A stretch of DNA of 64,000 nt from an uncultured delta proteobacterium (GCA_963735595.1 CAVTLK010000003.1:32001-96000), one strand, 5' to 3'. Shown: positions 1 through 64,000, counted from the stretch's first letter. The notes: generated by a model not told the origin, from the letters alone. Program-made: numbers and translations.

Positions 1-823
1 CGAATACCAACGGTACGCCGGCCGAAGCGACCACCGCCCGTGAGACGGTCATCTCACCGATGGAAAGGCCGATGTCCCGGCAGAATTTCACCCCGAGCAC
101 GTCGGGATCATAGACAATATTACTCTTCATGATACCGGATCCGGTGCCTGCGTATCCGTTCAGGAGAGAGCGGTTGGCGAACTCCGATCGGGGCAGGGTC
201 GTAAACAGGAATTTGGCCCCCGAATCCATCTCGGTGCCGTTGATGATAAGCGTGGGGCTGACGCCCGCCTTTTCCCGCTTATAGAGATCGTCAAACGTAC
301 GTCCGTAATAGAAACGGTCGTCCAATTCATGCATCAAGACGATGCCCTTCTGTTCGTCGGTGAGCAGCAGACGGAACCACTCGCTGGGGCGGGAGAGCAT
401 CCCGCCCTGGATATTTACGCACATGTCGGTCTTGAAGCTCTCGAAAAAGGCATCGTATTCGGATGTATGGGTGGTGTCCATCTCGGGCTTATTGAGGCAC
501 CAGTAGGCTGACGATATGCTGCCACCCGAGACGCTCGATATGTAGTCGATCTCGTCGACGATGCTCCTGCCGTTGGGGAGCTTCACCTGCCGATAGAGCT
601 CCTCCATGACGGCGGCGCTCCAGACGGCCGATCGGCTCCCGCCACCCGAGACTGCCACAGCCAGAAAGAAATCGCCTTCGTCAGCCGGGATGTGAGACTC
701 GTCGTCGGCGCGTCGATCGTAAACGATCTCATCGTCCGCGATGGGGCTGCAACCGACCGCCCCCAGAACCATAAAAGAGATGATAAGGGCGAAAAGGAGG
801 AGGGTAGTTCCGAACGTTTTCAT
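1..823 (-). CDS. Patatin-like phospholipase lipoprotein, paralog 3 (3' end runs off the window)
   Basis: Manual translation from ATG at 823 gives MKTFGTTLLLF...GAVGC (lipobox), AVSGGGSR, DYISSVSGGS, SPTLIINGT and SRAVVASAGVP, colinear with the two neighbouring paralogs. Confidence 0.85.
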   Translation of the reverse strand, partial: MKTFGTTLLLFALIISFMVLGAVGCSPIADDEIVYDRRADDESHIPADEGDFFLAVAVSGGGSRSAVWSAAVMEELYRQVKLPNGRSIVDEIDYISSVSGGSISSAYWCLNKPEMDTTHTSEYDAFFESFKTDMCVNIQGGMLSRPSEWFRLLLTDEQKGIVLMHELDDRFYYGRTFDDLYKREKAGVSPTLIINGTEMDSGAKFLFTTLPRSEFANRSLLNGYAGTGSGIMKSNIVYDPDVLGVKFCRDIGLSIGEMTVSRAVVASAGVPLVF

Positions 824-954
824 TGTTATCAACCGCCTCGACGACTCATACGTGGCCGTATCGGGTTACCGGGTATTAACGCTGCCGGGAAGATAGGCAT
901 CGAGGATTTTATCCTTGGCCTTCCCGATACCAATCTACGGCCGCCCGGCCGAGA

Positions 955-2214
955 TTATCGGCCCTGTCCGGCGTGATTTTGAAGCGGGTCGGGGTCTGCC
1001 TCGAATTTACGCGAGATATCTTCATCGTCGGCAAGATACGGAGAGATATAGACGAATGCGATGTCCTTGTATCGGGGATCAGAGCTCGTCAGGAACATGA
1101 TCGTAATGTAGGTCAACGCCTTGCCCCGAAAGAAGCTGATGTTCATCGCCCGCTCGGCAGTTTCCGCAAGCCTGAAGCCCCGTACGGAACCAATGGACTT
1201 GGCGGGGTCAATGCTGTGGTTTGAGTCGATGATGATGACCAGCCCACCGCGGTAGGCACGTCCGGGTGTATCGATGAGCCGATCGATCATCAGCTGCATG
1301 ATCGTCGCGATCCCCTGGTTGTCGTTGATTCCGCCGTCGCTGACGTGAATATAGAAATCCTCCTCAGGTGTGGAGTTTTTTTGATCCTTGAGGACAATGG
1401 GTCCCAGGAGGAGCGGGACGGAGGCGGAGGCGGCCACGCCGCGGGAGACCTCCATGTCGCCGATGGAAAGCCCGATGTCGTCACAAAAGGTGACACCCAG
1501 CAGGTCGCCGCCGAAGCGAAACTCGCACTTTCCGAACCCGGTTCGGGAAAGATCTTCGGCCACTTCCCTGGGCGTCCCGTCGAAGTCGTCCTTCGTAAGG
1601 GTGGTGAAGAGAAATTTCGCCCCGGTGTCCATGACGGTGCCGTTCATGATGAGTGTGGGGGACCACCCGTTTCTCTGGCGTTTGCCCAGCTCGTCAAACT
1701 TCCGGTTGTTGAAGTAGAGTTTGTCAAACGACTGCTTGAGGAGCAGCCCCGTCTCTTCCGAGGTCAGGAAGAACTTGTAGAAACGGAACAGGTTCTTGAC
1801 TAGGTTACCCTCTATGTTTCTGCGCATATCGGTCCGATACGTGTCGAAAAACTGGTCGTACAGGTCGGTATGCGAGGAATCGACGTTCGGCTTGTTCATG
1901 CAGTAGTAGGCCATTGAGAGGCTGCCTCCGGAGACACTGGAGATGTAGTCGATCTCATCGATGATGCTCCTGCCGTCGGGGAGTTTGACCTGTTTATATA
2001 ACTCTTCCATTACGGCGGCGGAAAATACGGCGGCGCGGCTGCCCCCGCCGGAGACCGCCACCGCAAAAAAGAAGTCGCCGTCGTTTACCGGAGTATATTG
2101 GCGCCTGACGGGGCTCGGTTGATCATAGACGAGCAGTTCGTAGTTGATGGTCGAGCAGGCAAGTGGAAACGAGAGCAGAAAAACAAACCCGCCGAGCATG
2201 AGAATCCTCTTCAT
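955..2214 (-). CDS. Patatin-like phospholipase lipoprotein, paralog 2. The C-terminus is frameshifted; the true end is probably near 866.
   Basis: Lipobox LAC, SGGGSR, SVSGGS nucleophile motif and DGG motif. Alternative frames near 1000 and 930 continue QTPTRFKITPDRADNL...KILDAYLP, as in paralog 1. Confidence 0.85.
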   Translation of the reverse strand: MKRILMLGGFVFLLSFPLACSTINYELLVYDQPSPVRRQYTPVNDGDFFFAVAVSGGGSRAAVFSAAVMEELYKQVKLPDGRSIIDEIDYISSVSGGSLSMAYYCMNKPNVDSSHTDLYDQFFDTYRTDMRRNIEGNLVKNLFRFYKFFLTSEETGLLLKQSFDKLYFNNRKFDELGKRQRNGWSPTLIMNGTVMDTGAKFLFTTLTKDDFDGTPREVAEDLSRTGFGKCEFRFGGDLLGVTFCDDIGLSIGDMEVSRGVAASASVPLLLGPIVLKDQKNSTPEEDFYIHVSDGGINDNQGIATIMQLMIDRLIDTPGRAYRGGLVIIIDSNHSIDPAKSIGSVRGFRLAETAERAMNISFFRGKALTYITIMFLTSSDPRYKDIAFVYISPYLADDEDISRKFEADPDPLQNHAGQGR

Positions 2215-2615
2215 TGAAAACCTCCGGTGCGTTTATCAAAGGGGCCAAACTCGCCCGTGATTATATACTGTTATTGCCTCATTTCAACGCAAAACCGCCC
2301 GGGGATATACTGAAGATCCCTTGTTTTGCGGATCCTTACAACCGGGGGGGGCGATACGTGCGGTACCGTCGCCGCCACGAAAGAGCCCATGAGGGGCTGC
2401 TCGATCATACGCATTAAAAAGCGACAGAGAGACCAACGAGGTCCAATACAGAGAGGACGACCACGCGCCTAAAAGGAAACGCCGGTGTGTCTCTCGTGCA
2501 TCGCGTTTATATGTTCACGTCGGCCTGCAAGGGACGCGGGGAAATCATGCCGTACGCCTCATTATTTCCCCCTCCCGGGATCAATGAACGGGACGGGCGG
2601 TCCCCGGAGTTACGA

Positions 2616-3965
2616 CTATTTCTTCCGATCTATATAGGGCAGATAAGTATCGAGGAGTTTACCCTTCACTTTTCGTACTATGATTTCGGCCGCCCGCTCG
2701 AGGTTATCAGCCTTGTCCGGGTCGATTTTGAAACGGGTCGGGGTCTGCTGGAAGAGCGTCAATATCTCGGGGTCGTCGGCCTGGTCCGGCGAGATGTAGA
2801 CAAAGGTGACATTCTTGAAACGAGGGTCGGCGCTCATCAGGAACATGATAGTGATGTAGGTAAGGGCCTTGCTCCGTAAGATGCTGATGTTCATTGCCCG
2901 CTCGGCAGTACCCAGCACGGTGAAGCCCCTGACGGAATTTACGGAGAGGCTCGGGTCGATGGTCTGGTTGGAGTCGATAATGATAACCAGGCCGCCCTTA
3001 TACGGTCGTTCGCGGGGGGTATCGACGAACCGGTCGATGATTAGCTGCATTACCGTGGTGATTCCCTGGTTATCGCTGATTCCCCCGTCTCCGACGTGGG
3101 TGAAGAATTCGTCGCCGGGTTTGGACTGCTTCTGATTTTTCAGGACGATGGGCCCCAGCACGAGCGGCACCGAGGCGGAGGCCACCACTCCTCGGGAAAC
3201 ATCCATCTTGCCGATGGAAAGGCCGATGTCGTCACAAAAGGTGAGCCCCAGGAGATCTCCACCGAAGTGGTAATCGCTCTTGGCAAAGCCGGTTTCTGAC
3301 AGCCTCTCGACGAGGGTATGGGGCGCGGCATCGAAATCATGTGGCGTGAGGGTGGTAAAGAGGAATAACGAGCCCGTATCCAGATTCGTACCGTTGAGTA
3401 TCAGGGTTGGGCACGACCCGTTTTCCTGGCGTTTGGCGATCTCGTCAAAAGTTCGATCATGGAAATAGAACTTGTCAAAGTCTTTCTTGAGGTAGATCCC
3501 CTTCTTTTCCGAGCTGGCGAAGAATCGATACCAGCGGAAGAAGGTCTTGGGCAGGTTGCTGCCGGTGTCCCTCCTCATGTCGGCCAGATACTGGGTATAG
3601 AATTCGTCATACAGATCGGTATGAGATGAGTCGGCATTCGGCTTGTTCATACAGTAGTAGGCCATGGAAAGGCTGCCGCCGGAGACACTGGAGATGTAGT
3701 CGATCTCGTCGGTGATGCTCCGGCCGTCTGGAAGCTTGACCTGTTTATAAAGCTCTTTCAAAATTGCGGCGGAAAAGACCGCTGCGCGGCTTCCTCCCCC
3801 GGAAACCGCGACCGCGAAGATGTAATCTCCGTCGTCCGCCGGGACATATTGAGTCGTAATTGGGCTGGGTTGGTCATAGACGAGCAGGTTGTAGTTGATG
3901 GTTGAGCAGGCAAAGGGGAAAAGGAGGGACAAGGCCACAACATTCAGGATTAGCAACCGTCTCAT
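2616..3965 (-). CDS. Patatin-like phospholipase lipoprotein, paralog 1
   Basis: GGAGG RBS before ATG at 3965; lipobox FAC; SGGGSR, SVSGGS and DGG motifs. Confidence 0.87.
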   Translation of the reverse strand: MRRLLILNVVALSLLFPFACSTINYNLLVYDQPSPITTQYVPADDGDYIFAVAVSGGGSRAAVFSAAILKELYKQVKLPDGRSITDEIDYISSVSGGSLSMAYYCMNKPNADSSHTDLYDEFYTQYLADMRRDTGSNLPKTFFRWYRFFASSEKKGIYLKKDFDKFYFHDRTFDEIAKRQENGSCPTLILNGTNLDTGSLFLFTTLTPHDFDAAPHTLVERLSETGFAKSDYHFGGDLLGLTFCDDIGLSIGKMDVSRGVVASASVPLVLGPIVLKNQKQSKPGDEFFTHVGDGGISDNQGITTVMQLIIDRFVDTPRERPYKGGLVIIIDSNQTIDPSLSVNSVRGFTVLGTAERAMNISILRSKALTYITIMFLMSADPRFKNVTFVYISPDQADDPEILTLFQQTPTRFKIDPDKADNLERAAEIIVRKVKGKLLDTYLPYIDRKK

Positions 3966-4116
3966 GCAAAACCTCCCCACGCTCTTTTATTTGTATTGAT
4001 AAAAAGGGGTTATCTCTCTATAATTATACACGGTTCTTCTTATGGTTCAATCTAAAACAGCCGCGGGGAGTGCCGGTTACCCCTCGTCATGCACAATAAA
4101 CCGATAGGAGGTCGGC

Positions 4117-5475
4117 ATGTGTGATACCATCGTCGCAACGAAAGAGGCCACAAGAGACGGATCGGTCATTCTTGCCAAGAACAGCGACCGGGAGCCCAAC
4201 GAGGCCCAATACATTGAATATCACCCCGCCCGGGACTACGCCGCGGGTCAACAGCTGAAGGTCACCTATCTCACCATTGAGCAGGCCAGACAAACCCGCG
4301 CCGTTTTGCTCTCGCGCCCCTTCTGGATGTGGGGGGCTGAGATGGGGGCCAACGACGCCGGGGTCGCCATCGGAAACGAGGCGGTCTTCACGAAGCTCCC
4401 GATGAGGAAGGAAAAGATGCTCCTGGGTATGGACCTCCTGCGGCTTGCGCTGGAGCGCGCAACGGACGCCGAGCAGGCCCTCGACGTGATCACGAAGCTC
4501 CTGGCCAGGTACGGACAGGGGGGGCCGGCGGGATATGAGGACAAGCGGTTCGCTTACCATAATTCGTTCATCATCGCCGATCCTCAGGGGGCATGGGTGC
4601 TGGAGACGGCCGATCGGGAGTGGGCGGCAAAACGGATTACGGGCGTCTATTCAATCTCCAACGGGCTGACTATCGGCGGCGAATTCGACAAGGCGTCGGC
4701 AGCCCTGGTTTCGACAGCCGTAGAAAAGGGGTGGACTAAATCGAAGGCCGACTTCGAGTTTGCCCGCGACTATTCCGACTGGTTCTTTACGACATTTTCG
4801 ATGTGCCGCCCACGCGCGGCCCGCACTACCGAGGCCGTCTCGGGAAGGAGCGGGTCGGTGGACTGCCGGTCGATGATGGACCTCCTGCGCGACCACGGGG
4901 GAGAGGGGACCGCCCACGAACCGCACCGCGGCCTGTTTATGAACAAGGTCTGCATGCACGCCGCGAACGGCCTTTCCCGGGCCAGCCAGACGACCGGATC
5001 GCTGGTTTGCCGCCTCGGGGGGGATATCAACACCCACTGGATCACCGGAACGGCCGCGCCCTGCACCTCGGTCTTTAAGCCGTTCTTCTTCGAGGCGGCG
5101 CGATCGGCCGACGCGGGGCCCGAGCCGACGGGGACCTACAATGCGAAAAACCTCTGGTGGTCTCACGAGCGGCTTCACCGGGCGATCCTCATGGACTACC
5201 CGGCGCGGATGGGCGTTATGGCCGCGGAGCGGGACAAGCTCGAAGGACGGTTTATAACCGAGGGGAAAAAGACCGTGGCGGAGGCCGGCAAGCTTACCGG
5301 CGACGCGCGAAGGAGGCTGCTTTCAGCCTTTTCGGAAGAATGTTTTGCCGAGGCGTGGAAGGCCGAACGACAATGGACCGAGGCCGTGGCGAAAACACCG
5401 GTAAGAAAGCGGCCGTCAGCGCTCTTTCGGTCCTACTGGAACAAACAGAATAAGAAGGCGGGGCTGAGTCTATAG
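4117..5475 (+). CDS. Peptidase C69 / secernin-like Ntn-hydrolase (dipeptidase)
   Basis: N-terminal MCDT (Cys nucleophile), AKNSDREPNE, WMWGAEMGAN and YHNSFIIAD; AGGAGG RBS. Confidence 0.9.
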   Translation: MCDTIVATKEATRDGSVILAKNSDREPNEAQYIEYHPARDYAAGQQLKVTYLTIEQARQTRAVLLSRPFWMWGAEMGANDAGVAIGNEAVFTKLPMRKEKMLLGMDLLRLALERATDAEQALDVITKLLARYGQGGPAGYEDKRFAYHNSFIIADPQGAWVLETADREWAAKRITGVYSISNGLTIGGEFDKASAALVSTAVEKGWTKSKADFEFARDYSDWFFTTFSMCRPRAARTTEAVSGRSGSVDCRSMMDLLRDHGGEGTAHEPHRGLFMNKVCMHAANGLSRASQTTGSLVCRLGGDINTHWITGTAAPCTSVFKPFFFEAARSADAGPEPTGTYNAKNLWWSHERLHRAILMDYPARMGVMAAERDKLEGRFITEGKKTVAEAGKLTGDARRRLLSAFSEECFAEAWKAERQWTEAVAKTPVRKRPSALFRSYWNKQNKKAGLSL

Positions 5476-5477
5476 CT

Positions 5478-5828
5478 CTACGATACTTCCACGTCCCGGG
5501 GCAGGACGCCCCGTTTTGAGAGCATGGCGATAACCGTGCTGACCTCGTCCGGGCTAACCTGCGTCTGACCGGCGATATCGGCGATGTTGACGCGCCCCGT
5601 TTCGCGGGCGGCTGCGAGAATAGCAGACCCGACCTTCGTGATGAGGGCCACCCGGCGCCGGCCCAGCACGATCAACACGAAGCCGGGAAGAAACAGGACG
5701 ACGCCCGCAAGCAATAGTAAACGCGCGGAATAGGGCGAGTGAAAGACCGCCACCGTGACAAGTGCCAGCACGAAACATGCTACCAGAAAGCCTCCAGCCA
5801 TTAACCGCGCCATAGGTAACCGCTCCAT
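5478..5828 (-). CDS. Small two-TM membrane protein with a C-terminal winged-helix-like segment
   Basis: Two hydrophobic helices followed by GRVNIADIAGQTQVSPDEV; the start codon is uncertain. Confidence 0.55.
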   Translation of the reverse strand: MERLPMARLMAGGFLVACFVLALVTVAVFHSPYSARLLLLAGVVLFLPGFVLIVLGRRRVALITKVGSAILAAARETGRVNIADIAGQTQVSPDEVSTVIAMLSKRGVLPRDVEVS

Positions 5829-5928
5829 ATATTGTCTATCTATCGTCCGTCGGCGTCCGTGTTTCGTCTTCGCCGGACCGCCGAGCTTCCTATCATAGCA
5901 GAAATCCCCGGACTTGACGCCAAAAAAG

Positions 5929-5971
5929 TTGACATCGTGAAATAATCGTTTCATAATATGAACCGTGGTTC
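5929..5971 (+). promoter_or_regulatory. Sigma70 promoter with a downstream palindrome (candidate TetR operator)
   Basis: TTGACA (5929-5934), 17 nt, CATAAT (5952-5957); GAACC-gt-GGTTC at 5960-5971. Confidence 0.7.
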
Positions 5972-6067
5972 TATTTAAGCCGGTGCGCCCGCGTATCGCG
6001 TTTTTTTTAAGCGGGGCCCGGCACATTGTCGAGATCGTCATGTGCGTCTACCAACGAGGGGCAGCAG

Positions 6068-6670
6068 ATGAGGCGCAGGGAGCGGGAAAACCTCCGCAGA
6101 AGAGATGAAATGATGGCCGCGGCCGCGCGTCTCTTCGCCGACCGCGGCTACGTGCGGACGACCATGGTCGACATCGCAAAGCGGGCGGAGTTCGCCCTCG
6201 GCACCATTTACCAGTCGTTCCGAACGAAGGAAGACGTCTACTTTTCCATCCTCAGCGAGAAGTCGGACGAGCTCATCGCGATCCTGGACCGTGAAGATCT
6301 CAAGGGGCTGTCCCCGGAGGATGCGCTGGAGCGGGCGGTCCGCATTGTGTTGGAGTTTTTCGAAAAGAACATCGATTTTTTCAGGATTTATATTACCGAT
6401 TGGGGAACGTTCGAGACCAATCTCACGGGGGATTACCGGCGTATCCTCAAGGAGAAGTACGACCGCTTTCTCGCACATTTTGCCGGTATAATACGGCAGG
6501 GAATAGCCGGGGGTGTCTTCAAGCCCTATGACGCCGTCGAGACCGCCTACGTGCTCGTGGGTATCCTATCGGCCTACATATTCCAATGGTCGGTTGAGCG
6601 GAAGGCGGCGTCGTTCGTGGAAAAGACCGAGCTGATCATGAAGCTTTTCCTGGAAGGGGCGCGGACATGA
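6068..6670 (+). CDS. TetR/AcrR family transcriptional regulator
   Basis: AAARLFADRGYVRTTMVDIAKRAEFALGTIYQSFRTKEDV helix-turn-helix. Confidence 0.93.
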   Translation: MRRRERENLRRRDEMMAAAARLFADRGYVRTTMVDIAKRAEFALGTIYQSFRTKEDVYFSILSEKSDELIAILDREDLKGLSPEDALERAVRIVLEFFEKNIDFFRIYITDWGTFETNLTGDYRRILKEKYDRFLAHFAGIIRQGIAGGVFKPYDAVETAYVLVGILSAYIFQWSVERKAASFVEKTELIMKLFLEGART

Positions 6671-7629
6671 TTAAGCGCTCCATCCTGCGGTTTCTGATGC
6701 TGTTCAATCCGGCGGAGCTCTGTGCCTGGTCTTTTTTCGTTTTTGTTACGCTTCTGATCATCATCTTCAATGAAAGTGCAGCCATAAGGCCCTATTTTAT
6801 TGCCAATATCTGTATTCTCCACATTATTGTCGCCGTGGCCCTCATCGTGAAAAAACGTCCGGAGCTTCGCCTCCTCGTTCACCTGCGCAACTGGTACCCG
6901 GCCTTTCTCGTGACCGTTCCCTACCGGGAGCTCTCGATACTCATCCCCCAGATTCAGCCCAGAGACATCGACGACATGCTGATACGGCTGGACTATTTTA
7001 TCTTTCACGCCCATCCGACCGTCTTCATCGAGCGCTTTGAGGTACCGGTGCTCACCGATATCTTCCAAATCGTTTACTGTTCGTATTATTTTCTCCCGAT
7101 TACGCTGGGGCTTTTCGTATACCTGCGCAGGGAGTCAAGGGATTTCATACACGTAATCTTCGCAGTCCTTTTTTCTTTCTATGTCACCTACGTCGGCTAC
7201 ATACTATTTCCCGCGGTCGGCCCACGATTCTCTCTCTATCATCTCCAGACGATGCCGCTTGTGGGATATGCCGTGACGCTTCCCATCCGGGATTATCTGA
7301 ACTGGCTTGAGCATATCATGCGCGACGCGTTCCCGAGTGGGCATACGATGCTTGCGCTGGTAGTCCTCTTCTATACCTGGCGCTATGAGAAGCGGCTGTT
7401 ATTCCTGTTTGCTCCGATCGCGCTTCTGATTATCATTTCGACGATATACCTGAGGTATCACTATGCGGTGGATGTCCTGGCCGGGATCATCCTCACCGTC
7501 CCGACTATCGTGGCCGCCGAGGTGGCCATGGACTGGTGGGAGAGAGACCCAGAAGCTCTACCGACGCTACCCGGACACCAAATTATTAAAAAGTTTATAG
7601 CGGGGACTGATTATGACACAGACAATTGA
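6667..7629 (+). CDS. PAP2-superfamily membrane enzyme, inositol-phosphorylceramide-synthase-like (PAP2_3)
   Basis: Multi-TM protein with FPAVGP, DAFPSGH and YLRYHYAVD motifs; ATGA overlap with the TetR gene. Confidence 0.8.
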   Translation: MIKRSILRFLMLFNPAELCAWSFFVFVTLLIIIFNESAAIRPYFIANICILHIIVAVALIVKKRPELRLLVHLRNWYPAFLVTVPYRELSILIPQIQPRDIDDMLIRLDYFIFHAHPTVFIERFEVPVLTDIFQIVYCSYYFLPITLGLFVYLRRESRDFIHVIFAVLFSFYVTYVGYILFPAVGPRFSLYHLQTMPLVGYAVTLPIRDYLNWLEHIMRDAFPSGHTMLALVVLFYTWRYEKRLLFLFAPIALLIIISTIYLRYHYAVDVLAGIILTVPTIVAAEVAMDWWERDPEALPTLPGHQIIKKFIAGTDYDTDN

Positions 7630-8737
7630 GGTAAGAACGGTAAAAACCGGTGAGGACCGAAAGCAGTTTATTTCATTTCCCTGGCAGATCTACAAGGACG
7701 ATCCTAACTGGGTGCCCCCCCTGAAGATGGACTACAAGAAGCTGCTGACTCCCGGCAAACATCCCTATTATGAGCACGGGGAGGTCGAGTTCTTCATGGT
7801 CTTTAGGAGCGGAAGGCTTGCCGGCCGGATGACCGCCCACACCAACACGCTGCACAACGAAATCCATCGGGACAAGGTCGGGTTTTTCGGCTTCTTCGAG
7901 TGCGAGGATGACCCGGCCTGCGCGAAGGCCCTCTTTGACGCCGGGGCGCAATGGCTTAAGGCCAAGGGTATGGATACGATGCGTGGGCCGGACAGCTTCT
8001 CCCAGAACGAGATAGTGGGGCTTCTGGTGGACGCCTTTGACATGCCGCCGATGTTCGACATGGCCTATAACCCCCCCTACTACGAAAAGCTGGTCGACGG
8101 GTACGGGTTTGAGCTTGCCAAGAAACTCTACGCGTACCGCTTCAACGCCAACCAGGACATGCCGGAGAAGGTCGCCCGGATTTCCGAGATGATCAAGAAG
8201 CGCAAGGGCATCGAGGTGCGTACGGTAAACTTCAAGGATTGGGACAACGAGCTGATTCGGGTCAAACGGGTCTACAACAGCGCCTGGACGCTCAACTGGG
8301 GGTTCTGCCCTATCACCGAGGCCGAGTTTCAGAAGCTGGTGCACGACCTCAAGCCGGTCGCGGTTCAGGACCTGATCTTCATGGCGTTTGTCAACGGCCA
8401 GATCGCGGGGATTTCCATCACGCTTCCCGATATAAACGTCATTATTAAAGAAATAAAGGGCAATCTCTTTCCCTTCGGGTTTATCAAGATACTTACGGGG
8501 GTGAAGAAGATCAAGACGGCCCGGGTCACGATCATGGGCGTGATCCATGAGTACCAGAAGCTGGGGCTGGACGCCGTCTTCTATCACGAGACGCTCAAGG
8601 CGGCCCGGAAGATGGGGATCGAATGGGGCGAGATGTCCTGGATACTGGAAGATAATCTCCCGATGGTCAGGGCGATAGAAAACCTCGGGGGGGAGATATA
8701 CAAAACATATAAGGTGTATGATTATAAGCTGAAGTAG
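7613..8737 (+). CDS. YghO-like tandem-GNAT N-acyltransferase (bacterial ceramide-synthase-like family)
   Basis: FPWQIYKDDPNWVPPL, GFFGFFEC, MRGP, YNPPYY and GEMSWILEDN are typical of this ~375-aa family. Confidence 0.8.
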   Translation: MTQTIEVRTVKTGEDRKQFISFPWQIYKDDPNWVPPLKMDYKKLLTPGKHPYYEHGEVEFFMVFRSGRLAGRMTAHTNTLHNEIHRDKVGFFGFFECEDDPACAKALFDAGAQWLKAKGMDTMRGPDSFSQNEIVGLLVDAFDMPPMFDMAYNPPYYEKLVDGYGFELAKKLYAYRFNANQDMPEKVARISEMIKKRKGIEVRTVNFKDWDNELIRVKRVYNSAWTLNWGFCPITEAEFQKLVHDLKPVAVQDLIFMAFVNGQIAGISITLPDINVIIKEIKGNLFPFGFIKILTGVKKIKTARVTIMGVIHEYQKLGLDAVFYHETLKAARKMGIEWGEMSWILEDNLPMVRAIENLGGEIYKTYKVYDYKLK

Positions 8738-8928
8738 GTTTTGACGGAATGGAACGAGAAAAAGGAACCGGATTTTTGGTTCCTTTTCTCGTCCGGGTCG
8801 AGGTCGATACGTATAGCGGCGTGAGGGAGGAAATGCCGATTGCCCCTCATGTATATGAAGCTATTGAAGGCGGCGAACGATAGCCGGGCTATCCTCTGGT
8901 ATTTACCGATCATACCGAGTGAAGACAG

Positions 8929-9663
8929 CTACGCGAAAATTTGTTTGCCCCAGACGAGGTCGAATGTGTCAATCCTGAATTGATTAAAGACCGGGACAAA
9001 TTTCTCCACGGTTGCCTTATCGGCGGTATCTTTCAGGAAGTTTATGTTGACGGCAAACGTCGGGGTTTGTACGTAACCGCTGCCGAGGCCGAAGACCGTT
9101 TTGACATCATGCCTGGATACGAAGTCCTGCGCCGCAATAATCTTCCGGTTTCTTTTGTCTACCGTTGTTTTTGCGTCGTCAACGTAAAAGACGCCGCCCG
9201 GTTTTCCGAACGCATCGGAAACGATTTCCGAGTCTGTTCTGTCTATCCAGCTCAGGTCCAATCCGAGTTCATTGAGGAGTCGAGACATCATCGGTATCTC
9301 TTCGATAAAGGCGGACGAAACCAGTGGAATACCGACGTGTCCCTTCGATGACTTCCGGCTATTCCACGCGGAGTCGGCTCCCATAGTTCCCATCAGGGTG
9401 AGTACGAGGGTGTTGTCGCTTAAAAGATTTGAAACGTGTGCTCCTTCGGCAAGGCGCTCGACGAATTGCCTGTTTTCCAGTGGAAGTTCCCGAAAGGGGA
9501 CGGTCACGAAGGTTCGTGTGAGCACGACCGAGTCCTGGAATTCACCGTAAAGGAGGGAGTTAAAGGACTGGGCGGCTTCCTCAAGAGATCGGCTCTTCTT
9601 CAGCTGTTCGGATACCTTCTTAATTAGATTCAGTACTCCCACTGGATCGTTGATTTTTGCCAT
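8929..9663 (-). CDS. Conserved hypothetical protein (stand-alone sensor/GAF-like domain)
   Basis: 244-aa ORF with GGGAGG RBS; motifs WNSRKSSKGHVGIPL, IPMMSRL and AQDFV..VKTVFGLG. Confidence 0.6.
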   Translation of the reverse strand: MAKINDPVGVLNLIKKVSEQLKKSRSLEEAAQSFNSLLYGEFQDSVVLTRTFVTVPFRELPLENRQFVERLAEGAHVSNLLSDNTLVLTLMGTMGADSAWNSRKSSKGHVGIPLVSSAFIEEIPMMSRLLNELGLDLSWIDRTDSEIVSDAFGKPGGVFYVDDAKTTVDKRNRKIIAAQDFVSRHDVKTVFGLGSGYVQTPTFAVNINFLKDTADKATVEKFVPVFNQFRIDTFDLVWGKQIFA

Positions 9664-9742
9664 ATCATCCTCCCTCTGTATGTTACTGGCAGCTATCTCC
9701 TGGTGAATTCGAAGTGCGAAGGAGACCGCCTATTTTAAGTTA

Positions 9743-9758
9743 AGCAAGATACGTGCCA
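9743..9758 (-). promoter_or_regulatory. Sigma54 (-24/-12) promoter
   Basis: The minus strand reads TGGCACG-TATC-TTGCT, a full consensus match about 80 nt upstream of the ATG at 9663. Confidence 0.8.
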
Positions 9759-9846
9759 TTGCGGTTCAGGAATGCGTGAATAAGGCCAGTAATATCGAGT
9801 AGTTGAAATTCGCGGAAAGATACGAAAACAGGGAAAGACGAAAAAA

Positions 9847-9882
9847 CGTATAATATTTTGCAGAAGTGTAAGATATTATACG
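9847..9882. promoter_or_regulatory. Inverted repeat, candidate enhancer-binding-protein sites for the sigma54 promoter
   Basis: CGTATAATAT-N16-ATATTATACG; each half resembles TGTA-N8-TACA. Confidence 0.55.
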
Positions 9883-10045
9883 ATTACAGTTCGGACGGGG
9901 GGGTTGCTTCCATGGGCGTTGGCGGTGTTGAGCAGGTATAACTCCTCAGTGCGAGGGGAGAGCCGTCATAGGGAGCCACGGGCGAACCGACAGGTTGCCA
10001 TTATGAATCCGTCTCTGGTGTCTCCATCATGCGGTGTTATCCAGG

Positions 10046-10098
10046 GAGATCGCCACGGGGCCTTCGGCCCCTCGCAATGACAATAATAATCGTCGCCG
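10046..10098 (-). repeat. Palindromic intergenic repeat, family A (GTCATTGCGAG...GCAATC)
   Basis: The reverse complement matches copies at 36034-36214 and 58888-58980. Confidence 0.7.
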
Positions 10099-10249
10099 GG
10101 GAGGCGGCATCTTTAGTAATAGCGGCCACTACGGGTGTTAAGGAAGTTCGCGGTTTTGTTTGTAGGGGCGGTATTCATGCCGTCCGACTGACACCCTACG
10201 GAGCTTGCTGCCCGGGCAGATAGTGAAGCGGCAATTTTATGTATCAGTT

Positions 10250-10345
10250 CCTCTTCGTGTCTTTGTGCCTTTGTGGTGAGCGTTCCCTCTTCCTTCCATC
10301 GTCCAATGGAAAAGGACTTCACCACGAAGGCACAAAGGCATAAAG
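10250..10345. repeat. ~95-bp element with inverted CACCACAAAGGCACAAAG ends, family B
   Basis: The whole element, including its spacer, recurs in inverted orientation at 23020-23116. Confidence 0.75.
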
Positions 10346-10365
10346 AAAGTTATTTTGGATGTAAG

Positions 10366-10959
10366 CTATTCCTCTTTCTCCACCAGCCGGAAATAGCAGG
10401 TCTCATCCCCCTTTGCCATGCACGAGATTTCCCGTGCTATATACGCATCCTTACCGAAAGCCGTGTCTGCGATATACTGGATGAACCCCTCGTAGTGGGT
10501 GCACATGGACCGGTCAAAAACACAGCCCGTACAGTGCATGCAGTCAAAGCAGTCAAACTCGTCGGGTTTGCCGTCGATCTGGACGACTTTTCCCTTGCCG
10601 GAGCCGATCACAAACATCGCCAGCCCCTTGGAGAACTTCTCGCCGGCGGTAAGGCCCTCGTACTGTTCCATCAGGCGCATTTCTTCCATCACGCGCTTCA
10701 TGACGGTATATCCCGTGCGCCGCCAGATCCCGAGCGCCCCTCTATATCCGACGAGGTTTGCGATTTCGGTATAGATTTTTGCCTGTTCGGGTATTGTAAT
10801 GCAGGGGTCCCATGAATATTCGGGAGGGTTCTCGAAGACGTCAAGGAGTCCCGCGCTTCTGAAAACGATCTTGGCTCCATTCCTGCCAAGGATATCGGTT
10901 ATCCCGTCCAGCGAGGCGCGGATGGCCAGCTTCGTCGTACGTTTCTGTTGGTCTTCCAT
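10366..10959 (-). CDS. V4R (4-vinyl reductase) domain protein
   Basis: ILGRNGAKIVF, CFDCMHC...CTHYEGF and EISCMAKGDETCYF Cys pattern. Confidence 0.85.
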   Translation of the reverse strand: MEDQQKRTTKLAIRASLDGITDILGRNGAKIVFRSAGLLDVFENPPEYSWDPCITIPEQAKIYTEIANLVGYRGALGIWRRTGYTVMKRVMEEMRLMEQYEGLTAGEKFSKGLAMFVIGSGKGKVVQIDGKPDEFDCFDCMHCTGCVFDRSMCTHYEGFIQYIADTAFGKDAYIAREISCMAKGDETCYFRLVEKEE

Positions 10960-11034
10960 GTGGGTCCCCCGATGAGTCGTAAACTGTCTTTCCAGGGGCG
11001 GCGCATCGTGCAAGGTAGCGTGCGTTTCGATCGC

Positions 11035-11799
11035 TTACATAGAGAACTTTTCTCCCAGATACTTTTCGCGGGCCTTTTCGTCCGACGCGATGCGCCGCGG
11101 GGTGCCGTGGATGAGGATATTTCCCTCGTTGAGGATATAGGCCCTGTCGCAGATGCCTAGTGTCTCCCGCACGTTATGGTCGGTGATGATAATGCCGATG
11201 CCCCGCTTCTTGAGCGACAGTACGATATTCTGAATATCGTTGACGATAATCGGATCGATACCGGAAAAGGGCTCGTCCAGGAGAATAAAATGAGGGTTAA
11301 TTACCAGCGAACGGGTAATCTCTACCCGCCGCCTCTCCCCGCCCGATAGGGTGATTGCCTTATTATTTGCCAGGTGGGCGATCTTGAGGTCGGAAAGGAG
11401 GACGGCCAGCCGGTCTTCGCGTTCGGCGTTGCTGATTGGCAGCGTCTCGAGAATAGACATGATGTTCTCGGCAACCGTCATCTTCCTGAAGATCGACGAT
11501 TCCTGGGGGAGGTAGGTGATCCCCATGCGGGCGCGCTCGTACATCGGTAGCTCGCCGATGTCGTTGCCGTCGAGCATGATCCTGCCGGTATCGGGTTTCA
11601 CGATCCCTACTATCATGTAAAAACTCGTGGTTTTCCCGGCGCCGTTGGGCCCCAGGAGTCCGACGATCTCGCCAGAGTGGACTTCAAAATTTACGTGATC
11701 GACGACGACCCGCTTCTTGAAGGCCTTTGTCAGGCCTTCAACGGTAAGGAGATGGCCGTTTGCCGCTTTCGTTTGTGGATTTGTAGTGCGTGAGGACAT
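11035..11799 (-). CDS. lptB: LPS export ABC transporter ATPase
   Basis: GLLGPNGAGKTTSFYM, YLPQESSIFRK, LSGGERRRVEI and TDHNVRETL. Confidence 0.97.
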   Translation of the reverse strand: MSSRTTNPQTKAANGHLLTVEGLTKAFKKRVVVDHVNFEVHSGEIVGLLGPNGAGKTTSFYMIVGIVKPDTGRIMLDGNDIGELPMYERARMGITYLPQESSIFRKMTVAENIMSILETLPISNAEREDRLAVLLSDLKIAHLANNKAITLSGGERRRVEITRSLVINPHFILLDEPFSGIDPIIVNDIQNIVLSLKKRGIGIIITDHNVRETLGICDRAYILNEGNILIHGTPRRIASDEKAREKYLGEKFSM

Positions 11800-11956
11800 A
11801 GTTAATACCGGTTGTTATGCATAAACAATATTCGGGTGGACTCCGCTATCGGCGGTTTACGGGGAAACCCGTACGCATCGGCGTTTCCCGGAGGTGCGGT
11901 CCCATAACAAAGACGACGGCCGTCTTCCGCGGAAAAGAGCGGGACAGCCGAAACGC

Positions 11957-13009
11957 CTAAAACTCCTCCTGGGGGTAGATTGTCAGGTGGGCGCGGTTGG
12001 TGTCCGAACTCGTTACCACGCTCCGGTTTTCGTCAAGGAGGTAGACGATCTTATCGCCCTTTACCATATCGTCGCCCCGCCAGATAACAGGATTCCTTAC
12101 CAGTGTCAGTACGTTCTTGGTGTAGTCAAAGGTCATGAGGCCCGCCGTTGCCTTGATGTCGGCCTGGGTAAGACGCGCGCCGCCCTCGGCGGCGATCCGG
12201 CTAATCTTGCTGAGCTTGCCGGCGATCGAGTCCATGTAAATGGTAATAGTCGAGGCGGTGAGCCTGGCGTTCTTATAGGTAGCGACGGCCCCACCGGTAT
12301 AACGGAAGTACCCGCCCTTTCCGCTGGCTATGAAGCTACCCGACGTGATATGGACGGGGGCATCCATCCCGCCGATATCGGTGAAGCCCATTTTGTCTCC
12401 CCGGACGGACGGTGCGGAGGACCCTTCTCCGATGAGCGTGGTCGCGATATCGGATACGATTAAGAGCTCTTCGGTATCCATACTAAATTTGAGTCCCTTG
12501 CCCGTGAAATCGGCCTTGGACCCGGTGACGGTGATGAGGTCGTCGGTGGAGATTTCGTTGCGATCTGCGTTGAACAAGAGGGTATCGGCCGTCATAACAT
12601 AATCGGTGGCGGCCTTAATCTCTACATTGTCAGAAATGACGATATCCTTGGTGTCGGTATTGAGTACGCCGTTCTTGCCGGTGACGATGATCTCGTACTG
12701 ATCCTGGTAGATAAACTTGACGCGGATATCGGAAAATTCGGTTCTTGATTCATCCTTGAAAAACCGTGCCTGCCCCGATTCGATTTCGTAGAGGATCTTG
12801 CCTCCCTCAGACTCGGTGTATTTGAGCTTATCGGCCTCTATGCTCGGGGGCGCGGACTCGGAAACGGTCGTGGTCTCCTCCTCTTTTTCTTCCGCTTCTT
12901 TGAGCTTCCGAGAAGAAATGAAGAGAGATACAACAATCCCGGCAACGATCAGGATGATCAGGATTCCGAGGACGAGTCTTGTTTTTTTCATATTCATCAA
13001 TATGCCCAC
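11957..13009 (-). CDS. lptC: LptC-LptA fusion protein (N-terminal TM anchor plus two OstA-type beta-jellyroll domains)
   Basis: Lies between kdsC and lptB. N-terminal half is LptC-like; C-terminal half is LptA-like (PVHITS, LTASTITIY, VKGDKIVYLL). Confidence 0.82.
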   Translation of the reverse strand: MGILMNMKKTRLVLGILIILIVAGIVVSLFISSRKLKEAEEKEEETTTVSESAPPSIEADKLKYTESEGGKILYEIESGQARFFKDESRTEFSDIRVKFIYQDQYEIIVTGKNGVLNTDTKDIVISDNVEIKAATDYVMTADTLLFNADRNEISTDDLITVTGSKADFTGKGLKFSMDTEELLIVSDIATTLIGEGSSAPSVRGDKMGFTDIGGMDAPVHITSGSFIASGKGGYFRYTGGAVATYKNARLTASTITIYMDSIAGKLSKISRIAAEGGARLTQADIKATAGLMTFDYTKNVLTLVRNPVIWRGDDMVKGDKIVYLLDENRSVVTSSDTNRAHLTIYPQEEF

Positions 13010-13063
13010 AATAACAACGGGATGGAATTTCCTTATACCATGAGGCCGGCGATAAGTAAAGCC

Positions 13064-13597
13064 TTATTTATACCGCTGTATGATCTCGGCCCACGCGTCC
13101 TTAGCCTTGAGGATGAACTCGCACAGCTCCCTGACGGCGCCCCGGCCTCCTTCGAGATCGGTGATGATGTGGGCGCATTCGATGACCTCGCTGACGGCGT
13201 CCGAAGGGGCCGCGGCAAGGCCCGCCATGTTCATGGCGGGGATATCGATCAGGTCATCTCCCATGAAGGCGGCCTCGTCCGGCCATACGCCGGTTTCCTT
13301 GAGAAGGATCCCCATTACTTCCGCCTTGTTAAGGGCGCTCTGCCGGATGTACTGGATGCCAAGCTCCTTGCCCCGGTATTCCACGACCTTTGAGCTCCTC
13401 CCGGTAATGATGGCCGACTGAATCCCCGCACGCATAAGCATCTTGATTCCGTGGCCGTCCCGGACATTGAAGTTCTTCGATTCGGTCCCGTTTTCGTCAA
13501 GTATGATGGAGCCGTCCGTCATGACGCCGTCCACGTCAAAAACAACAAGTTTTATCTTCTTCGCGCGCTCGTACGCGTCTTCCGATTGTATCTTCAT
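13064..13597 (-). CDS. kdsC: KDO 8-phosphate phosphatase
   Basis: FDVDGVMTDG, FNVRDGHGI, GDDLID and GGRGAVRE. Confidence 0.96.
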   Translation of the reverse strand: MKIQSEDAYERAKKIKLVVFDVDGVMTDGSIILDENGTESKNFNVRDGHGIKMLMRAGIQSAIITGRSSKVVEYRGKELGIQYIRQSALNKAEVMGILLKETGVWPDEAAFMGDDLIDIPAMNMAGLAAAPSDAVSEVIECAHIITDLEGGRGAVRELCEFILKAKDAWAEIIQRYK

Positions 13598-13660
13598 GTA
13601 TCTCCCTTTCCCTGTACAATATATATACCGATCCGGTTTTTAAAGAACGCCGGCCGGCGT

Positions 13661-15205
13661 CTATTTCGGGGCGGCCCCGGATCGGTTCTTCACCGTTTCA
13701 AACATATCCTTACCCGCGAGCAATTGCGCGGTCAGGGGCATGGCCCCGCGGGCCGCATCGGCCATGGCCGCGGCAAGCCGCCTGATATCCCACTGGGCGG
13801 TCGTATCCATCCTGAGCCGGGCGACGTGGTAGAGCTCCCGGAGGTTGGTAAAGACCAGCACCCGGCGCCGGTGGGCGTTGGTAAGAACGTAGGGGGCGGC
13901 GCGCGGGTTCTCCCGCCGGACCGTTTCGTAGAGCGCCTCAGATTTATCCGTCGCCCGTTTGAAGATATCGGTCAGGCCGGCCTCCGTAATGGACGGGGGG
14001 ACTTCGACCCCGAGGCCGGTGTCGTAGTCCTGGGCGACGATGGTGGCCATGCGGTGCCGCTTGAGCTGGGCGAAGTTAGAGGCGGAGACGACCGCCTCGT
14101 AGGTGAGCGTGATCAGCTCGAACTCTCTGAGCACCCGGTCGTAGGACTCCAGGTGGGAGAACGCCGTGCCGATAAGCAGCTCCTTCCGGCGATCGGTCAG
14201 ATTCTTTACCGTGCTCATACACGAATCGAAATCGCGATTGCCGCGGGCAAACAGGAGGGCGGCGGCCAGACGTTCGTCGGCGTCGGGGGTGTAATCGATC
14301 AACTTCAGGGCGACGGCATCGCCGCCGGCCGTATCGGCGCGCCCGATGATGTCCCCGGCGATACCGGCGATCTCACCGGGCGTCCGGGTGTCGTAGGGGG
14401 TGGGATCGGTATGACGTATGACGGACGGGGCGTGGGGGAAGACCGCCTCGAAGATGAGGCGCGAGAGATCCCTGACCTCGGAGAGGGGGTGGGCGGCCAG
14501 CCTCCGGACGGTCATCTCGATGACGCGGCTGTTTGCGGTCATCCCCATCTGGGAGAGGGCCGCCAGCGGCATGACGTAGCGGGCGTCTTCCTTGGCGTAT
14601 CTCTCGACCACGCTTCTGCCCTTCGGGTCCGACCAGAGGTCGGGATACTTCTTTTTCATGAGGGGCAGCAGCCCCTCGTTCAGCGACGCGTAGGACGCGT
14701 TGAGAAACGAGACGAGCCCGGCCGTCTGTTCGGATAGTCCCACTGCGGCGATCTCTTCGGGGACGAGATAATCGCCGTGGAGGGTGATGTAGCGCTGTGA
14801 CTTTTCGGTATACGAGGCAAGCCTCGTGCGCTGAAGTTCTTCGATGGCCAGCCGGGAAACGCCGATGATATCCAGGTTGAATACGGCGTGCTCGGCGATC
14901 GACGAGTGCCCCATGCCGAAGATGATGGCCTGGTTGGAGCGCCGGGACCGCAGTATCTCGCGGGCGGCGTCCCGGCGAATCTCGTCCACCGGGCGGGGGT
15001 CCCGGCTGATACGGGCGTACCCGGCGGACAGGGTCTCGGGCGTCAGGTCTTCCGATTGCGAGAATTCGGTAAGAAAGGCCTTCAGCTCGTCCGTGAGGGC
15101 CGTGCCCTCGTCGCGAGCCGTATCCCGAATGGATTGCGCCCGCCGCCGATAATCGGCCAGCCTCTCGATATCAATGTTCATGCCGGACAGGATTACTCTC
15201 ATCAT
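13661..15205 (-). CDS. thyX: Flavin-dependent thymidylate synthase, two-domain form
   Basis: GHSSIAEH, RTRLASYTEKSQRY, EDARY, then a second repeat QLKRHRM and AQWDIR. Confidence 0.88.
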   Translation of the reverse strand: MMRVILSGMNIDIERLADYRRRAQSIRDTARDEGTALTDELKAFLTEFSQSEDLTPETLSAGYARISRDPRPVDEIRRDAAREILRSRRSNQAIIFGMGHSSIAEHAVFNLDIIGVSRLAIEELQRTRLASYTEKSQRYITLHGDYLVPEEIAAVGLSEQTAGLVSFLNASYASLNEGLLPLMKKKYPDLWSDPKGRSVVERYAKEDARYVMPLAALSQMGMTANSRVIEMTVRRLAAHPLSEVRDLSRLIFEAVFPHAPSVIRHTDPTPYDTRTPGEIAGIAGDIIGRADTAGGDAVALKLIDYTPDADERLAAALLFARGNRDFDSCMSTVKNLTDRRKELLIGTAFSHLESYDRVLREFELITLTYEAVVSASNFAQLKRHRMATIVAQDYDTGLGVEVPPSITEAGLTDIFKRATDKSEALYETVRRENPRAAPYVLTNAHRRRVLVFTNLRELYHVARLRMDTTAQWDIRRLAAAMADAARGAMPLTAQLLAGKDMFETVKNRSGAAPK

Positions 15206-16045
15206 GGCTTTCCGTAAATCATTACAATCGTTTCTTGCGCGGTCAGCATAACGACGCCGAACATCCCGATTATCGGGATGGAGCCGAGTGAGGGCGGCTG
15301 CCGAAAAGACGGACCAGTTCGTCGAAAAATCTCCCTTCGAGAAACGTCCTGAGGCCGAGCGCCAGGGTGTAGAGCCGTTCGTCGGTCAGGACGACGGCCG
15401 CCAGCAGGAAGTCGGAATAGGCCGCGATGAACGTGAAGGCAAAGACGGCCGACAGCATCGGCAGCGACATCGGCAGTACGATCCACAGTAGACAGCGAGC
15501 GGCCCGGCGCCGTCGAGGTAGGCCGCCTGTTCCAGCGAAGGCGAGATTGTATCATAGAATCCTTTGAGAATCCAGGTCGCAAAGGGAACGGCCCCGCCCA
15601 GGTAGACGAGGACCAGCGCGCCGTGGGTATCCAGTATCCTGAGAAACTGGAGAATCTTGTAGATCGCCACGAGCGACATCACCGCCGGGAAAGAGCTGGA
15701 CCAGAAAGAGGCCCGAGGCGATTGCCGAGCGCCCGAGAAAACGATAGCGGGACAGGGTCCAGGCGGCAAGCGATGTGATCACTACCGCAATCAACGCCGT
15801 GGATGAGGCCACGATCATGGAGTTGCCCACCCATGGAGAAAATCCGTCTCCCGAAAGAGGATCCGGTAGTTGTCGAGGGTCAACCCGGTCGGGAGGATAT
15901 TTCCGGCATAAAGCTCGCCCGCCGCTCGAAAAAGAGACCGATACGATAAAGAGGATCGGGGCCGCCGAGATCAGGGCAAGGACCGAGACAAACAGGCCCG
16001 TCCGCCGGCCTTTCCCACCGCTTCGGAGATCCGTCCCAACCGCAT
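15202..16045 (-). CDS. Sugar ABC permease, MalG-like; multiple frameshifts, boundaries approximate
   Basis: Fragments NSMIVASSTA, AAWTLSRYRF, LKGFYDTISPSLEQAAYLDGA and YTLALGL spread across frames. Confidence 0.75.
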
Positions 16046-16955
16046 CAGAAGGTCTCCTCCCGCTTCTTACCGAGACCGGCGCATGGCGACAATCGTGATA
16101 TGCCCCAATGGCCGCAAAGACCACGACGGCGTAGGCCGCGGCCAGGCCGTATCGACGGCTCATCAGGGTCAGCTTGAATATGTATGAGATGATGATGTCG
16201 GTAGCGCCCGCGCCCCCGATTGCCCCGGGGTAGGCCGGGCCGCCCGACGTCAGGAGGTAGATGGCCGTGAAATTATTGAACGAAGCTGTAAATCCGAGGA
16301 CCAGCACCGGGATCATGCGGCGGGTCACCAGCGGGAGCGTCAGGTAGAAGAATGATCGAAACGGTCCCGCGCCGTCGAGCCGCGCCGCATCGAATATGCC
16401 CGTCGGAAGGCTCTCTATAATACTTGAGGCGCTCACCGTCATGAAGGGGATCGCCAGCCACACGCTCACGATGAGCACCGAAATCCTGGCGGCGACCGGA
16501 TCGATGAGCCAGGGGATCTTCACGATTCCGAGAGCCCCGAGCAGGCCGTTGACCGCCCCGAAGTGGTAGTTGAACAGGCCCTTCCAGATGAGGATCGTGA
16601 CGAAGGCGGGCACTACCCAGGGCAGGACGATCAGCGGCCGGGCGGCGGCGGACAAGCCGTCGGGGCGATGCGGCGAGCATCTGCGCTGCGGCGACGCCCG
16701 ACCACGAAAGGGACCAGTATGCACGACAGGGAGTAGACGATGTTCCATACGAAGAGCCGGGTGAAGTCGGAGACGGGGCTCGTAAAGAGGTTGACGTAGT
16801 TGGCCGCACCCACGAAACGGTAGTCGTGATAATGAAAGAGGCTCATGTCCGTGGTGGAGAGGTACACGTTATAGAGGATCGGGATGATCGACAGCAGCAT
16901 GACGAGCATGTAGCGTCGGGACGACCGCCGCCGCGATGAAGGGCCGGTTCTTCAT
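16045..16955 (-). CDS. Sugar ABC permease, MalF-like; frameshifted
   Basis: FVGAANY, VLPWVVPAFVTILIWKGLFN, DAARLDGA, SFNNFTAIYLLTSGGP and TDIIISY. Confidence 0.8.
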
Positions 16956-18214
16956 TGCCTCATCTCCCGGATAACCGGCCGAAAGACGATCCTGCATGTC
17001 CGCAGAGGGCCTCGCGGGGCGAGACGGCGTGCCTGATAGCGCCGTCTCGGCCGCGCCCGATGTCGCATCCCAGATCAGGTCGCCCTCCGGGACGTTCGGA
17101 AAGGGATAGGAATCCGAGGCGATGGAAAGGGCGGTGCGCAGGTAGGGCACCGCGGCAAAATCCTCGTCCCGGTACACGCCCGGGTCGGCCATTACGAGGG
17201 TCCGTCCCCGAAAGCTCAAAGAAACGTCTGAGGTTTTCCGGCGGCAGGAGAAACGATGATAAATCGCTCGGCCCTGCCGGGATTATTCGCGTAGGCGCTG
17301 ACGCCCAGGCCCATCAGGGTGGACAGCGGCCTGCCGCGCCTGCCGTCCGCAAAGGGGGGCAGCTCATGGTAGCCGACCTCGATACCCAGTTGTTTCCAGT
17401 GGGAGTATGAGGTAGGTCCCGTAGACGGTCATGGCCAGCCGCCCCCTGGAAAAGAGGTCGGTAATAATCGGATAGGTGATGCCGATGGGGATAAGCCGAC
17501 GGCTGCAGCGTCAGGTCGGTCAACAGCGTCAAGGGCCTCGACGCCCCCCGGGCGTGCAGAGGCCGAGGTCGGCGGTGTCGATCCCGGCGAGCCCCGCGTC
17601 TCCCTAAAGATGTATGCGCCGCGGGCGTCATAAAAGGGAAACGTGAAGTAGAAGTTCGTGGGATCGGTCAGGAATCCGTAGGTATCGGCCGTGCCCGTCG
17701 CCGTCGGTGTCGGCCGTCATGCGCCCCGCCTCGTCAAAGAGCTCCTCCCAGGTTTTCGGCACCCGCTTGACGAGCTTTTCGTTGACCACCAGCCCGTAGG
17801 ACTCGACCGTCAGGGGGACGCCCATGAGAACACCGCGATAACGATAGGCCGTCGACCAGGGGGAGGGGATAGCGGGCCAGCAGCCCGGAAAAACGATCCA
17901 GGGGCGCCAGGAGCCCCATGAGGGACAGCGTCCCCACGGAGGTGTGGGAGATGCTCACGACGTCCGGCCCCTTTCCCGCGGGGGCGGCAAGCTCCAGCTT
18001 CGTGGTGATCTCAAAGAGGCCGATCTCGAACGATGCGGACGGCTATCCCGGTTTCGCGCTCGAAACGGTCGGCACTGTCTCTGAGCGCGCCGTATCTCGT
18101 CCGTGCTCATCGCCGCCCATACGGTGAGGCTCGTATCGCCGCGGCGGACGACCGGCAGCACGGGCAGAAAGAATAGACAGATGACGGCAGAAATGGCGGC
18201 GATATATCTTTCAT
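16952..18214 (-). CDS. Sugar-binding protein, MalE-like; many frameshifts
   Basis: Fragments GVPLTVESYGLVVNEKLVKRVPKTWEEL, AAPAGKGPDV and PFPNVPE. Confidence 0.65.
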
Positions 18215-18394
18215 CGATAAAGCGGGTACGTCCGCCCGATAAATCTCCGATATACGCCGTTAGTGTATGTCAGGGCGCGGGCGGGGTCAAGGATATTTTT
18301 GGCGGGTACGGGCGGGGCCGTTGCGGGACGTAAAAAGCCGCCTTTCGTTGCATGAGCATGAAAGGCGGCCGTGTTAATTGGGCAACAGGCCCTC

Positions 18395-19192
18395 TCACGC
18401 GATCCGGGGCGAGAGTCGAAAACGGGCGGCGCTTCTCATACTCACGCGCCGCTCCAGGGCTTTAGCCGCCCGCCCGTCCGCTTCTGCGAGTCGCCGACGG
18501 CCGCCGTCAGGATGACGACCGGCCAGGATCAACAGAAAGACGAGGAGCCAGCGGAGAGTGCCCTCCACCTGGCCGAAGACCTTCATCGTCGGGCCCGGCC
18601 GGATTGCCGATCGAGGTCGCCGTACCGGTACTGCAGCTGTAAAACTTCGCCGATATTCCCCCGACCAGCGCCGCGAGGATAAACGAAAATTTGATGATCC
18701 GCGATAGTCGGTGCGGTCAGAGGATCGCGGACGTACCGTCAGATAGCACGGTATCGAGGTCCCGGAACACCACGGCCGACAGCGCCACGCCCACCAGGAT
18801 GCAAATAACCAGGCCCGAGGCCGTAGACGATCAGGATCGTCTGCATCAGCTGCCCTTCTTACGGAACGAATAGGCCAGAAGGAATACCGACAGGATCACC
18901 AGGAGCGTCCACAGGAGCCGGAATCCCATCGCCTCCCACTGGTTCATGAGGCTCCAGATCCTGATGAGCCGGTCGGTCTTGGCCTCGTCCGGGTAGCGGC
19001 CGACATGGCCCCGGAAAGCGACGGCAAGCATGACGACCGTATAGACGAGCCGGGACCAGAACCTCTGAACCGCCGCCTCCGGGAACATCGTTTTGAGGAG
19101 AGAGCCAGGCCCGATTTAAGGAGAAGGGCGATAACGATCGCCGAAGACGGCCGCAACACCCACCCCGATCAGATAAATGCAAGAATGTCCAT
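18395..19192 (-). CDS. Fragmented hypothetical multi-TM membrane protein
   Basis: Successive hydrophobic segments in alternating frames; no recognised motif; boundaries approximate. Confidence 0.4.
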
Positions 19193-19195
19193 CTG

Positions 19196-19402
19196 CTAAT
19201 CCTTAAGATCGTTAAATATTTTTTTGCTCTCCGAAAACGAGATGCCGAGCGCCGTAAGGACTTTTCGCTTCGTCTCCATCCTGCAGCTTTTTCCCTTTTC
19301 GATACGGTCGATAGTCAGGACACTGACGCCCGCTTTTCGAGCCAGCTCCGATTTTGAGAGGAGCATCTGTTCCCGTATGGCGGTCAATGTATTCTTTGAC
19401 AT
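19196..19402 (-). CDS. XRE-family helix-turn-helix protein
   Basis: IREQMLLSKSELARKAGVSVLTIDRIEKG. Confidence 0.85.
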   Translation of the reverse strand: MSKNTLTAIREQMLLSKSELARKAGVSVLTIDRIEKGKSCRMETKRKVLTALGISFSESKKIFNDLKD

Positions 19403-19441
19403 GGAAAACCCAACTGTTTTCTGATATGGCACCGAAACGGG

Positions 19442-19850
19442 TTAGTATTCGACGACCGGGGGCAGCTGTTTCGCGTGGGCTACCCATTTCTCAACGTCCT
19501 TTACCGAGGGGAGCTTTCTCACGAGCTTTTTCTTCTCGTTTATCTCCTTGATCTTCTGCCAGAGGGCGTCCGGCTTTCTGTTTCTGAGTTCCTTGACGGT
19601 ATCGACGCCCGCTTCTTCCAGAAGGTCGGAGTACTCCTCGCCCACTCCCTTGATTCGGAAGAGGTCGGCCAGGTTCACCCATTCGAGGATGAGTTTATGG
19701 CCGATGCCGGTCTTGTCTTCCAACTCCTTCCTTCCCTTGGCCGTCTTGCCGCGTTCGAGGAGCCTCGCGGTGGTCTTGATGCCGACAGCCGCCCAGTTTC
19801 TTCTTATACGCGTCTCCGATGCCCTCAATGTCCTTAATAGAAGGTGCCAT
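19442..19850 (-). CDS. DUF4332-type helix-hairpin-helix protein; frameshift near 19795
   Basis: IKDIEGIG in the upstream frame, then WVNLADLFRIKGVGEEYSDLLEEAGVDTVKEL. Confidence 0.85.
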
Positions 19851-20048
19851 GGTAACTCCTTACAAAAAATGGTTTTGTTAACATAAATAATATATGAAAT
19901 TATTTTAATATGCTATAAAAGTCAAGCAATTTTAGCGCATAATAGCTATTTTATATAGACTCCGCCCCCGTTTGGCCCCAGACGGCCGCCTTTTGTCTCA
20001 GTAGTGAAACCGGGAGCGTCACGCGGACATAAATATGGTTATTTTTTC

Positions 20049-20103
20049 TTGACTTTGCCGGCCTGGTTCGGTAGAGTATTAGCGTTACTATTAGAGTAGT
20101 AAC
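20049..20103 (+). promoter_or_regulatory. Sigma70 promoter of the ornithine operon with a palindromic operator
   Basis: TTGACT-17 nt-TAGAGT (20049-20077); GTTACTA-N6-TAGTAAC at 20084-20103. Confidence 0.6.
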
Positions 20104-20217
20104 AATAGATCGGCAGACCGATGAAAAAGGATATCCGATCGCGCGGAGGACGTTGGAGGGGATTTTTCTCGTAATTATCCGATACATGCCTAACAGGGTA
20201 TATACAGGGAGGCAGCC

Positions 20218-21265
20218 ATGAGACAGCCGGTAAAAATCGTCGTATGGGGAACGGGCCAGATGGGCACCGGGATCATAAAACTCGTCTTGCAGAAAGACGG
20301 GGATGGAACTGGCGGGAGTTATCTCCGCCCGAAAGGAGCGGGAGGGGATGGACGTGAGCGGCGTCATCGGCGCAGACAAGCCGATAGGCCTCACGGTATC
20401 CACCGACGCGGCCCGGTTACTTGCCGCGGTCAAGCCGGACGTCGTCCTGCACGCCACCTCGTCCAGGGTCGTGGATGCATTCGGTGAGCTGGAGACCGCG
20501 CTGGGCGCCGGTGCCAACGTCATCTCGATCGCCGAAGAGATGAGCTATCCGCGCTACGGGTCGCCGGATCTGACCGACAAGCTTGCGGCGACGGCAAAGC
20601 AGAACAAGGTCTCGATCCTGGGGACGGGCATCAACCCCGGCTTTGTCCTTGATCTGTTGGTCATCGCTTTGACCGGCGTCTGCTTCCGGGTTGATTCCAT
20701 CACGGCCCGCCGCGTCAACGACCTGTCTCCCTATGGGCCGTCGGTCCTCAGGACCCAGGGCGTGGGGATTACCCCCGAGGCGTTCCATGAGGGCGTGGCG
20801 GACGGTTCGGTGGTGGGACACTTCGGTTTTCCGGAATCGATCAGCATGATCGCCGGGAGCCTGGGCTGGGAGATTGAGCGCATCGAGCAGACCCGGGAGC
20901 CCATAGTAAGCCAGGTCGAGCGTAAAACCCCGTTTGTCACCATAACCCCCGGGCTCACCGCGGGCTGCAAGCACACCGGCATCGGCTACATGAAGGGAAA
21001 GCCCGTCATCACCCTCATCCATCCCCAGCAGGTGCACCCCCACCTGGCAGACGTAACCACCGGCGATTATATCGAGATCACGGGCAACCCAAACGTTTCA
21101 TTTTCCGGTTCTCCGGAGATCCCCGGCGGAATCGGGACCGAGGCGCTGGCAGTCAACATGATACCGCAGATAGTCAACGCGGCCCCCGGCCTCTATACGA
21201 TGGCCGAACTCCCGGTTCCCGCGGCGATCATGGGAGACGCCAGGAAGCTGATCGGAGGAAATTAG
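20218..21265 (+). CDS. ord: 2,4-diaminopentanoate dehydrogenase; frameshift near 20297
   Basis: VVWGTGQMG Rossmann motif, ISIAEEM, LGTGINPGFVLD, NDLSPYG and GHFGFPES; directly upstream of ortAB. Confidence 0.9.
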
Positions 21266-21267
21266 CA

Positions 21268-21588
21268 ATGGCCGATATCGTCATAAAGGGGCAGTGGGTC
21301 GAGGTCTATCGGGTCGTCCTTACACCCGGCGAGCGCGCCCCACAGGTCCCGGACGACACGAAACAGGTGCCCCTCGAGATGCGGGTCAAGGGATTCCTGG
21401 AAAAAGACGCTCAGATCGGTGATGAGGTCGTCGTCACGACGGCCGCCGGCAGGACCGTCGCGGGAAAACTCACGGCGGTCAACCCCGCCTACACCCATGG
21501 ATTCGGGGAACCGATCGCCGAGTTGATCGGCATCGGTCGCCAGGTGCGCGGCATTATCGCAGACCAAAAAGATCGAAAGAAGGGGTAG
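21268..21588 (+). CDS. ortA: 2-amino-4-oxopentanoate thiolase, alpha subunit
   Basis: ERAPQVPDDTKQVPLEMRVKGFL and NPAYTHGFG. Confidence 0.93.
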   Translation: MADIVIKGQWVEVYRVVLTPGERAPQVPDDTKQVPLEMRVKGFLEKDAQIGDEVVVTTAAGRTVAGKLTAVNPAYTHGFGEPIAELIGIGRQVRGIIADQKDRKKG

Positions 21589-21593
21589 GAACT

Positions 21594-22997
21594 ATGGAGC
21601 ATACGGGATACGCCGAGGTCATGGCGCGTAAACCGGAGATCATGAAACGGTCGGTGGGTATCGACTACGATCGTTTTACGACCGGCGCGCTCTCGTTCGA
21701 TTACGAGGCGATGATGACCGGGACCGGCTATACCATCGACGAGGTCGCCCGGATCCAGGCCGAAACGGCCGTCGGCAATACGCCGATGGTGGAGCTTACC
21801 AATCTCACACGGCTTGTCCGTGAGGTCTCCGGACCGGGGATGGGCGCCCGGATCTTCGTCAAAGACGAGGCCCAGAACCCCTCCGGCTCTTTCAAGGATC
21901 GGCGAGCATCCATCTCCATATTCGAGGCCAAGAAGAAAGGTTACCCCGGGGTATCGGCCGCCACCTCCGGGAACTACGGCGCCGCCGTCGCCTCACAGGC
22001 GGCAAAGCGGGGTCTTGGCTGCATCATCGTCCAGGAGGCCTTCGATTCACGGGGCATCTCCCAGCCCGAGATCGCCGAAAAGACCCGGGCGTGCGAGGCC
22101 TACGGGGCCGAGGTAATCCGGCTCTCGGTCGGGCCGGAGCTCTTCTACGTATTCCTGTTGATCCTTGCCGAGACCGGGTATTTCAACGCCTCCCTTTACA
22201 CCCCCTTTTCGGTCCTCGGTATCGAGACGCTCGGCTTTGAGGTCGCCCGCGAGATCAAGGCGCGCGAAGGGCGGTTCCCCGACGTGGTCATCGCGACTCA
22301 CGCCGGCGGCGGCAACGTCACCGGCACGGGCCGGGGCCTTGCCAAGGCGGGTGCCGGCGATACGATGCTCGTGGCCGCCAGCGTTGACCTCTCGGGCCTG
22401 CACATGGCCTCCGATACCGACTTCAACCGCAAATCTTTCACCACGGGCCATACCGGTTTCGGCATCCCCTTTGCGACGTGGCCGGACCGGGCCGACGTGC
22501 CGAGGAACGCCGCCCGCCCCCTGCGCTATCTGGACCGCTTTGTGACGGTGACCCAGGGGGAGGTCTTCTACATTACCCAATGCCTGGCGGAGCTGGAGGG
22601 GATGGAGCGGGGGCCGGCCGGTAATACCTCGCTGACGGCGGCGTTTGCCGTCGCCCGGACGCTGCCGAAAGACAGGATCATTGTCGTCCAGGAGACCGAA
22701 TATACCGGGGCCGGAAAACACCCCTACGCCCAGCTCAATCTTGCCCGGGCGATGGGGGTCGATGTCCGCCGGGGCGACCCGAAACAGAACGTGCCCGGAA
22801 AGGCCATCGTCATTCCCGAGGAGCCGTCACAGATTGCGGTGGTGGACGTCGATCTCGACCGGCTGCGCCGGTCGTACCTCAAGAACGCGAAAGAGGGCCT
22901 TGGGCCGGGCAAAGAAATCACCGGTACCGACATCGCCTTTTTGGCCGCCGATACGAAAACGACCGAGGCCTACGTACGCGAGGCGATGGGCATCTAA
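21594..22997 (+). CDS. ortB: 2-amino-4-oxopentanoate thiolase, beta subunit (PLP)
   Basis: KDEAQNPSGSFKDRR, ATSGNYGAAVAS, FNRKSFTTGHTGFG and QETEYTGAGKH. Confidence 0.94.
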   Translation: MEHTGYAEVMARKPEIMKRSVGIDYDRFTTGALSFDYEAMMTGTGYTIDEVARIQAETAVGNTPMVELTNLTRLVREVSGPGMGARIFVKDEAQNPSGSFKDRRASISIFEAKKKGYPGVSAATSGNYGAAVASQAAKRGLGCIIVQEAFDSRGISQPEIAEKTRACEAYGAEVIRLSVGPELFYVFLLILAETGYFNASLYTPFSVLGIETLGFEVAREIKAREGRFPDVVIATHAGGGNVTGTGRGLAKAGAGDTMLVAASVDLSGLHMASDTDFNRKSFTTGHTGFGIPFATWPDRADVPRNAARPLRYLDRFVTVTQGEVFYITQCLAELEGMERGPAGNTSLTAAFAVARTLPKDRIIVVQETEYTGAGKHPYAQLNLARAMGVDVRRGDPKQNVPGKAIVIPEEPSQIAVVDVDLDRLRRSYLKNAKEGLGPGKEITGTDIAFLAADTKTTEAYVREAMGI

Positions 22998-23019
22998 CTA
23001 TATATCCGTTACCTTGGTG

Positions 23020-23116
23020 CCTTTTTGCCTTTGTGTCTTTGTGGTGATGTCTTCTTCCTGTCGGACAATGGAAAGAACGGGAGAAGCTCACCACAAAGGC
23101 ACAAAGACACGAAGAG
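23020..23116. repeat. Family B ~95-bp element inside the ornithine operon
   Basis: Inverted copy of 10250-10345. Confidence 0.75.
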
Positions 23117-23215
23117 AAAGATTACGGATATTTGATCGAACACGGGAAGTATGGCCCATTAGTTTATGAAACGGCCCATTTTCTATCAATAACTGCGTAA
23201 AGTAGGATATTCGTC

Positions 23216-23557
23216 ATGGAACAGTCGGACACGTATCAAGGGAGGCGGCGGCACCTGGCTAAGCTCTCCGATAACGAGCTGAAAGACTATTTCTGGGAGC
23301 TTATCGGCAAAATCATGGAGCCCATCGTCGAGGAGGCCCGGACCCACACCTCGCCATCCATAGAGCGCTCGGTGCTCTTACGCATGGGCTTTTCGAGCAT
23401 CGAGGCCAAGGCGCTCGTCACCATGATCACCGAGCGGGGGCTCCTGGGTCACGGGGCGGGAAACCTCGTCCTGCGAGTCGCCAGGAAGAACGACCTTGCC
23501 ATCAGGGACGCGGGCTGTGCCCTTATCGACGGTAAAAACTGGGATGACGTGAAATGA
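23216..23557 (+). CDS. oraS: D-ornithine 4,5-aminomutase, small subunit
   Basis: HTSPSIERSVLLRMGFSSIEAK and LLGHGAG. Confidence 0.94.
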   Translation: MEQSDTYQGRRRHLAKLSDNELKDYFWELIGKIMEPIVEEARTHTSPSIERSVLLRMGFSSIEAKALVTMITERGLLGHGAGNLVLRVARKNDLAIRDAGCALIDGKNWDDVK

Positions 23558-25746
23558 AGCCGCTTGACCCTAAAAAGAAAATCGACCTTGCCGAGATCCT
23601 CGCCGACCTCGAGAGCTACCGGCCCCGGCGCACGGGGTGGACGTGGCGGGAGAAGGTCCCCGACCAGGAGATCGGACCCTTCGTCTATAAAAATACCACA
23701 AAAAGCCTCACGAACTCCGTCCCGCTTCCCTCGGCCCACTATTTCGGCGGTATCGATCCCCAGTGTGATTTCGCGGTGACAACCGAGATCGCCTCGGGGC
23801 GGTTCGAGGACGACATCCGCCGGATGCGCATGGCCGCCTGGCACGGGGCCGACCACATCATGGTCATCCGCACGACGGGGCAATCCCATTACGACGGACT
23901 GATCGAGGGGACTCCCGAGGGAGTGGGGGGCGTCCCCATTACCAGGAAACAGGTCAGGGCTACCAGGAAGGCGTTAGACGCCATCGAGGACGAGGTGGGC
24001 CGGCCCATAAACTTCCATTCCTACGTGAGCGGGGTGGCCGGCCCGGAGATCGCCGTCCTCTTCGCCGAGGAAGGGGTCAACGGCGCACATCAGGACCCGC
24101 AGTATAACGTCCTCTACCGCAACATCAACATGCACCGCTCGTTCGTGGACGCGGCATGCGCGAAGAAGATCATGGCCGATGCCCGTATCCTGCAGATAGA
24201 CGGGGCGCACAACGCCAACGCCACCGCACGTGAGGCATGGAAGGTCACGCCGGAGCTCCTCGTGCAGCACGGTATTAACTCGGCCTTTTCGCTGGCCGTG
24301 GGAATGGAAAAAGAACTGGTCGCGCTTTCCACCGTCCCCCCCACCGCGCCCCCGGCCCCGAAGCTGGCCCTCGATCTCCCGTACGCCATGGCGCTCCGCG
24401 ACTTTTTCTCGGGGTTCAGGATGCGCGCCCAGCAGAACACCCGCTACATGGAGGCCGATACCGCAGAGGCCACGATCACCCACGTGCTGGATACCCTCAT
24501 CTCCCGGCTGACCTCTGCGGACATACAGAGCACCATCACCCCCGACGAGGGGAGGAACGTCCCCTGGCACTATAACAACATCCTCGGCGTCAATACGGCG
24601 CGCCAGACCCTCATGGGAATCGACGGGCTGGCCGACCTGGTCGAGATGAAGAAGGAAGGGACGCTGCCCGCGCGGGTGAGAGAGATTAAGGAGCGGGCGG
24701 TGCTGTTTCTCGAAGAGATCGTCCGCATGGGCGGTTACTTCGCCGCCGTTGAAAAGGGGTCCTTCGTTGACTCCGGGTATTTTCCCGAGCGCCATTGCGA
24801 CGGTATCGCCCGGGACCCGGCGGGCGGGGTGGCCGCGGGAACCATCGTCAGGCGGGAAGCCGACTACCTGGCGCCGGTCTGCAGCCACTTTGGCTACAAT
24901 AGCGTGCCGTCGGGTGTAGGCAAGGCGTGCGAAACGATCTCGGGCTGCACGCTCTGCAAGCCGGAGAAGATCGTATACGTCGACGAGCTGGACGAAAAGG
25001 ACAACGTAGAGAACCGCCGCCGCGCCGCGCGCCCGGCTGCCGGGGACGATCTCATCCGTCCCGAGGTGGAGTGGGCGGGAGACGGCATCGTGGTCGTGAC
25101 GATCTTCGTGCCGGAGCCCCCCGACGTGGCCGAGGCCGCGGCCCTGGTCATGGCCGGGAAGATGGGCCTTTCGGTCCCCGAGGTAATCTCGCGGAGGCTC
25201 ATCCATCCCGCCGAAGGGAGCCTCTTCGAGATAAAGGGGAGACTCGATATTGCCGTGAAGCGGGATGACCTGGTCATCCCGGTTAAGGAGGTCCTCATCC
25301 CTGAGGATGAAATCGCCGCGTTCGTTCGGGAGAAAAAGCTCTCGCTGGTGGCGGCTACCGTCGGAGAGGATGAACACTCTGTGGGGATGCGCGAGATCAT
25401 CGACATCAAACACGGCGGGGTTGAAAAATACGGCTTTGTCTGTCACTATCTGGGCACGTCGGTTCCGATCAACAAGGTGCTGGACGCCGCGCAGGAGACC
25501 GGCTCCTCGGTTGTGCTCATCTCCACGATTATCACCCATAACGACATACACCGCGTCAACATGAAGCGACTTTCCGATCTCGCGATTGAGCGGGGTATCA
25601 GGGACCGGCTGATCCTGATCGCCGGGGGGACACAGGTCACCGACGAGGCGGCCACGGCCTCGGGCCTGGACGCGGGTTTCGGCAGGGGAACGAAAGGGCA
25701 CCACGTGGCGAGCTTCGTCGTGAAGCGGATGAGAAAAGAAAAATAG
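23554..25746 (+). CDS. oraE: D-ornithine 4,5-aminomutase, large subunit (AdoCbl/PLP)
   Basis: TTEIASGRFEDDIRRMRMAAWHGADHIMVIR and the cobalamin motif GEDEHSVGMREIIDIKHGG. Confidence 0.96.
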   Translation: MKPLDPKKKIDLAEILADLESYRPRRTGWTWREKVPDQEIGPFVYKNTTKSLTNSVPLPSAHYFGGIDPQCDFAVTTEIASGRFEDDIRRMRMAAWHGADHIMVIRTTGQSHYDGLIEGTPEGVGGVPITRKQVRATRKALDAIEDEVGRPINFHSYVSGVAGPEIAVLFAEEGVNGAHQDPQYNVLYRNINMHRSFVDAACAKKIMADARILQIDGAHNANATAREAWKVTPELLVQHGINSAFSLAVGMEKELVALSTVPPTAPPAPKLALDLPYAMALRDFFSGFRMRAQQNTRYMEADTAEATITHVLDTLISRLTSADIQSTITPDEGRNVPWHYNNILGVNTARQTLMGIDGLADLVEMKKEGTLPARVREIKERAVLFLEEIVRMGGYFAAVEKGSFVDSGYFPERHCDGIARDPAGGVAAGTIVRREADYLAPVCSHFGYNSVPSGVGKACETISGCTLCKPEKIVYVDELDEKDNVENRRRAARPAAGDDLIRPEVEWAGDGIVVVTIFVPEPPDVAEAAALVMAGKMGLSVPEVISRRLIHPAEGSLFEIKGRLDIAVKRDDLVIPVKEVLIPEDEIAAFVREKKLSLVAATVGEDEHSVGMREIIDIKHGGVEKYGFVCHYLGTSVPINKVLDAAQETGSSVVLISTIITHNDIHRVNMKRLSDLAIERGIRDRLILIAGGTQVTDEAATASGLDAGFGRGTKGHHVASFVVKRMRKEK

Positions 25747-25803
25747 GCGTGCGCGGCGAACTCAACGCGCGGGCGCCGCGTGGTCGCCGTGCGGACGACC
25801 GAG

Positions 25804-27168
25804 AGTCAGGTGACGGACGTCGCTATGAAATCCCCCGACATCCTCGTGGCAGAGATTGGCAGCACCATCACCAAGCTCTCGGCGTTTGCCGATATCAATA
25901 CGGACCGCCCCGCCTTCCTCGGCCAGGGGATCGCGCTCACGAGCGTTTCCGAGGGGGACGTGACGATCGGGCTCGGGCGTGCCGCCGGGGACCTGCAGGC
26001 GCGCTTCGCCGTAAAGACGGGCGAGCTTGGGAAGGACGTCGAGTTTCTCGCGGTCTCTTCGGCGGCCGGCGGGCTCAGGATGACCGTCCACGGGCTGACG
26101 CGCGATATGACGCTCAAGGCCGCGCGGGAGGCGTCCCTCGGGGCGGGGGCGGTGGTCGTCTTCACGACGGCCGGCGCCATTACCGAAAATGACCTCTCCC
26201 AGATTGAGGCCCACGCCCCCCGCCTCATACTGCTGTCCGGCGGGGTGGACTACGGTGAGCGGGATATCATCGTCAACAACGCCCGTATGCTGGCCTCGAT
26301 AGGTGACCTTAAAGTACCGGTCATCTACGCGGGCAACGTGGCGACAAAGGACGAAGTCGCCGCGATATTCAGAGAAGCGGGGGTTGATCTTTTCGTGACC
26401 GAAAACGTCTACCCCGGCATCGACGAGCTCAACGTGGGGCCGACCCGTTCAATCATCCAGGAGGTATTTGCCCGGCATATCGTCACGGCGCCGGGCATGG
26501 AGCGGATAAAGGAGATGGCGGGGGGGCCGGTGATCCCCACGCCGGGAGCGGTGCTTTCGGCGGCCGAACTCCTCTACGGCAGGATCGGCGATCTCATGGT
26601 GGTCGATGTCGGCGGGGCGACAACCGACGTTCATTCGGTTACGGAGGGGTCCGAGAAATTCGCCGCCATGAGCGTATCGCCGGAGCCGCTGGCCAAGCGT
26701 ACCGTGGAGGGTGATCTGGGCGTCTATATCAACGCGCGGCATGTCATCGAACAATCGCGCGGGGTCATAGGCGATGCCGCAGATGTCGCGCCGCTGCCCG
26801 AAACCGATCCCGAGAGGGAGCGCGTCCGCACGCTAACGCGGTGGGCGGTTGATCTTTCTGTCTGGCGTCACGCGGGGGGAGTGAAGGTGACCTACGGTGC
26901 CTACGGTAAGAGCGAGATCGTTGAGGGGAGGGACCTCACGCGGGTGGGCCGGCTCATCGGGACCGGCGGCGCACTGACGAGGCTGCCGGGCGGGGCCGAG
27001 ATCCTCAAAACAATCCGGCGCGACCCGCACAAACGAAAGCTCCTGCCGCCGGCCGAGGCCCGTGTCTGCATCGACGCGGACTACATTATGGCCTCGGCGG
27101 GGGTAATGGGCGAGCGATACCCGGACGCTGCGGTGTCTCTGCTGATGGCAAGCGCGGGGCTGAGCTGA
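25804..27168 (+). CDS. GlmL/MutL-like aminomutase reactivating factor
   Basis: VAEIGSTITK, SSAAGGLRM, DVGGATTDVHS and KRTVEGDLG; the start codon is uncertain. Confidence 0.88.
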   Translation, partial: SQVTDVAMKSPDILVAEIGSTITKLSAFADINTDRPAFLGQGIALTSVSEGDVTIGLGRAAGDLQARFAVKTGELGKDVEFLAVSSAAGGLRMTVHGLTRDMTLKAAREASLGAGAVVVFTTAGAITENDLSQIEAHAPRLILLSGGVDYGERDIIVNNARMLASIGDLKVPVIYAGNVATKDEVAAIFREAGVDLFVTENVYPGIDELNVGPTRSIIQEVFARHIVTAPGMERIKEMAGGPVIPTPGAVLSAAELLYGRIGDLMVVDVGGATTDVHSVTEGSEKFAAMSVSPEPLAKRTVEGDLGVYINARHVIEQSRGVIGDAADVAPLPETDPERERVRTLTRWAVDLSVWRHAGGVKVTYGAYGKSEIVEGRDLTRVGRLIGTGGALTRLPGGAEILKTIRRDPHKRKLLPPAEARVCIDADYIMASAGVMGERYPDAAVSLLMASAGLS

Positions 27169-27170
27169 CC

Positions 27171-29183
27171 ATGTCCGGACCATACGTCACCATAGATCTC
27201 GAGAAGATCCAGGATAACGCCCGGGTCGTCACGGATCTCTGCCGGAACAGCGGCATCGAGGTCACCGGCGTCACCAAGGTAACCTGCGGGATGCCGACGG
27301 TGGCGCGCGCCATGCTTGCCGGCGGGGTGACGAGCATCGGGGAATCGCGGATGGAAAACATCCGCCGACTCAAGGTCAGCGGAGTAAACGCCCCGGTCAT
27401 GCTCCTTCGGATTCCCCCATTGTCGGCCGTGGACGAGATTGTAACCTCGGTAGATATCAGCCTCAACTCCGAGCTTTCGATCATCACGGCCCTCTCGGAG
27501 GCGGCCGCGCGCAGGGGGATCGTCCACGATATCATCCTGATGGTCGATCTGGGTGACCTGAGGGAGGGGATCTGGCCCGACGACCTGATCCCGATCGTAT
27601 CGGAGGCAGTGAAGCTTTCCGGCGTTCGCATCGTCGGCCTGGGGACAAACCTTTCGTGCTACGGCGGGATCATCCCCACGTGCACGAACATGGAGATGCT
27701 GGTCTATTATGCCGACGAGATCGAGAAAAGGTTCGGGATTACGCTGCGCTACCTCTCGGGCGGAAACTCCAGCTCGCTGTCGCTGATTGCCGGGGGGGCA
27801 ATGCCCGCCCGGATCAACCACGTTCGCATCGGTGAGGGGATTCTCCTGGGCAGGGAGACGGTCGAGCGGCAGCCGTGGCCGGGGACGTCCCAGGATGCCT
27901 TCGTGCTCAAGGCGGAGGTCATCGAGCTCAAGGAAAAGCCGTCGATCCCCATCGGCGAGCGGGGCCAGGATGCCTTCGGCGGTAAACCGGCATTCGGTAA
28001 CGGGGCATCCGGGCACCTGGAGGGCGCCCGGAGAGAAATGGTGCGGGCCATCCTCAACGTCGGCCGGGAGGACATCGTGCTGGAGGGGATTGAGCCGATC
28101 GACGGGCGGCTATCCATCCTGGGGGCTTCAAGCGACCATTTGATCCTCGACGTGACAAAGGCGGCAGGCGCCGTCGCATTGGGTGGGGAGCTCGAATTTC
28201 TCATGAACTACGGGGCGCTTCTTGCCGCCATGACCTCGTCCTACGTGGAAAAGAGGCCGATTATGAGAGCCGAGGATACGAAGAGTATGAGGGGGGTGGC
28301 GCTCATCGGAGTGCCGAGTTGGGTGGGGGCGCTGGAGCCGGGCACGGACGCCGCCCCGCGGGCGATGAGGGAGACGGACCTGGCCGGGAAGCTCATGTCC
28401 CTCGGGCTTGGCGTCGAAGACCGGGGCGACGTTCCGGTCAGCGGGTCGATACGGGGGGACGACTACGATCAAAATACCCGGGAAGTGGCCGACGTCGCGG
28501 CGGCAACCGCCGATCTCGTCGTGCGTGCACTCGCGGACGACCTGGTGCCCCTCGTCCTCGGTGGCGACCACAGCGCGGCGCTGGGGGTCCTGGCGGGGCT
28601 CTCGCGGGCGCTGTCTCCCTTCGGCCTGATCTGGTTTGACGCGCACGGCGATTCTATCGTCCCCGACCGGACGGGTGACATACGGATCAGCCGGATGATA
28701 CTGGGAGTCGCGCTGGGGTACGGCGATGAGCACCTTCGAATGCCGGGAAGCCCGACGCCCCTGCTTTCACCCGAGAATATCGCGATCGTGGGTCTACGGG
28801 ACGTGACCCAGGACGAATCGAGGCTCCTGACGGAATCGGGGGTTACGATCTTCACCATGGAGGATATCGACGCCCTCGGGATCAAAGAGGTCGTCTACCG
28901 ATCGCTGAGGGTCGCGGGAACCGCAACGCGCGGGATTCACGTCAGCTTCGATGTCGATGTAGTTGACGTCCAGACAGCGCCGGGTGTAAACCAGCCGGTC
29001 ATGGGTGGCATCACCTACCGGGAAACCCACCTGGCCATGGAACTCCTGGCACAGTCCGGGCTGATGCGCTCCATGGACGTGACGGGGATAAATATGGAAG
29101 CCGACCCCGAGGGCAAGACGGCGCACGTGGCAGCGGAGTTCATCCTCTCGGCCTTCGGGAAAAAGATATTGGGGAGATCATGA
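27171..29183 (+). CDS. orr: Ornithine racemase fused to a C-terminal arginase-fold domain
   Basis: N-terminal part: GVTK (PLP Lys), DLGDLREG, SGGNSSS and LGASSDH. C-terminal part: LGGDHS, DAHGD, SFDVD and GGITYRE. Confidence 0.88.
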   Translation: MSGPYVTIDLEKIQDNARVVTDLCRNSGIEVTGVTKVTCGMPTVARAMLAGGVTSIGESRMENIRRLKVSGVNAPVMLLRIPPLSAVDEIVTSVDISLNSELSIITALSEAAARRGIVHDIILMVDLGDLREGIWPDDLIPIVSEAVKLSGVRIVGLGTNLSCYGGIIPTCTNMEMLVYYADEIEKRFGITLRYLSGGNSSSLSLIAGGAMPARINHVRIGEGILLGRETVERQPWPGTSQDAFVLKAEVIELKEKPSIPIGERGQDAFGGKPAFGNGASGHLEGARREMVRAILNVGREDIVLEGIEPIDGRLSILGASSDHLILDVTKAAGAVALGGELEFLMNYGALLAAMTSSYVEKRPIMRAEDTKSMRGVALIGVPSWVGALEPGTDAAPRAMRETDLAGKLMSLGLGVEDRGDVPVSGSIRGDDYDQNTREVADVAAATADLVVRALADDLVPLVLGGDHSAALGVLAGLSRALSPFGLIWFDAHGDSIVPDRTGDIRISRMILGVALGYGDEHLRMPGSPTPLLSPENIAIVGLRDVTQDESRLLTESGVTIFTMEDIDALGIKEVVYRSLRVAGTATRGIHVSFDVDVVDVQTAPGVNQPVMGGITYRETHLAMELLAQSGLMRSMDVTGINMEADPEGKTAHVAAEFILSAFGKKILGRS

Positions 29184-30026
29184 TAAAGCCCGTCGATGAT
29201 ACGATTGTCTATCTTGAACAGCTCGGGCTGACGCAGTACGAGGCAAAGGTCTACCTCGCGCTGCTTTCAGAACATCCCGCGACCGCCTATACCATATCCC
29301 GGCGGTCGGGAGTCCCCCACTCCCCGGGTATACGAGGTGGCACGCCGCCTGATGGCCAAGGGGTACGTCGTATGTCAGAATACGAATCCTGACCGCTTCT
29401 CTCCGCTGTCTCCGCGGGAGCTGGTCGATCGGCTGGCCGGCGAGCACGAGCGAATGGTTGAGGGGCTCAAACAGCGGCTGGCCACGATCCCCTTCCAGTC
29501 CGACTTTGACCCGGTCTGGAACATCGGCGACCGGGCCGGGGCGCTGGAAAAGGCGCGGGAGATCATCGGCGAGGCACAGCGTAAGATCTATATCGGCGTC
29601 TGGGACGAGGAACTGGAGGAACTGGTCGACGATCTGAGGCGGGCGCACGCGCGGGGGGTGGAGATCGTCTTTCTTATCTATGGGAAATCGGCGGTGGATT
29701 TCGGGCACGCCTTTTACCACGATACGCGCGCGATCAAGGAAACCACACACCTGGGCAGAAACGTCGATATCGTCGCCGATTCGGCGGCGGCCGTCAGCGG
29801 GTGGCTCGGGTCCGGGGCGGACAACGGCGGGGTCAGGGAGGCCGGCGATACGAGATATTTCTCCTGCCAGGTATTCTGGACAAAGAACCGGGGGCTTATC
29901 AACGTCATCGAAGGGTATATCATACACGACTTTTATCTCGCCGAGATATTCGGCGCATTCAGAAAGGAAATAGAGGGGGTGTTCGGCGCCAATATGAAGG
30001 CGCTGCGGGATAAGTACCACGGCTAA
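29180..30026 (+). CDS. TrmB-family transcriptional regulator; frameshift near 29325
   Basis: LGLTQYEAKVYLALL...ISRRSGVP, then RRLMAKG and the effector domain in the next frame. Confidence 0.87.
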
Positions 30027-30044
30027 CCACGAGAGGAGTCGATC

Positions 30045-31208
30045 ATGGCACAACAAAAAGAACAGTTAACCTTCTTAGAGGCGGCCTCCACCGTCGCCGG
30101 ATACGGGATCGGCGCGGGGATTATGGCCGTTCCGTATCTTGCCGTCCGCAGCGGCGTTGGGCCGCTAATCGGCATCATGGTGGTGGCCTATTGTATCAGT
30201 ATCCTTTTTCACCTGATGCTGGTGGACATGACACTCCGGGACGGCGGCAAGACCCAGCTCATGGAGATACTGGCCAAGTACCTGTTTGCCGGCAAGGCCG
30301 GCGCGGTCTTTACCTGGGTATTCTTCGTCCTGATCGTCTTCGCCTTCTTCGGGACCCTGATCACCTACCTCGTGGGCGGGGGGGAGGTCCTCAACAGCAC
30401 GTTCGGCCTCCCGCTTGTACCGGGCTTTATTATCACCTACCTGCTGGCGGCGGTGGTCGTCTTCTTCGGGCTGAAGGCGGTGGGAGTCGTAGAGAAGTTT
30501 TCGATCATCGGGATTGCGATCGTGGTGATTACGCTCCTGGTCCTCTCGCTGTTTCGGCCGTTCCACCTGGATCTCTTTACCGCCGGGGCGGGAGTCAAAG
30601 AGGCGCTGGCGCTTTACGGCATGGTGATGTTCTCGTTCTACTCGATGTTCTCGGTCCCCCAGGCGGTCAAGGGGCTCTCGGACCGGCCGAGGCTTGCGCC
30701 CTGGGCCGTGGTGACCGGAATCGGGATCACCTTTGTAACAGTCCTGCTTATCTCTCTGGCGGCGATGGGGGTTTCGGAATCTGTTACGTCCAACGCCATC
30801 GTCGGCTGGGCGGACGCCATCGGGCCGTGGGCGAAATACCTCGGGAGCATATTCATCGTCCTGGCCTTTCTCACGAGCTTCTGGTCCATCTCGTTAGCTT
30901 TGGCGGACGTGCTCAGGGAGCGGCTGGGATGGAATGACAAACTCTGCTGGCTCCTGGCTACGCTCCCCTGCCTGTTGATATCGTTTTTCAAACTGCAGAA
31001 CTTCCTCGAATATTTGAGGCTGACAGGCGGGGTGATCGGGATATTGCTGGTGGTCATCATGATCCCCGCGTATCTTTCAGTCAAAAAGAAGGGGGCGGTC
31101 AAGAAGCCGGCCTGGAGCCTCGGCTTCTTCGGGAAAAGCGCTTTTTTGTGGATCGTGCTGATCGGTTTTCTGCTGATGGCGGTCGGCTCGGCGGTTCCCA
31201 TTAAGTAA
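30045..31208 (+). CDS. Amino acid permease (HAAAP/APC-like)
   Basis: GYGIGAGIMAVPY in TM1 and about 11 hydrophobic helices. Confidence 0.85.
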   Translation: MAQQKEQLTFLEAASTVAGYGIGAGIMAVPYLAVRSGVGPLIGIMVVAYCISILFHLMLVDMTLRDGGKTQLMEILAKYLFAGKAGAVFTWVFFVLIVFAFFGTLITYLVGGGEVLNSTFGLPLVPGFIITYLLAAVVVFFGLKAVGVVEKFSIIGIAIVVITLLVLSLFRPFHLDLFTAGAGVKEALALYGMVMFSFYSMFSVPQAVKGLSDRPRLAPWAVVTGIGITFVTVLLISLAAMGVSESVTSNAIVGWADAIGPWAKYLGSIFIVLAFLTSFWSISLALADVLRERLGWNDKLCWLLATLPCLLISFFKLQNFLEYLRLTGGVIGILLVVIMIPAYLSVKKKGAVKKPAWSLGFFGKSAFLWIVLIGFLLMAVGSAVPIK

Positions 31209-31228
31209 CTATCACGAAAGGAACGATA

Positions 31229-32545
31229 ATGAAAAAGAAGGTCATCATCCTGGGCGCGGCGGGCAGGGATTTTCACAATTTTAACGTCAGGTTCCGGGAT
31301 AATGAGAAGTACGAAGTCGTGGCCTTCACGGCCACGCAGATACCCAACATCGAGGGGAGGGTCTACCCGCCGGAGCTTTCCGGACGGCTCTACCCTAAGG
31401 GGATCCCGATCTTTGCCGAGGACGAGCTTGAGCGGCTCATCGAGCGGTTCACGGTTGACGCGGCGGTCTTCTCCTATTCGGATGTCACCCACAACCACGT
31501 GATGCACCTGGGCTCCCGGATCGTCGCGTCCCGGGCGGATTTTCTGCTGCTGTCGGCCCAGAGCACGATGATCAAATCGACCAAGCCGGTCATCGCGGTG
31601 ACGGCCATACGCACCGGCAGCGGCAAGAGCCAGACCACGCGCAAGGTCTGCCAGACCCTTCGGGAGATGGGAAAGCGGGTCGTGGCGGTGCGCCACCCCA
31701 TGCCCTACGGCGACCTGAAGAAACAGATCGTCCAGCGTTTCGGCGACTATAAGGATTTCGACATCCACGGCGTCACCATCGAGGAGCGGGAGGAATACGA
31801 ACCGCTGGTCGAGATGGGCATTGTTGTCTACGCGGGCGTCGACTATGAAAAGATCCTGAGGGCCGCGGAGAAAGAGGCCGACGTCGTCATCTGGGACGGC
31901 GGCAATAACGACACCTCGTTTTTCGCGCCGGACCTCTCTATCGTGGTGTTTGACCCGCACCGCGCCGGCCACGAGCTCCTCTATCATCCCGGCGAGGTCA
32001 ACCTGATGCTCGCCGACGTGGCGCTGATCAACAAGGTCGATACGGCCACGAAGGAAAACATCGATATCGTGCACGCCAACATTACGCGGATCAACCCGAA
32101 GGCCACGGTCGTCATGGCGAACTCGCCGGTAACGGTGGCGGACCCCGGCTCGGTCAAGGGCAAGCGCGTCCTGGTGGTGGAGGACGGCCCCACGCTCACG
32201 CACGGCGAGATGAAATTTGGCGCGGGCGTTATCGCCGCGCGCGCATTCGGGGCGGCGTCTCTTGTTGACCCCAAGGCCGCGGCCGTGGGTTCCATCAAGG
32301 CGACCTTTGCCAAGTACCCCCACATAGAGGGGCTGCTCCCGGCAATCGGCTACGGGGAAGCCCAGATGAAGGACCTTGCGGCCACGATCGACGCGGTGGA
32401 CTGTGACCTGGTGCTCTCGGCAACGCCGATTGACCTGTCCAAGGTCATCACGATCACCAAACCCCTCGTACGGGTGCGGTACGGATATGGGGACGCCGGC
32501 TCGCCGAAGCTGGGCGATATCATCGCAAAGCGTTTCGGCGCTTAA
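31229..32545 (+). CDS. arcE: Arginine synthetase-like P-loop enzyme (COG2403 / cyclic 2,3-DPG synthetase homologue)
   Basis: GAAGRDFHNFN, P-loop RTGSGKSQ, RHPMPYG, TIEEREEYEP, WDGGNND and EDGPTLTHG; adjacent to carbamate kinase. Confidence 0.8.
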   Translation: MKKKVIILGAAGRDFHNFNVRFRDNEKYEVVAFTATQIPNIEGRVYPPELSGRLYPKGIPIFAEDELERLIERFTVDAAVFSYSDVTHNHVMHLGSRIVASRADFLLLSAQSTMIKSTKPVIAVTAIRTGSGKSQTTRKVCQTLREMGKRVVAVRHPMPYGDLKKQIVQRFGDYKDFDIHGVTIEEREEYEPLVEMGIVVYAGVDYEKILRAAEKEADVVIWDGGNNDTSFFAPDLSIVVFDPHRAGHELLYHPGEVNLMLADVALINKVDTATKENIDIVHANITRINPKATVVMANSPVTVADPGSVKGKRVLVVEDGPTLTHGEMKFGAGVIAARAFGAASLVDPKAAAVGSIKATFAKYPHIEGLLPAIGYGEAQMKDLAATIDAVDCDLVLSATPIDLSKVITITKPLVRVRYGYGDAGSPKLGDIIAKRFGA

Positions 32546-32685
32546 GGAGTACGCCCCGGGATGCCGGATCGGCCGCCCCGGCGGGATAAAAAGGATAACG
32601 TAGTACCGGGGGAGCAGATTGGACTCCCCCGGCGCGTTTAATCGTCTTTTTCAGAACGAATAAAGGCCGAAGGGAGGGTGAGGGT

Positions 32686-33660
32686 ATGTCTGCTAACAAA
32701 ACATCCAGTGCGGCGGCTAGGACAGCGATAGTCGCCCTGGGGGGCAACGCCATCATCAAGGAGAAGGAGGCCGGGACCATCGCCCAGCAGTTCCGCAACA
32801 CCCGCCTGTCGCTCGTCGGTGTGGTGGGGCTGGTCAGGGAGGGATGGGACGTCCTGATCACGCACGGCAACGGCCCGCAGGTGGGAAACCGCCTCATCGC
32901 CACCGAGATGGCCCATACCATGGTGCCGGACATGCCGCTGGGGGTGCTCTGCGGCGATACGGAAGGGGCGATGGGCTACATGATCCAGCAGTCGCTGTAC
33001 AACAAGCTCATGTTTCACTCGATCAAAAAGCCGGTGGTCACGGTCATCACCCAGACGGTGGTGGACGCCGGGGACCTGTCGATCGGCCAGCCTACCAAAC
33101 CCGTCGGGCCGTTCTTTTCCAGGATAGAGGCCGAGAGGCTGACGCGGGACCGGGGGTGGCGTTTCATGGAGGATGCGGGGCGCGGCTTCCGGCAGGCGGT
33201 GCCGTCTCCCTACCCGCTCCAGATCGTGGAGATCGAGGTAATCGAGCGGCTCCTTGGCGAGGGTGTCATCGTGATTGCCATCGGCGGGGGAGGGATACCG
33301 GTCGTGCGCCAGCCGGACGGGACGCTGGAGGGCATCGACTGCATCATCGACAAGGACCTCGCCTCGAGCCTCGCCGCCCGGGTGCTTTCGGCGGACCTCT
33401 TCGTGATGGTTACCGGCGTCGATAAGGTCGCCATTAACTACCGGAAGCCCGACCAGGTTGACCTTGACCGGATGACCGTGGCGGAGGCCAGGCGCTACCA
33501 GGCCGAGGGACACTTCTTTGCCGGGAGCATGGGCCCCAAGATCAGGGCGGCCCTCGAATACCTGGAGGCGATGCCGAAGGGCCGCGTGGTCATCACCTCT
33601 CCCGAGGGCCTCAAGGAGGCCGTGGCGGGCAGGGGGGGGACGGTTATCGAGGCGGGGTGA
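32686..33660 (+). CDS. arcC: Carbamate kinase
   Basis: ALGGNA, THGNGPQVG, PTKPVGPF, GGGGIPV, IDKD and GSMGPK. Confidence 0.96.
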   Translation: MSANKTSSAAARTAIVALGGNAIIKEKEAGTIAQQFRNTRLSLVGVVGLVREGWDVLITHGNGPQVGNRLIATEMAHTMVPDMPLGVLCGDTEGAMGYMIQQSLYNKLMFHSIKKPVVTVITQTVVDAGDLSIGQPTKPVGPFFSRIEAERLTRDRGWRFMEDAGRGFRQAVPSPYPLQIVEIEVIERLLGEGVIVIAIGGGGIPVVRQPDGTLEGIDCIIDKDLASSLAARVLSADLFVMVTGVDKVAINYRKPDQVDLDRMTVAEARRYQAEGHFFAGSMGPKIRAALEYLEAMPKGRVVITSPEGLKEAVAGRGGTVIEAG

Positions 33661-33670
33661 GGTAAAGCGG

Positions 33671-33753
33671 GATTTTGGGGACACCATACTTAATTCATTA
33701 AAGCCTTTGGTTAAGCGGTGAAACACGGAATTAAGTATGGTGTCCCCAAAATC
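33671..33753. repeat. 26-bp perfect inverted repeat element, family C
   Basis: GATTTTGGGGACACCATACTTAATTC-N31-GAATTAAGTATGGTGTCCCCAAAATC. Confidence 0.8.
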
Positions 33754-33861
33754 GTTTGAAACGCTCCGTTTGCCTGCTATAATAGTGCTTAATCGTGCCG
33801 GAAACGGACGGCCCGTTCTCAGTGCCCCGCATGGCCCGACACTACCCGACGGGGAACGTCA

Positions 33862-34554
33862 ATGAAAGTCACCACGTTTGCCTGTAAACACTGCGGCGCG
33901 AGTGTCGACGTCCCGGATTCCCCAGGGACCGCGGCCTGTACCTACTGCGGGAGCAGTCACCGGGTATCGTTCGAGGACGGATCGGTCGTCGCCGAGCTGA
34001 CCGCGAAGGTAAACCGGCTCGATGAGGACGTCGCCCGCCTCAAGGGAAGGCCGCCCGCCCCCCAGGGCAGGCCGGGGCTGCGGGAGCGGCTGGCACTGAT
34101 CGAGGAGGGCAAGCGAAAATGGCACGAATATTTTTCGTCGGTCAAGGCGGGAAAAAGCAAAGACTCACCGGAGGCATTGGCCGTTTTTAACGAGGCGCAG
34201 GCCAAGCTCATCGGGGGATACGGCTCGGCAAGCGGGCCGCTCATTGAGGACGCGTACGGCGCAAAACTCCTCGGCGTAGATCCCCCCGCGGGCTACTCCT
34301 GTCTCTTCATGTTGCTGGCGGTGATTATTCTGTCGGCCGCGGTCGGGGGTATCTTCCTCTACGAAGGGAATGCGAAGAACGGAATTATACTCCTAGCGAT
34401 TGGTTTGGTTGGAATTGTCGCCGGTATCCCGTTCGTTATCGTGGGAATCCGTACGGACAAACGCGATATTGCAAAACGGAAAGAAGCGCTACAAAGGCTC
34501 GACGAAATCGAGCGCGAGATACGGCGGCGTGTGGCCGCCGGTCGGGAGAAATAG
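33862..34554 (+). CDS. Zn-ribbon membrane protein
   Basis: CKHCG...CTYCG, a coiled-coil-like stretch and two C-terminal TM helices. Confidence 0.7.
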   Translation: MKVTTFACKHCGASVDVPDSPGTAACTYCGSSHRVSFEDGSVVAELTAKVNRLDEDVARLKGRPPAPQGRPGLRERLALIEEGKRKWHEYFSSVKAGKSKDSPEALAVFNEAQAKLIGGYGSASGPLIEDAYGAKLLGVDPPAGYSCLFMLLAVIILSAAVGGIFLYEGNAKNGIILLAIGLVGIVAGIPFVIVGIRTDKRDIAKRKEALQRLDEIEREIRRRVAAGREK

Positions 34555-34580
34555 GCGCTTCATGTCCGCCGGCCGCTGCC

Positions 34581-35222
34581 TTACGGCCGGTGCATGACGA
34601 AGCGGCACATCGGGTCGCCCACGGCGATGCAGTGCGTCTCGGTGATCGTTATCGGCCGCCCCATGACCCACCGGGCGGTCCCGAATTGAAATCCTACCTG
34701 GGAGCTGCAGATCGGCTCACGCGTTTTCAGTCCGTTACAGTGGTTGCAGGGCGAGATCTCCAGGGCCACCCCCTCGGGGCACGGGTAGTATTTGAAGATA
34801 CTGCCCCATATCGGGACCGATGCGTCCACCATGATCCCGTAAATCCGCGCAAACTCCGCGAACCGATCGTCGGTGGTCGACGCCTCCGGGTTTTCGTCCT
34901 GGATATTGAAAAGAGACGGGAAGTTCTCCCGCATGTTGGCAAACGCCTTCACACCGCCCCGGAACATGATCGCCCGCGCGCCCCGCTCGCCGATAAGCTC
35001 GATGGTGCCGGCCAGAATCCGGGTATAGTCGCCGGTGCTGTGCACTTCGGCAAGGTCGTTCGGCGGATAGTTATCGATGAATTTCCGGAGGTCGGCATAG
35101 TTGAGGATCGACCGCAACCCGTTCTTGCCCATGATCTCCTCGGCGGTCACCAGGGCAAGGTAGAGCATCCGGTTTGGTATCTTCTGTTTGAGAGCCACGG
35201 CGCCGTCCTCCCGGATAGACAT
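34581..35222 (-). CDS. V4R domain protein (second copy)
   Basis: IMGKNGLRSIL, PCNHC...PICSSQVG and ETHCIAVGDPMCRF. Confidence 0.85.
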   Translation of the reverse strand: MSIREDGAVALKQKIPNRMLYLALVTAEEIMGKNGLRSILNYADLRKFIDNYPPNDLAEVHSTGDYTRILAGTIELIGERGARAIMFRGGVKAFANMRENFPSLFNIQDENPEASTTDDRFAEFARIYGIMVDASVPIWGSIFKYYPCPEGVALEISPCNHCNGLKTREPICSSQVGFQFGTARWVMGRPITITETHCIAVGDPMCRFVMHRP

Positions 35223-35408
35223 GATCTGCGTTCGGTCGTCGCTTCCTGTATAGTGTATCACGACGTATCGCGTAACACAACCGCTCGGCGTGCGCAGGCG
35301 CCCTGCGGGCCGTGGCGGCAAAAAGCGTCGGTAATGTGACCCATATCATTGAATCCTAAGTGCAGGACTATTATTATAAGGGCACATCTGAGAAAAGGAG
35401 GAACACTC

Positions 35409-35820
35409 ATGGGAGAAAGGAAGAACAGGTGGGGGAGGGTACTGCTCATGGCCGGGCTTGCCGTCCTCCTGTTTGGCTGCATGTACGGAAGTCCCTACGG
35501 CTACGGCGGTTATAGCGGCGATTACAGCAATCGCGGCTATGACGACTACTACGGGAACGGGGCAGTATGTTGACCCGGCCGCCGTGCTGTTCGGCCCCGC
35601 GGTGGGGGCGATCGAACACCTGCTGATAGGTCCGATCGTCGGCTCGCTGCTCGGCGGCACGATGGGCTACGGCTATGACCAGCCCTACTATCACGACCGG
35701 TACTACGACGACGACTATTACAGAAACGACCGTCGGTACGACCAGCGCTACGACGACCGGTACTACGACGACTACTACGACGACGACTACTACCGCTACG
35801 GCCCGTACAATCCCTATTAG
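35409..35820 (+). CDS. Small lipoprotein with a Gly-rich helix and a Tyr/Asp-rich tail; frameshift near 35560
   Basis: AGGAGG RBS, LLFGC lipobox and YYDDDYY repeats. Confidence 0.6.
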
Positions 35821-35891
35821 GCCCCTATGAGGAGGGGCACACCGGTTGACGCCGGGCACGCCGCCCGGCGCCCCACAAAACTGATGCACGG

Positions 35892-35921
35892 CAAACGGCA
35901 ACCCGAAAGGGTTGCCGTTTG
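35892..35921 (+). terminator. Hairpin, probable terminator
   Basis: CAAACGGCAACCC-gaaa-GGGTTGCCGTTTG. Confidence 0.6.
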
Positions 35922-36033
35922 TATGTTGAGGGGCAATAGGCGGTCGTGTCCCTGGGGGATGTAAGGCCGTGACGTGTTGGCATTTGCAGGGGCGGCTCGC
36001 AAGCCGCCCGTCCTCGTTTTTCGCCACTTCACC

Positions 36034-36214
36034 GTCATTGCGAGGAGCTTAAGCGACGAAGCAATCCCCTGACTGTCACCGTGAACAACGACCCGTTATT
36101 GCGAGGAGGCCCCATCGGGGCCGACGTGGCAATGCTTAACCCTGTCGCCTTTGGCGACGATTACTATTGTCATTGCGAGCCCACGGAGTGGGCGCGGCAA
36201 CCTGACTGTCACCG
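36034..36214 (+). repeat. Three tandem family A palindromic repeats
   Basis: GT(C/T)ATTGCGAG...GCAA units start at 36034, 36095 and 36169. Confidence 0.75.
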
Positions 36215-36363
36215 CGCCGCGTTCACCGTAGCGAATCCATCCTTCTAAATGCTTCACTATTGACAATATGGCCGGTTCTGTGGTACGGAAAAGGTGAAAC
36301 CGTGTCTCATCGTGGACGGCTCCAATCACTTGTTTCGATAAAACAACTCAATCGGGGAAGACA

Positions 36364-37608
36364 ATGTACCGGGATACCTTCCTGAAGGAGCTTTTCAGAG
36401 AAGAAGACCTGGCCCTTATAGAAATGGCCAGGCAATACACGCAGGACATGATCATGCCGGTGCGTCAGAAGATTGACGACGACACAGACCACGTCCTTGT
36501 TAGAGAGATACTGGAAAGCCTCGCGGGGCTCGGGTTCCTGAGGGCGGTCTGGCCCGAGGAGATCGGCGGGGGCGACATGAGCTCGGCCCTCACCTTCTGT
36601 ACCGCGCTGGAAGAGCTTGCCCGGGGCGACGCGGGCATCGCCGTGAGCCTCGGCATCAGCCTCGGGTGGATCTTCCTGCCGGCGGTCCGGGCGCGCAACG
36701 CGGCCGTCATTAACGACTTCGGGAAGCGCTGCTGCAACGACGAGCTTGTTACCGGGTGTTTTTGCATGACCGAGGCCGGCGGCCCCCAGGGGGGCGGCGG
36801 GTGCGACATCGAGAACGTCGCGCTTCGCGGGACGAAGATCAGGACGAGGGCGAGGCAAGACGGAGGCCGGTGGGTGCTCAACGGGGAGAAGATGTGGGCG
36901 TCAAATTCCGGTATCGCCGACCTCTACCTGATCGTTGCCACGACGGACCCGGCCGCGGGGGACGACGGTATCGCCCTGATATACGTGCCCGCCGGCACCG
37001 ACGGCCTTTCCTTCGGGAAATTCGAGAACAAGGCGGGCCTCCAGGCGGACAGGAACTGCCCGGTCTTTCTGGACGAAGTATCGGTCCCCGAGGGGTACCG
37101 CCTTTCCGGGCCCGGCGCGGACGCCGAGTACCTCCATACGAACCTCGCGGTCGGCAGGATAGCGAGCGCGGCGCTCTCCGTGGGGTGTGCGCAGGGGGCG
37201 TTCGAGGCGGTCCTCGAGTTTACGAAAGACCGGGCCGTGGGGGTCTCGGGCAAGCCCATCAGGCAGCACTCCATCGCGGCCGGCATGATAGCCGACATGG
37301 CCATCGGGATTGAGACCGCCCGCAACACGTATATAGCGGCGGCCTACAAATACGACCGGCCCGAGGAATACGGCGCCCATCACTCGGTCGCGCAGCTTTC
37401 CCGCGCGTCGCTGGCCAAGGTGTACGCCGCGGACGTAGCCGTGAGCGTTACGAACCGGGCCATGGAGCTGATGGGCTCCTACGGATACGTCAGGGAATAC
37501 GACGTGGAGAAATACTGGAGGGACTGCAAAATCATCCAGCTCTGGGAGGGCGGGGCGCAGCTGGGGAGGTTTGACGTCTGCCGGGGCTACTACGATCTCG
37601 AGATTTAG
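36364..37608 (+). CDS. Acyl-CoA dehydrogenase
   Basis: EELARGDAG, FCMTE, LNGEKMW, MGSYGYVREYDVEKYWRD and QLWEG. Confidence 0.93.
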   Translation: MYRDTFLKELFREEDLALIEMARQYTQDMIMPVRQKIDDDTDHVLVREILESLAGLGFLRAVWPEEIGGGDMSSALTFCTALEELARGDAGIAVSLGISLGWIFLPAVRARNAAVINDFGKRCCNDELVTGCFCMTEAGGPQGGGGCDIENVALRGTKIRTRARQDGGRWVLNGEKMWASNSGIADLYLIVATTDPAAGDDGIALIYVPAGTDGLSFGKFENKAGLQADRNCPVFLDEVSVPEGYRLSGPGADAEYLHTNLAVGRIASAALSVGCAQGAFEAVLEFTKDRAVGVSGKPIRQHSIAAGMIADMAIGIETARNTYIAAAYKYDRPEEYGAHHSVAQLSRASLAKVYAADVAVSVTNRAMELMGSYGYVREYDVEKYWRDCKIIQLWEGGAQLGRFDVCRGYYDLEI

Positions 37609-37615
37609 TATAAAT

Positions 37616-37691
37616 GAATTAAGGGGACATAATACTTAATTATGATCTTAAGAAATAGAAATGATAATTAAGTTTTGTGTCCCCTTAATTC
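37616..37691. repeat. Family C inverted-repeat element, second copy
   Basis: GAATTAAGGGGACATAATACTTAATTAT...ATAATTAAGTTTTGTGTCCCCTTAATTC. Confidence 0.7.
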
Positions 37692-37713
37692 CAAACCGCG
37701 AGCAGGGATTTCT

Positions 37714-38229
37714 ATGATCGATCGATCCCCGAAGCCTAACCCCCTCCCCGATGGAATTACGGTCCGGCACGACATCCGGCCGGGCGACCTGGGGGCGCTC
37801 GTGCGGCGGCACGGCCTCATCTACGCGGCCGAGTACGGCTACGACCACACCTTCGAGCCCTACGTGGCGGCCCCGATGGCCGAGTTCGTCCTCTCCGAAA
37901 ACGCGCGGCAGCGGATATGGATCGTGGAACACGAGGGCGAGATCGCGGGGTGCCTCGCCGTGGTGGAGGCCTCCGCCGACGAGGCCCAGCTCCGCTGGTT
38001 CCTGCTGGACCCGGAGATCCGGGGGCGGGGGGTCGGCCGGTACATGTTCGAAGACGCGCTCAGTTTCTGCCGGGCCGCCGGCTACCGACGGGCGTTTCTT
38101 TTGACAATCGACGTGCATACCGAGGCCGCCGCGCTCTACCGGTCGGTGGGGTTCAGGCTGACGGAGGAGCATCCCGCGGTGCTGTGGGGTGCGGAGCGGA
38201 TGGAGCAGCGGTACGAGATGGGGCTGTAG
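37714..38229 (+). CDS. GNAT N-acetyltransferase
   Basis: AQLRWFLLDPEIRGRGVG and AAALYRSVGF. Confidence 0.9.
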   Translation: MIDRSPKPNPLPDGITVRHDIRPGDLGALVRRHGLIYAAEYGYDHTFEPYVAAPMAEFVLSENARQRIWIVEHEGEIAGCLAVVEASADEAQLRWFLLDPEIRGRGVGRYMFEDALSFCRAAGYRRAFLLTIDVHTEAAALYRSVGFRLTEEHPAVLWGAERMEQRYEMGL

Positions 38230-38298
38230 GGGACGGGCGGAGGATAAACGAAAAACCGTGACGAACGGGGGCGCGGCCGGCCCGGGACTCTTTCCCCG

Positions 38299-38667
38299 TT
38301 AGCTCCAGCTCCCCTTATCTTCAAACACGAGCGTCAGCTTCATGCACTTGGGGCAGAGGAATTCGGTCCGGGGGAGCTTAAAGTGCCCGTCCCGGTTGGC
38401 GAGTTTCCAGGTGAAGAGATAGCCGTCTCCCTCGATCACCGGCGGGGGGGCGTACAGGGAAGGGTCGTCGTAGAAGGTCAGTCTCCCGTGGCATCCGGGG
38501 CAGAGCGTGGTGTCTTTCTTCAGGTAGTTGCGCACGAGGAACTCGTTGCAGTTGAGGCAGGCGGCCGGCGCGTTGCAGGTATCCGAGACGGTGATAAAAC
38601 CGCCGCCGGCAAATATTTCGCCGGTATCGAATCCGCATGCACAGAGGCCCCGGAGTATGTTTCCCAT
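38299..38667 (-). CDS. Small Cys-rich Zn-binding protein
   Basis: CACG, CLNC, CPGC and CPKC. Confidence 0.7.
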   Translation of the reverse strand: MGNILRGLCACGFDTGEIFAGGGFITVSDTCNAPAACLNCNEFLVRNYLKKDTTLCPGCHGRLTFYDDPSLYAPPPVIEGDGYLFTWKLANRDGHFKLPRTEFLCPKCMKLTLVFEDKGSWS

Positions 38668-38976
38668 TGTCAGCCGTCTCGATTGACCTGATTGACCTGT
38701 TTGATCAGTTGTGGCTCTCCGCCCCCCCGCGGGCGACGAGCCAAAAATACACGGACGATATTTATATATCAAAGATCGGGATGATGCTCAAGAAAAATTT
38801 ACTATTTTTTACGCGACTACGTGCGGGTGTAGGAACGGATACGCCCGGCTGCGGGGCTCCCGGAGTACTAGAGCAGGGGGTGTGGGCGAAGAACGGTACA
38901 AAATAAAAAAGGTTAAGGGGAAATTGGCTGTTATTTAGAACAATCCGTACTTTTTTTATTTTGCTATGGAGCGATA

Positions 38977-39853
38977 GTGAACAATATTCGTCCAGCCATC
39001 AGAACCGAATATGAAAGGTGGCGTGGTATTGTTGGTGAAGAAGAGCCATATCGGGGAGAATATGTTCTGGGAATAGAGAAGTCATAAAGGCTCATTTTCT
39101 CATAGCGGACTTTTTCGCGGACCAGCAAGGTCAAATCGGTTTGGTTGACCCTCGAGATATTAATCTACTTCATTCAGCAGAATCCCGCCAATTCGTCCAT
39201 TAGGAGGGACTGCAAGTGGAAACGGAATCGGAGTGATTGCCACGGCCCTCTACGGGCTTATTAAAAACCATCCATTTAATGATGGGAATAAAAGAACAGC
39301 GCTGCTTTCTGCACTTCATCATATACTAAAGTGCAATCTAACCCCGACAGTAAAACAAGTTGAATTCGAAAGGATTACTCTATCGGTTGCAGAAGGTTCG
39401 TTGGGTAAATATCGGCAATTCAAAGACGACACAAAGCGAGGAAAGTCAGATGCTGAGGTATTACTCCTTGCTAATTTTTTCAGACGATCAACTAGACAAG
39501 TTGATAAACGGTTCTATGCTATTACTTTTAATGACCTACAGACTATTCTAAATCGCCATGGATTTTACTTAGAGAATCCTCACGATAACCATATAGATGT
39601 TGTTAGATACGAGAATAGGATAGTCTTCAGGCCTTTTCCGAGGAAAGATAGAAGACCTTTTAAGGTCGCACGAAATCGGGTTTCCCAACTGGAAATCACA
39701 GTAGGTCAGGGGGCGATTAGTACGGTTCGTAAAGAAACAGGACTCACGCCTGAGAGGGGGTTTGACTCGCAAACGTTTTTCCGTGGCGTAGATGATTTAC
39801 AGGCGCTGATTGATAAATATAGTGGACCGCTCTCCCGACTCAAGGACAAGTAG
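38977..39853 (+). CDS. Doc-type Fic-family protein with a C-terminal extension; frameshifted 5' part
   Basis: NHPFNDGNKRTA; upstream frames give HFLIADFF and RDINLLHSA. Confidence 0.8.
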
Positions 39854-39930
39854 TGCTAATCTTAGTTGTTGCTAAAATCATGAAGAAGTAGTAAGGCTTT
39901 ACTTAAAAAGGGCATACGACAGAATATACC

Positions 39931-41371
39931 ATGGCGTTTTCGTTTTCTATGTTACCTGTAGCAGCAAAACAGGTTGTCAAGAGGAAGTTCAGCGACTTCT
40001 CGTTCTATACTCATCTTTTCCTTATGACAGGAGCCATCGGACTATTTCTGACTGGGGTTTTTGTATTTTTCTGTATCGTAACTAACCTTTTCACGGTGGC
40101 CATGGGCGCCGGGTCAGGCGTAAGACTCGAGGTAATAGTAAAAATACTTGCTTCCTTCGATAGAGCGTTGGTTTTCGTAGTGCTGATGGGTGTCGCGCTA
40201 TTTACGCTTTTCCTGATACTTCTGCTGCTTAGGTTATTTGAAGTATTCTCTGAGCTCCTTATCGGCGGACTGGCGACAAATTTCAATTACAAATTATGGT
40301 GTGATCACTGCGAATACGAAGCTAATACCGAGATCAAAAGAAAAGAGATTACGAATCGAATCGTCAAAGTCCTTTTTTACAGCAGCTCCATCTTTGCAGT
40401 AATGTTATTTGCCTTTATGAATAGTCACTTATTCAGTAATGGTAATACTGCTGAAATTCGAGGACTAATATACAATGGCAACCTTCATGAATATGTTGTT
40501 ACAATGATATATATTTTCCCGGTTATAGTTACGATTTCTATAACGACAATTTCGGCTTACGATTTCCTAACAAAATACATCCTTTTTAGGAAAAGCAAAA
40601 CTAAGAAAACCGATAGGTACTTCCTGTTTGGAGACGTAAGAATGAAGGAGAATTCCTACTATATTTTCTTGTCTGCGGTGATGATTCCTTTTTTCTTCTT
40701 TTGGGGACTGAACCTTATTAGTTACGTGCTCAGTTCTTTGTTTGAGATCCTACACAATAACATGTTTCAGATATACGTTATTGAAATATTACAGGAGAAT
40801 CCGTCTATATTAGGAGCACTTGATATAAGATACTCAATCCTACATAATACTTTAATGGCCTTTTCCAATAAGGAACTCGCTTTTTCGTTTAACATCGAAC
40901 CAGGAGATGCACAGCTAGTCCTCGACACAATGATTAGGACGGGGATGTTCATAATCCCAATCGTGGGGTATCTTCAGCATTATGGCACCATTGTTAATGG
41001 TCTATAAAGGAAAAGCCCTCACGTGGTTTATAGTACCGAGTATTACCAGTCTGGCATTAATGTATGCGGCTCTTTTTTACTTCAATAGGATTCTGGGCAT
41101 TGAAAGAACTGTATTTATCCTCTTATTAATGGCTATAATAGAGATCGTAATACATTACACTTACAGGATAAAAAATGAAAGAATTGACTGTAGGGAATTG
41201 GCTAAGATTCTGGGCGTCAATTATAATGGAGCGTTCCTTAAAAAGCTGGATGCAATAGAGAAGCTCCCGTACCAGTTTTCCGATCGAAAGAAAATGTTCT
41301 TTAGGGAGGAGGTCATAGATTTCTTCTATCAAAACAGAGGCGAATTGAAACGGTTAAAAAAAGAAGACTAG
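39931..41371 (+). CDS. Multi-TM membrane protein with C-terminal HTH-like domain (ORFs 39931-41007 and 40982-41371 are probably one frameshifted gene)
   Basis: The joined product is colinear with the intact paralog at 41479-42612. Confidence 0.65.
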
Positions 41372-41478
41372 CGATATTATAGACTATGGTATAAGAGTAT
41401 CGGTAAATCAGTTCTGACGTTCAGTTTTAAATAACATGTTGTCTATCAAACACGGAGTGTATTCCGCAAAAAATTAGT

Positions 41479-42612
41479 ATGTTGGAGGTAGAAATGCTTG
41501 ACGATTATTTTAGGAAATCTATTCGAAAAGCAGTTAGCAACTGGAAAGGCCAAACTCGTAGGATTGTAAAATTCCTGATAGTAATTACTTCGATAGCAGC
41601 AATCTTTTTAGTCCTCGTTGCCCCTCTTCGGCTTGGTATACTCTTTTTACTAGGCGTGGCTCTAATTGTTATAGGGATTGGATCATTGTGGCTGTTACTT
41701 ACTAACATAACGCTTGAGCTAATAGGGGTTTTTGCAAGCAAGGGTAATACAAAACTATGGGTTGAACACGAGGAATTTATAAGTAGTATTGAGGCAAAGG
41801 AAAAAGGAAATATGAAATATGCCTATCTTACAGGTATCTTTCTATTCCTGTTAGTATTAGCCCTGATACTGGTCAATATGAAGTTCTTTGACAAGATTTT
41901 TGAAGCAATGGTCGTCTCGATTATGCCGATTGGTATTGGTATCATTGCTATCCAACATATGGTTCTTCTATACTCGAAGTATAAGGAATGTAATTCTTCG
42001 GAAGAAAGCAAGTATTTTTTATTCGGTGATGTAAGTATAAAGGCAAACACATATAAACTCGTGATGTATTCAATTTACATACCGCTCCTATTCTGCTCGG
42101 GACTTGCCTTGGTGCTGGTACTGGTTAAGATTATGTTCGGTTCAAAGGCGATACTCATTGCCACACCTGTGGTTTCAATGGTGAGAGATAGTATCCTGAA
42201 AAGCCTTATTTACGTAATTCCAATTCTAGGTTTGGCGACTACAATATTCCCTTTGCTTGTTGTTTATCAGCAGAAAAGCTTTTCGCTTTTCTTTATACCT
42301 GGATTACTGAGTTTCGTTGCCAGTGAGTCAGCTATAGCCTATTTTACTCGAGTTTTGAAAACAGAATACAGTGTACTGCTATTTCTAGTTCTTCTTATTA
42401 CCGGAGTTATGGTTAATCATCTTTTATTTCGAGATAAAGTAGTAGCAGATGTTGAGGATCTTGCAGTCAGGTTGAAGATCCCTTACAATGAAGAGTTTAA
42501 AAGGAGTATTAGCGCTTTAAAAGGATTACCAGCCTTAAAGGTTAGGGGAAAAAAACTGTACGTGGTAGAGGAAGTTAAAGAATACTTCCTTAAACATGAT
42601 ATTGTACTATAA
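41479..42612 (+). CDS. Paralogous multi-TM membrane protein with C-terminal HTH-like domain
   Basis: Shares KLW..H, YFLFGDV..K.N.Y and the LA..L...LP......K.....EEV...F tail with the upstream gene. Confidence 0.7.
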   Translation: MLEVEMLDDYFRKSIRKAVSNWKGQTRRIVKFLIVITSIAAIFLVLVAPLRLGILFLLGVALIVIGIGSLWLLLTNITLELIGVFASKGNTKLWVEHEEFISSIEAKEKGNMKYAYLTGIFLFLLVLALILVNMKFFDKIFEAMVVSIMPIGIGIIAIQHMVLLYSKYKECNSSEESKYFLFGDVSIKANTYKLVMYSIYIPLLFCSGLALVLVLVKIMFGSKAILIATPVVSMVRDSILKSLIYVIPILGLATTIFPLLVVYQQKSFSLFFIPGLLSFVASESAIAYFTRVLKTEYSVLLFLVLLITGVMVNHLLFRDKVVADVEDLAVRLKIPYNEEFKRSISALKGLPALKVRGKKLYVVEEVKEYFLKHDIVL

Positions 42613-42786
42613 AATTGGATAATAAAGCGGATAGGTAGCGTTAAACAAATAGGTGCTGGGGGGCATCACTCATGGTTTTCTCAATGTGATCCCACTCTTC
42701 CCCGTCCCCGTTGCCTTGCCCCATTTTTCCAACTCTGTTAGACTACGCATATCTCCTGATACTTTCATCGAAAGGAACACCACCCC

Positions 42787-43641
42787 ATGAAAGAAGACCA
42801 GCCCAGCGCCACCGCCCAGCACGTCGCCATGCAGCGGGCGGCGCATCAGCTGTTGGACGACCCCAAAGTCCTCGACGACCCCGTTGCGCTGGCGATCGTC
42901 GGCAAAGAGGCCGCCGCCCTCCTTGCGGCCGACCCGCGCCGGCTGGATGTATCGCCGGTATCGCCGTACCTCAGAGCCTTTTTAGTTGCGCGCAGCCGTC
43001 TTGCCGAGGACGAGCTTGCCGACGCCGTAGCCCGCGGCGTGCGGCAGTACGTCATACTGGGCGCGGGGCTCGATACCTTCGCCTACCGCAATCCCTATCC
43101 TCAGGGGACACTCTCCATCTACGAGGTCGACCACCCCAGCACGCAAATCTTCAAGCGCGCGCGGCTCGCCGAGGCCGGCATCGCGCTGCCGGACGGCCTC
43201 ACGTTCGTGCCGGTCAACTTTGAGACGCACGCGCTGACCGACGGGCTTGCCGCCACGCGGTGCGACTGGCGGGCGCCCGCCTTCTTTTCGTGGCTCGGGG
43301 TAACGCACTACCTCACGGCGGAGCTGGTCATGGCGGCGCTGGGCTTTGTCGCCACGTTTCCGGCAGGAAGCGGGATCGTCTTCGACTACACGATCGCCCC
43401 GTCGCTCATGACGCCGCTCCAGAAGAAGGCGCTGGACGCGATCGCGGGGCGGGCGGCGGCGGCCGGAGAGCCGTGGCTGGGGTTCTTTGACCCGGACGTA
43501 CTGGCCAAGGACCTCGGGGCGATGGGCTTCGGGGACGTCCGGGATATCGGGCCGGACGAGATCAACGCGCGATATTTCGCGGACCGCGCCGACGGGCTGA
43601 AGGTGGGGAGTATCTCCCGCGTGATGTGCGCCCGGGTCTGA
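42787..43641 (+). CDS. SAM-dependent methyltransferase (LCM / TIGR00027-like)
   Basis: QYVILGAGLDTFAYR, YEVDHP and WLGVTHYL. Confidence 0.92.
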   Translation: MKEDQPSATAQHVAMQRAAHQLLDDPKVLDDPVALAIVGKEAAALLAADPRRLDVSPVSPYLRAFLVARSRLAEDELADAVARGVRQYVILGAGLDTFAYRNPYPQGTLSIYEVDHPSTQIFKRARLAEAGIALPDGLTFVPVNFETHALTDGLAATRCDWRAPAFFSWLGVTHYLTAELVMAALGFVATFPAGSGIVFDYTIAPSLMTPLQKKALDAIAGRAAAAGEPWLGFFDPDVLAKDLGAMGFGDVRDIGPDEINARYFADRADGLKVGSISRVMCARV

Positions 43642-43674
43642 GGGGCGGGCAGGGGAGGAGAACCGACGGGCCCG

Positions 43675-44136
43675 TTAGGGGAATATCTTCTCTTCCGTCA
43701 CGTGGGGGTACTTCGTCTCGTAGTCGAGCAGGAGCGCGCCGATCGTCGAGATCATCGCCCGGTCCCCCTTGAGGCAGGCCAACCGGAAGGCGCGGCGGAG
43801 GTATTCGATGCTCGGCTTTGACCTGCCGACCAGGTAGTAGTAATACATCTCGTCCACGCCGTAGATAAGGGCCGTGTCGGCGTCGCGGATCGCGGCCCGG
43901 TATCGGCCCATCTCTATATACAGGAGCGCGCGGACCCGCAGGGCGGAGGCGTCGCGCGGGTTTTCGAGCAGGGCCGAGGTGTATTCGACCACGGCCTGCC
44001 GCACTGCCCCGCCGCCGCCCGCCGCCAACATTGACTGTCCGCGTAAGGCAAACGGGTATTGTCCGTCCGGGCCGTCCGGCGCTCCCGCGCCGACCAGTAT
44101 CAGCGAGCAAACGAGGATGGAAAACAACCGCGTCAC
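43675..44136 (-). CDS. Exported TPR-containing protein
   Basis: Signal-like N-terminus; AVVEYTSAL...ALLYIEMGRYRAAIRDADTAL. Confidence 0.6.
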   Translation of the reverse strand: MTRLFSILVCSLILVGAGAPDGPDGQYPFALRGQSMLAAGGGGAVRQAVVEYTSALLENPRDASALRVRALLYIEMGRYRAAIRDADTALIYGVDEMYYYYLVGRSKPSIEYLRRAFRLACLKGDRAMISTIGALLLDYETKYPHVTEEKIFP

Positions 44137-44292
44137 GCAGACCTCCCAAGGGCGTGGTTCCGGGCGGATCGGGGGTTAGCCCCCGCCGGGTATCGCCATA
44201 GTGATAGATAATCCAGCCGGGCGAAAAAGTCAAGGATTGATTTACGGGACGTACGGCGGGGACAGATCCCCGGCATGCGGGCGGGAAAAGTA

Positions 44293-44326
44293 AAAAAGCG
44301 GGATAGTCCGACGGACTATCCCGCTT
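44293..44326 (-). terminator. Intrinsic terminator ending the barrel array
   Basis: AAGCGGGATAGTCC-gac-GGACTATCCCGCTT, with a T-run on the minus strand. Confidence 0.8.
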
Positions 44327-44358
44327 GTGTGTATCAAACCCGAGAGGATCCGCGATCC

Positions 44359-45210
44359 CTAATTCTTGCTCATCGGCTCTAACTTGGGCTCGATGACCGG
44401 TGCGGGCGCGGGCGCGGGAGCTACCGGCTTCGCGCAGATGTCGAACATATAGCCGATGCCGCCTTCGATGCCCCAGCCGCCGCCGAAGTTCGTCCGGCCC
44501 TCGACGTTCAGGTAGAGCCGGTCGGTAATCTGGTGGTCGAGGCCGACGAACATGTAGACCGGGTCATCCATGTGGAAACTCGCATCCCATGCGTTAGCGG
44601 GGAGGCCCACCTGGGCCCAATCGGAGCTCGCCCGCAGCCAGGTATAGTCCACGCCGATATAGGGGGTCAGGCCGGTGTCGCCGATGTGCCAGCCGGCGTG
44701 CAGCTCCGGGGTCAAACGGTAGACGTTCATATAGACGTCAAATGACCTAAACCAGACACCTGCAATGTATTGATCCATTTCGAAGTCGCGTGAGAACGAA
44801 TGGGTAAAGAGGGCGCCGCCGCCGACGTAGAAACCGTTATCTGCCCGGAAGAACGTCGCTTTAACGCCGAGGCCCCACATGAACATCGGGACCCAGCCGT
44901 CCGTCTCTACATCGATTCCGGCAAAACTACTATCCATGGCGAGGCTCTGTCCGCCAACAAGCCCAACGAGATCTACGTTGTTTAAGATACCCCAGTTGAC
45001 CTGTGCGTAGTAGCTGTGGGTGTTGACGTCCCAATCCCTCCAACCACTCATGGAACGCTCGACCGTGTCCCAATCAGTAGCGGAGTACCCGTAGCGGAGC
45101 TGGGGCAGCAGCTTGCCGCCGCCGACGGTGTCGCTCCCCTCGCCGGCGAACGCCGTCAGCGAGAAAGCCAGCAGGAGAGAAAGGGCCAAGAGCAGTGATC
45201 TCTTGAACAT
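44359..45210 (-). CDS. Outer-membrane beta-barrel protein, array copy 1
   Basis: Signal peptide ending AFA, about 10 amphipathic strands, terminal strand GIGYMF and a Cys/Pro tail. Confidence 0.85.
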   Translation of the reverse strand: MFKRSLLLALSLLLAFSLTAFAGEGSDTVGGGKLLPQLRYGYSATDWDTVERSMSGWRDWDVNTHSYYAQVNWGILNNVDLVGLVGGQSLAMDSSFAGIDVETDGWVPMFMWGLGVKATFFRADNGFYVGGGALFTHSFSRDFEMDQYIAGVWFRSFDVYMNVYRLTPELHAGWHIGDTGLTPYIGVDYTWLRASSDWAQVGLPANAWDASFHMDDPVYMFVGLDHQITDRLYLNVEGRTNFGGGWGIEGGIGYMFDICAKPVAPAPAPAPVIEPKLEPMSKN

Positions 45211-45409
45211 AAGTACTTACCTCCCGTGAGTTATGGACATTGCTGCAATATTTTATGTTTATTATGCAAATATTGTCAAGCAGAAAATTAGAGCGCCCTA
45301 ATAGTCTTCTTTGAGGGACGTTAATCGGGTAACGGGGTTTTCAGGGGATAAAGAAGGGGACGATCCGCGGGACCGTCCCCTTTGTGCCCTTATGAAAAAT
45401 GCACAGGAC

Positions 45410-46258
45410 TTAGTTCTTGCTCATCGGCTCTAACTTGGGCTCGATGACCGGTGCGGGCGCGGGGGCGGGAGCTACCGGTTTCGCGCAGATATCGAACATA
45501 TAGCCGATGCCGCCTTCGATGCCCCAGCCGCCGCCGAAGTTCGTGCGGCCTTCCATGTTCAGGTAGAGCCTGTCGGTGATGTAGTGGTCGAGACCGACAA
45601 ACATGTAGACCGGGCTGTCGAGGTGATAGTCAATCTCCCCTTGGTTAGCCGGGTCGCCTATTTCGACCCACTCGGAGTTTGCCCTCAGCATCGTATAGTC
45701 CACGCCGATATAGGGGGTCAGGCCCGTGTCACCGATATGCCAGCCGGCATGAAGCTCGGGGGTTAACCGGTAGACGTTCAAATCGACGTCAAATACGTTA
45801 ATCAGGACACCTGCGGCAGTATATTGACCAACTTCGAAGTCGCGTGAGAACGTATGGGTAAAGAGGGCGCCGCCGCCGACATAGAACCCGTTATCGGCCC
45901 GGAAGAACGTCCCCTTGACACCCAACCCCCACATAAACATCGGCGTCCAGTCGGACTCGGCGTAAGCGCCAGGTCTGTCGGTTTCTATGAAAAGGCTCTG
46001 TCCTCCGACAATTCCGATGAGGTCTATGTTGTTAAGGATGCCCCAGTTGAGCTGGGCGTAGTAGCTGTGAGCGTCGAGGTCCCAATCCCTAACACTGGTA
46101 AAATCGGAGGCCGTCTCCCAGTCCGAAGCGGAGTACCCATAGCGGAGCTGGGGCAGGAGCTTACCGCCGCCGACGGTGTCGCTCCCCTCGCCGGCAAACG
46201 CCGAGAACGACCAAACCAGCAGGAACGATAGGGCCAGGAACAGTGATTTCTTGAGCAT
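45410..46258 (-). CDS. Outer-membrane beta-barrel protein, array copy 2
   Basis: Same architecture as copy 1; GGGAGG RBS before ATG at 46258. Confidence 0.85.
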   Translation of the reverse strand: MLKKSLFLALSFLLVWSFSAFAGEGSDTVGGGKLLPQLRYGYSASDWETASDFTSVRDWDLDAHSYYAQLNWGILNNIDLIGIVGGQSLFIETDRPGAYAESDWTPMFMWGLGVKGTFFRADNGFYVGGGALFTHTFSRDFEVGQYTAAGVLINVFDVDLNVYRLTPELHAGWHIGDTGLTPYIGVDYTMLRANSEWVEIGDPANQGEIDYHLDSPVYMFVGLDHYITDRLYLNMEGRTNFGGGWGIEGGIGYMFDICAKPVAPAPAPAPVIEPKLEPMSKN

Positions 46259-46447
46259 GGTCTTACCTCCCGTGAATAATGGACATAACTGCAATATTTT
46301 ATGTTTATTATGCAAGTATTGTCAAGCAAAAAAATTAGAGCACTTTAATGACTTCTGAGCCGGTACGTGCCCGTTTTCAGGACATAAAAAAAGGGGACGA
46401 TCCACGGGATCGTCCCCTTGTAATACACTAAGCGATATGTGCAGGAC

Positions 46448-47287
46448 TTAGTTCTTGCTCATCGGCTCCAGCTTGGGCTCGATGACCGGCGCGGGTGCGG
46501 GTGCGGGCGCTACCGGCTTTGCGCAGATATCGAACATATAGCCGATGCCGCCTTCGATGCCCCAGCCTTCATGGAAGTTCGTGCGGCCCTCGAAGTTCAA
46601 ATAGAGCCGGTCATTGATGTAGTGATCGAGACCGGCGAACATGAAGACCGGGTCGTTCATGCGGAGGTTAATGTCGCCAATACCGTCGATCTCGGCAACG
46701 GCCCTCGACGCGACGTAATCCACGCCGATGTAGGGGGTCAGGCCGGTGTCACCGATGTGCCAGCCGGCGTGTAGCTCGGGGACCAGCATATAGACGTCCA
46801 GCGTGGTATTATAGTCTCCTGCGAAGACACCGTTAAAGTATGTGTCTAGGTCAAAATCACCCGAGAATGAATGGGTAAAGAGTGCGCCGCCACCGACGTA
46901 GAACCCGTTATCTGCCCGGAAGAACGTCGCTTTAACGCCCAACCCCCACATGAACATCGGGACATCGCCCTCTGCTTCCCAGTAGTCGGGTCCGATCGTA
47001 TAATCGCTCTCCATGGTGAGGCTCCGCCCGCCGACAATCCCTATGAGGTCGACGTTGTTGAGGATACCCCAATTGAGCTGGGCGTAATAGGTGTGGGCGT
47101 TGATATCCCAGCACCGGAATCCGGCAACGTCGGCCGAGCTGGTCTTCCACTCCGTCCCGGAGTACCCGTAGCGGAGCTGGGGCAGCAGCTTGCCTCCCCC
47201 GACTGTGTCGCTCCCCTCGCCGGCGAACGACGCCAGCGAGAAAACCAGCAGGAGCGAAAGGGCCAAGAACAGAGATTTCTTGAACAT
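46448..47287 (-). CDS. Outer-membrane beta-barrel protein, array copy 3
   Basis: Same architecture; intact reading frame. Confidence 0.85.
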   Translation of the reverse strand: MFKKSLFLALSLLLVFSLASFAGEGSDTVGGGKLLPQLRYGYSGTEWKTSSADVAGFRCWDINAHTYYAQLNWGILNNVDLIGIVGGRSLTMESDYTIGPDYWEAEGDVPMFMWGLGVKATFFRADNGFYVGGGALFTHSFSGDFDLDTYFNGVFAGDYNTTLDVYMLVPELHAGWHIGDTGLTPYIGVDYVASRAVAEIDGIGDINLRMNDPVFMFAGLDHYINDRLYLNFEGRTNFHEGWGIEGGIGYMFDICAKPVAPAPAPAPVIEPKLEPMSKN

Positions 47288-47482
47288 TGTCTTACCTCCT
47301 CTGATCAATAAGCAAAGCTACTATATACTATATTCGAATAATGCGCTAAGTCAAGTTAAAATTAGAGCGCCCTAATAGATCGGTTATGTACTAATCTATG
47401 TACGTAGGGTGTTCGTCGGGACATAAAAAGGGGACGATCCATAAGACCGTCCCCTTATGTACATAAGAGATATGATCAGGTT

Positions 47483-48337
47483 TTAGTTCTTGCTCATCGG
47501 CTCTAACTTGGGCTCAATGACCGGTACGGGAGCGGGTGCGGGAGCTACAGGTTTCGCGCAGATATCAAACATATATCCGATGCCGCCTTCAATGCCCCAG
47601 CCGTCGTTGAAGTTCGTACGGCCCTCGAAGTTCAGGTAGAGCCGGTCGGTGACCTGGTGGTCCAGGCCGACGAACATGTAGACCGGGTCGTCCATGTGGT
47701 ACTTAATCTCGCCGGTGCCGGTGGTGAGCGGGAATGTCTGACGGTACTCAGACATAGCCTTTGACCAGGTATAATCCACGCCGATATAGGGGGTCAGGCC
47801 GGTATCGCCGATGTGCCAGCCGGCGTGGAGCTCCGGGATCAAACGGTAGATATCAGTCGTAACGTCCCATCCGACAGTTAAGACGCCCCCGGTATAGACA
47901 TCGACATCATAATTGTTTGAGAACGAGTGGGTGAAGAGGGCACCGCCGCCGACGTAGAGCCCGTTGTCGGCCCGGAAGAACGTCGCCTTGACGCCGATGC
48001 CCCACATGAACATCTCCGCCCAGCCGTCGGATTCAATCGTAGTTGCCCCGACGCTTGTCTCTGTCGAGAGGCTCCGTCCGCCGACGACCCCGATGAGGTC
48101 AACGTTGTTCAGGATGCCCCAGTTAAGCTGGGCGTAGTAGTCATGGGCGCTGAAATCCCAGTCAAAGTATGGAGTGGTGAAATTCGATTTCGTGTCCCAT
48201 TCCGTGACGGAATACCCGTAGCGGAGCTGGGGCAGCAGCTTGCCGCCGCCGACCGTGTCGCTCCCTTCGCCGGCAAAGGCCGAGAAAGAAACTAACAGCA
48301 GGAGCGAAAGGGCCAAGAACAGTGATTTCTTGAGCAT
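47483..48337 (-). CDS. Outer-membrane beta-barrel protein, array copy 4
   Basis: Same architecture; intact reading frame. Confidence 0.85.
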   Translation of the reverse strand: MLKKSLFLALSLLLLVSFSAFAGEGSDTVGGGKLLPQLRYGYSVTEWDTKSNFTTPYFDWDFSAHDYYAQLNWGILNNVDLIGVVGGRSLSTETSVGATTIESDGWAEMFMWGIGVKATFFRADNGLYVGGGALFTHSFSNNYDVDVYTGGVLTVGWDVTTDIYRLIPELHAGWHIGDTGLTPYIGVDYTWSKAMSEYRQTFPLTTGTGEIKYHMDDPVYMFVGLDHQVTDRLYLNFEGRTNFNDGWGIEGGIGYMFDICAKPVAPAPAPVPVIEPKLEPMSKN

Positions 48338-48533
48338 GATCTTACCTCCCGTGAATAAATAGCATGTTGGGTATATTCTACGTTTATACCGTAAGTATTG
48401 TCAACTAAATATTAGAGCGCCCTAATAGTCTTCTTTGAGGGACGTTAATCGGGTAACGGGGTTTTCCGGGGATAAAGAAGGGGACGACCCCACGGATCGT
48501 CCCCTTTGTGTCCTTATGTAAAATACTCAGGAC

Positions 48534-49384
48534 TTAGTTCTTGCTCATCGGCTCAAGCTTGGGCTCGATGACCGGTGCGGGAGCGGGTGCGGGAGCCACC
48601 GGCTTCGCGCAGATGTCGAACATATAGCCGATGCCGGTTTCTATGCCCCAACCGTCGACGAAGTTCGTCCGGCCTTCCACGTTGATGTAGATCTTATCCA
48701 TCAGGAAATAATCAACGCCGGCAAACATCATGAAGGGATTCTGCATTCGGTACTCGGTTTCTCCGTCACCCTCAACCTCGGTAAGCGCCCTTGACCAGGT
48801 ATAATCCGCGCCGATGTAGGGCGTCAGGCCGATCTTCTTGATGTTCCAGCCGACGTGGAGCTCGGGGGTCAGCCGGTAGACGGACCGCTCATATATGCTG
48901 GGAGACTCGCCCAAGAGCACGCCGTTAAAATAGAGCTTGAGGCTGTAATCGCGCGAGAACGAGTGGGTGAAGAGCGCGCCGCCGCCGATATAGAGGCCGT
49001 TTTCGGCTCGATAGAACGTCCCCTTGACGCCCAATCCCCACAGGAACATCGGTACCGTATCGGTCTTCATGCCCATGTTTAACAGGCCGGGAATGATATC
49101 GAAATCGCTCTCCGAAGAGACGCTCCGTCCGCCGACGAGCGGCGATAAGGTCGACGTTGTTAAGGATGCCCCAGTTGACCTGGGCGTAGTAGTTGTGCGC
49201 ATTGACGTCCCACTCGGTAAAGAGCGTCGCCTCGTTGGTTACCCAGTCGGTGGACGGAGTATCCATAGCGGAGCTGGGGCAGCAGCTTGCCGCCGCCGAC
49301 GGTGTCGCTCCCTTCGCCGGCAAATGCCGAGAACGAGATGACCAACAGGAGCGAAAGGGCCAGGAACAGTGATTTTTTAAGCAT
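48534..49384 (-). CDS. Outer-membrane beta-barrel protein, array copy 5 (frameshifted)
   Basis: Three overlapping ORF pieces reconstruct a full paralog. Confidence 0.8.
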
Positions 49385-49570
49385 GTTCTTTTCTCCCCAT
49401 AAATAATACAAAAAATTTCGTATATTCTATGTTTATTACGCAAGCAGTGTCAAGAAGAAACTTAAAAGTATTCTAATGACTCCTTAGCCGGTATGTGCCC
49501 ATTTTCAGGACAAAAAAGGGGACGATCCACGGGACCGTCCCCTTATGTACATAAGAGATATGATCAGGTT

Positions 49571-50423
49571 TTAGTTCTTGCTCATCGGCTCTAGCTTGGG
49601 CTCAATGACCGGTGCGGGAGCGGGTGCGGGAGCTACAGGCTTCGCGCAGAGGTCAAACATATAGCCGATGCCGCTCTCGATGCCCCAGCCGTCGTCAAAG
49701 TTGGTCCGGCCTTCAACGTTCAGGTAGAGCCTGTCGTTGATAAAGTGGTCGAGACCGACGAACACGTAGACCGGGTCGTCTAGGTGATAATCAACCTCGC
49801 CAGTTGGCTGGGTTGCCCACTGGTCCAATCGGTGTTCGCTCGCAGCCAGGTATAGTCCACGCCAATGTACGGGGTCAGACCGGTGTCGCCGATGTGCCAG
49901 CCGACGTGGAGCTCGGGGGTGAGGCGGTAAACGCTCATTTCGACGTCAAATTCGTTAATGAGCACGCCTGCGTTATCAAAGTGCTCAATAACGAGGTCGT
50001 TCCGAACGAATGGGTGAAGAGGGCGCCGCCGCCGACGTATAACCCGTTGTCGGCGCGGAAGAACGTCGCCCTAACGCCGAGGCCCCACATGAACATCGGC
50101 CCCCAGTCGGACTCAATGGATTCACCGTCGAAAGGCTCATCACTTTCCATCATGAGGCTTTGTCCGCCGACAAGCCCGACGAGTTCAACGTTCTCAAGGA
50201 CGCCCCAGTTGAGCTGGGCGTAGTAGCTGTGGGTGTTGACGTCCCAATCCCTGAAACCAGCTACATCAGCAGAGACCGTACGCCAATCCGAAACCGTATA
50301 CCCGTAGCGGAGCTGTGGCAAAAGCTTGCCGCCACCGACCGTGTCGCTCCCCTCGCCGGCAAACGCCGAGAACGAGACTACCAGCAGGAGCGAAAGGGCC
50401 AAGAACAAAGATTTCTTGAGCAT
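49571..50423 (-). CDS. Outer-membrane beta-barrel protein, array copy 6 (frameshifted)
   Basis: ORF pieces 49935-50423, 49780-49965 and 49571-49828. Confidence 0.8.
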
Positions 50424-50621
50424 AATTCTACCTCTTTTAATTGGTGGAGATAATAGTTATATCTTATGTTTATAATATAGCCAATGTCAAGTGAAAATTA
50501 GAATAGTCTAATAACTTCCCGTACCGGGCGATTAGCCGGTTGCCAGGCCTTTCCCGGGGATAAAAAAGGGGGCGATCTCTGGGATCGTCCCCTTGTAATA
50601 CCTGGGCGATATGTGCAGCGC

Positions 50622-51463
50622 TTAGTTCTTGCTCATCGGCTCTAACTTGGGCTCGATGACCGGCGCGGGGGCGGGTGCCGGAGCGGGCGCCGGTTTTGCG
50701 CAGATGTCAAACATATATCCGAAACCGGCTTCTACGCCCCAGCCGTCGACGAAGTTTGTACGGCCTTCCACGTTAAGGTAGAGCTTGTCGTTCAACAGGT
50801 AGTCGACGCCGACGAACATGAAGAACGGGTTCTCGAGGCGATTCACGATCTTGCCACCGCCTTCGATTTCGGCAACTGCCCTCGACCAGGTATAATCGAC
50901 GCCGAGGTACGGGGTCAGGCCGGTATCCTTGATATGCCAGCCGACATGAATTTCGGGGGTCAGCATATAGGCGCTCAGGGTGGCACGATACTCGGCGACG
51001 AGCACGCCGTCTTCGTAGTCTTGAGATCGAAATCGTTTGAGAACGAGTGAGTGAAGAGCACGCCGCCGCCGACGTATAATCCGTTGTCGGCCCGGAAGAA
51101 CGTCGCCTTGAAACCGAGTCCCCACAGAAACATCGGTACGGAACCGGCCTTGAACTCCTCAGAGAAACGATCCTAATAGTCACTCTCCGCGGAGACACTC
51201 CGTCCACCGACGATCGCAATGAGGTCAAGGTTGTTTAAAACGCCCCAGTTGAGCTGGGCATAGTAGTTATGGGCTGTGATGTCCCAGTCCTCGAAGTCCG
51301 TAGCGGCGCTCGAATGGGTCTCCCAGTCGGAGACGGAATACCCGTAGCGGAGCTGGGGTAGCAGCTTACCGCCGCCGACGGTGTCGCTTCCCTCGCCGGC
51401 GAACGCGGAAAGCGAGAAGACGAGCATCAGGGCGAGAGTTACCAGAAGTGATTTCCTGATCAT
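50622..51463 (-). CDS. Outer-membrane beta-barrel protein, array copy 7 (frameshifted)
   Basis: ORF pieces 51173-51463 and 50622-51125 with conserved termini. Confidence 0.8.
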
Positions 51464-51711
51464 AGTCGTTCCTTCCTGATGGTGGTTGAAGTTGATACTT
51501 TGAATATTGTATTTTAAGAATTGTACCCTGTCAAGGAGAAATTAGGCAATCTTAATAAAAGATCGGGATGCCTGACCGGCCGGCGCTTCGTTCATCCTTA
51601 TATCGGCAGGGAAATGGGGATGGCTGAACGCCGAAGGAGGTCAGTTACCCGATAGAAAAAACGGGACGATCCTATGATCCTCCCTGGGTATCTAAGCGAA
51701 AAAATCAGCTT

Positions 51712-53400
51712 TTAGTTCTTGCTCATGGGCTCGAGCTTGGGCTCGATGACCGGCGCGGGAGCGGGCGCAGGAGCCGGCTTTTCGCAGATGTCAAAGAGGT
51801 ATCCGAATCCGGCGGATACGCCCCAGCGGTTGAGCATATTGCCTTCGACGTTGAAGTAGAGGCGGTCGTTGACGTAATAGTCGACGCCGGCAAAGATGCC
51901 GAACGAATCTTTCTGGTCGAAGTTGAGATCGATGTCGGCGTCAAGGGGGATAACTCTGGCCGATGTCGTAGCTTGCCTCGGCCCAGGCCCAGCGGTACTC
52001 AACGCCGAGGTAGGGGGTCAGGCCGATATCCTTGAAGTGCCAGCCGGCGTGGATATCCGGGGTGAGGGTGATCATCCTGGTGCTGATCTTGGTCGGGAAG
52101 CCCGCGATGATGGGTGCGATGTCAGCGCCGCCGACGGTTCCGCTGATCTTGAGGGTCTTGTCGTCCCGAAGGAATGGGTGAAGAGCAGCCCGCCGCCGAT
52201 ATAGAACCCGTTATCGCCGCGGAAGAAGGTCGCCTTCACACCCAGGCCGTAGAGGAAGCTGGCGGAGCTGTCGTACTTGGCGTTGATATTGATGCCGCCT
52301 AATAGCGGCGTATGTAAGGACGTCGGCGTCAAGGGACTCGAACCGCGCGCCCACGAGGCCGTAGATATCGATGTTGGGATGAACGCCCCAGTTGAGCTGC
52401 GCGTAGACGTCGTGCATGGTCAGGTCATAGCTGCCGGCGTCGAGCAAGCGGGAAGTTGGTTGAGAGCTCCGTTGACATGTACGAGTAGCGAAGCTGGGGC
52501 AGGAGACGGCAGTCACCGACGGTATCGCTACCGGCGCCGCCGCCGCCCAGGAACGGCGAGTTCATCGGCCGATCTCGACGTCCCGTTGATGTCAAAGAGG
52601 TAGCCCACGCTTGCGCTCACGCCCCAGCGGTTCAGCATATTGCCTTCGACGTTGAAGTAGAGGTGGTCGGTGACGTAATAGTCGACGCCGGCGAAGATGC
52701 CGATACGAGTCTTTCTGTTCCAGGTTGAGATCGATATCGCCGTCAAGGGGGATAACTGCTGGCCGATGTCGTAGCTCGCCTTGGCCCACGCCCAGCGGTA
52801 CTCGACGCCGATGTAGGGGGTCAGGTCGATGTTCTTGAAGTGCCAGCCGGCGTGGATATCCGGGGTGAGGGTGATCATGCTGGTGCTTGAGCTTGCCGGC
52901 CGAGAGGCTGAACGGACCGCCGCCGACGGTCCCGTCGATATTGAGGGACTGCTCGCCGCCGAAGGAATGGGTGAAGAGCAACGCCGCCGCCGATGTAGAA
53001 CCCGTTATCGTTACGGAAGAAGGTCGCCTTTACGCCCAGGCCGTAGAGGAAGTTGGCGGAGTAGTCGTAGTCCGCGTTGATGTTGATGCCCGCAAGCGGG
53101 ATGTCCAGGACGTCGCCGTGCAGCGCGTCAAAACGTGCACCGGCCAGCCCGATGAGGTCGATGTTGGGATGCACGCCCCAGTTGAGCTGCGCGTACACGT
53201 CGTGTGTCGGTCAGGTTATAGGTGCCGGAATTAAGAAGCGGGAAGTTAGTTGCACGAGCTTCGTATTGCATGTACGAGTAGCGAAGCTCGGGCCGGAGCT
53301 TCCCGTCACCGACGGTGTCGCTGCCTTCGCCGGCGAATACGGACGCCGCCAGGAGCAGGGTAAGCCCCAAGGCTAACGTGAGAAACAAGGATCTCTTCAT
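51712..53400 (-). CDS. Array copy 8: apparent tandem double beta-barrel protein (frameshifted)
   Basis: One signal peptide (53400), two barrel domains joined at about 52530-52590, and one tail (51712). Confidence 0.65.
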
Positions 53401-53942
53401 CTTTTACCTCCATGCTTGATGACAAGCGATTCTCATCCGTGAATATATAAACGGTTGAGTACATTAAATAGCGAACGAAATAGAGTAGAATTATAGCAGT
53501 CTAATGTTTCATGTCAACCAAAAAAGGACTATCTGCTGAAAAGAAATCGTGTATAAAGTGAGTTAAAACAATATAATAGGAATAGCTGCATTAAATTGAA
53601 CCATGCGTGCAACTTTACATGATAGCGGCAGTATTTGCATATGCGAATATTCGCACGGTCCGGTAAACTCCCACTCGCCCAACGGTTCCGTATATCAGGA
53701 GAGCGCCCCCAGCCCACCAGGAGGCCACCTGCCGTAAACCGTCAGATCAGTACGTAAGGCGTTTACAAACCGCCCCCACTAATGACCTCCGGGGGCGTGA
53801 TATTAAGTGAATATTGTTAAATCAGCTTAACAATGTAAGCATGGTCACTCCTCCTTCCCGAATAAAGGGTGATATAATATGGTTATATCTGAAAACCGTA
53901 ATCAAGGATTCAGCGACCTTCACTGAAAAGGAGTCTGCTACC

Positions 53943-55682
53943 ATGAAACGAATCTTTCTTGCCGTGTTTGGTTTCCTTCTTTCGTTCGCGTTATTGGTCA
54001 CTTACGGGTGGGCTGCCGAGTGGGCTCCCCGCAATAAGGTCGTGTTCTATCAGGACTACGGATGCGATACGGGCAACGATCTTGAACTCGGTGCAGGCAG
54101 CTACCCGGATTTGCGCGACTATCGGACGGGAGGGTCCGGTGGACAGAACTGGAACGATCAAATCTCGTCCATGGTGATCGGGGCGAGCGTAACCACGGTA
54201 ATCGTCTATGAACATATCAATTACGGAGGCAGGAGCAAGGAGTTCACCAGGTCATGGAAAAAGCACAACGAAGACTGCAACACAATGGACGAGTGGTGGA
54301 ATGACAAGATCAGCTCCGTCAAGATCATCGGACCGGGATCCTCCTCTCCGTGGGACGAACCCGTTACCCGCGACAAGGCCGTTTTCTACCAGGACGGCGG
54401 ATGTGACGGCGGCAATTACGTTGAGCTTGAAGAGGGGGAATACGCGGACCTGCGAGAGCTCAGGGTAAAGGGATCGGGCAGTTCCACCTGGAACGACCGG
54501 ATCTCGTGTATGGTAATCGGATCGGGTATCTCCAAGGTGATCGTCTATGAGCACGTCAACTTCGGTGGGAGGAGCAGCGTATTCACCCGATCGGGAGGGG
54601 GGTCGGACTCAATCCAGAATATTATGGGCGGCTGGTGGGACGACAAGATCAGCTCAATCAAGGTCATCGGTACGGGATCGTCCTCTCCGTGGGATGCACC
54701 CGTTACCCGCGATAGGGCCGTGTTCTACCAGGACGGCGGGTGCGACGGCGGCAATTACGTTGAGCTTGAAGAGGGGGAATACGCGGACCTGCGCAAGCTT
54801 AAAGTAAAGGGATCGGGCAGTTCCACCTGGAACGACCGGATCTCGTGCATGGTAATCGGATCGGGTATCTCCAAGGTGATCGTCTACGAGCACGTCAACT
54901 TCGAGGGGAGGAGCAGCGTATTCACCCGATCGGGGTGGACGGACTCAATCCAAAATATTGAGGGTGGTTGGTGGGATGACAAGATCAGCTCAATCAAGGT
55001 CATCGGTACGGAATCTTCCAAACCGTGGAAGAAGCCGATCGCACGGGACAAGGCCGTGTTCTACCAGGACGATAAATGCGAAGGAGGCACCTACGTGGAG
55101 CTGAGAGAAGGGGAATACCCGGATCTCCGTGAGCTCAGGGTAAAGGGATCGGGCAGCGACACCTGGAACGATCGAATCTCTTGCATAACGATCGGGTCAG
55201 AGATCTCCCAGGTTATAATCTATCAACACCCGAACTTCGAGGGGAAGGGCAAGGTCCTCACGCGGTCAAGCGGCGAACCAGACGTAAGTTGGAGCCTTCT
55301 GGGCGGATGGAGTTATAAAAAGATATCTTCGATCAAGGTAATCGGCTCAGGATCGGGGACGCCGCGGGACGAACCGGCCCCGCGCAATAGAGCCGTGTTC
55401 TACCAGGACAACTGCGGCAGCGGGGACCGTATAGAACTGGCAAAAGGCGAATACCCGGATTTACGCGAGTTTGCGGTAAAGGGCTCGAGCAGCGCCACCT
55501 GGAACGACCGAATCTCATGCATAACTATCGGGCTGGGGATAAACAAGGTAACCGTCTATGAACACCCGAATTTTGAGGGGAAGAGCAGGGAGTTCACGCG
55601 GCCGTGGGGCGGCTCGGACACAAACTGGAGCCTCTCAGGCCTGTGGTGCAACGACAAGGTCACTTCGCTCAAGGTTCAGTAG
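53943..55682 (+). CDS. Secreted protein with five beta/gamma-crystallin domains
   Basis: Signal peptide; five ~110-aa repeats VFYQD..C...WNDRISC...VYEH.NF.G...W(D/N)DKISSIKV; AAGGAG RBS. Confidence 0.88.
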   Translation: MKRIFLAVFGFLLSFALLVTYGWAAEWAPRNKVVFYQDYGCDTGNDLELGAGSYPDLRDYRTGGSGGQNWNDQISSMVIGASVTTVIVYEHINYGGRSKEFTRSWKKHNEDCNTMDEWWNDKISSVKIIGPGSSSPWDEPVTRDKAVFYQDGGCDGGNYVELEEGEYADLRELRVKGSGSSTWNDRISCMVIGSGISKVIVYEHVNFGGRSSVFTRSGGGSDSIQNIMGGWWDDKISSIKVIGTGSSSPWDAPVTRDRAVFYQDGGCDGGNYVELEEGEYADLRKLKVKGSGSSTWNDRISCMVIGSGISKVIVYEHVNFEGRSSVFTRSGWTDSIQNIEGGWWDDKISSIKVIGTESSKPWKKPIARDKAVFYQDDKCEGGTYVELREGEYPDLRELRVKGSGSDTWNDRISCITIGSEISQVIIYQHPNFEGKGKVLTRSSGEPDVSWSLLGGWSYKKISSIKVIGSGSGTPRDEPAPRNRAVFYQDNCGSGDRIELAKGEYPDLREFAVKGSSSATWNDRISCITIGLGINKVTVYEHPNFEGKSREFTRPWGGSDTNWSLSGLWCNDKVTSLKVQ

Positions 55683-55699
55683 ACCCGATCATGGGTGAT

Positions 55700-55732
55700 A
55701 TACGGGGGCCGTTTGAGAAAACGGCCCCCGTA
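55700..55732 (+). terminator. Hairpin terminator
   Basis: ATACGGGGGCCGTTT-gag-AAACGGCCCCCGTAT. Confidence 0.7.
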
Positions 55733-55943
55733 TTATGTAATCGAAGACCATGAAACTTTCGACTGTACCGTCCCGGTATACCCGGTATTTCTCGTGCCTT
55801 CCTCTTTTCCCTTGCCTTTCCTCTCTAAAATCCGCTACAGTTGAACCGGCGTACCGGAAGATCGCGTTCGCCGCGAGGCCAAAGGACGCATCTCATCATG
55901 CTATCATACCTACTACCATAGTTCCTGCTATCGGAGGGATGCC

Positions 55944-56726
55944 ATGGATTACACCAACAAGACGATTCTGATTACCGGGGCCTCGTCCGGCATCGGGCGG
56001 GCCGTCGCCATGGCGTTGAGCCGGCACAATAACGACATCTTCATCACGGCGCGGCGGAAGAAACTGCTCGACCAGACCGCCGACATGGTGACGAAAAACG
56101 GCAGCCGGTGCACTCCCATCGTCGGCGACGCGCTCGACGAGGACTACTGCCGGTCCGTAGTAAACGAGATGGTGAAGAAGTGCGGCCGGATAGACATCGC
56201 GCTTCTGAACGTCGGCGGGGGACCGGCCTCCAACACGCTGACCGTGTCGGCACAGACGGTCCGGGAGTGCATGCGGAGCAACTTCGATACGATGATCAAC
56301 TTCTACTGCCCGCTGATCGCCCAGATGAAAAAGCAGTCGACCAGGTGCCTCATCGCCCACACGAACTCGCTCGCGTCATACTTCGGCATCCCCATGCAGG
56401 GCGACTACACGGCGGCCAAGGCGGCGGGCCGGATATTCCTCGAGACCGCCCGTATGGAGCTGAAACACTTCGGGTACAAACATATCCTCATCCAGACGAT
56501 TCACCCCGGCTTCGTCGACACGCAGACGTGCCGGAACGACGGGATCCCCAGTCCCAACCAAATCAGCGAAGAGGAATCGGCAAAATATATCCTCAAAGGC
56601 TTCAAGACGGAGATTCACGAAAACCGGTTCCCGGCGGGTATGAGCGCGGCGGTAAGATTTGGGAGGATCGCGTCCTACGCCCTCAGGACAATAGTGCTTC
56701 TCGGCGAGACGCCGAAGGAGTATTAA
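55944..56726 (+). CDS. Short-chain dehydrogenase/reductase
   Basis: TGASSGIG, YTAAK and HPGFVDT. Confidence 0.92.
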   Translation: MDYTNKTILITGASSGIGRAVAMALSRHNNDIFITARRKKLLDQTADMVTKNGSRCTPIVGDALDEDYCRSVVNEMVKKCGRIDIALLNVGGGPASNTLTVSAQTVRECMRSNFDTMINFYCPLIAQMKKQSTRCLIAHTNSLASYFGIPMQGDYTAAKAAGRIFLETARMELKHFGYKHILIQTIHPGFVDTQTCRNDGIPSPNQISEEESAKYILKGFKTEIHENRFPAGMSAAVRFGRIASYALRTIVLLGETPKEY

Positions 56727-57359
56727 AAAGGGGGCAGTTGGTCCGGGTTTGTCTCGTATGCGATTTCGTGGAAATATCATTCCTCAAAAAGTGATATCAT
56801 GAACGTAACCGCGAAACGCTGCGCCCGGGCAATACCTTTTACCATGGGATGAGCAGTGAGACAGGGCCCCTTTTTCCAATTTTCAATGCGTTGTTTTTCA
56901 GACGGTCATATCAGCAGGGAATGGCTGAAAGAATGTATTTTTTACGTGAACGCCTTCTTCGAGTATTATACCTGGGTGGAGTTGATCCTCGGTTTTGTCC
57001 TCCCCTTTTCGGCCATCATTTTTCTGGTACTCATCCTTATCCTTTTGATACGACAGTCACCGTCAAAGTCAGGGGAGGGCCAATAGAAAAAGTGGGCGGC
57101 CCTCCGCAATAACGGGTCGAGCGTCGCGTCCGTTGTTCGCCGTGTTTGGCCGCAGGCAAGAAATCAACTCTATCGCCGGCCTGCCTTCCCTTCTTCTTTT
57201 CACTTGCCTTTGATTTTGAAATCCGATACACTGGCCGCATTCCGATCCAACGCGGCTGGCGGGGGAGGGGCCGTCCGGTCGCTCACTTCATGCTTGTCAT
57301 TTTAGAATCTCTCAGATCACCCTCCGCGTTCTTACCACCCTATATCATGGAGCACTCGT

Positions 57360-58824
57360 ATGGTTGATCTCGACGTAAAACTTCCCGTCGGAAGGATGAT
57401 GCTGGGCTACGTTATCATCATCGCCCTTCTGGTGCTGGTAACCGTGGCGACCCATTTTGTCCCCGCGGGCCTCTATGACCGGGTCGAGAAGGTTAATCCC
57501 GAGACCGGCACAACGATGAACGTGATCGTCCCGGACAGTTTCGCCTATGTCACGCCCAACCCGCAGGGGGTGGTTGACCTGCTGATCTCCCCTATCAAGT
57601 CTCTCTACGTACAAGGGGCCGATCGCCGCGATCATCGTTGTCTTCATCATCCTCATCGGCGGCTCGTTTATGGCGATGCGCCGAACGGGGGCGCTGGACG
57701 CCGGGGTGCTGCGGTTTATTAAGAAGTTCGAGGGGAGGGAAAAATACGTCATCCCGGCCCTGATGATATTCTTTTCCCTGTTCGGAGCGCTCTTCGGCAT
57801 CCTCGAGGAGCTGACGCCGTTTATCATCATCGTTGTGCCGATGGCCATCGCCATGGGGTACGATTCGATCGTCGGGCTCATGCTGATATTCGGGGCGTGC
57901 GGCGTCGGGTTTACGGCGGCTATCACAAACCCGTTTACCGTCGGGATCGCCCAGAGGATCGCGGAGATCCCCCTCTTTTCAGGGGCGACCTACCGGATGC
58001 TGGTCTGGGTCGTGATGATGACGATCGCCGTAGGATACACCGCGTGGTACGGCGCCCGGGTACGAAAAGACCCGTCAAAGAGCCTCGTGGCCGATTTCGA
58101 CGCCTCGGTCCGCAAGGAGTTCGTAGAGATCGAAAAGGAGTTTTCCGATTTCACGCCGGCGCACCGGCGGGTCGTCTGGATGATCGGCACACTGGTTGCC
58201 TTTCTTTTCGTCGGGCTGATCGTTGGGCAGCTGGCCGCGCCCAAGGTCATGGCCGACATAAGCCTGCCGTTCGTCGTCCTCATATTCGTCGTCATGGGCG
58301 TTGCCTCGGGGCTCCTGGGAGGGCTCGGCGCCTGGGGGACTCTCAAGGCCTTTGTCAAGGGATTCATCACGTTTATTCCCGCCGGTCTCTTCATCATGCT
58401 GGCGCGGGCCGTTATCGTCATCGCCGACGAGGGAAAGATCATCGATACGATTCTTTTTTGGTTATCGGGGTTCATCGCGCAATTTCACGTGGTGTTCGCC
58501 TCCTGGGCGATGCTGCTGGTGCAGACGATTATCAACTTTTTCCTCTCGTCCGGCTCGGCCCAGGCGATGGTAACGATCCCGGTAATGGTGCCGCTCGGAG
58601 AGCTGGTCGGCATCACGCGGCAGGTGACGGTCCTGGCCTTCCAGATGGGAGATGGATTCTCCAATATCTTCTGGCCGACCAATCCCCTCCTGATTGTCGC
58701 CGTGTCGCTGGCCGGCATCACCTGGACCAAGTGGGCGCGTTTCATGCTGCCGCTGCAGATAATGCTGCTTACGGCGGGCTTCCTGATGCTGACGATTGCG
58801 GTGCTCATCGGGTGGGGGCCGTAG
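57360..58824 (+). CDS. YfcC-family transporter; frameshift near 57617
   Basis: VPAGLYDR, GYDSIVG, NPFTVGIAQRIAE.PLFSG, SGSAQA and AFQMGDGFSN. Confidence 0.88.
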
Positions 58825-58887
58825 CGGCGCACACGAAGGAGGATTCGCCGGGGCCCGATGGGGGGAGGAAGGAAGAGACTATTTTCG

Positions 58888-58980
58888 CTATTGCGAGGAG
58901 CCGAAGGCGAAGCGGGAATTCCCCGACTGTGACCGTGCAGCAGGGAAATTGCCCCGGTCACTTCGTTCCCCACGATAACG
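58888..58980. repeat. Degenerate inverted pair of family A repeats
   Basis: GCTATTGCGAGGAGCCGAAGGCGA...GACTGTGACCGTG matches 36034-36083. Confidence 0.6.
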
Positions 58981-59137
58981 GGCATTCGTCCGACCGGGGA
59001 AAATAGGCCGTATGCGAGCAACCCGTGTTTCTTAAACATACTATAATACCTGCTATTACCGCACCATAAGGAGGTTTACCGAAGCGCAATCCTGAAAGAA
59101 CCATGACATAGACCCTTGACCCGAATTGGAGGCCTCT

Positions 59138-61267
59138 ATGCGAACGCTTCAGATTCTGGGAATTGACGCAGGCGGAACGATGACCGACACCATCCTCATC
59201 GATAAGGAGGGGGCAATGGTGATCGGCAAGGCCGCCACAACGCCCCACGATGAATCGATCGGTTTTCTCGCCTCGCTCGCCGACGCACTCGGCTGGTGGG
59301 ATATGAAACCGGAGCACGCAGTGCCGATGCTGGACGCGGCCATCTATTCCGGGACCGCCATGATTAATGCGCTGCTCATGCGGCGGGGCAAGAAAGTGGG
59401 GCTTCTCATCACCAAGGGGCTGGAAGACTACCTCCTCATGGAGCGGGGGGTCCAGACCTATCTCGGTTACCATTATCCAGACAGGCTTCATACCGTCACC
59501 CATGTCCACAATCCCCCCCTGATTCCGCGGCGCTGGGTAAAAGGCATCGGTCAGCGCACCGACATGTTCGGCACGGAGGTAATCCCCCTCTACGAAGACG
59601 AGGTGAGGGCGGCCGCCGAAGAGCTGATCGACGAGGGAGTCGAAGCCCTGACCATCTCTTTTACCTTCTCCTACGTCAACCCGTCCCATGAGCGGCGCGC
59701 CGAAGAAATCGTCCGGGAGGTAATGCCCCGAAAGGGCGTTGACCTTCCCGTCTATATCGGCAGCCGCGTCCAGCCCGTGATGAGGGAGTACTCCCGCCTT
59801 AACTGCGTCGTCATCGAGGCGTACGCCGCCGACCCCTCCCGCCGCCACCTCATCAAGATCGAAGACGAGATCAAGAAACAGGGCTTCAAACGCCGCCTGC
59901 AGATCATGACGGCCCACGGCGGAATTGTGAACGTCCGGGCGGCAAAGGCGTTCCAGAGCCTGATCTCGGGGCCCATCGGCGGAATCATCGGCTCGAAGTA
60001 CGTCGCCGACCGGCTCGGCATCAAGAACGTCATCTGCACCGACATGGGCGGGACGAGCTTCGACGTGGGCCTCATCACCGAGGGGGTCTTTTCCATCAAC
60101 CCGGAACCGGATATCGCCCGTTTCAAGATGAACCTGCCGATGGTCGCGGTCGATTCCATCGGCGCGGGGACGGGCACGTTCATCCGGGTCGACCCGATCA
60201 GTAATCGCGTCGAGCTCGGGCCGGACAGCGCGGGCGCAGACCCCGGCCCCTGCTGTTACGGAATCCAGAAGGAAAACCCGACGATTTGTGACTGCGACGT
60301 GATCAGCGGCATCATCAATCCCGATTACTACCTGGGGGGGACTATCAAGATCTACCGCGATCTGGCCGTGGAGGTTTTTAAGGAAAAGGTGGCCGACAAG
60401 CTGGGGCTGGACATCTTCGAGGCGGCGGCGGGCATGATCAGCCTTGTCGAGACACAAATGCGCGACCATCTCCACGCGATGGTTCTGGGCCGGGGGTTCG
60501 AGACGTTCGACTATTACCTCTCGTCCTACGGGGGGGCCGGGCCGATGCACTGCGCCAGCTACTGCGAAGGGCTTGATTTTAAAGGGATCATGATCCCGGC
60601 CTGGGCGCCGGCGTTTTCGGCCTTCGGGTGCACCTGCGCCGATTACCAGCACCGCGCCGATAAATCGACCCTGGTCATGTTCCCGCTGGGTGCAGACGAA
60701 GCCACGAAGACCGCCCTCGGCGGGATGCTCAACGCCGTCTGGGCCGAGCTCAAGGGGATGCTCCTGGGCGAGTTTGCCGCGGAGGGCTACACCGAGGCTC
60801 AGATCGCGTTTACTCCCTACGTCCGTATGAGTTACACGGGCCAGCTGGACGCCCTGGAGGTCAAATGCCCCACGCTTGAGGTGGCCACGGCCGCGCAGGT
60901 GGACGAGATCATCGGTAACTTCGAGACCCTCTACGAAAAGGTCTTTGCCCGGGCGGCGAAGTTTCCCGAGGCAGGGTACCTCGTGACGGAGGCGGTCCTC
61001 ACGGCGACGGTCGATACCATCAAGCCGGCGCTCCCAAAATCGAAGCTTGCCGCACGCAAGCCCGGCAAGGAAGCCGGCAAGGGTACGCGCGACGTCTACT
61101 GGAGAGGCGGGTGGAAAAAGTTTGCCCTCTACGAGATGGACCTCCTGAAGCCGGGCAACGTAGCCGAGGGGCCCTGCATCGTGGAGCACCCCGCCACGAC
61201 CCTCGTTGTGCCCCCGGATTACCGGGTGCGCATGGACGAATACCGAATATTCTGGATGGAACGGTAA
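59138..61267 (+). CDS. acxA: Acetone carboxylase beta-subunit-like (hydantoinase A family)
   Basis: IDAGGTMTD, SGPIGG, DMGGTSFD, GPDSAG and YGGAGP; acxABC gene order. Confidence 0.85.
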   Translation: MRTLQILGIDAGGTMTDTILIDKEGAMVIGKAATTPHDESIGFLASLADALGWWDMKPEHAVPMLDAAIYSGTAMINALLMRRGKKVGLLITKGLEDYLLMERGVQTYLGYHYPDRLHTVTHVHNPPLIPRRWVKGIGQRTDMFGTEVIPLYEDEVRAAAEELIDEGVEALTISFTFSYVNPSHERRAEEIVREVMPRKGVDLPVYIGSRVQPVMREYSRLNCVVIEAYAADPSRRHLIKIEDEIKKQGFKRRLQIMTAHGGIVNVRAAKAFQSLISGPIGGIIGSKYVADRLGIKNVICTDMGGTSFDVGLITEGVFSINPEPDIARFKMNLPMVAVDSIGAGTGTFIRVDPISNRVELGPDSAGADPGPCCYGIQKENPTICDCDVISGIINPDYYLGGTIKIYRDLAVEVFKEKVADKLGLDIFEAAAGMISLVETQMRDHLHAMVLGRGFETFDYYLSSYGGAGPMHCASYCEGLDFKGIMIPAWAPAFSAFGCTCADYQHRADKSTLVMFPLGADEATKTALGGMLNAVWAELKGMLLGEFAAEGYTEAQIAFTPYVRMSYTGQLDALEVKCPTLEVATAAQVDEIIGNFETLYEKVFARAAKFPEAGYLVTEAVLTATVDTIKPALPKSKLAARKPGKEAGKGTRDVYWRGGWKKFALYEMDLLKPGNVAEGPCIVEHPATTLVVPPDYRVRMDEYRIFWMER

Positions 61268-61279
61268 GAGGAGAAGACT

Positions 61280-63490
61280 ATGCCACGAGCGGTCCAACAG
61301 ATAGAAAAACCCGCCGGGTGGGGCGGCACAACCCTCAAGGAAATGCTTAACGAGAGCCGCCGGCAGTTCGAAGAGACCGGCAGCTATTGCGGCGTCACCC
61401 ATCTGACGCTCAAGGAGGCCGACCCGCTTAAATACGAGCGGCTCTACTCGAGGCTTCGCGGTATGATGGTGGCCTCCCGCGAGGCGGCGCTCAGGGTCAG
61501 CGCGTCACCCATCGTCAAGGAGCTGGGCGAGCTCTGTTTTGCACTCTACACCCCGGAGGGGGACTCGGTGGTGCTGTCCACCGGCATCATCGTCCATGTC
61601 CACACGATGAGCATGGCCATAAAGTGGATGATCGATAACGACTACGAGGCCGACCCCTGTATCAACCGGGGGGACATATTCGGCAACAACGACCCGCTGA
61701 TCGGAGACGCGCACACGGCCGATGTCCAGAGCCTGACCCCGATCTTCTACGGCGAGGAGGTGGTCGGCTGGGTGGGGGCGGTCACGCACGTGATGGATTG
61801 CGGGGGAGTGGACGCCGGGGGGCTTCCGATCATGACGATCAACCGGTTCGGCGACGGCCTCTACCTCTCGTGCGAGAAGGTCGGGACCGATTGGAAACTC
61901 AGGCGCGACTACGAAATCCGGTGCGACCGAAACCTGCGCTACCCGCTCTTCTGGCACCTGGACGAAAAGGCGAGGCTGGCCGGCTCCCAGATCGTCCACG
62001 ATACGATCGGGGGGATTATCGATGAGTTCGGGATCGACTATTACAAGAGCTTCATCCGTGAGGTGATCGAGGAGGGGCGTCAGATCTTCACCAAGCGCGT
62101 CATCGAGCGGCTGTTCCCCGGCGTCTTTTCTTCGGTATCGTTTTACGACGTCGATCAGAAGAACGCCCCGCTGCCGTTGATCGCCGCGAAGGACAGTATC
62201 ATGCACGCTCCGGTCAGGGTGGAGATCAAGCCCGATGGGCAGTTGATCTTCGATATGGCCGGGACCAACCGCTGGAACTACCACCCGGCCAACTGCTCGA
62301 TCTCGGCGATGCAGGGAGGCTTCTGGGTCTCTATTACCCAGATGCTGGCCTACGACGGCAAGGTAAACGACGGGGCGTACCTGGCCACCGTCCAGCATTA
62401 CCCCTACGGCTCGTGGGCAAATCCCGACAACCCCCACGTCTCCAACTCCGCCACGTGGGGCCCCCTCATGAGTACCTATAACAACCTCTACCGGTGCCTC
62501 TCGAAGAGCTTCTTCGGACGGGGGTTTCGCGAGGAGATACTGGCAGGTTACGGGAACAACACCATGTGTCAGCTCGGGGGGACCGACCAGTACGGCAGGC
62601 CGTTGGGCATCATCAACTTCGAGCTTTCGGCGGCCGGCTGCGGGGCGCGGGCGATGATGGACGGCCTGGATACCGGCTACGCCGTTTGGAATACCGAGGC
62701 CGACCAGGGCAACGTCGAGATCTGGGAGATGTTCATACCCAAGGTCTACCTCGGCCGCAACCTTACCCCCGATTCGGCCGGCATGGGCAAACACCGCGGG
62801 GGATCGGGCTTTCACAGCGTCTACCTATTCTGGAACTCGAACAACGTCGAAGTCGTGAGTGCGGGACCGGGCAAGGTATTCGACAACTGCGGCATATTCG
62901 GCGGGTACCCGGGGGCGCGGGTAATGCGGCACAAGGAGATGGTCCTCAACTCGAACATCAGGGAGGTGGTCGCCACGTACCAGCCCTATCCGACGCGGGA
63001 AGGCGACCCGAACAACCCCGACATCATGACGATGCTCCAAGGCGACAAAAAAATCCTCGATTCCTCCATGATGCACCCGATCCCCATGAAGACCGGCGAC
63101 GTCTTCATCCAGCACTACCAGGGCGGGCCGGGTTACGGCGACCCGATCGAGCGCGACCCCGAGGCGGTGGTAAACGACCTTAACAACAATACCGCGCACC
63201 CGAGAAAGGCGCGCGACGTCTACGGGGTGGCGGTATCCTACAACGAGGCCGCAAAGCAGTGGGGGCATGACCCGGAAAAAACGAAAGGTCTTCGGGATGA
63301 GATTCGCGACCGCCGAAAAACACGGGGGGTCTCCGCACAGGAGTGGGTGAAGCAGGAGCGGGAGCGGATCGTCGGCGGGGAGCTGCCGCCGGTCGTAACG
63401 GGTATGTTCAGGGAGAGCATGGAACTCTCGATCCGGTTCTCAAACCAGTTTCGGGAGTTCTGGGGACTGCCCGAGGATTTCACGTTCTAA
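61280..63490 (+). CDS. acxB: Acetone carboxylase alpha-subunit-like (hydantoinase B family)
   Basis: SASPIVKELGELCF, STGIIVHVHTM, HTADV and GGPGYGDPIER. Confidence 0.87.
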   Translation: MPRAVQQIEKPAGWGGTTLKEMLNESRRQFEETGSYCGVTHLTLKEADPLKYERLYSRLRGMMVASREAALRVSASPIVKELGELCFALYTPEGDSVVLSTGIIVHVHTMSMAIKWMIDNDYEADPCINRGDIFGNNDPLIGDAHTADVQSLTPIFYGEEVVGWVGAVTHVMDCGGVDAGGLPIMTINRFGDGLYLSCEKVGTDWKLRRDYEIRCDRNLRYPLFWHLDEKARLAGSQIVHDTIGGIIDEFGIDYYKSFIREVIEEGRQIFTKRVIERLFPGVFSSVSFYDVDQKNAPLPLIAAKDSIMHAPVRVEIKPDGQLIFDMAGTNRWNYHPANCSISAMQGGFWVSITQMLAYDGKVNDGAYLATVQHYPYGSWANPDNPHVSNSATWGPLMSTYNNLYRCLSKSFFGRGFREEILAGYGNNTMCQLGGTDQYGRPLGIINFELSAAGCGARAMMDGLDTGYAVWNTEADQGNVEIWEMFIPKVYLGRNLTPDSAGMGKHRGGSGFHSVYLFWNSNNVEVVSAGPGKVFDNCGIFGGYPGARVMRHKEMVLNSNIREVVATYQPYPTREGDPNNPDIMTMLQGDKKILDSSMMHPIPMKTGDVFIQHYQGGPGYGDPIERDPEAVVNDLNNNTAHPRKARDVYGVAVSYNEAAKQWGHDPEKTKGLRDEIRDRRKTRGVSAQEWVKQERERIVGGELPPVVTGMFRESMELSIRFSNQFREFWGLPEDFTF

Positions 63491-63513
63491 CCGACCAGAG
63501 GTAGGAGCGAGCC

Positions 63514-64000
63514 ATGCCCGCGTATACGAAAGAAATGATAGCCGACCTGATCGACGGAAGGCTGCCCTGGGCGACGGTCAAGAATATCATGAGCGGGCCC
63601 AAGGACATCGATCGATTTGAGAAATATCTCGAAGTCCTCCAGGAGCGGGTTTCCTTCACGGAGACGATCCTGGTGCCGATAGCGGAGCACCTCTACGTCG
63701 TCCAGAAGCGGGGTCAGCGAATCGTCAAGTGCGACTGTGGTCATGAATTCGGTGACTACCGGAAAAACTGGAAGCTTTCGGCGCTCATCTATGTGCGTGA
63801 TACCGAAGAAAAGATGGATGAGATCTTCGAGGGGCTCCATAAGCCGGATACTGACTGGGCCGAAATACGGGAATACTACTGCCCCGGCTGCGCAAGCCAG
63901 CTCGAGGTGGAGGCCGTGCCCCCCGGATATCCGATCCTCTTCGACTTCCTTCCAGATATCGACGGTTTCTACGACATGCGGCCGGAGCTCAAGAAGAAGA
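63514..64000 (+). CDS. acxC: Acetone carboxylase gamma-subunit-like (runs off the window)
   Basis: Manual translation: MPAYTKEMIADLIDG...KDIDRF...KCDCGHEFGDYRKNWK...REYYCPGC...VEAVPPGYP. Confidence 0.9.
   Translation, partial: MPAYTKEMIADLIDGRLPWATVKNIMSGPKDIDRFEKYLEVLQERVSFTETILVPIAEHLYVVQKRGQRIVKCDCGHEFGDYRKNWKLSALIYVRDTEEKMDEIFEGLHKPDTDWAEIREYYCPGCASQLEVEAVPPGYPILFDFLPDIDGFYDMRPELKKK

Follow-up and report, generated by a model that had tools for sequence, protein, structure and literature searches.

A tandem array of predicted MOMP-like outer-membrane barrels with variable extracellular segments in a genus of Ca. Zymogenaceae

Introduction

MOMP is the main chlamydial antigen. The N-terminus of MOMP forms a stopper, the protein does not serve as a porin, sugars cannot pass its 10-stranded barrel, and a role as adhesin is discussed (PMC13254160). 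Multi-copy MOMP-like barrels are described for the intracellular chlamydiae Waddlia (11) and Simkania (35), and the Waddlia proteins have 13–19 cysteines (PMC2878342, PMC3561449). The MOMP-like family is regarded in the former as restricted to the Chlamydiaceae and Waddliaceae (PMC2878342). A literature search on homologues returned no title that reports MOMP outside the chlamydiae. The OMP-1/P28 genes of Ehrlichia, a host-associated pathogen, are paralogues arranged in tandem that encode outer-membrane proteins and are gained and lost from species to species; porin activity with differing rates has been shown for them (PMC7789307). Other known barrels are OmpT, Pla, OpcA and the Legionella Dot/Icm porin I (9NH1), which have long extracellular hairpins, and OmpA, in which a Pro-Ala hinge follows the barrel. 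Short C-terminal peptides containing Lys are known attachment boxes in cell-wall-tethered proteins, as for the Lpp box, OutB and Legionella Lpg1810 (PMC12274547, PMC12729407).

The locus described here lies in a window of 64,000 nucleotides, the whole stretch of DNA that was analysed. The genome (G000) is a member of a genus of Ca. Zymogenaceae (Desulfobacterota), and the organism is likely a free-living anaerobe. The paper found on Zymogenia contains no mention of a porin, and its two outer-membrane passages concern another class. Judged from sequence, this likely free-living genus has independently expanded MOMP-like barrels, and the fast-evolving array varies at the four positions of MOMP. 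We propose, with a probability of about one half, that the array is a genus-specific expansion of predicted MOMP-like barrels, which would be plugged, non-porin structural surface proteins with loops likely diversified against phage or predators. Since the genus is likely free-living, the variable-domain design seems not to require host immunity.

Results and discussion

Organization of the array

The array occupies positions 44359–53400 on the minus strand. Eight co-oriented genes encode nine barrel domains, as claimed in the initial annotation.

51712–53400, minus strand: gene 1, double-barrel protein, frameshifted in the present assembly
53400 to about 52575, minus strand: gene 1 unit A, followed by a Gly-rich linker
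about 52535 to 51712, minus strand: gene 1 unit B with tail
50622–51463, minus strand: copy C, single barrel, 3 indels
49571–50423, minus strand: copy D, single barrel, 2 indels
48534–49384, minus strand: copy E, single barrel, 2 indels
47483–48337, minus strand: copy F, intact, 284 aa, used for modelling (10 strands)
46448–47287, minus strand: copy G, intact, 279 aa
45410–46258, minus strand: copy H, intact, 282 aa
44359–45210, minus strand: copy I, intact, 283 aa

Unit B of gene 1, joined to unit A by the linker, has neither promoter nor signal peptide. Double-barrel homologues with intact frames have 518–573 aa (P0102 and P0103 are among them, and that of G001 has 534 aa), and the structure model of gene 1 repeats the strand pattern twice (pLDDT 68). 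Two more paralogues are located outside the array on contig C2.

Constant core and variable loops

The AlphaFold model of copy F is a 10-stranded barrel (pLDDT 94), which agrees with the about ten strands expected from the initial annotation. The four variable segments are located outside, so that the predicted topology supports an extracellular rather than a periplasmic position.

48242–48271, minus strand: mature N-terminus GEGSDTVGGG of F, invariant, putative lumen stopper as in MOMP
48146–48208, minus strand: hairpin L1 of F, variable, extracellular, at the position of the first insert of MOMP
48011–48076, minus strand: hairpin L2 of F, variable, extracellular, tip positively selected
47846–47923, minus strand: hairpin L3 of F, variable, extracellular
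47684–47770, minus strand: hairpin L4 of F, variable, extracellular

Positions were assigned inward or outward by hand, from strand alternation. According to this assignment, the seven single-barrel copies are invariant at 36 of 46 lumen-facing and 43 of 58 periplasmic positions; the values are 11 of 97 for extracellular positions and 1 of 52 for loop tips. These counts bear out the claim that the long segments differ between the copies. The N-terminus was likewise correctly described as nearly invariant: GEGSDTVGGGKLLPQLRYGY is identical in all seven single-barrel copies. The near-invariance of the periplasmic turns holds in D, F, G, H and I for both motifs, and fails in C and E, where they have drifted.

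In the fold search, the best matches are 10-stranded barrels: TMB10 (Z 18.2, r.m.s.d. 2.1, 138 residues aligned), OpcA (Z 15.3, 4.3, 197), Legionella porin I (Z 15.0, 4.7, 211) and OmpT (Z 14.6, 3.8, 218). The OmpT, Pla, OpcA and Legionella barrels share the strand number and the long extracellular hairpins with the array at Z 14–15. However, identity to the OmpT-like barrels and Legionella porin I is 9–13%, and no match to the omptin model is listed for the array family; the similarity to omptin-type barrels (10–13% identity) is one of fold only. No secretion-system context was seen around the array, unlike the case of the Legionella porin. MOMP 9OQ7 was not listed in three fold searches, and it may postdate the structure library.

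Relationship to chlamydial MOMP

Profile comparisons show that the array family and chlamydial MOMP are remotely homologous, with collinear alignment, at the superfamily level. The array-family profile alone did not find MOMP, and Pfam Chlam_OMP (PF01308) has no match in the four intact copies nor anywhere in G000; therefore, the homology is transitive. Among 115 distant homologues, at least 51 match Chlam_OMP at E ≤ 0.01, and a larger number match the generic OMP_b-brl model. A profile built from 122 sequences, family members and distant ones, which were not picked by a Chlam_OMP match, finds MOMP 9OQ7 with E 9e-28, and the next match is OmpA (1e-6). The hhalign comparison of the family with the MOMP-like profile gives 99.9% over 249 collinear columns. 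Ten strands, predicted here for the array, and a conserved TPYIGV-type strand are common to both, the MOMP inserts sit in the same four inter-strand gaps as the variable segments of the array, and the invariant N-terminal segment aligns with the MOMP stopper in the profile alignment. Of 301 Desulfobacterota genomes sampled, 59 contain a match to the MOMP-like profile, in most cases as a single copy. Among viral contigs, none of 13 pattern matches is a relative.

The array also differs from MOMP in several features. The array barrel has about 235 residues and MOMP has 365. The large cap and the Cys-rich periplasmic loop are absent, one or two Cys residues (one in most copies) stand against eight in MOMP, and an extra periplasmic tail is present. 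Moreover, the array consists of eight genes in tandem, and the organism is likely a free-living anaerobe. As harmless, smaller homologues, the array barrels could be used to study MOMP folding.

The initial annotation recognized no described family with this architecture. This stands in that no Pfam or NCBIfam model exceeds its cut-off for the array family, and falls in that chlamydial MOMP has the same layout. The likeness to Ehrlichia OMP-1/P28 is an analogy of organization, namely tandem genes with gain and loss; homology was not seen, as neither the array copies nor 88 family members match OMP-1/P28 in Pfam/NCBIfam at E ≤ 0.1. Each gene of the present array is also its own predicted transcription unit, unlike in Ehrlichia.

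By analogy with the MOMP stopper, the invariant GEGSDT segment would plug the lumen from the periplasm. Residues 1–10 of the copy F model have pLDDT 76, and the segment is also present in the second unit of the double barrels. Channels that divide substrates between them, as shown for Ehrlichia P28 and OMP-1F, are quite unlikely here; this was one of the options raised initially. The Ehrlichia paralogues have porin activity, and an upstream box (described below) is common to the array and porin-like genes. Nevertheless, a nearly invariant lumen combined with variable outer tips speaks against partitioned substrates, as do the alignment of the N-terminus with the stopper of a barrel closed to sugars and the presence in the genome of two porin-like genes apart from the array.

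Turnover and selection

At the same locus, eight genes are present in G000, 11 in the congeneric G003 and one in the congener G002. The flanks of G003 are 91–95% identical to those of G000 (flank orthologues: pS 0.136, pN 0.018), and most array genes have no one-to-one partner. The two clearest array pairs between the species show pS of 0.24–0.28 and loop identity of 62–69%.

The ω value is 0.045 in the constant regions and 0.33 in the loops, the mean loop value being below 1. For the loops, M2a against M1a gives 2ΔL of 7.8 (p ~0.02), with 13% of sites at ω ~2.9, using our own likelihood implementation, 12 sequences and an uncertain tip alignment. The whole-gene result (2ΔL 52) is stronger but confounded by lower dS in the constant regions than in the loops. 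The claim of diversifying selection thus receives modest support at the loop tips.

A possible, though tentative, alternative is that the copies serve as a set of adhesins or proteins that capture ligands. The partner cell, surface or polymer bound would differ between loop sets, and diversity would add functions instead of helping to evade enemies. In fold, the copies come closest to 10-stranded barrels of the adhesin type, for example OpcA, and an adhesin role is also discussed for MOMP. The extracellular parts of the copies are acidic (16–22 Asp/Glu) and aromatic-rich, loop types are partly kept across species (F/g3_09, I/g3_10/g1_a), and co-expression under one box would suit additive functions. 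The turnover described above argues against such a repertoire: most copies lack a clear partner in a genome whose flanks are 91–95% identical, one congener has zero single-barrel copies at the locus, and the loop tips show signs of positive selection.

Under the proposed expansion of plugged barrels, duplication would supply dosage and split the exposed surface among variants, so that each receptor shape would be diluted. Copies would be gained, lost and partly homogenized by recombination. The near-constant cores and the loops differing in each copy indicate that one structural surface protein is likely spread over fast-changing variants.

Assembly quality and frameshifts

Wrongly assembled strain alleles, or debris left by neutral duplication, are very improbable as the source of the array. 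The assembly is indel-prone and the array is fragmented in G001. However, the copies in G000 differ at 30–53% of synonymous sites in the constant regions, exceeding the 13.6% of between-species orthologues, the syntenic locus of an independent genome also contains an array, and adjacent copies are present on three short metagenome contigs. Together with the constant-region ω, these results largely refute this explanation.

Intact ORFs are limited to F, G, H and I, a point absent from the initial annotation. The other four of the eight genes (gene 1, C, D and E) contain at least 14 indels of 1–2 nt, plus one at the A/B linker. All the breaks detected are of this size, and none lies within a run longer than 3. 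In G003, the breaks hit different copies and also the non-array paralogues of that genome. Genome-wide, 66 of 268 control ORFs are broken, which indicates an indel-prone assembly. Thus, the frameshifts are probably assembly errors, as the proposed expansion would have it. The indel density of the array is about six times the genome background (0.33 per kb), and for this reason some copies may be truly decaying.

In silent-cassette systems of the msp2/vls/pilS type, promoterless truncated donors accompany one expression site. One-at-a-time antigenic switching, with the broken copies as silent donors or with phase variation by slippage, is unlikely here. The frameshift density above background and the lower dS of the constant regions would suit switching. 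Identical tracts of 41–56 nt link copies, intergenic DNA included, and gene-third trees conflict in AU tests, although in such tests each partition tends to favour its own tree. The result of a PHI-type test for recombination lacked significance (p 0.21–0.60), no recombinase was found among the flanking ORFs scanned, and the position and distribution of the breaks described above speak against donors or slippage. Unlike silent cassettes, all eight genes have a signal peptide, ribosome site, promoter and terminator; the frameshifted copies retain these, and the boxes as well.

Promoters and the upstream box

Each of the eight genes has its own ribosome site, its own minus-strand sigma70-type promoter match (10–12 of 12) and a terminator-like hairpin downstream. 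A box, ATTAR-N6-YTAAT, is common to the array genes and degenerate at E.

53490–53517, minus strand: promoter-like site of gene 1, 12/12 consensus, 16-nt spacer
53490–53505, minus strand: box of gene 1, overlapping the -10 hexamer
51506–51556, minus strand: C, box (51541–51556) and promoter-like site
50461–50512, minus strand: D, box (50497–50512) and promoter-like site
49424–49478, minus strand: E, degenerate box (start approximate) and promoter-like site
48375–48426, minus strand: F, box (48411–48426) and promoter-like site
47325–47376, minus strand: G, box (47361–47376) and promoter-like site
46296–46349, minus strand: H, box (46334–46349) and promoter-like site
45250–45302, minus strand: I, box (45287–45302) and promoter-like site
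44292–44326, minus strand: intrinsic-terminator-like hairpin after I
51685–51656, 50594–50562, 49544–49512, 47456–47425 and 46419–46386, minus strand: equivalent terminator-like hairpins, found also after E and H

The box lies over the -10 hexamer in gene 1 and upstream of the -35 hexamer in the others. The combination of box and -35 is found at 11 sites in G000, against 0–1 in 20 local shuffles and with a spacer of 6 only, and at 66 sites in 10 of 10 genomes of Ca. Zymogenaceae, against 2 in controls. Among 23 other box sites examined, 16 lie before porin-like genes. The box would define an outer-membrane regulon across Ca. Zymogenaceae. In the proposed expansion, one dimeric regulator would put all copies in the major-porin regulon of this family, and would act differently on gene 1 than on the other genes. 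Five Crp/Fnr-type matches were found in G000 as candidate regulators; the recognition helix of the best one is of the canonical CRP type.

C-terminal tail

All eight genes encode a periplasmic tail, given here for copy F, where it has 27 residues.

47486–47566, minus strand: Cys, Pro-Ala linker and EPKLEPMSKN tag

The Pro-Ala hinge aligns with that of OmpA, and the distant homologue P0240 has a true OmpA domain there. The linker and tag also end three other barrel types, in two genera; the tag is thus C-terminal on four barrel types, in 5 of 301 genomes of the phylum. Within the family, 90 of 101 tails carry Lys at one of their two final positions, and 11 of 101 have no terminal Lys. Two YkuD transpeptidase matches are present in G000. 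These features suggest that the tail may tether the barrel to the cell wall. In the mechanism proposed, the linker and tag would fasten the barrel either to the cell wall or to a partner in the periplasm, and together would replace the peptidoglycan-binding domain of OmpA. The tag is unrelated in sequence to the Lpp box and is common to four barrel types; this portable tail is a candidate for a new mode of tethering outer-membrane barrels. The N-terminal Gly was also considered as the cell-wall acceptor. It is a weaker candidate than the tail, since double barrels retain the segment in their second unit, where no free amino group is present.

It is doubtful, on present evidence, that different MOMP-type barrels of the array co-assemble into oligomers whose caps vary combinatorially, that the portable tag clips all of them to the cell wall, and that one master regulator switches between double- and single-barrel coats. 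If true, eight copies could give 120 trimer compositions, the tag would be a new means of envelope tethering, and MOMP-style antigenic variation would have an origin that involves no host. The portable C-terminal tag forms part of this scheme, having been appended by the lineage to at least four barrel types.

Array layout and reading frames

The eight paralogous outer-membrane barrel genes claimed in the initial annotation are present as a tandem array with nine units. The first gene encodes two barrels (units A and B) with a Gly-rich linker between them, and the others encode single barrels (units C–I); the ORFs of F, G, H and I are unbroken. The window corresponds to G000:C3:32001–96000, and the features of the region are as follows.

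39233–42612, plus strand: low-GC island (37–45%) with membrane proteins without Pfam match and a Fic/Doc gene, probably frameshifted; no corresponding block at the G003 locus
44359–53400, minus strand: eight barrel genes, nine units
53814–55682, plus strand: secreted-looking protein with repeated beta/gamma-crystallin domains, divergent from the array; homologous repeats adjoin the G003 array
57345–58824, plus strand: membrane gene resembling a transporter, broken across frames, probably by a further assembly indel

Unbroken double-barrel homologues of 518–573 aa were found, and the strand pattern appears twice in a low-confidence structure model of one double barrel. Another contig of the source genome G000 (C2) carries two further paralogues. 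Copy number was compared in related genomes, as the initial annotation had proposed. Against the eight genes of G000, the syntenic locus of the congeneric genome G003 holds 11 genes (12 units), with the double barrel first there too, and that of G002 holds the double barrel only. In G001 the array is divided over contig ends. Close homologues numbered 99 of 2959 candidates. Single-query matches were obtained in 6 of 41 genomes, namely all four of the array's genus, one of a sister genus and one weak match outside. A protein identical to one encoded in G001 carries the label Ca. Zymogenaceae. The class Zymogenia has been described as a fermentative group of anoxic habitats (10.1101/2021.03.22.436540).

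It is highly improbable that the array is an artefact. The misassembly of strain alleles considered in the initial annotation is contradicted by the syntenic G003 array, by adjacent copies on three short metagenome contigs, and by synonymous differences of 30–53% of sites in constant regions among the G000 copies, compared with 13.6% for 31 flank ORF pairs of G000 and G003. Units A–E contain 14 indels of 1–2 nt according to a frameshift-aware alignment, and one more is located at the A/B linker. These frameshifts are probably assembly errors, although the break density in the array, about sixfold above background, counts against this reading. Genome-wide, breaks affect 66 of the 268 ORF matches used as controls (0.33 breaks per kb), a count that takes in shadow ORFs. 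The G003 array shows 33 breaks in 9 of 12 units, in different copies from those of G000, and the G003 non-array paralogues have two breaks each. None of the breaks falls within a run longer than 3 nt.

Predicted fold

The AlphaFold model of copy F (88-sequence alignment) has ten strands with a pLDDT of 94, in agreement with the roughly ten-stranded barrel proposed at first, and its best structural matches are ten-stranded barrels. In such barrels both termini are periplasmic. With the termini so placed, the variable segments are predicted to be four extracellular hairpins (L1–L4), between strands 1–2, 3–4, 5–6 and 7–8; this placement leaves none of them on the periplasmic side, where they would have spoken against a surface-diversification locus. 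In the seven single-barrel copies, invariant positions amount to 36/46 in the lumen, 25/48 facing lipid and 43/58 on the periplasmic side, and to 11/97 on the extracellular side and 1/52 at the tips. Compared with F, the closest outside protein (P0001) shows 26 differences in 98 loop columns and 6 in the 165 remaining ones.

Relationship to MOMP

No Pfam or NCBIfam model passes its cut-off for the array proteins; in a language-model atlas a Chlam_OMP cluster is among the near matches listed. The full HMM search gave 330 proteins at E ≤ 0.001. Matches to PF01308 (Chlam_OMP) lie at collinear positions in at least 51 of the 115 distant homologues scanned, counted by hand from the best five families per protein. 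When 13 sequences of the family were combined with 109 distant ones, the resulting profile reached the chlamydial major surface protein MOMP (structure 9OQ7) at E 9e-28, and OmpA far more weakly (1e-6). A profile of 23 of these sequences, picked mostly on PF01308 matches, reached 9OQ7 at 4e-37 and the array family at 99.9% over 249 aligned columns. The four insert regions of MOMP sit in the same four gaps as the variable segments of the family. The family profile alone did not reach MOMP, and the PF01308 search of G000 gave no match. Thus, judged from these profiles, the array family belongs with MOMP at the superfamily level and not in the MOMP family. The array is kin to MOMP yet outside every curated family, so that the earlier statement that no described family has this architecture holds for curated families but not for the superfamily, where even the variable positions are shared. 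No description of this array or family was found in the literature searches made. Of 301 phylum genomes, 59 contain matches to the broader profile, in most cases a single one, with at most eight candidates scored per genome. MOMP is related to the array barrels; the Ehrlichia expansion and the Waddlia and Simkania expansions are systems that the array would work like.

MOMP is reported to be trimeric and ten-stranded, to carry a stopper at its N-terminus and to be unable to act as a porin (PMC13254160). The invariant GEGSDT segment of the array barrels aligns with this stopper, and thus their lumen may be plugged by the N-terminal segment. Beside such a putative plug, the reading of the copies as channels with partitioned substrates, one option of the initial annotation, is quite unlikely.

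Evolution of the copies

In copy trees the G000 and G003 copies are interleaved, and only two combinations look like clear pairs, F with g3_09 (loops 69% identical) and I with g3_10 (62%), while flank proteins of the two genomes show a pN of 0.018. The dS in loops is about twice that in constant strands, and identical tracts of 41–56 nt connect copies; these features suggest that the constant parts are homogenised between copies. A PHI-type recombination test was not significant. Cassette switching among the copies is unlikely.

Omega, estimated from 12 unbroken sequences, amounts to 0.045 for constant regions and 0.33 for loops. In the loops M2a is favoured over M1a (2dL 7.8, p about 0.02), and a single site, at the tip of L2, has a posterior higher than 0.9. 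Testing the whole gene brings in further L2 and L3 tip sites, and the result is confounded. Support for the diversifying selection proposed initially is therefore of modest strength.

C-terminal tail

After the last strand come a Cys, a Pro-Ala hinge like that of OmpA, and the tag EPKLEPMSKN, which also terminates BBP7-family barrels, a 340–400-aa class and a class of about 600 aa. Wherever a tagged ORF is of sufficient length for a judgement, it resembles a beta-rich outer-membrane protein, with model support limited to BBP7 and one weak OMP_b-brl_2 match. The tag pattern occurs in 5 of 301 phylum genomes, in two genera, and in 0 controls. Acceptors of L,D-transpeptidases are reported to include short Lys-ending boxes (PMC12274547, PMC12729407), and G000 has two YkuD matches; the terminal Lys is absent in 11 of 101 tails. 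The barrels may be tethered to the cell wall. Both ends could be scored in 61 homologues. In 36 of these a Cys pair is present that could close the barrel, whereas 25, the array type among them, have the C-terminal Cys only; first units of double barrels have neither. In the 340–400-aa tagged class (G000:C2:23938–25119; L130; L133), the N-/C-terminal Cys pair is present in two homologues and neither Cys in G000. In G002, several predicted barrels of about 600 aa, of no known family, occur in tandem pairs or triples, all with a terminal EPK[LI]EPMS tag (L029 3355–9481; L118; L129; L132).

Promoters and proposed role

All eight genes have a minus-strand promoter-like site, TTGAC[A/T]-16–18-TAnnnT, matching at 10–12 of 12 positions (17 sites in the region, 5.9 expected), and each is predicted to have a ribosome site rich in purines as well as a terminator hairpin. 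The constant inside, the constant tail and the strong individual promoters point to a common structural job, and an external pressure is suggested by the varied exterior, the instability of copy number and the selection at the tips. We give roughly even odds (about 0.5) to plugged, wall-tethered surface barrels, whose copies would be amplified for dosage and whose outer parts would be diversified against phage or predators. An adhesin repertoire ranks next, as a possible but less likely alternative.

Distribution of the box

Six of the seven promoters of single-barrel genes have a palindrome, ATTAR-N6-YTAAT, 6–8 nt upstream of the -35; in E it is degenerate. In gene 1 this box overlaps the -10 hexamer, likewise in G002 and G003. 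The box with a -35 occurs at 11 sites in G000, only at spacer 6, versus 0–1 in 20 local shuffles; the box alone is weakly enriched (16 versus 5–15). Ten of ten family genomes contain 66 sites of the box with a -35, against 2 controls. Downstream ORFs, labelled by resemblance to scanned G000 proteins, are given for 23 non-array sites: 16 are porin-like (the G000 porins match DESULF_POR1 below cut-off), three are M23 peptidases, one is an LCP protein, one a family barrel and two an unknown protein.

One genus that gave no family match has porin-like genes that themselves stand in tandem, mostly preceded by the box. Tandem arrays of DESULF_POR1-like porin genes, most of these genes box-preceded, are located in G007, G008 and G003 (L112 2392–7845; L114 3191–6551; L115 2648–6776; L116 2983–7598), where another barrel family has expanded in parallel. 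A conserved 220–260-aa protein of no Pfam family lies downstream of the box in several family genomes (L071 about 1663–2410, L075, L083, L120, L121). At locus L067, a YkuD L,D-transpeptidase gene and an OmpA/Pal-like lipoprotein gene with the box in front of it are separated by about 4 kb (3806–5149 and 9008–9631), and a secreted-looking protein (1725–2909) has two repeated Cys/Trp-rich domains with a collagen-like (GPI/GPV)n linker between them.
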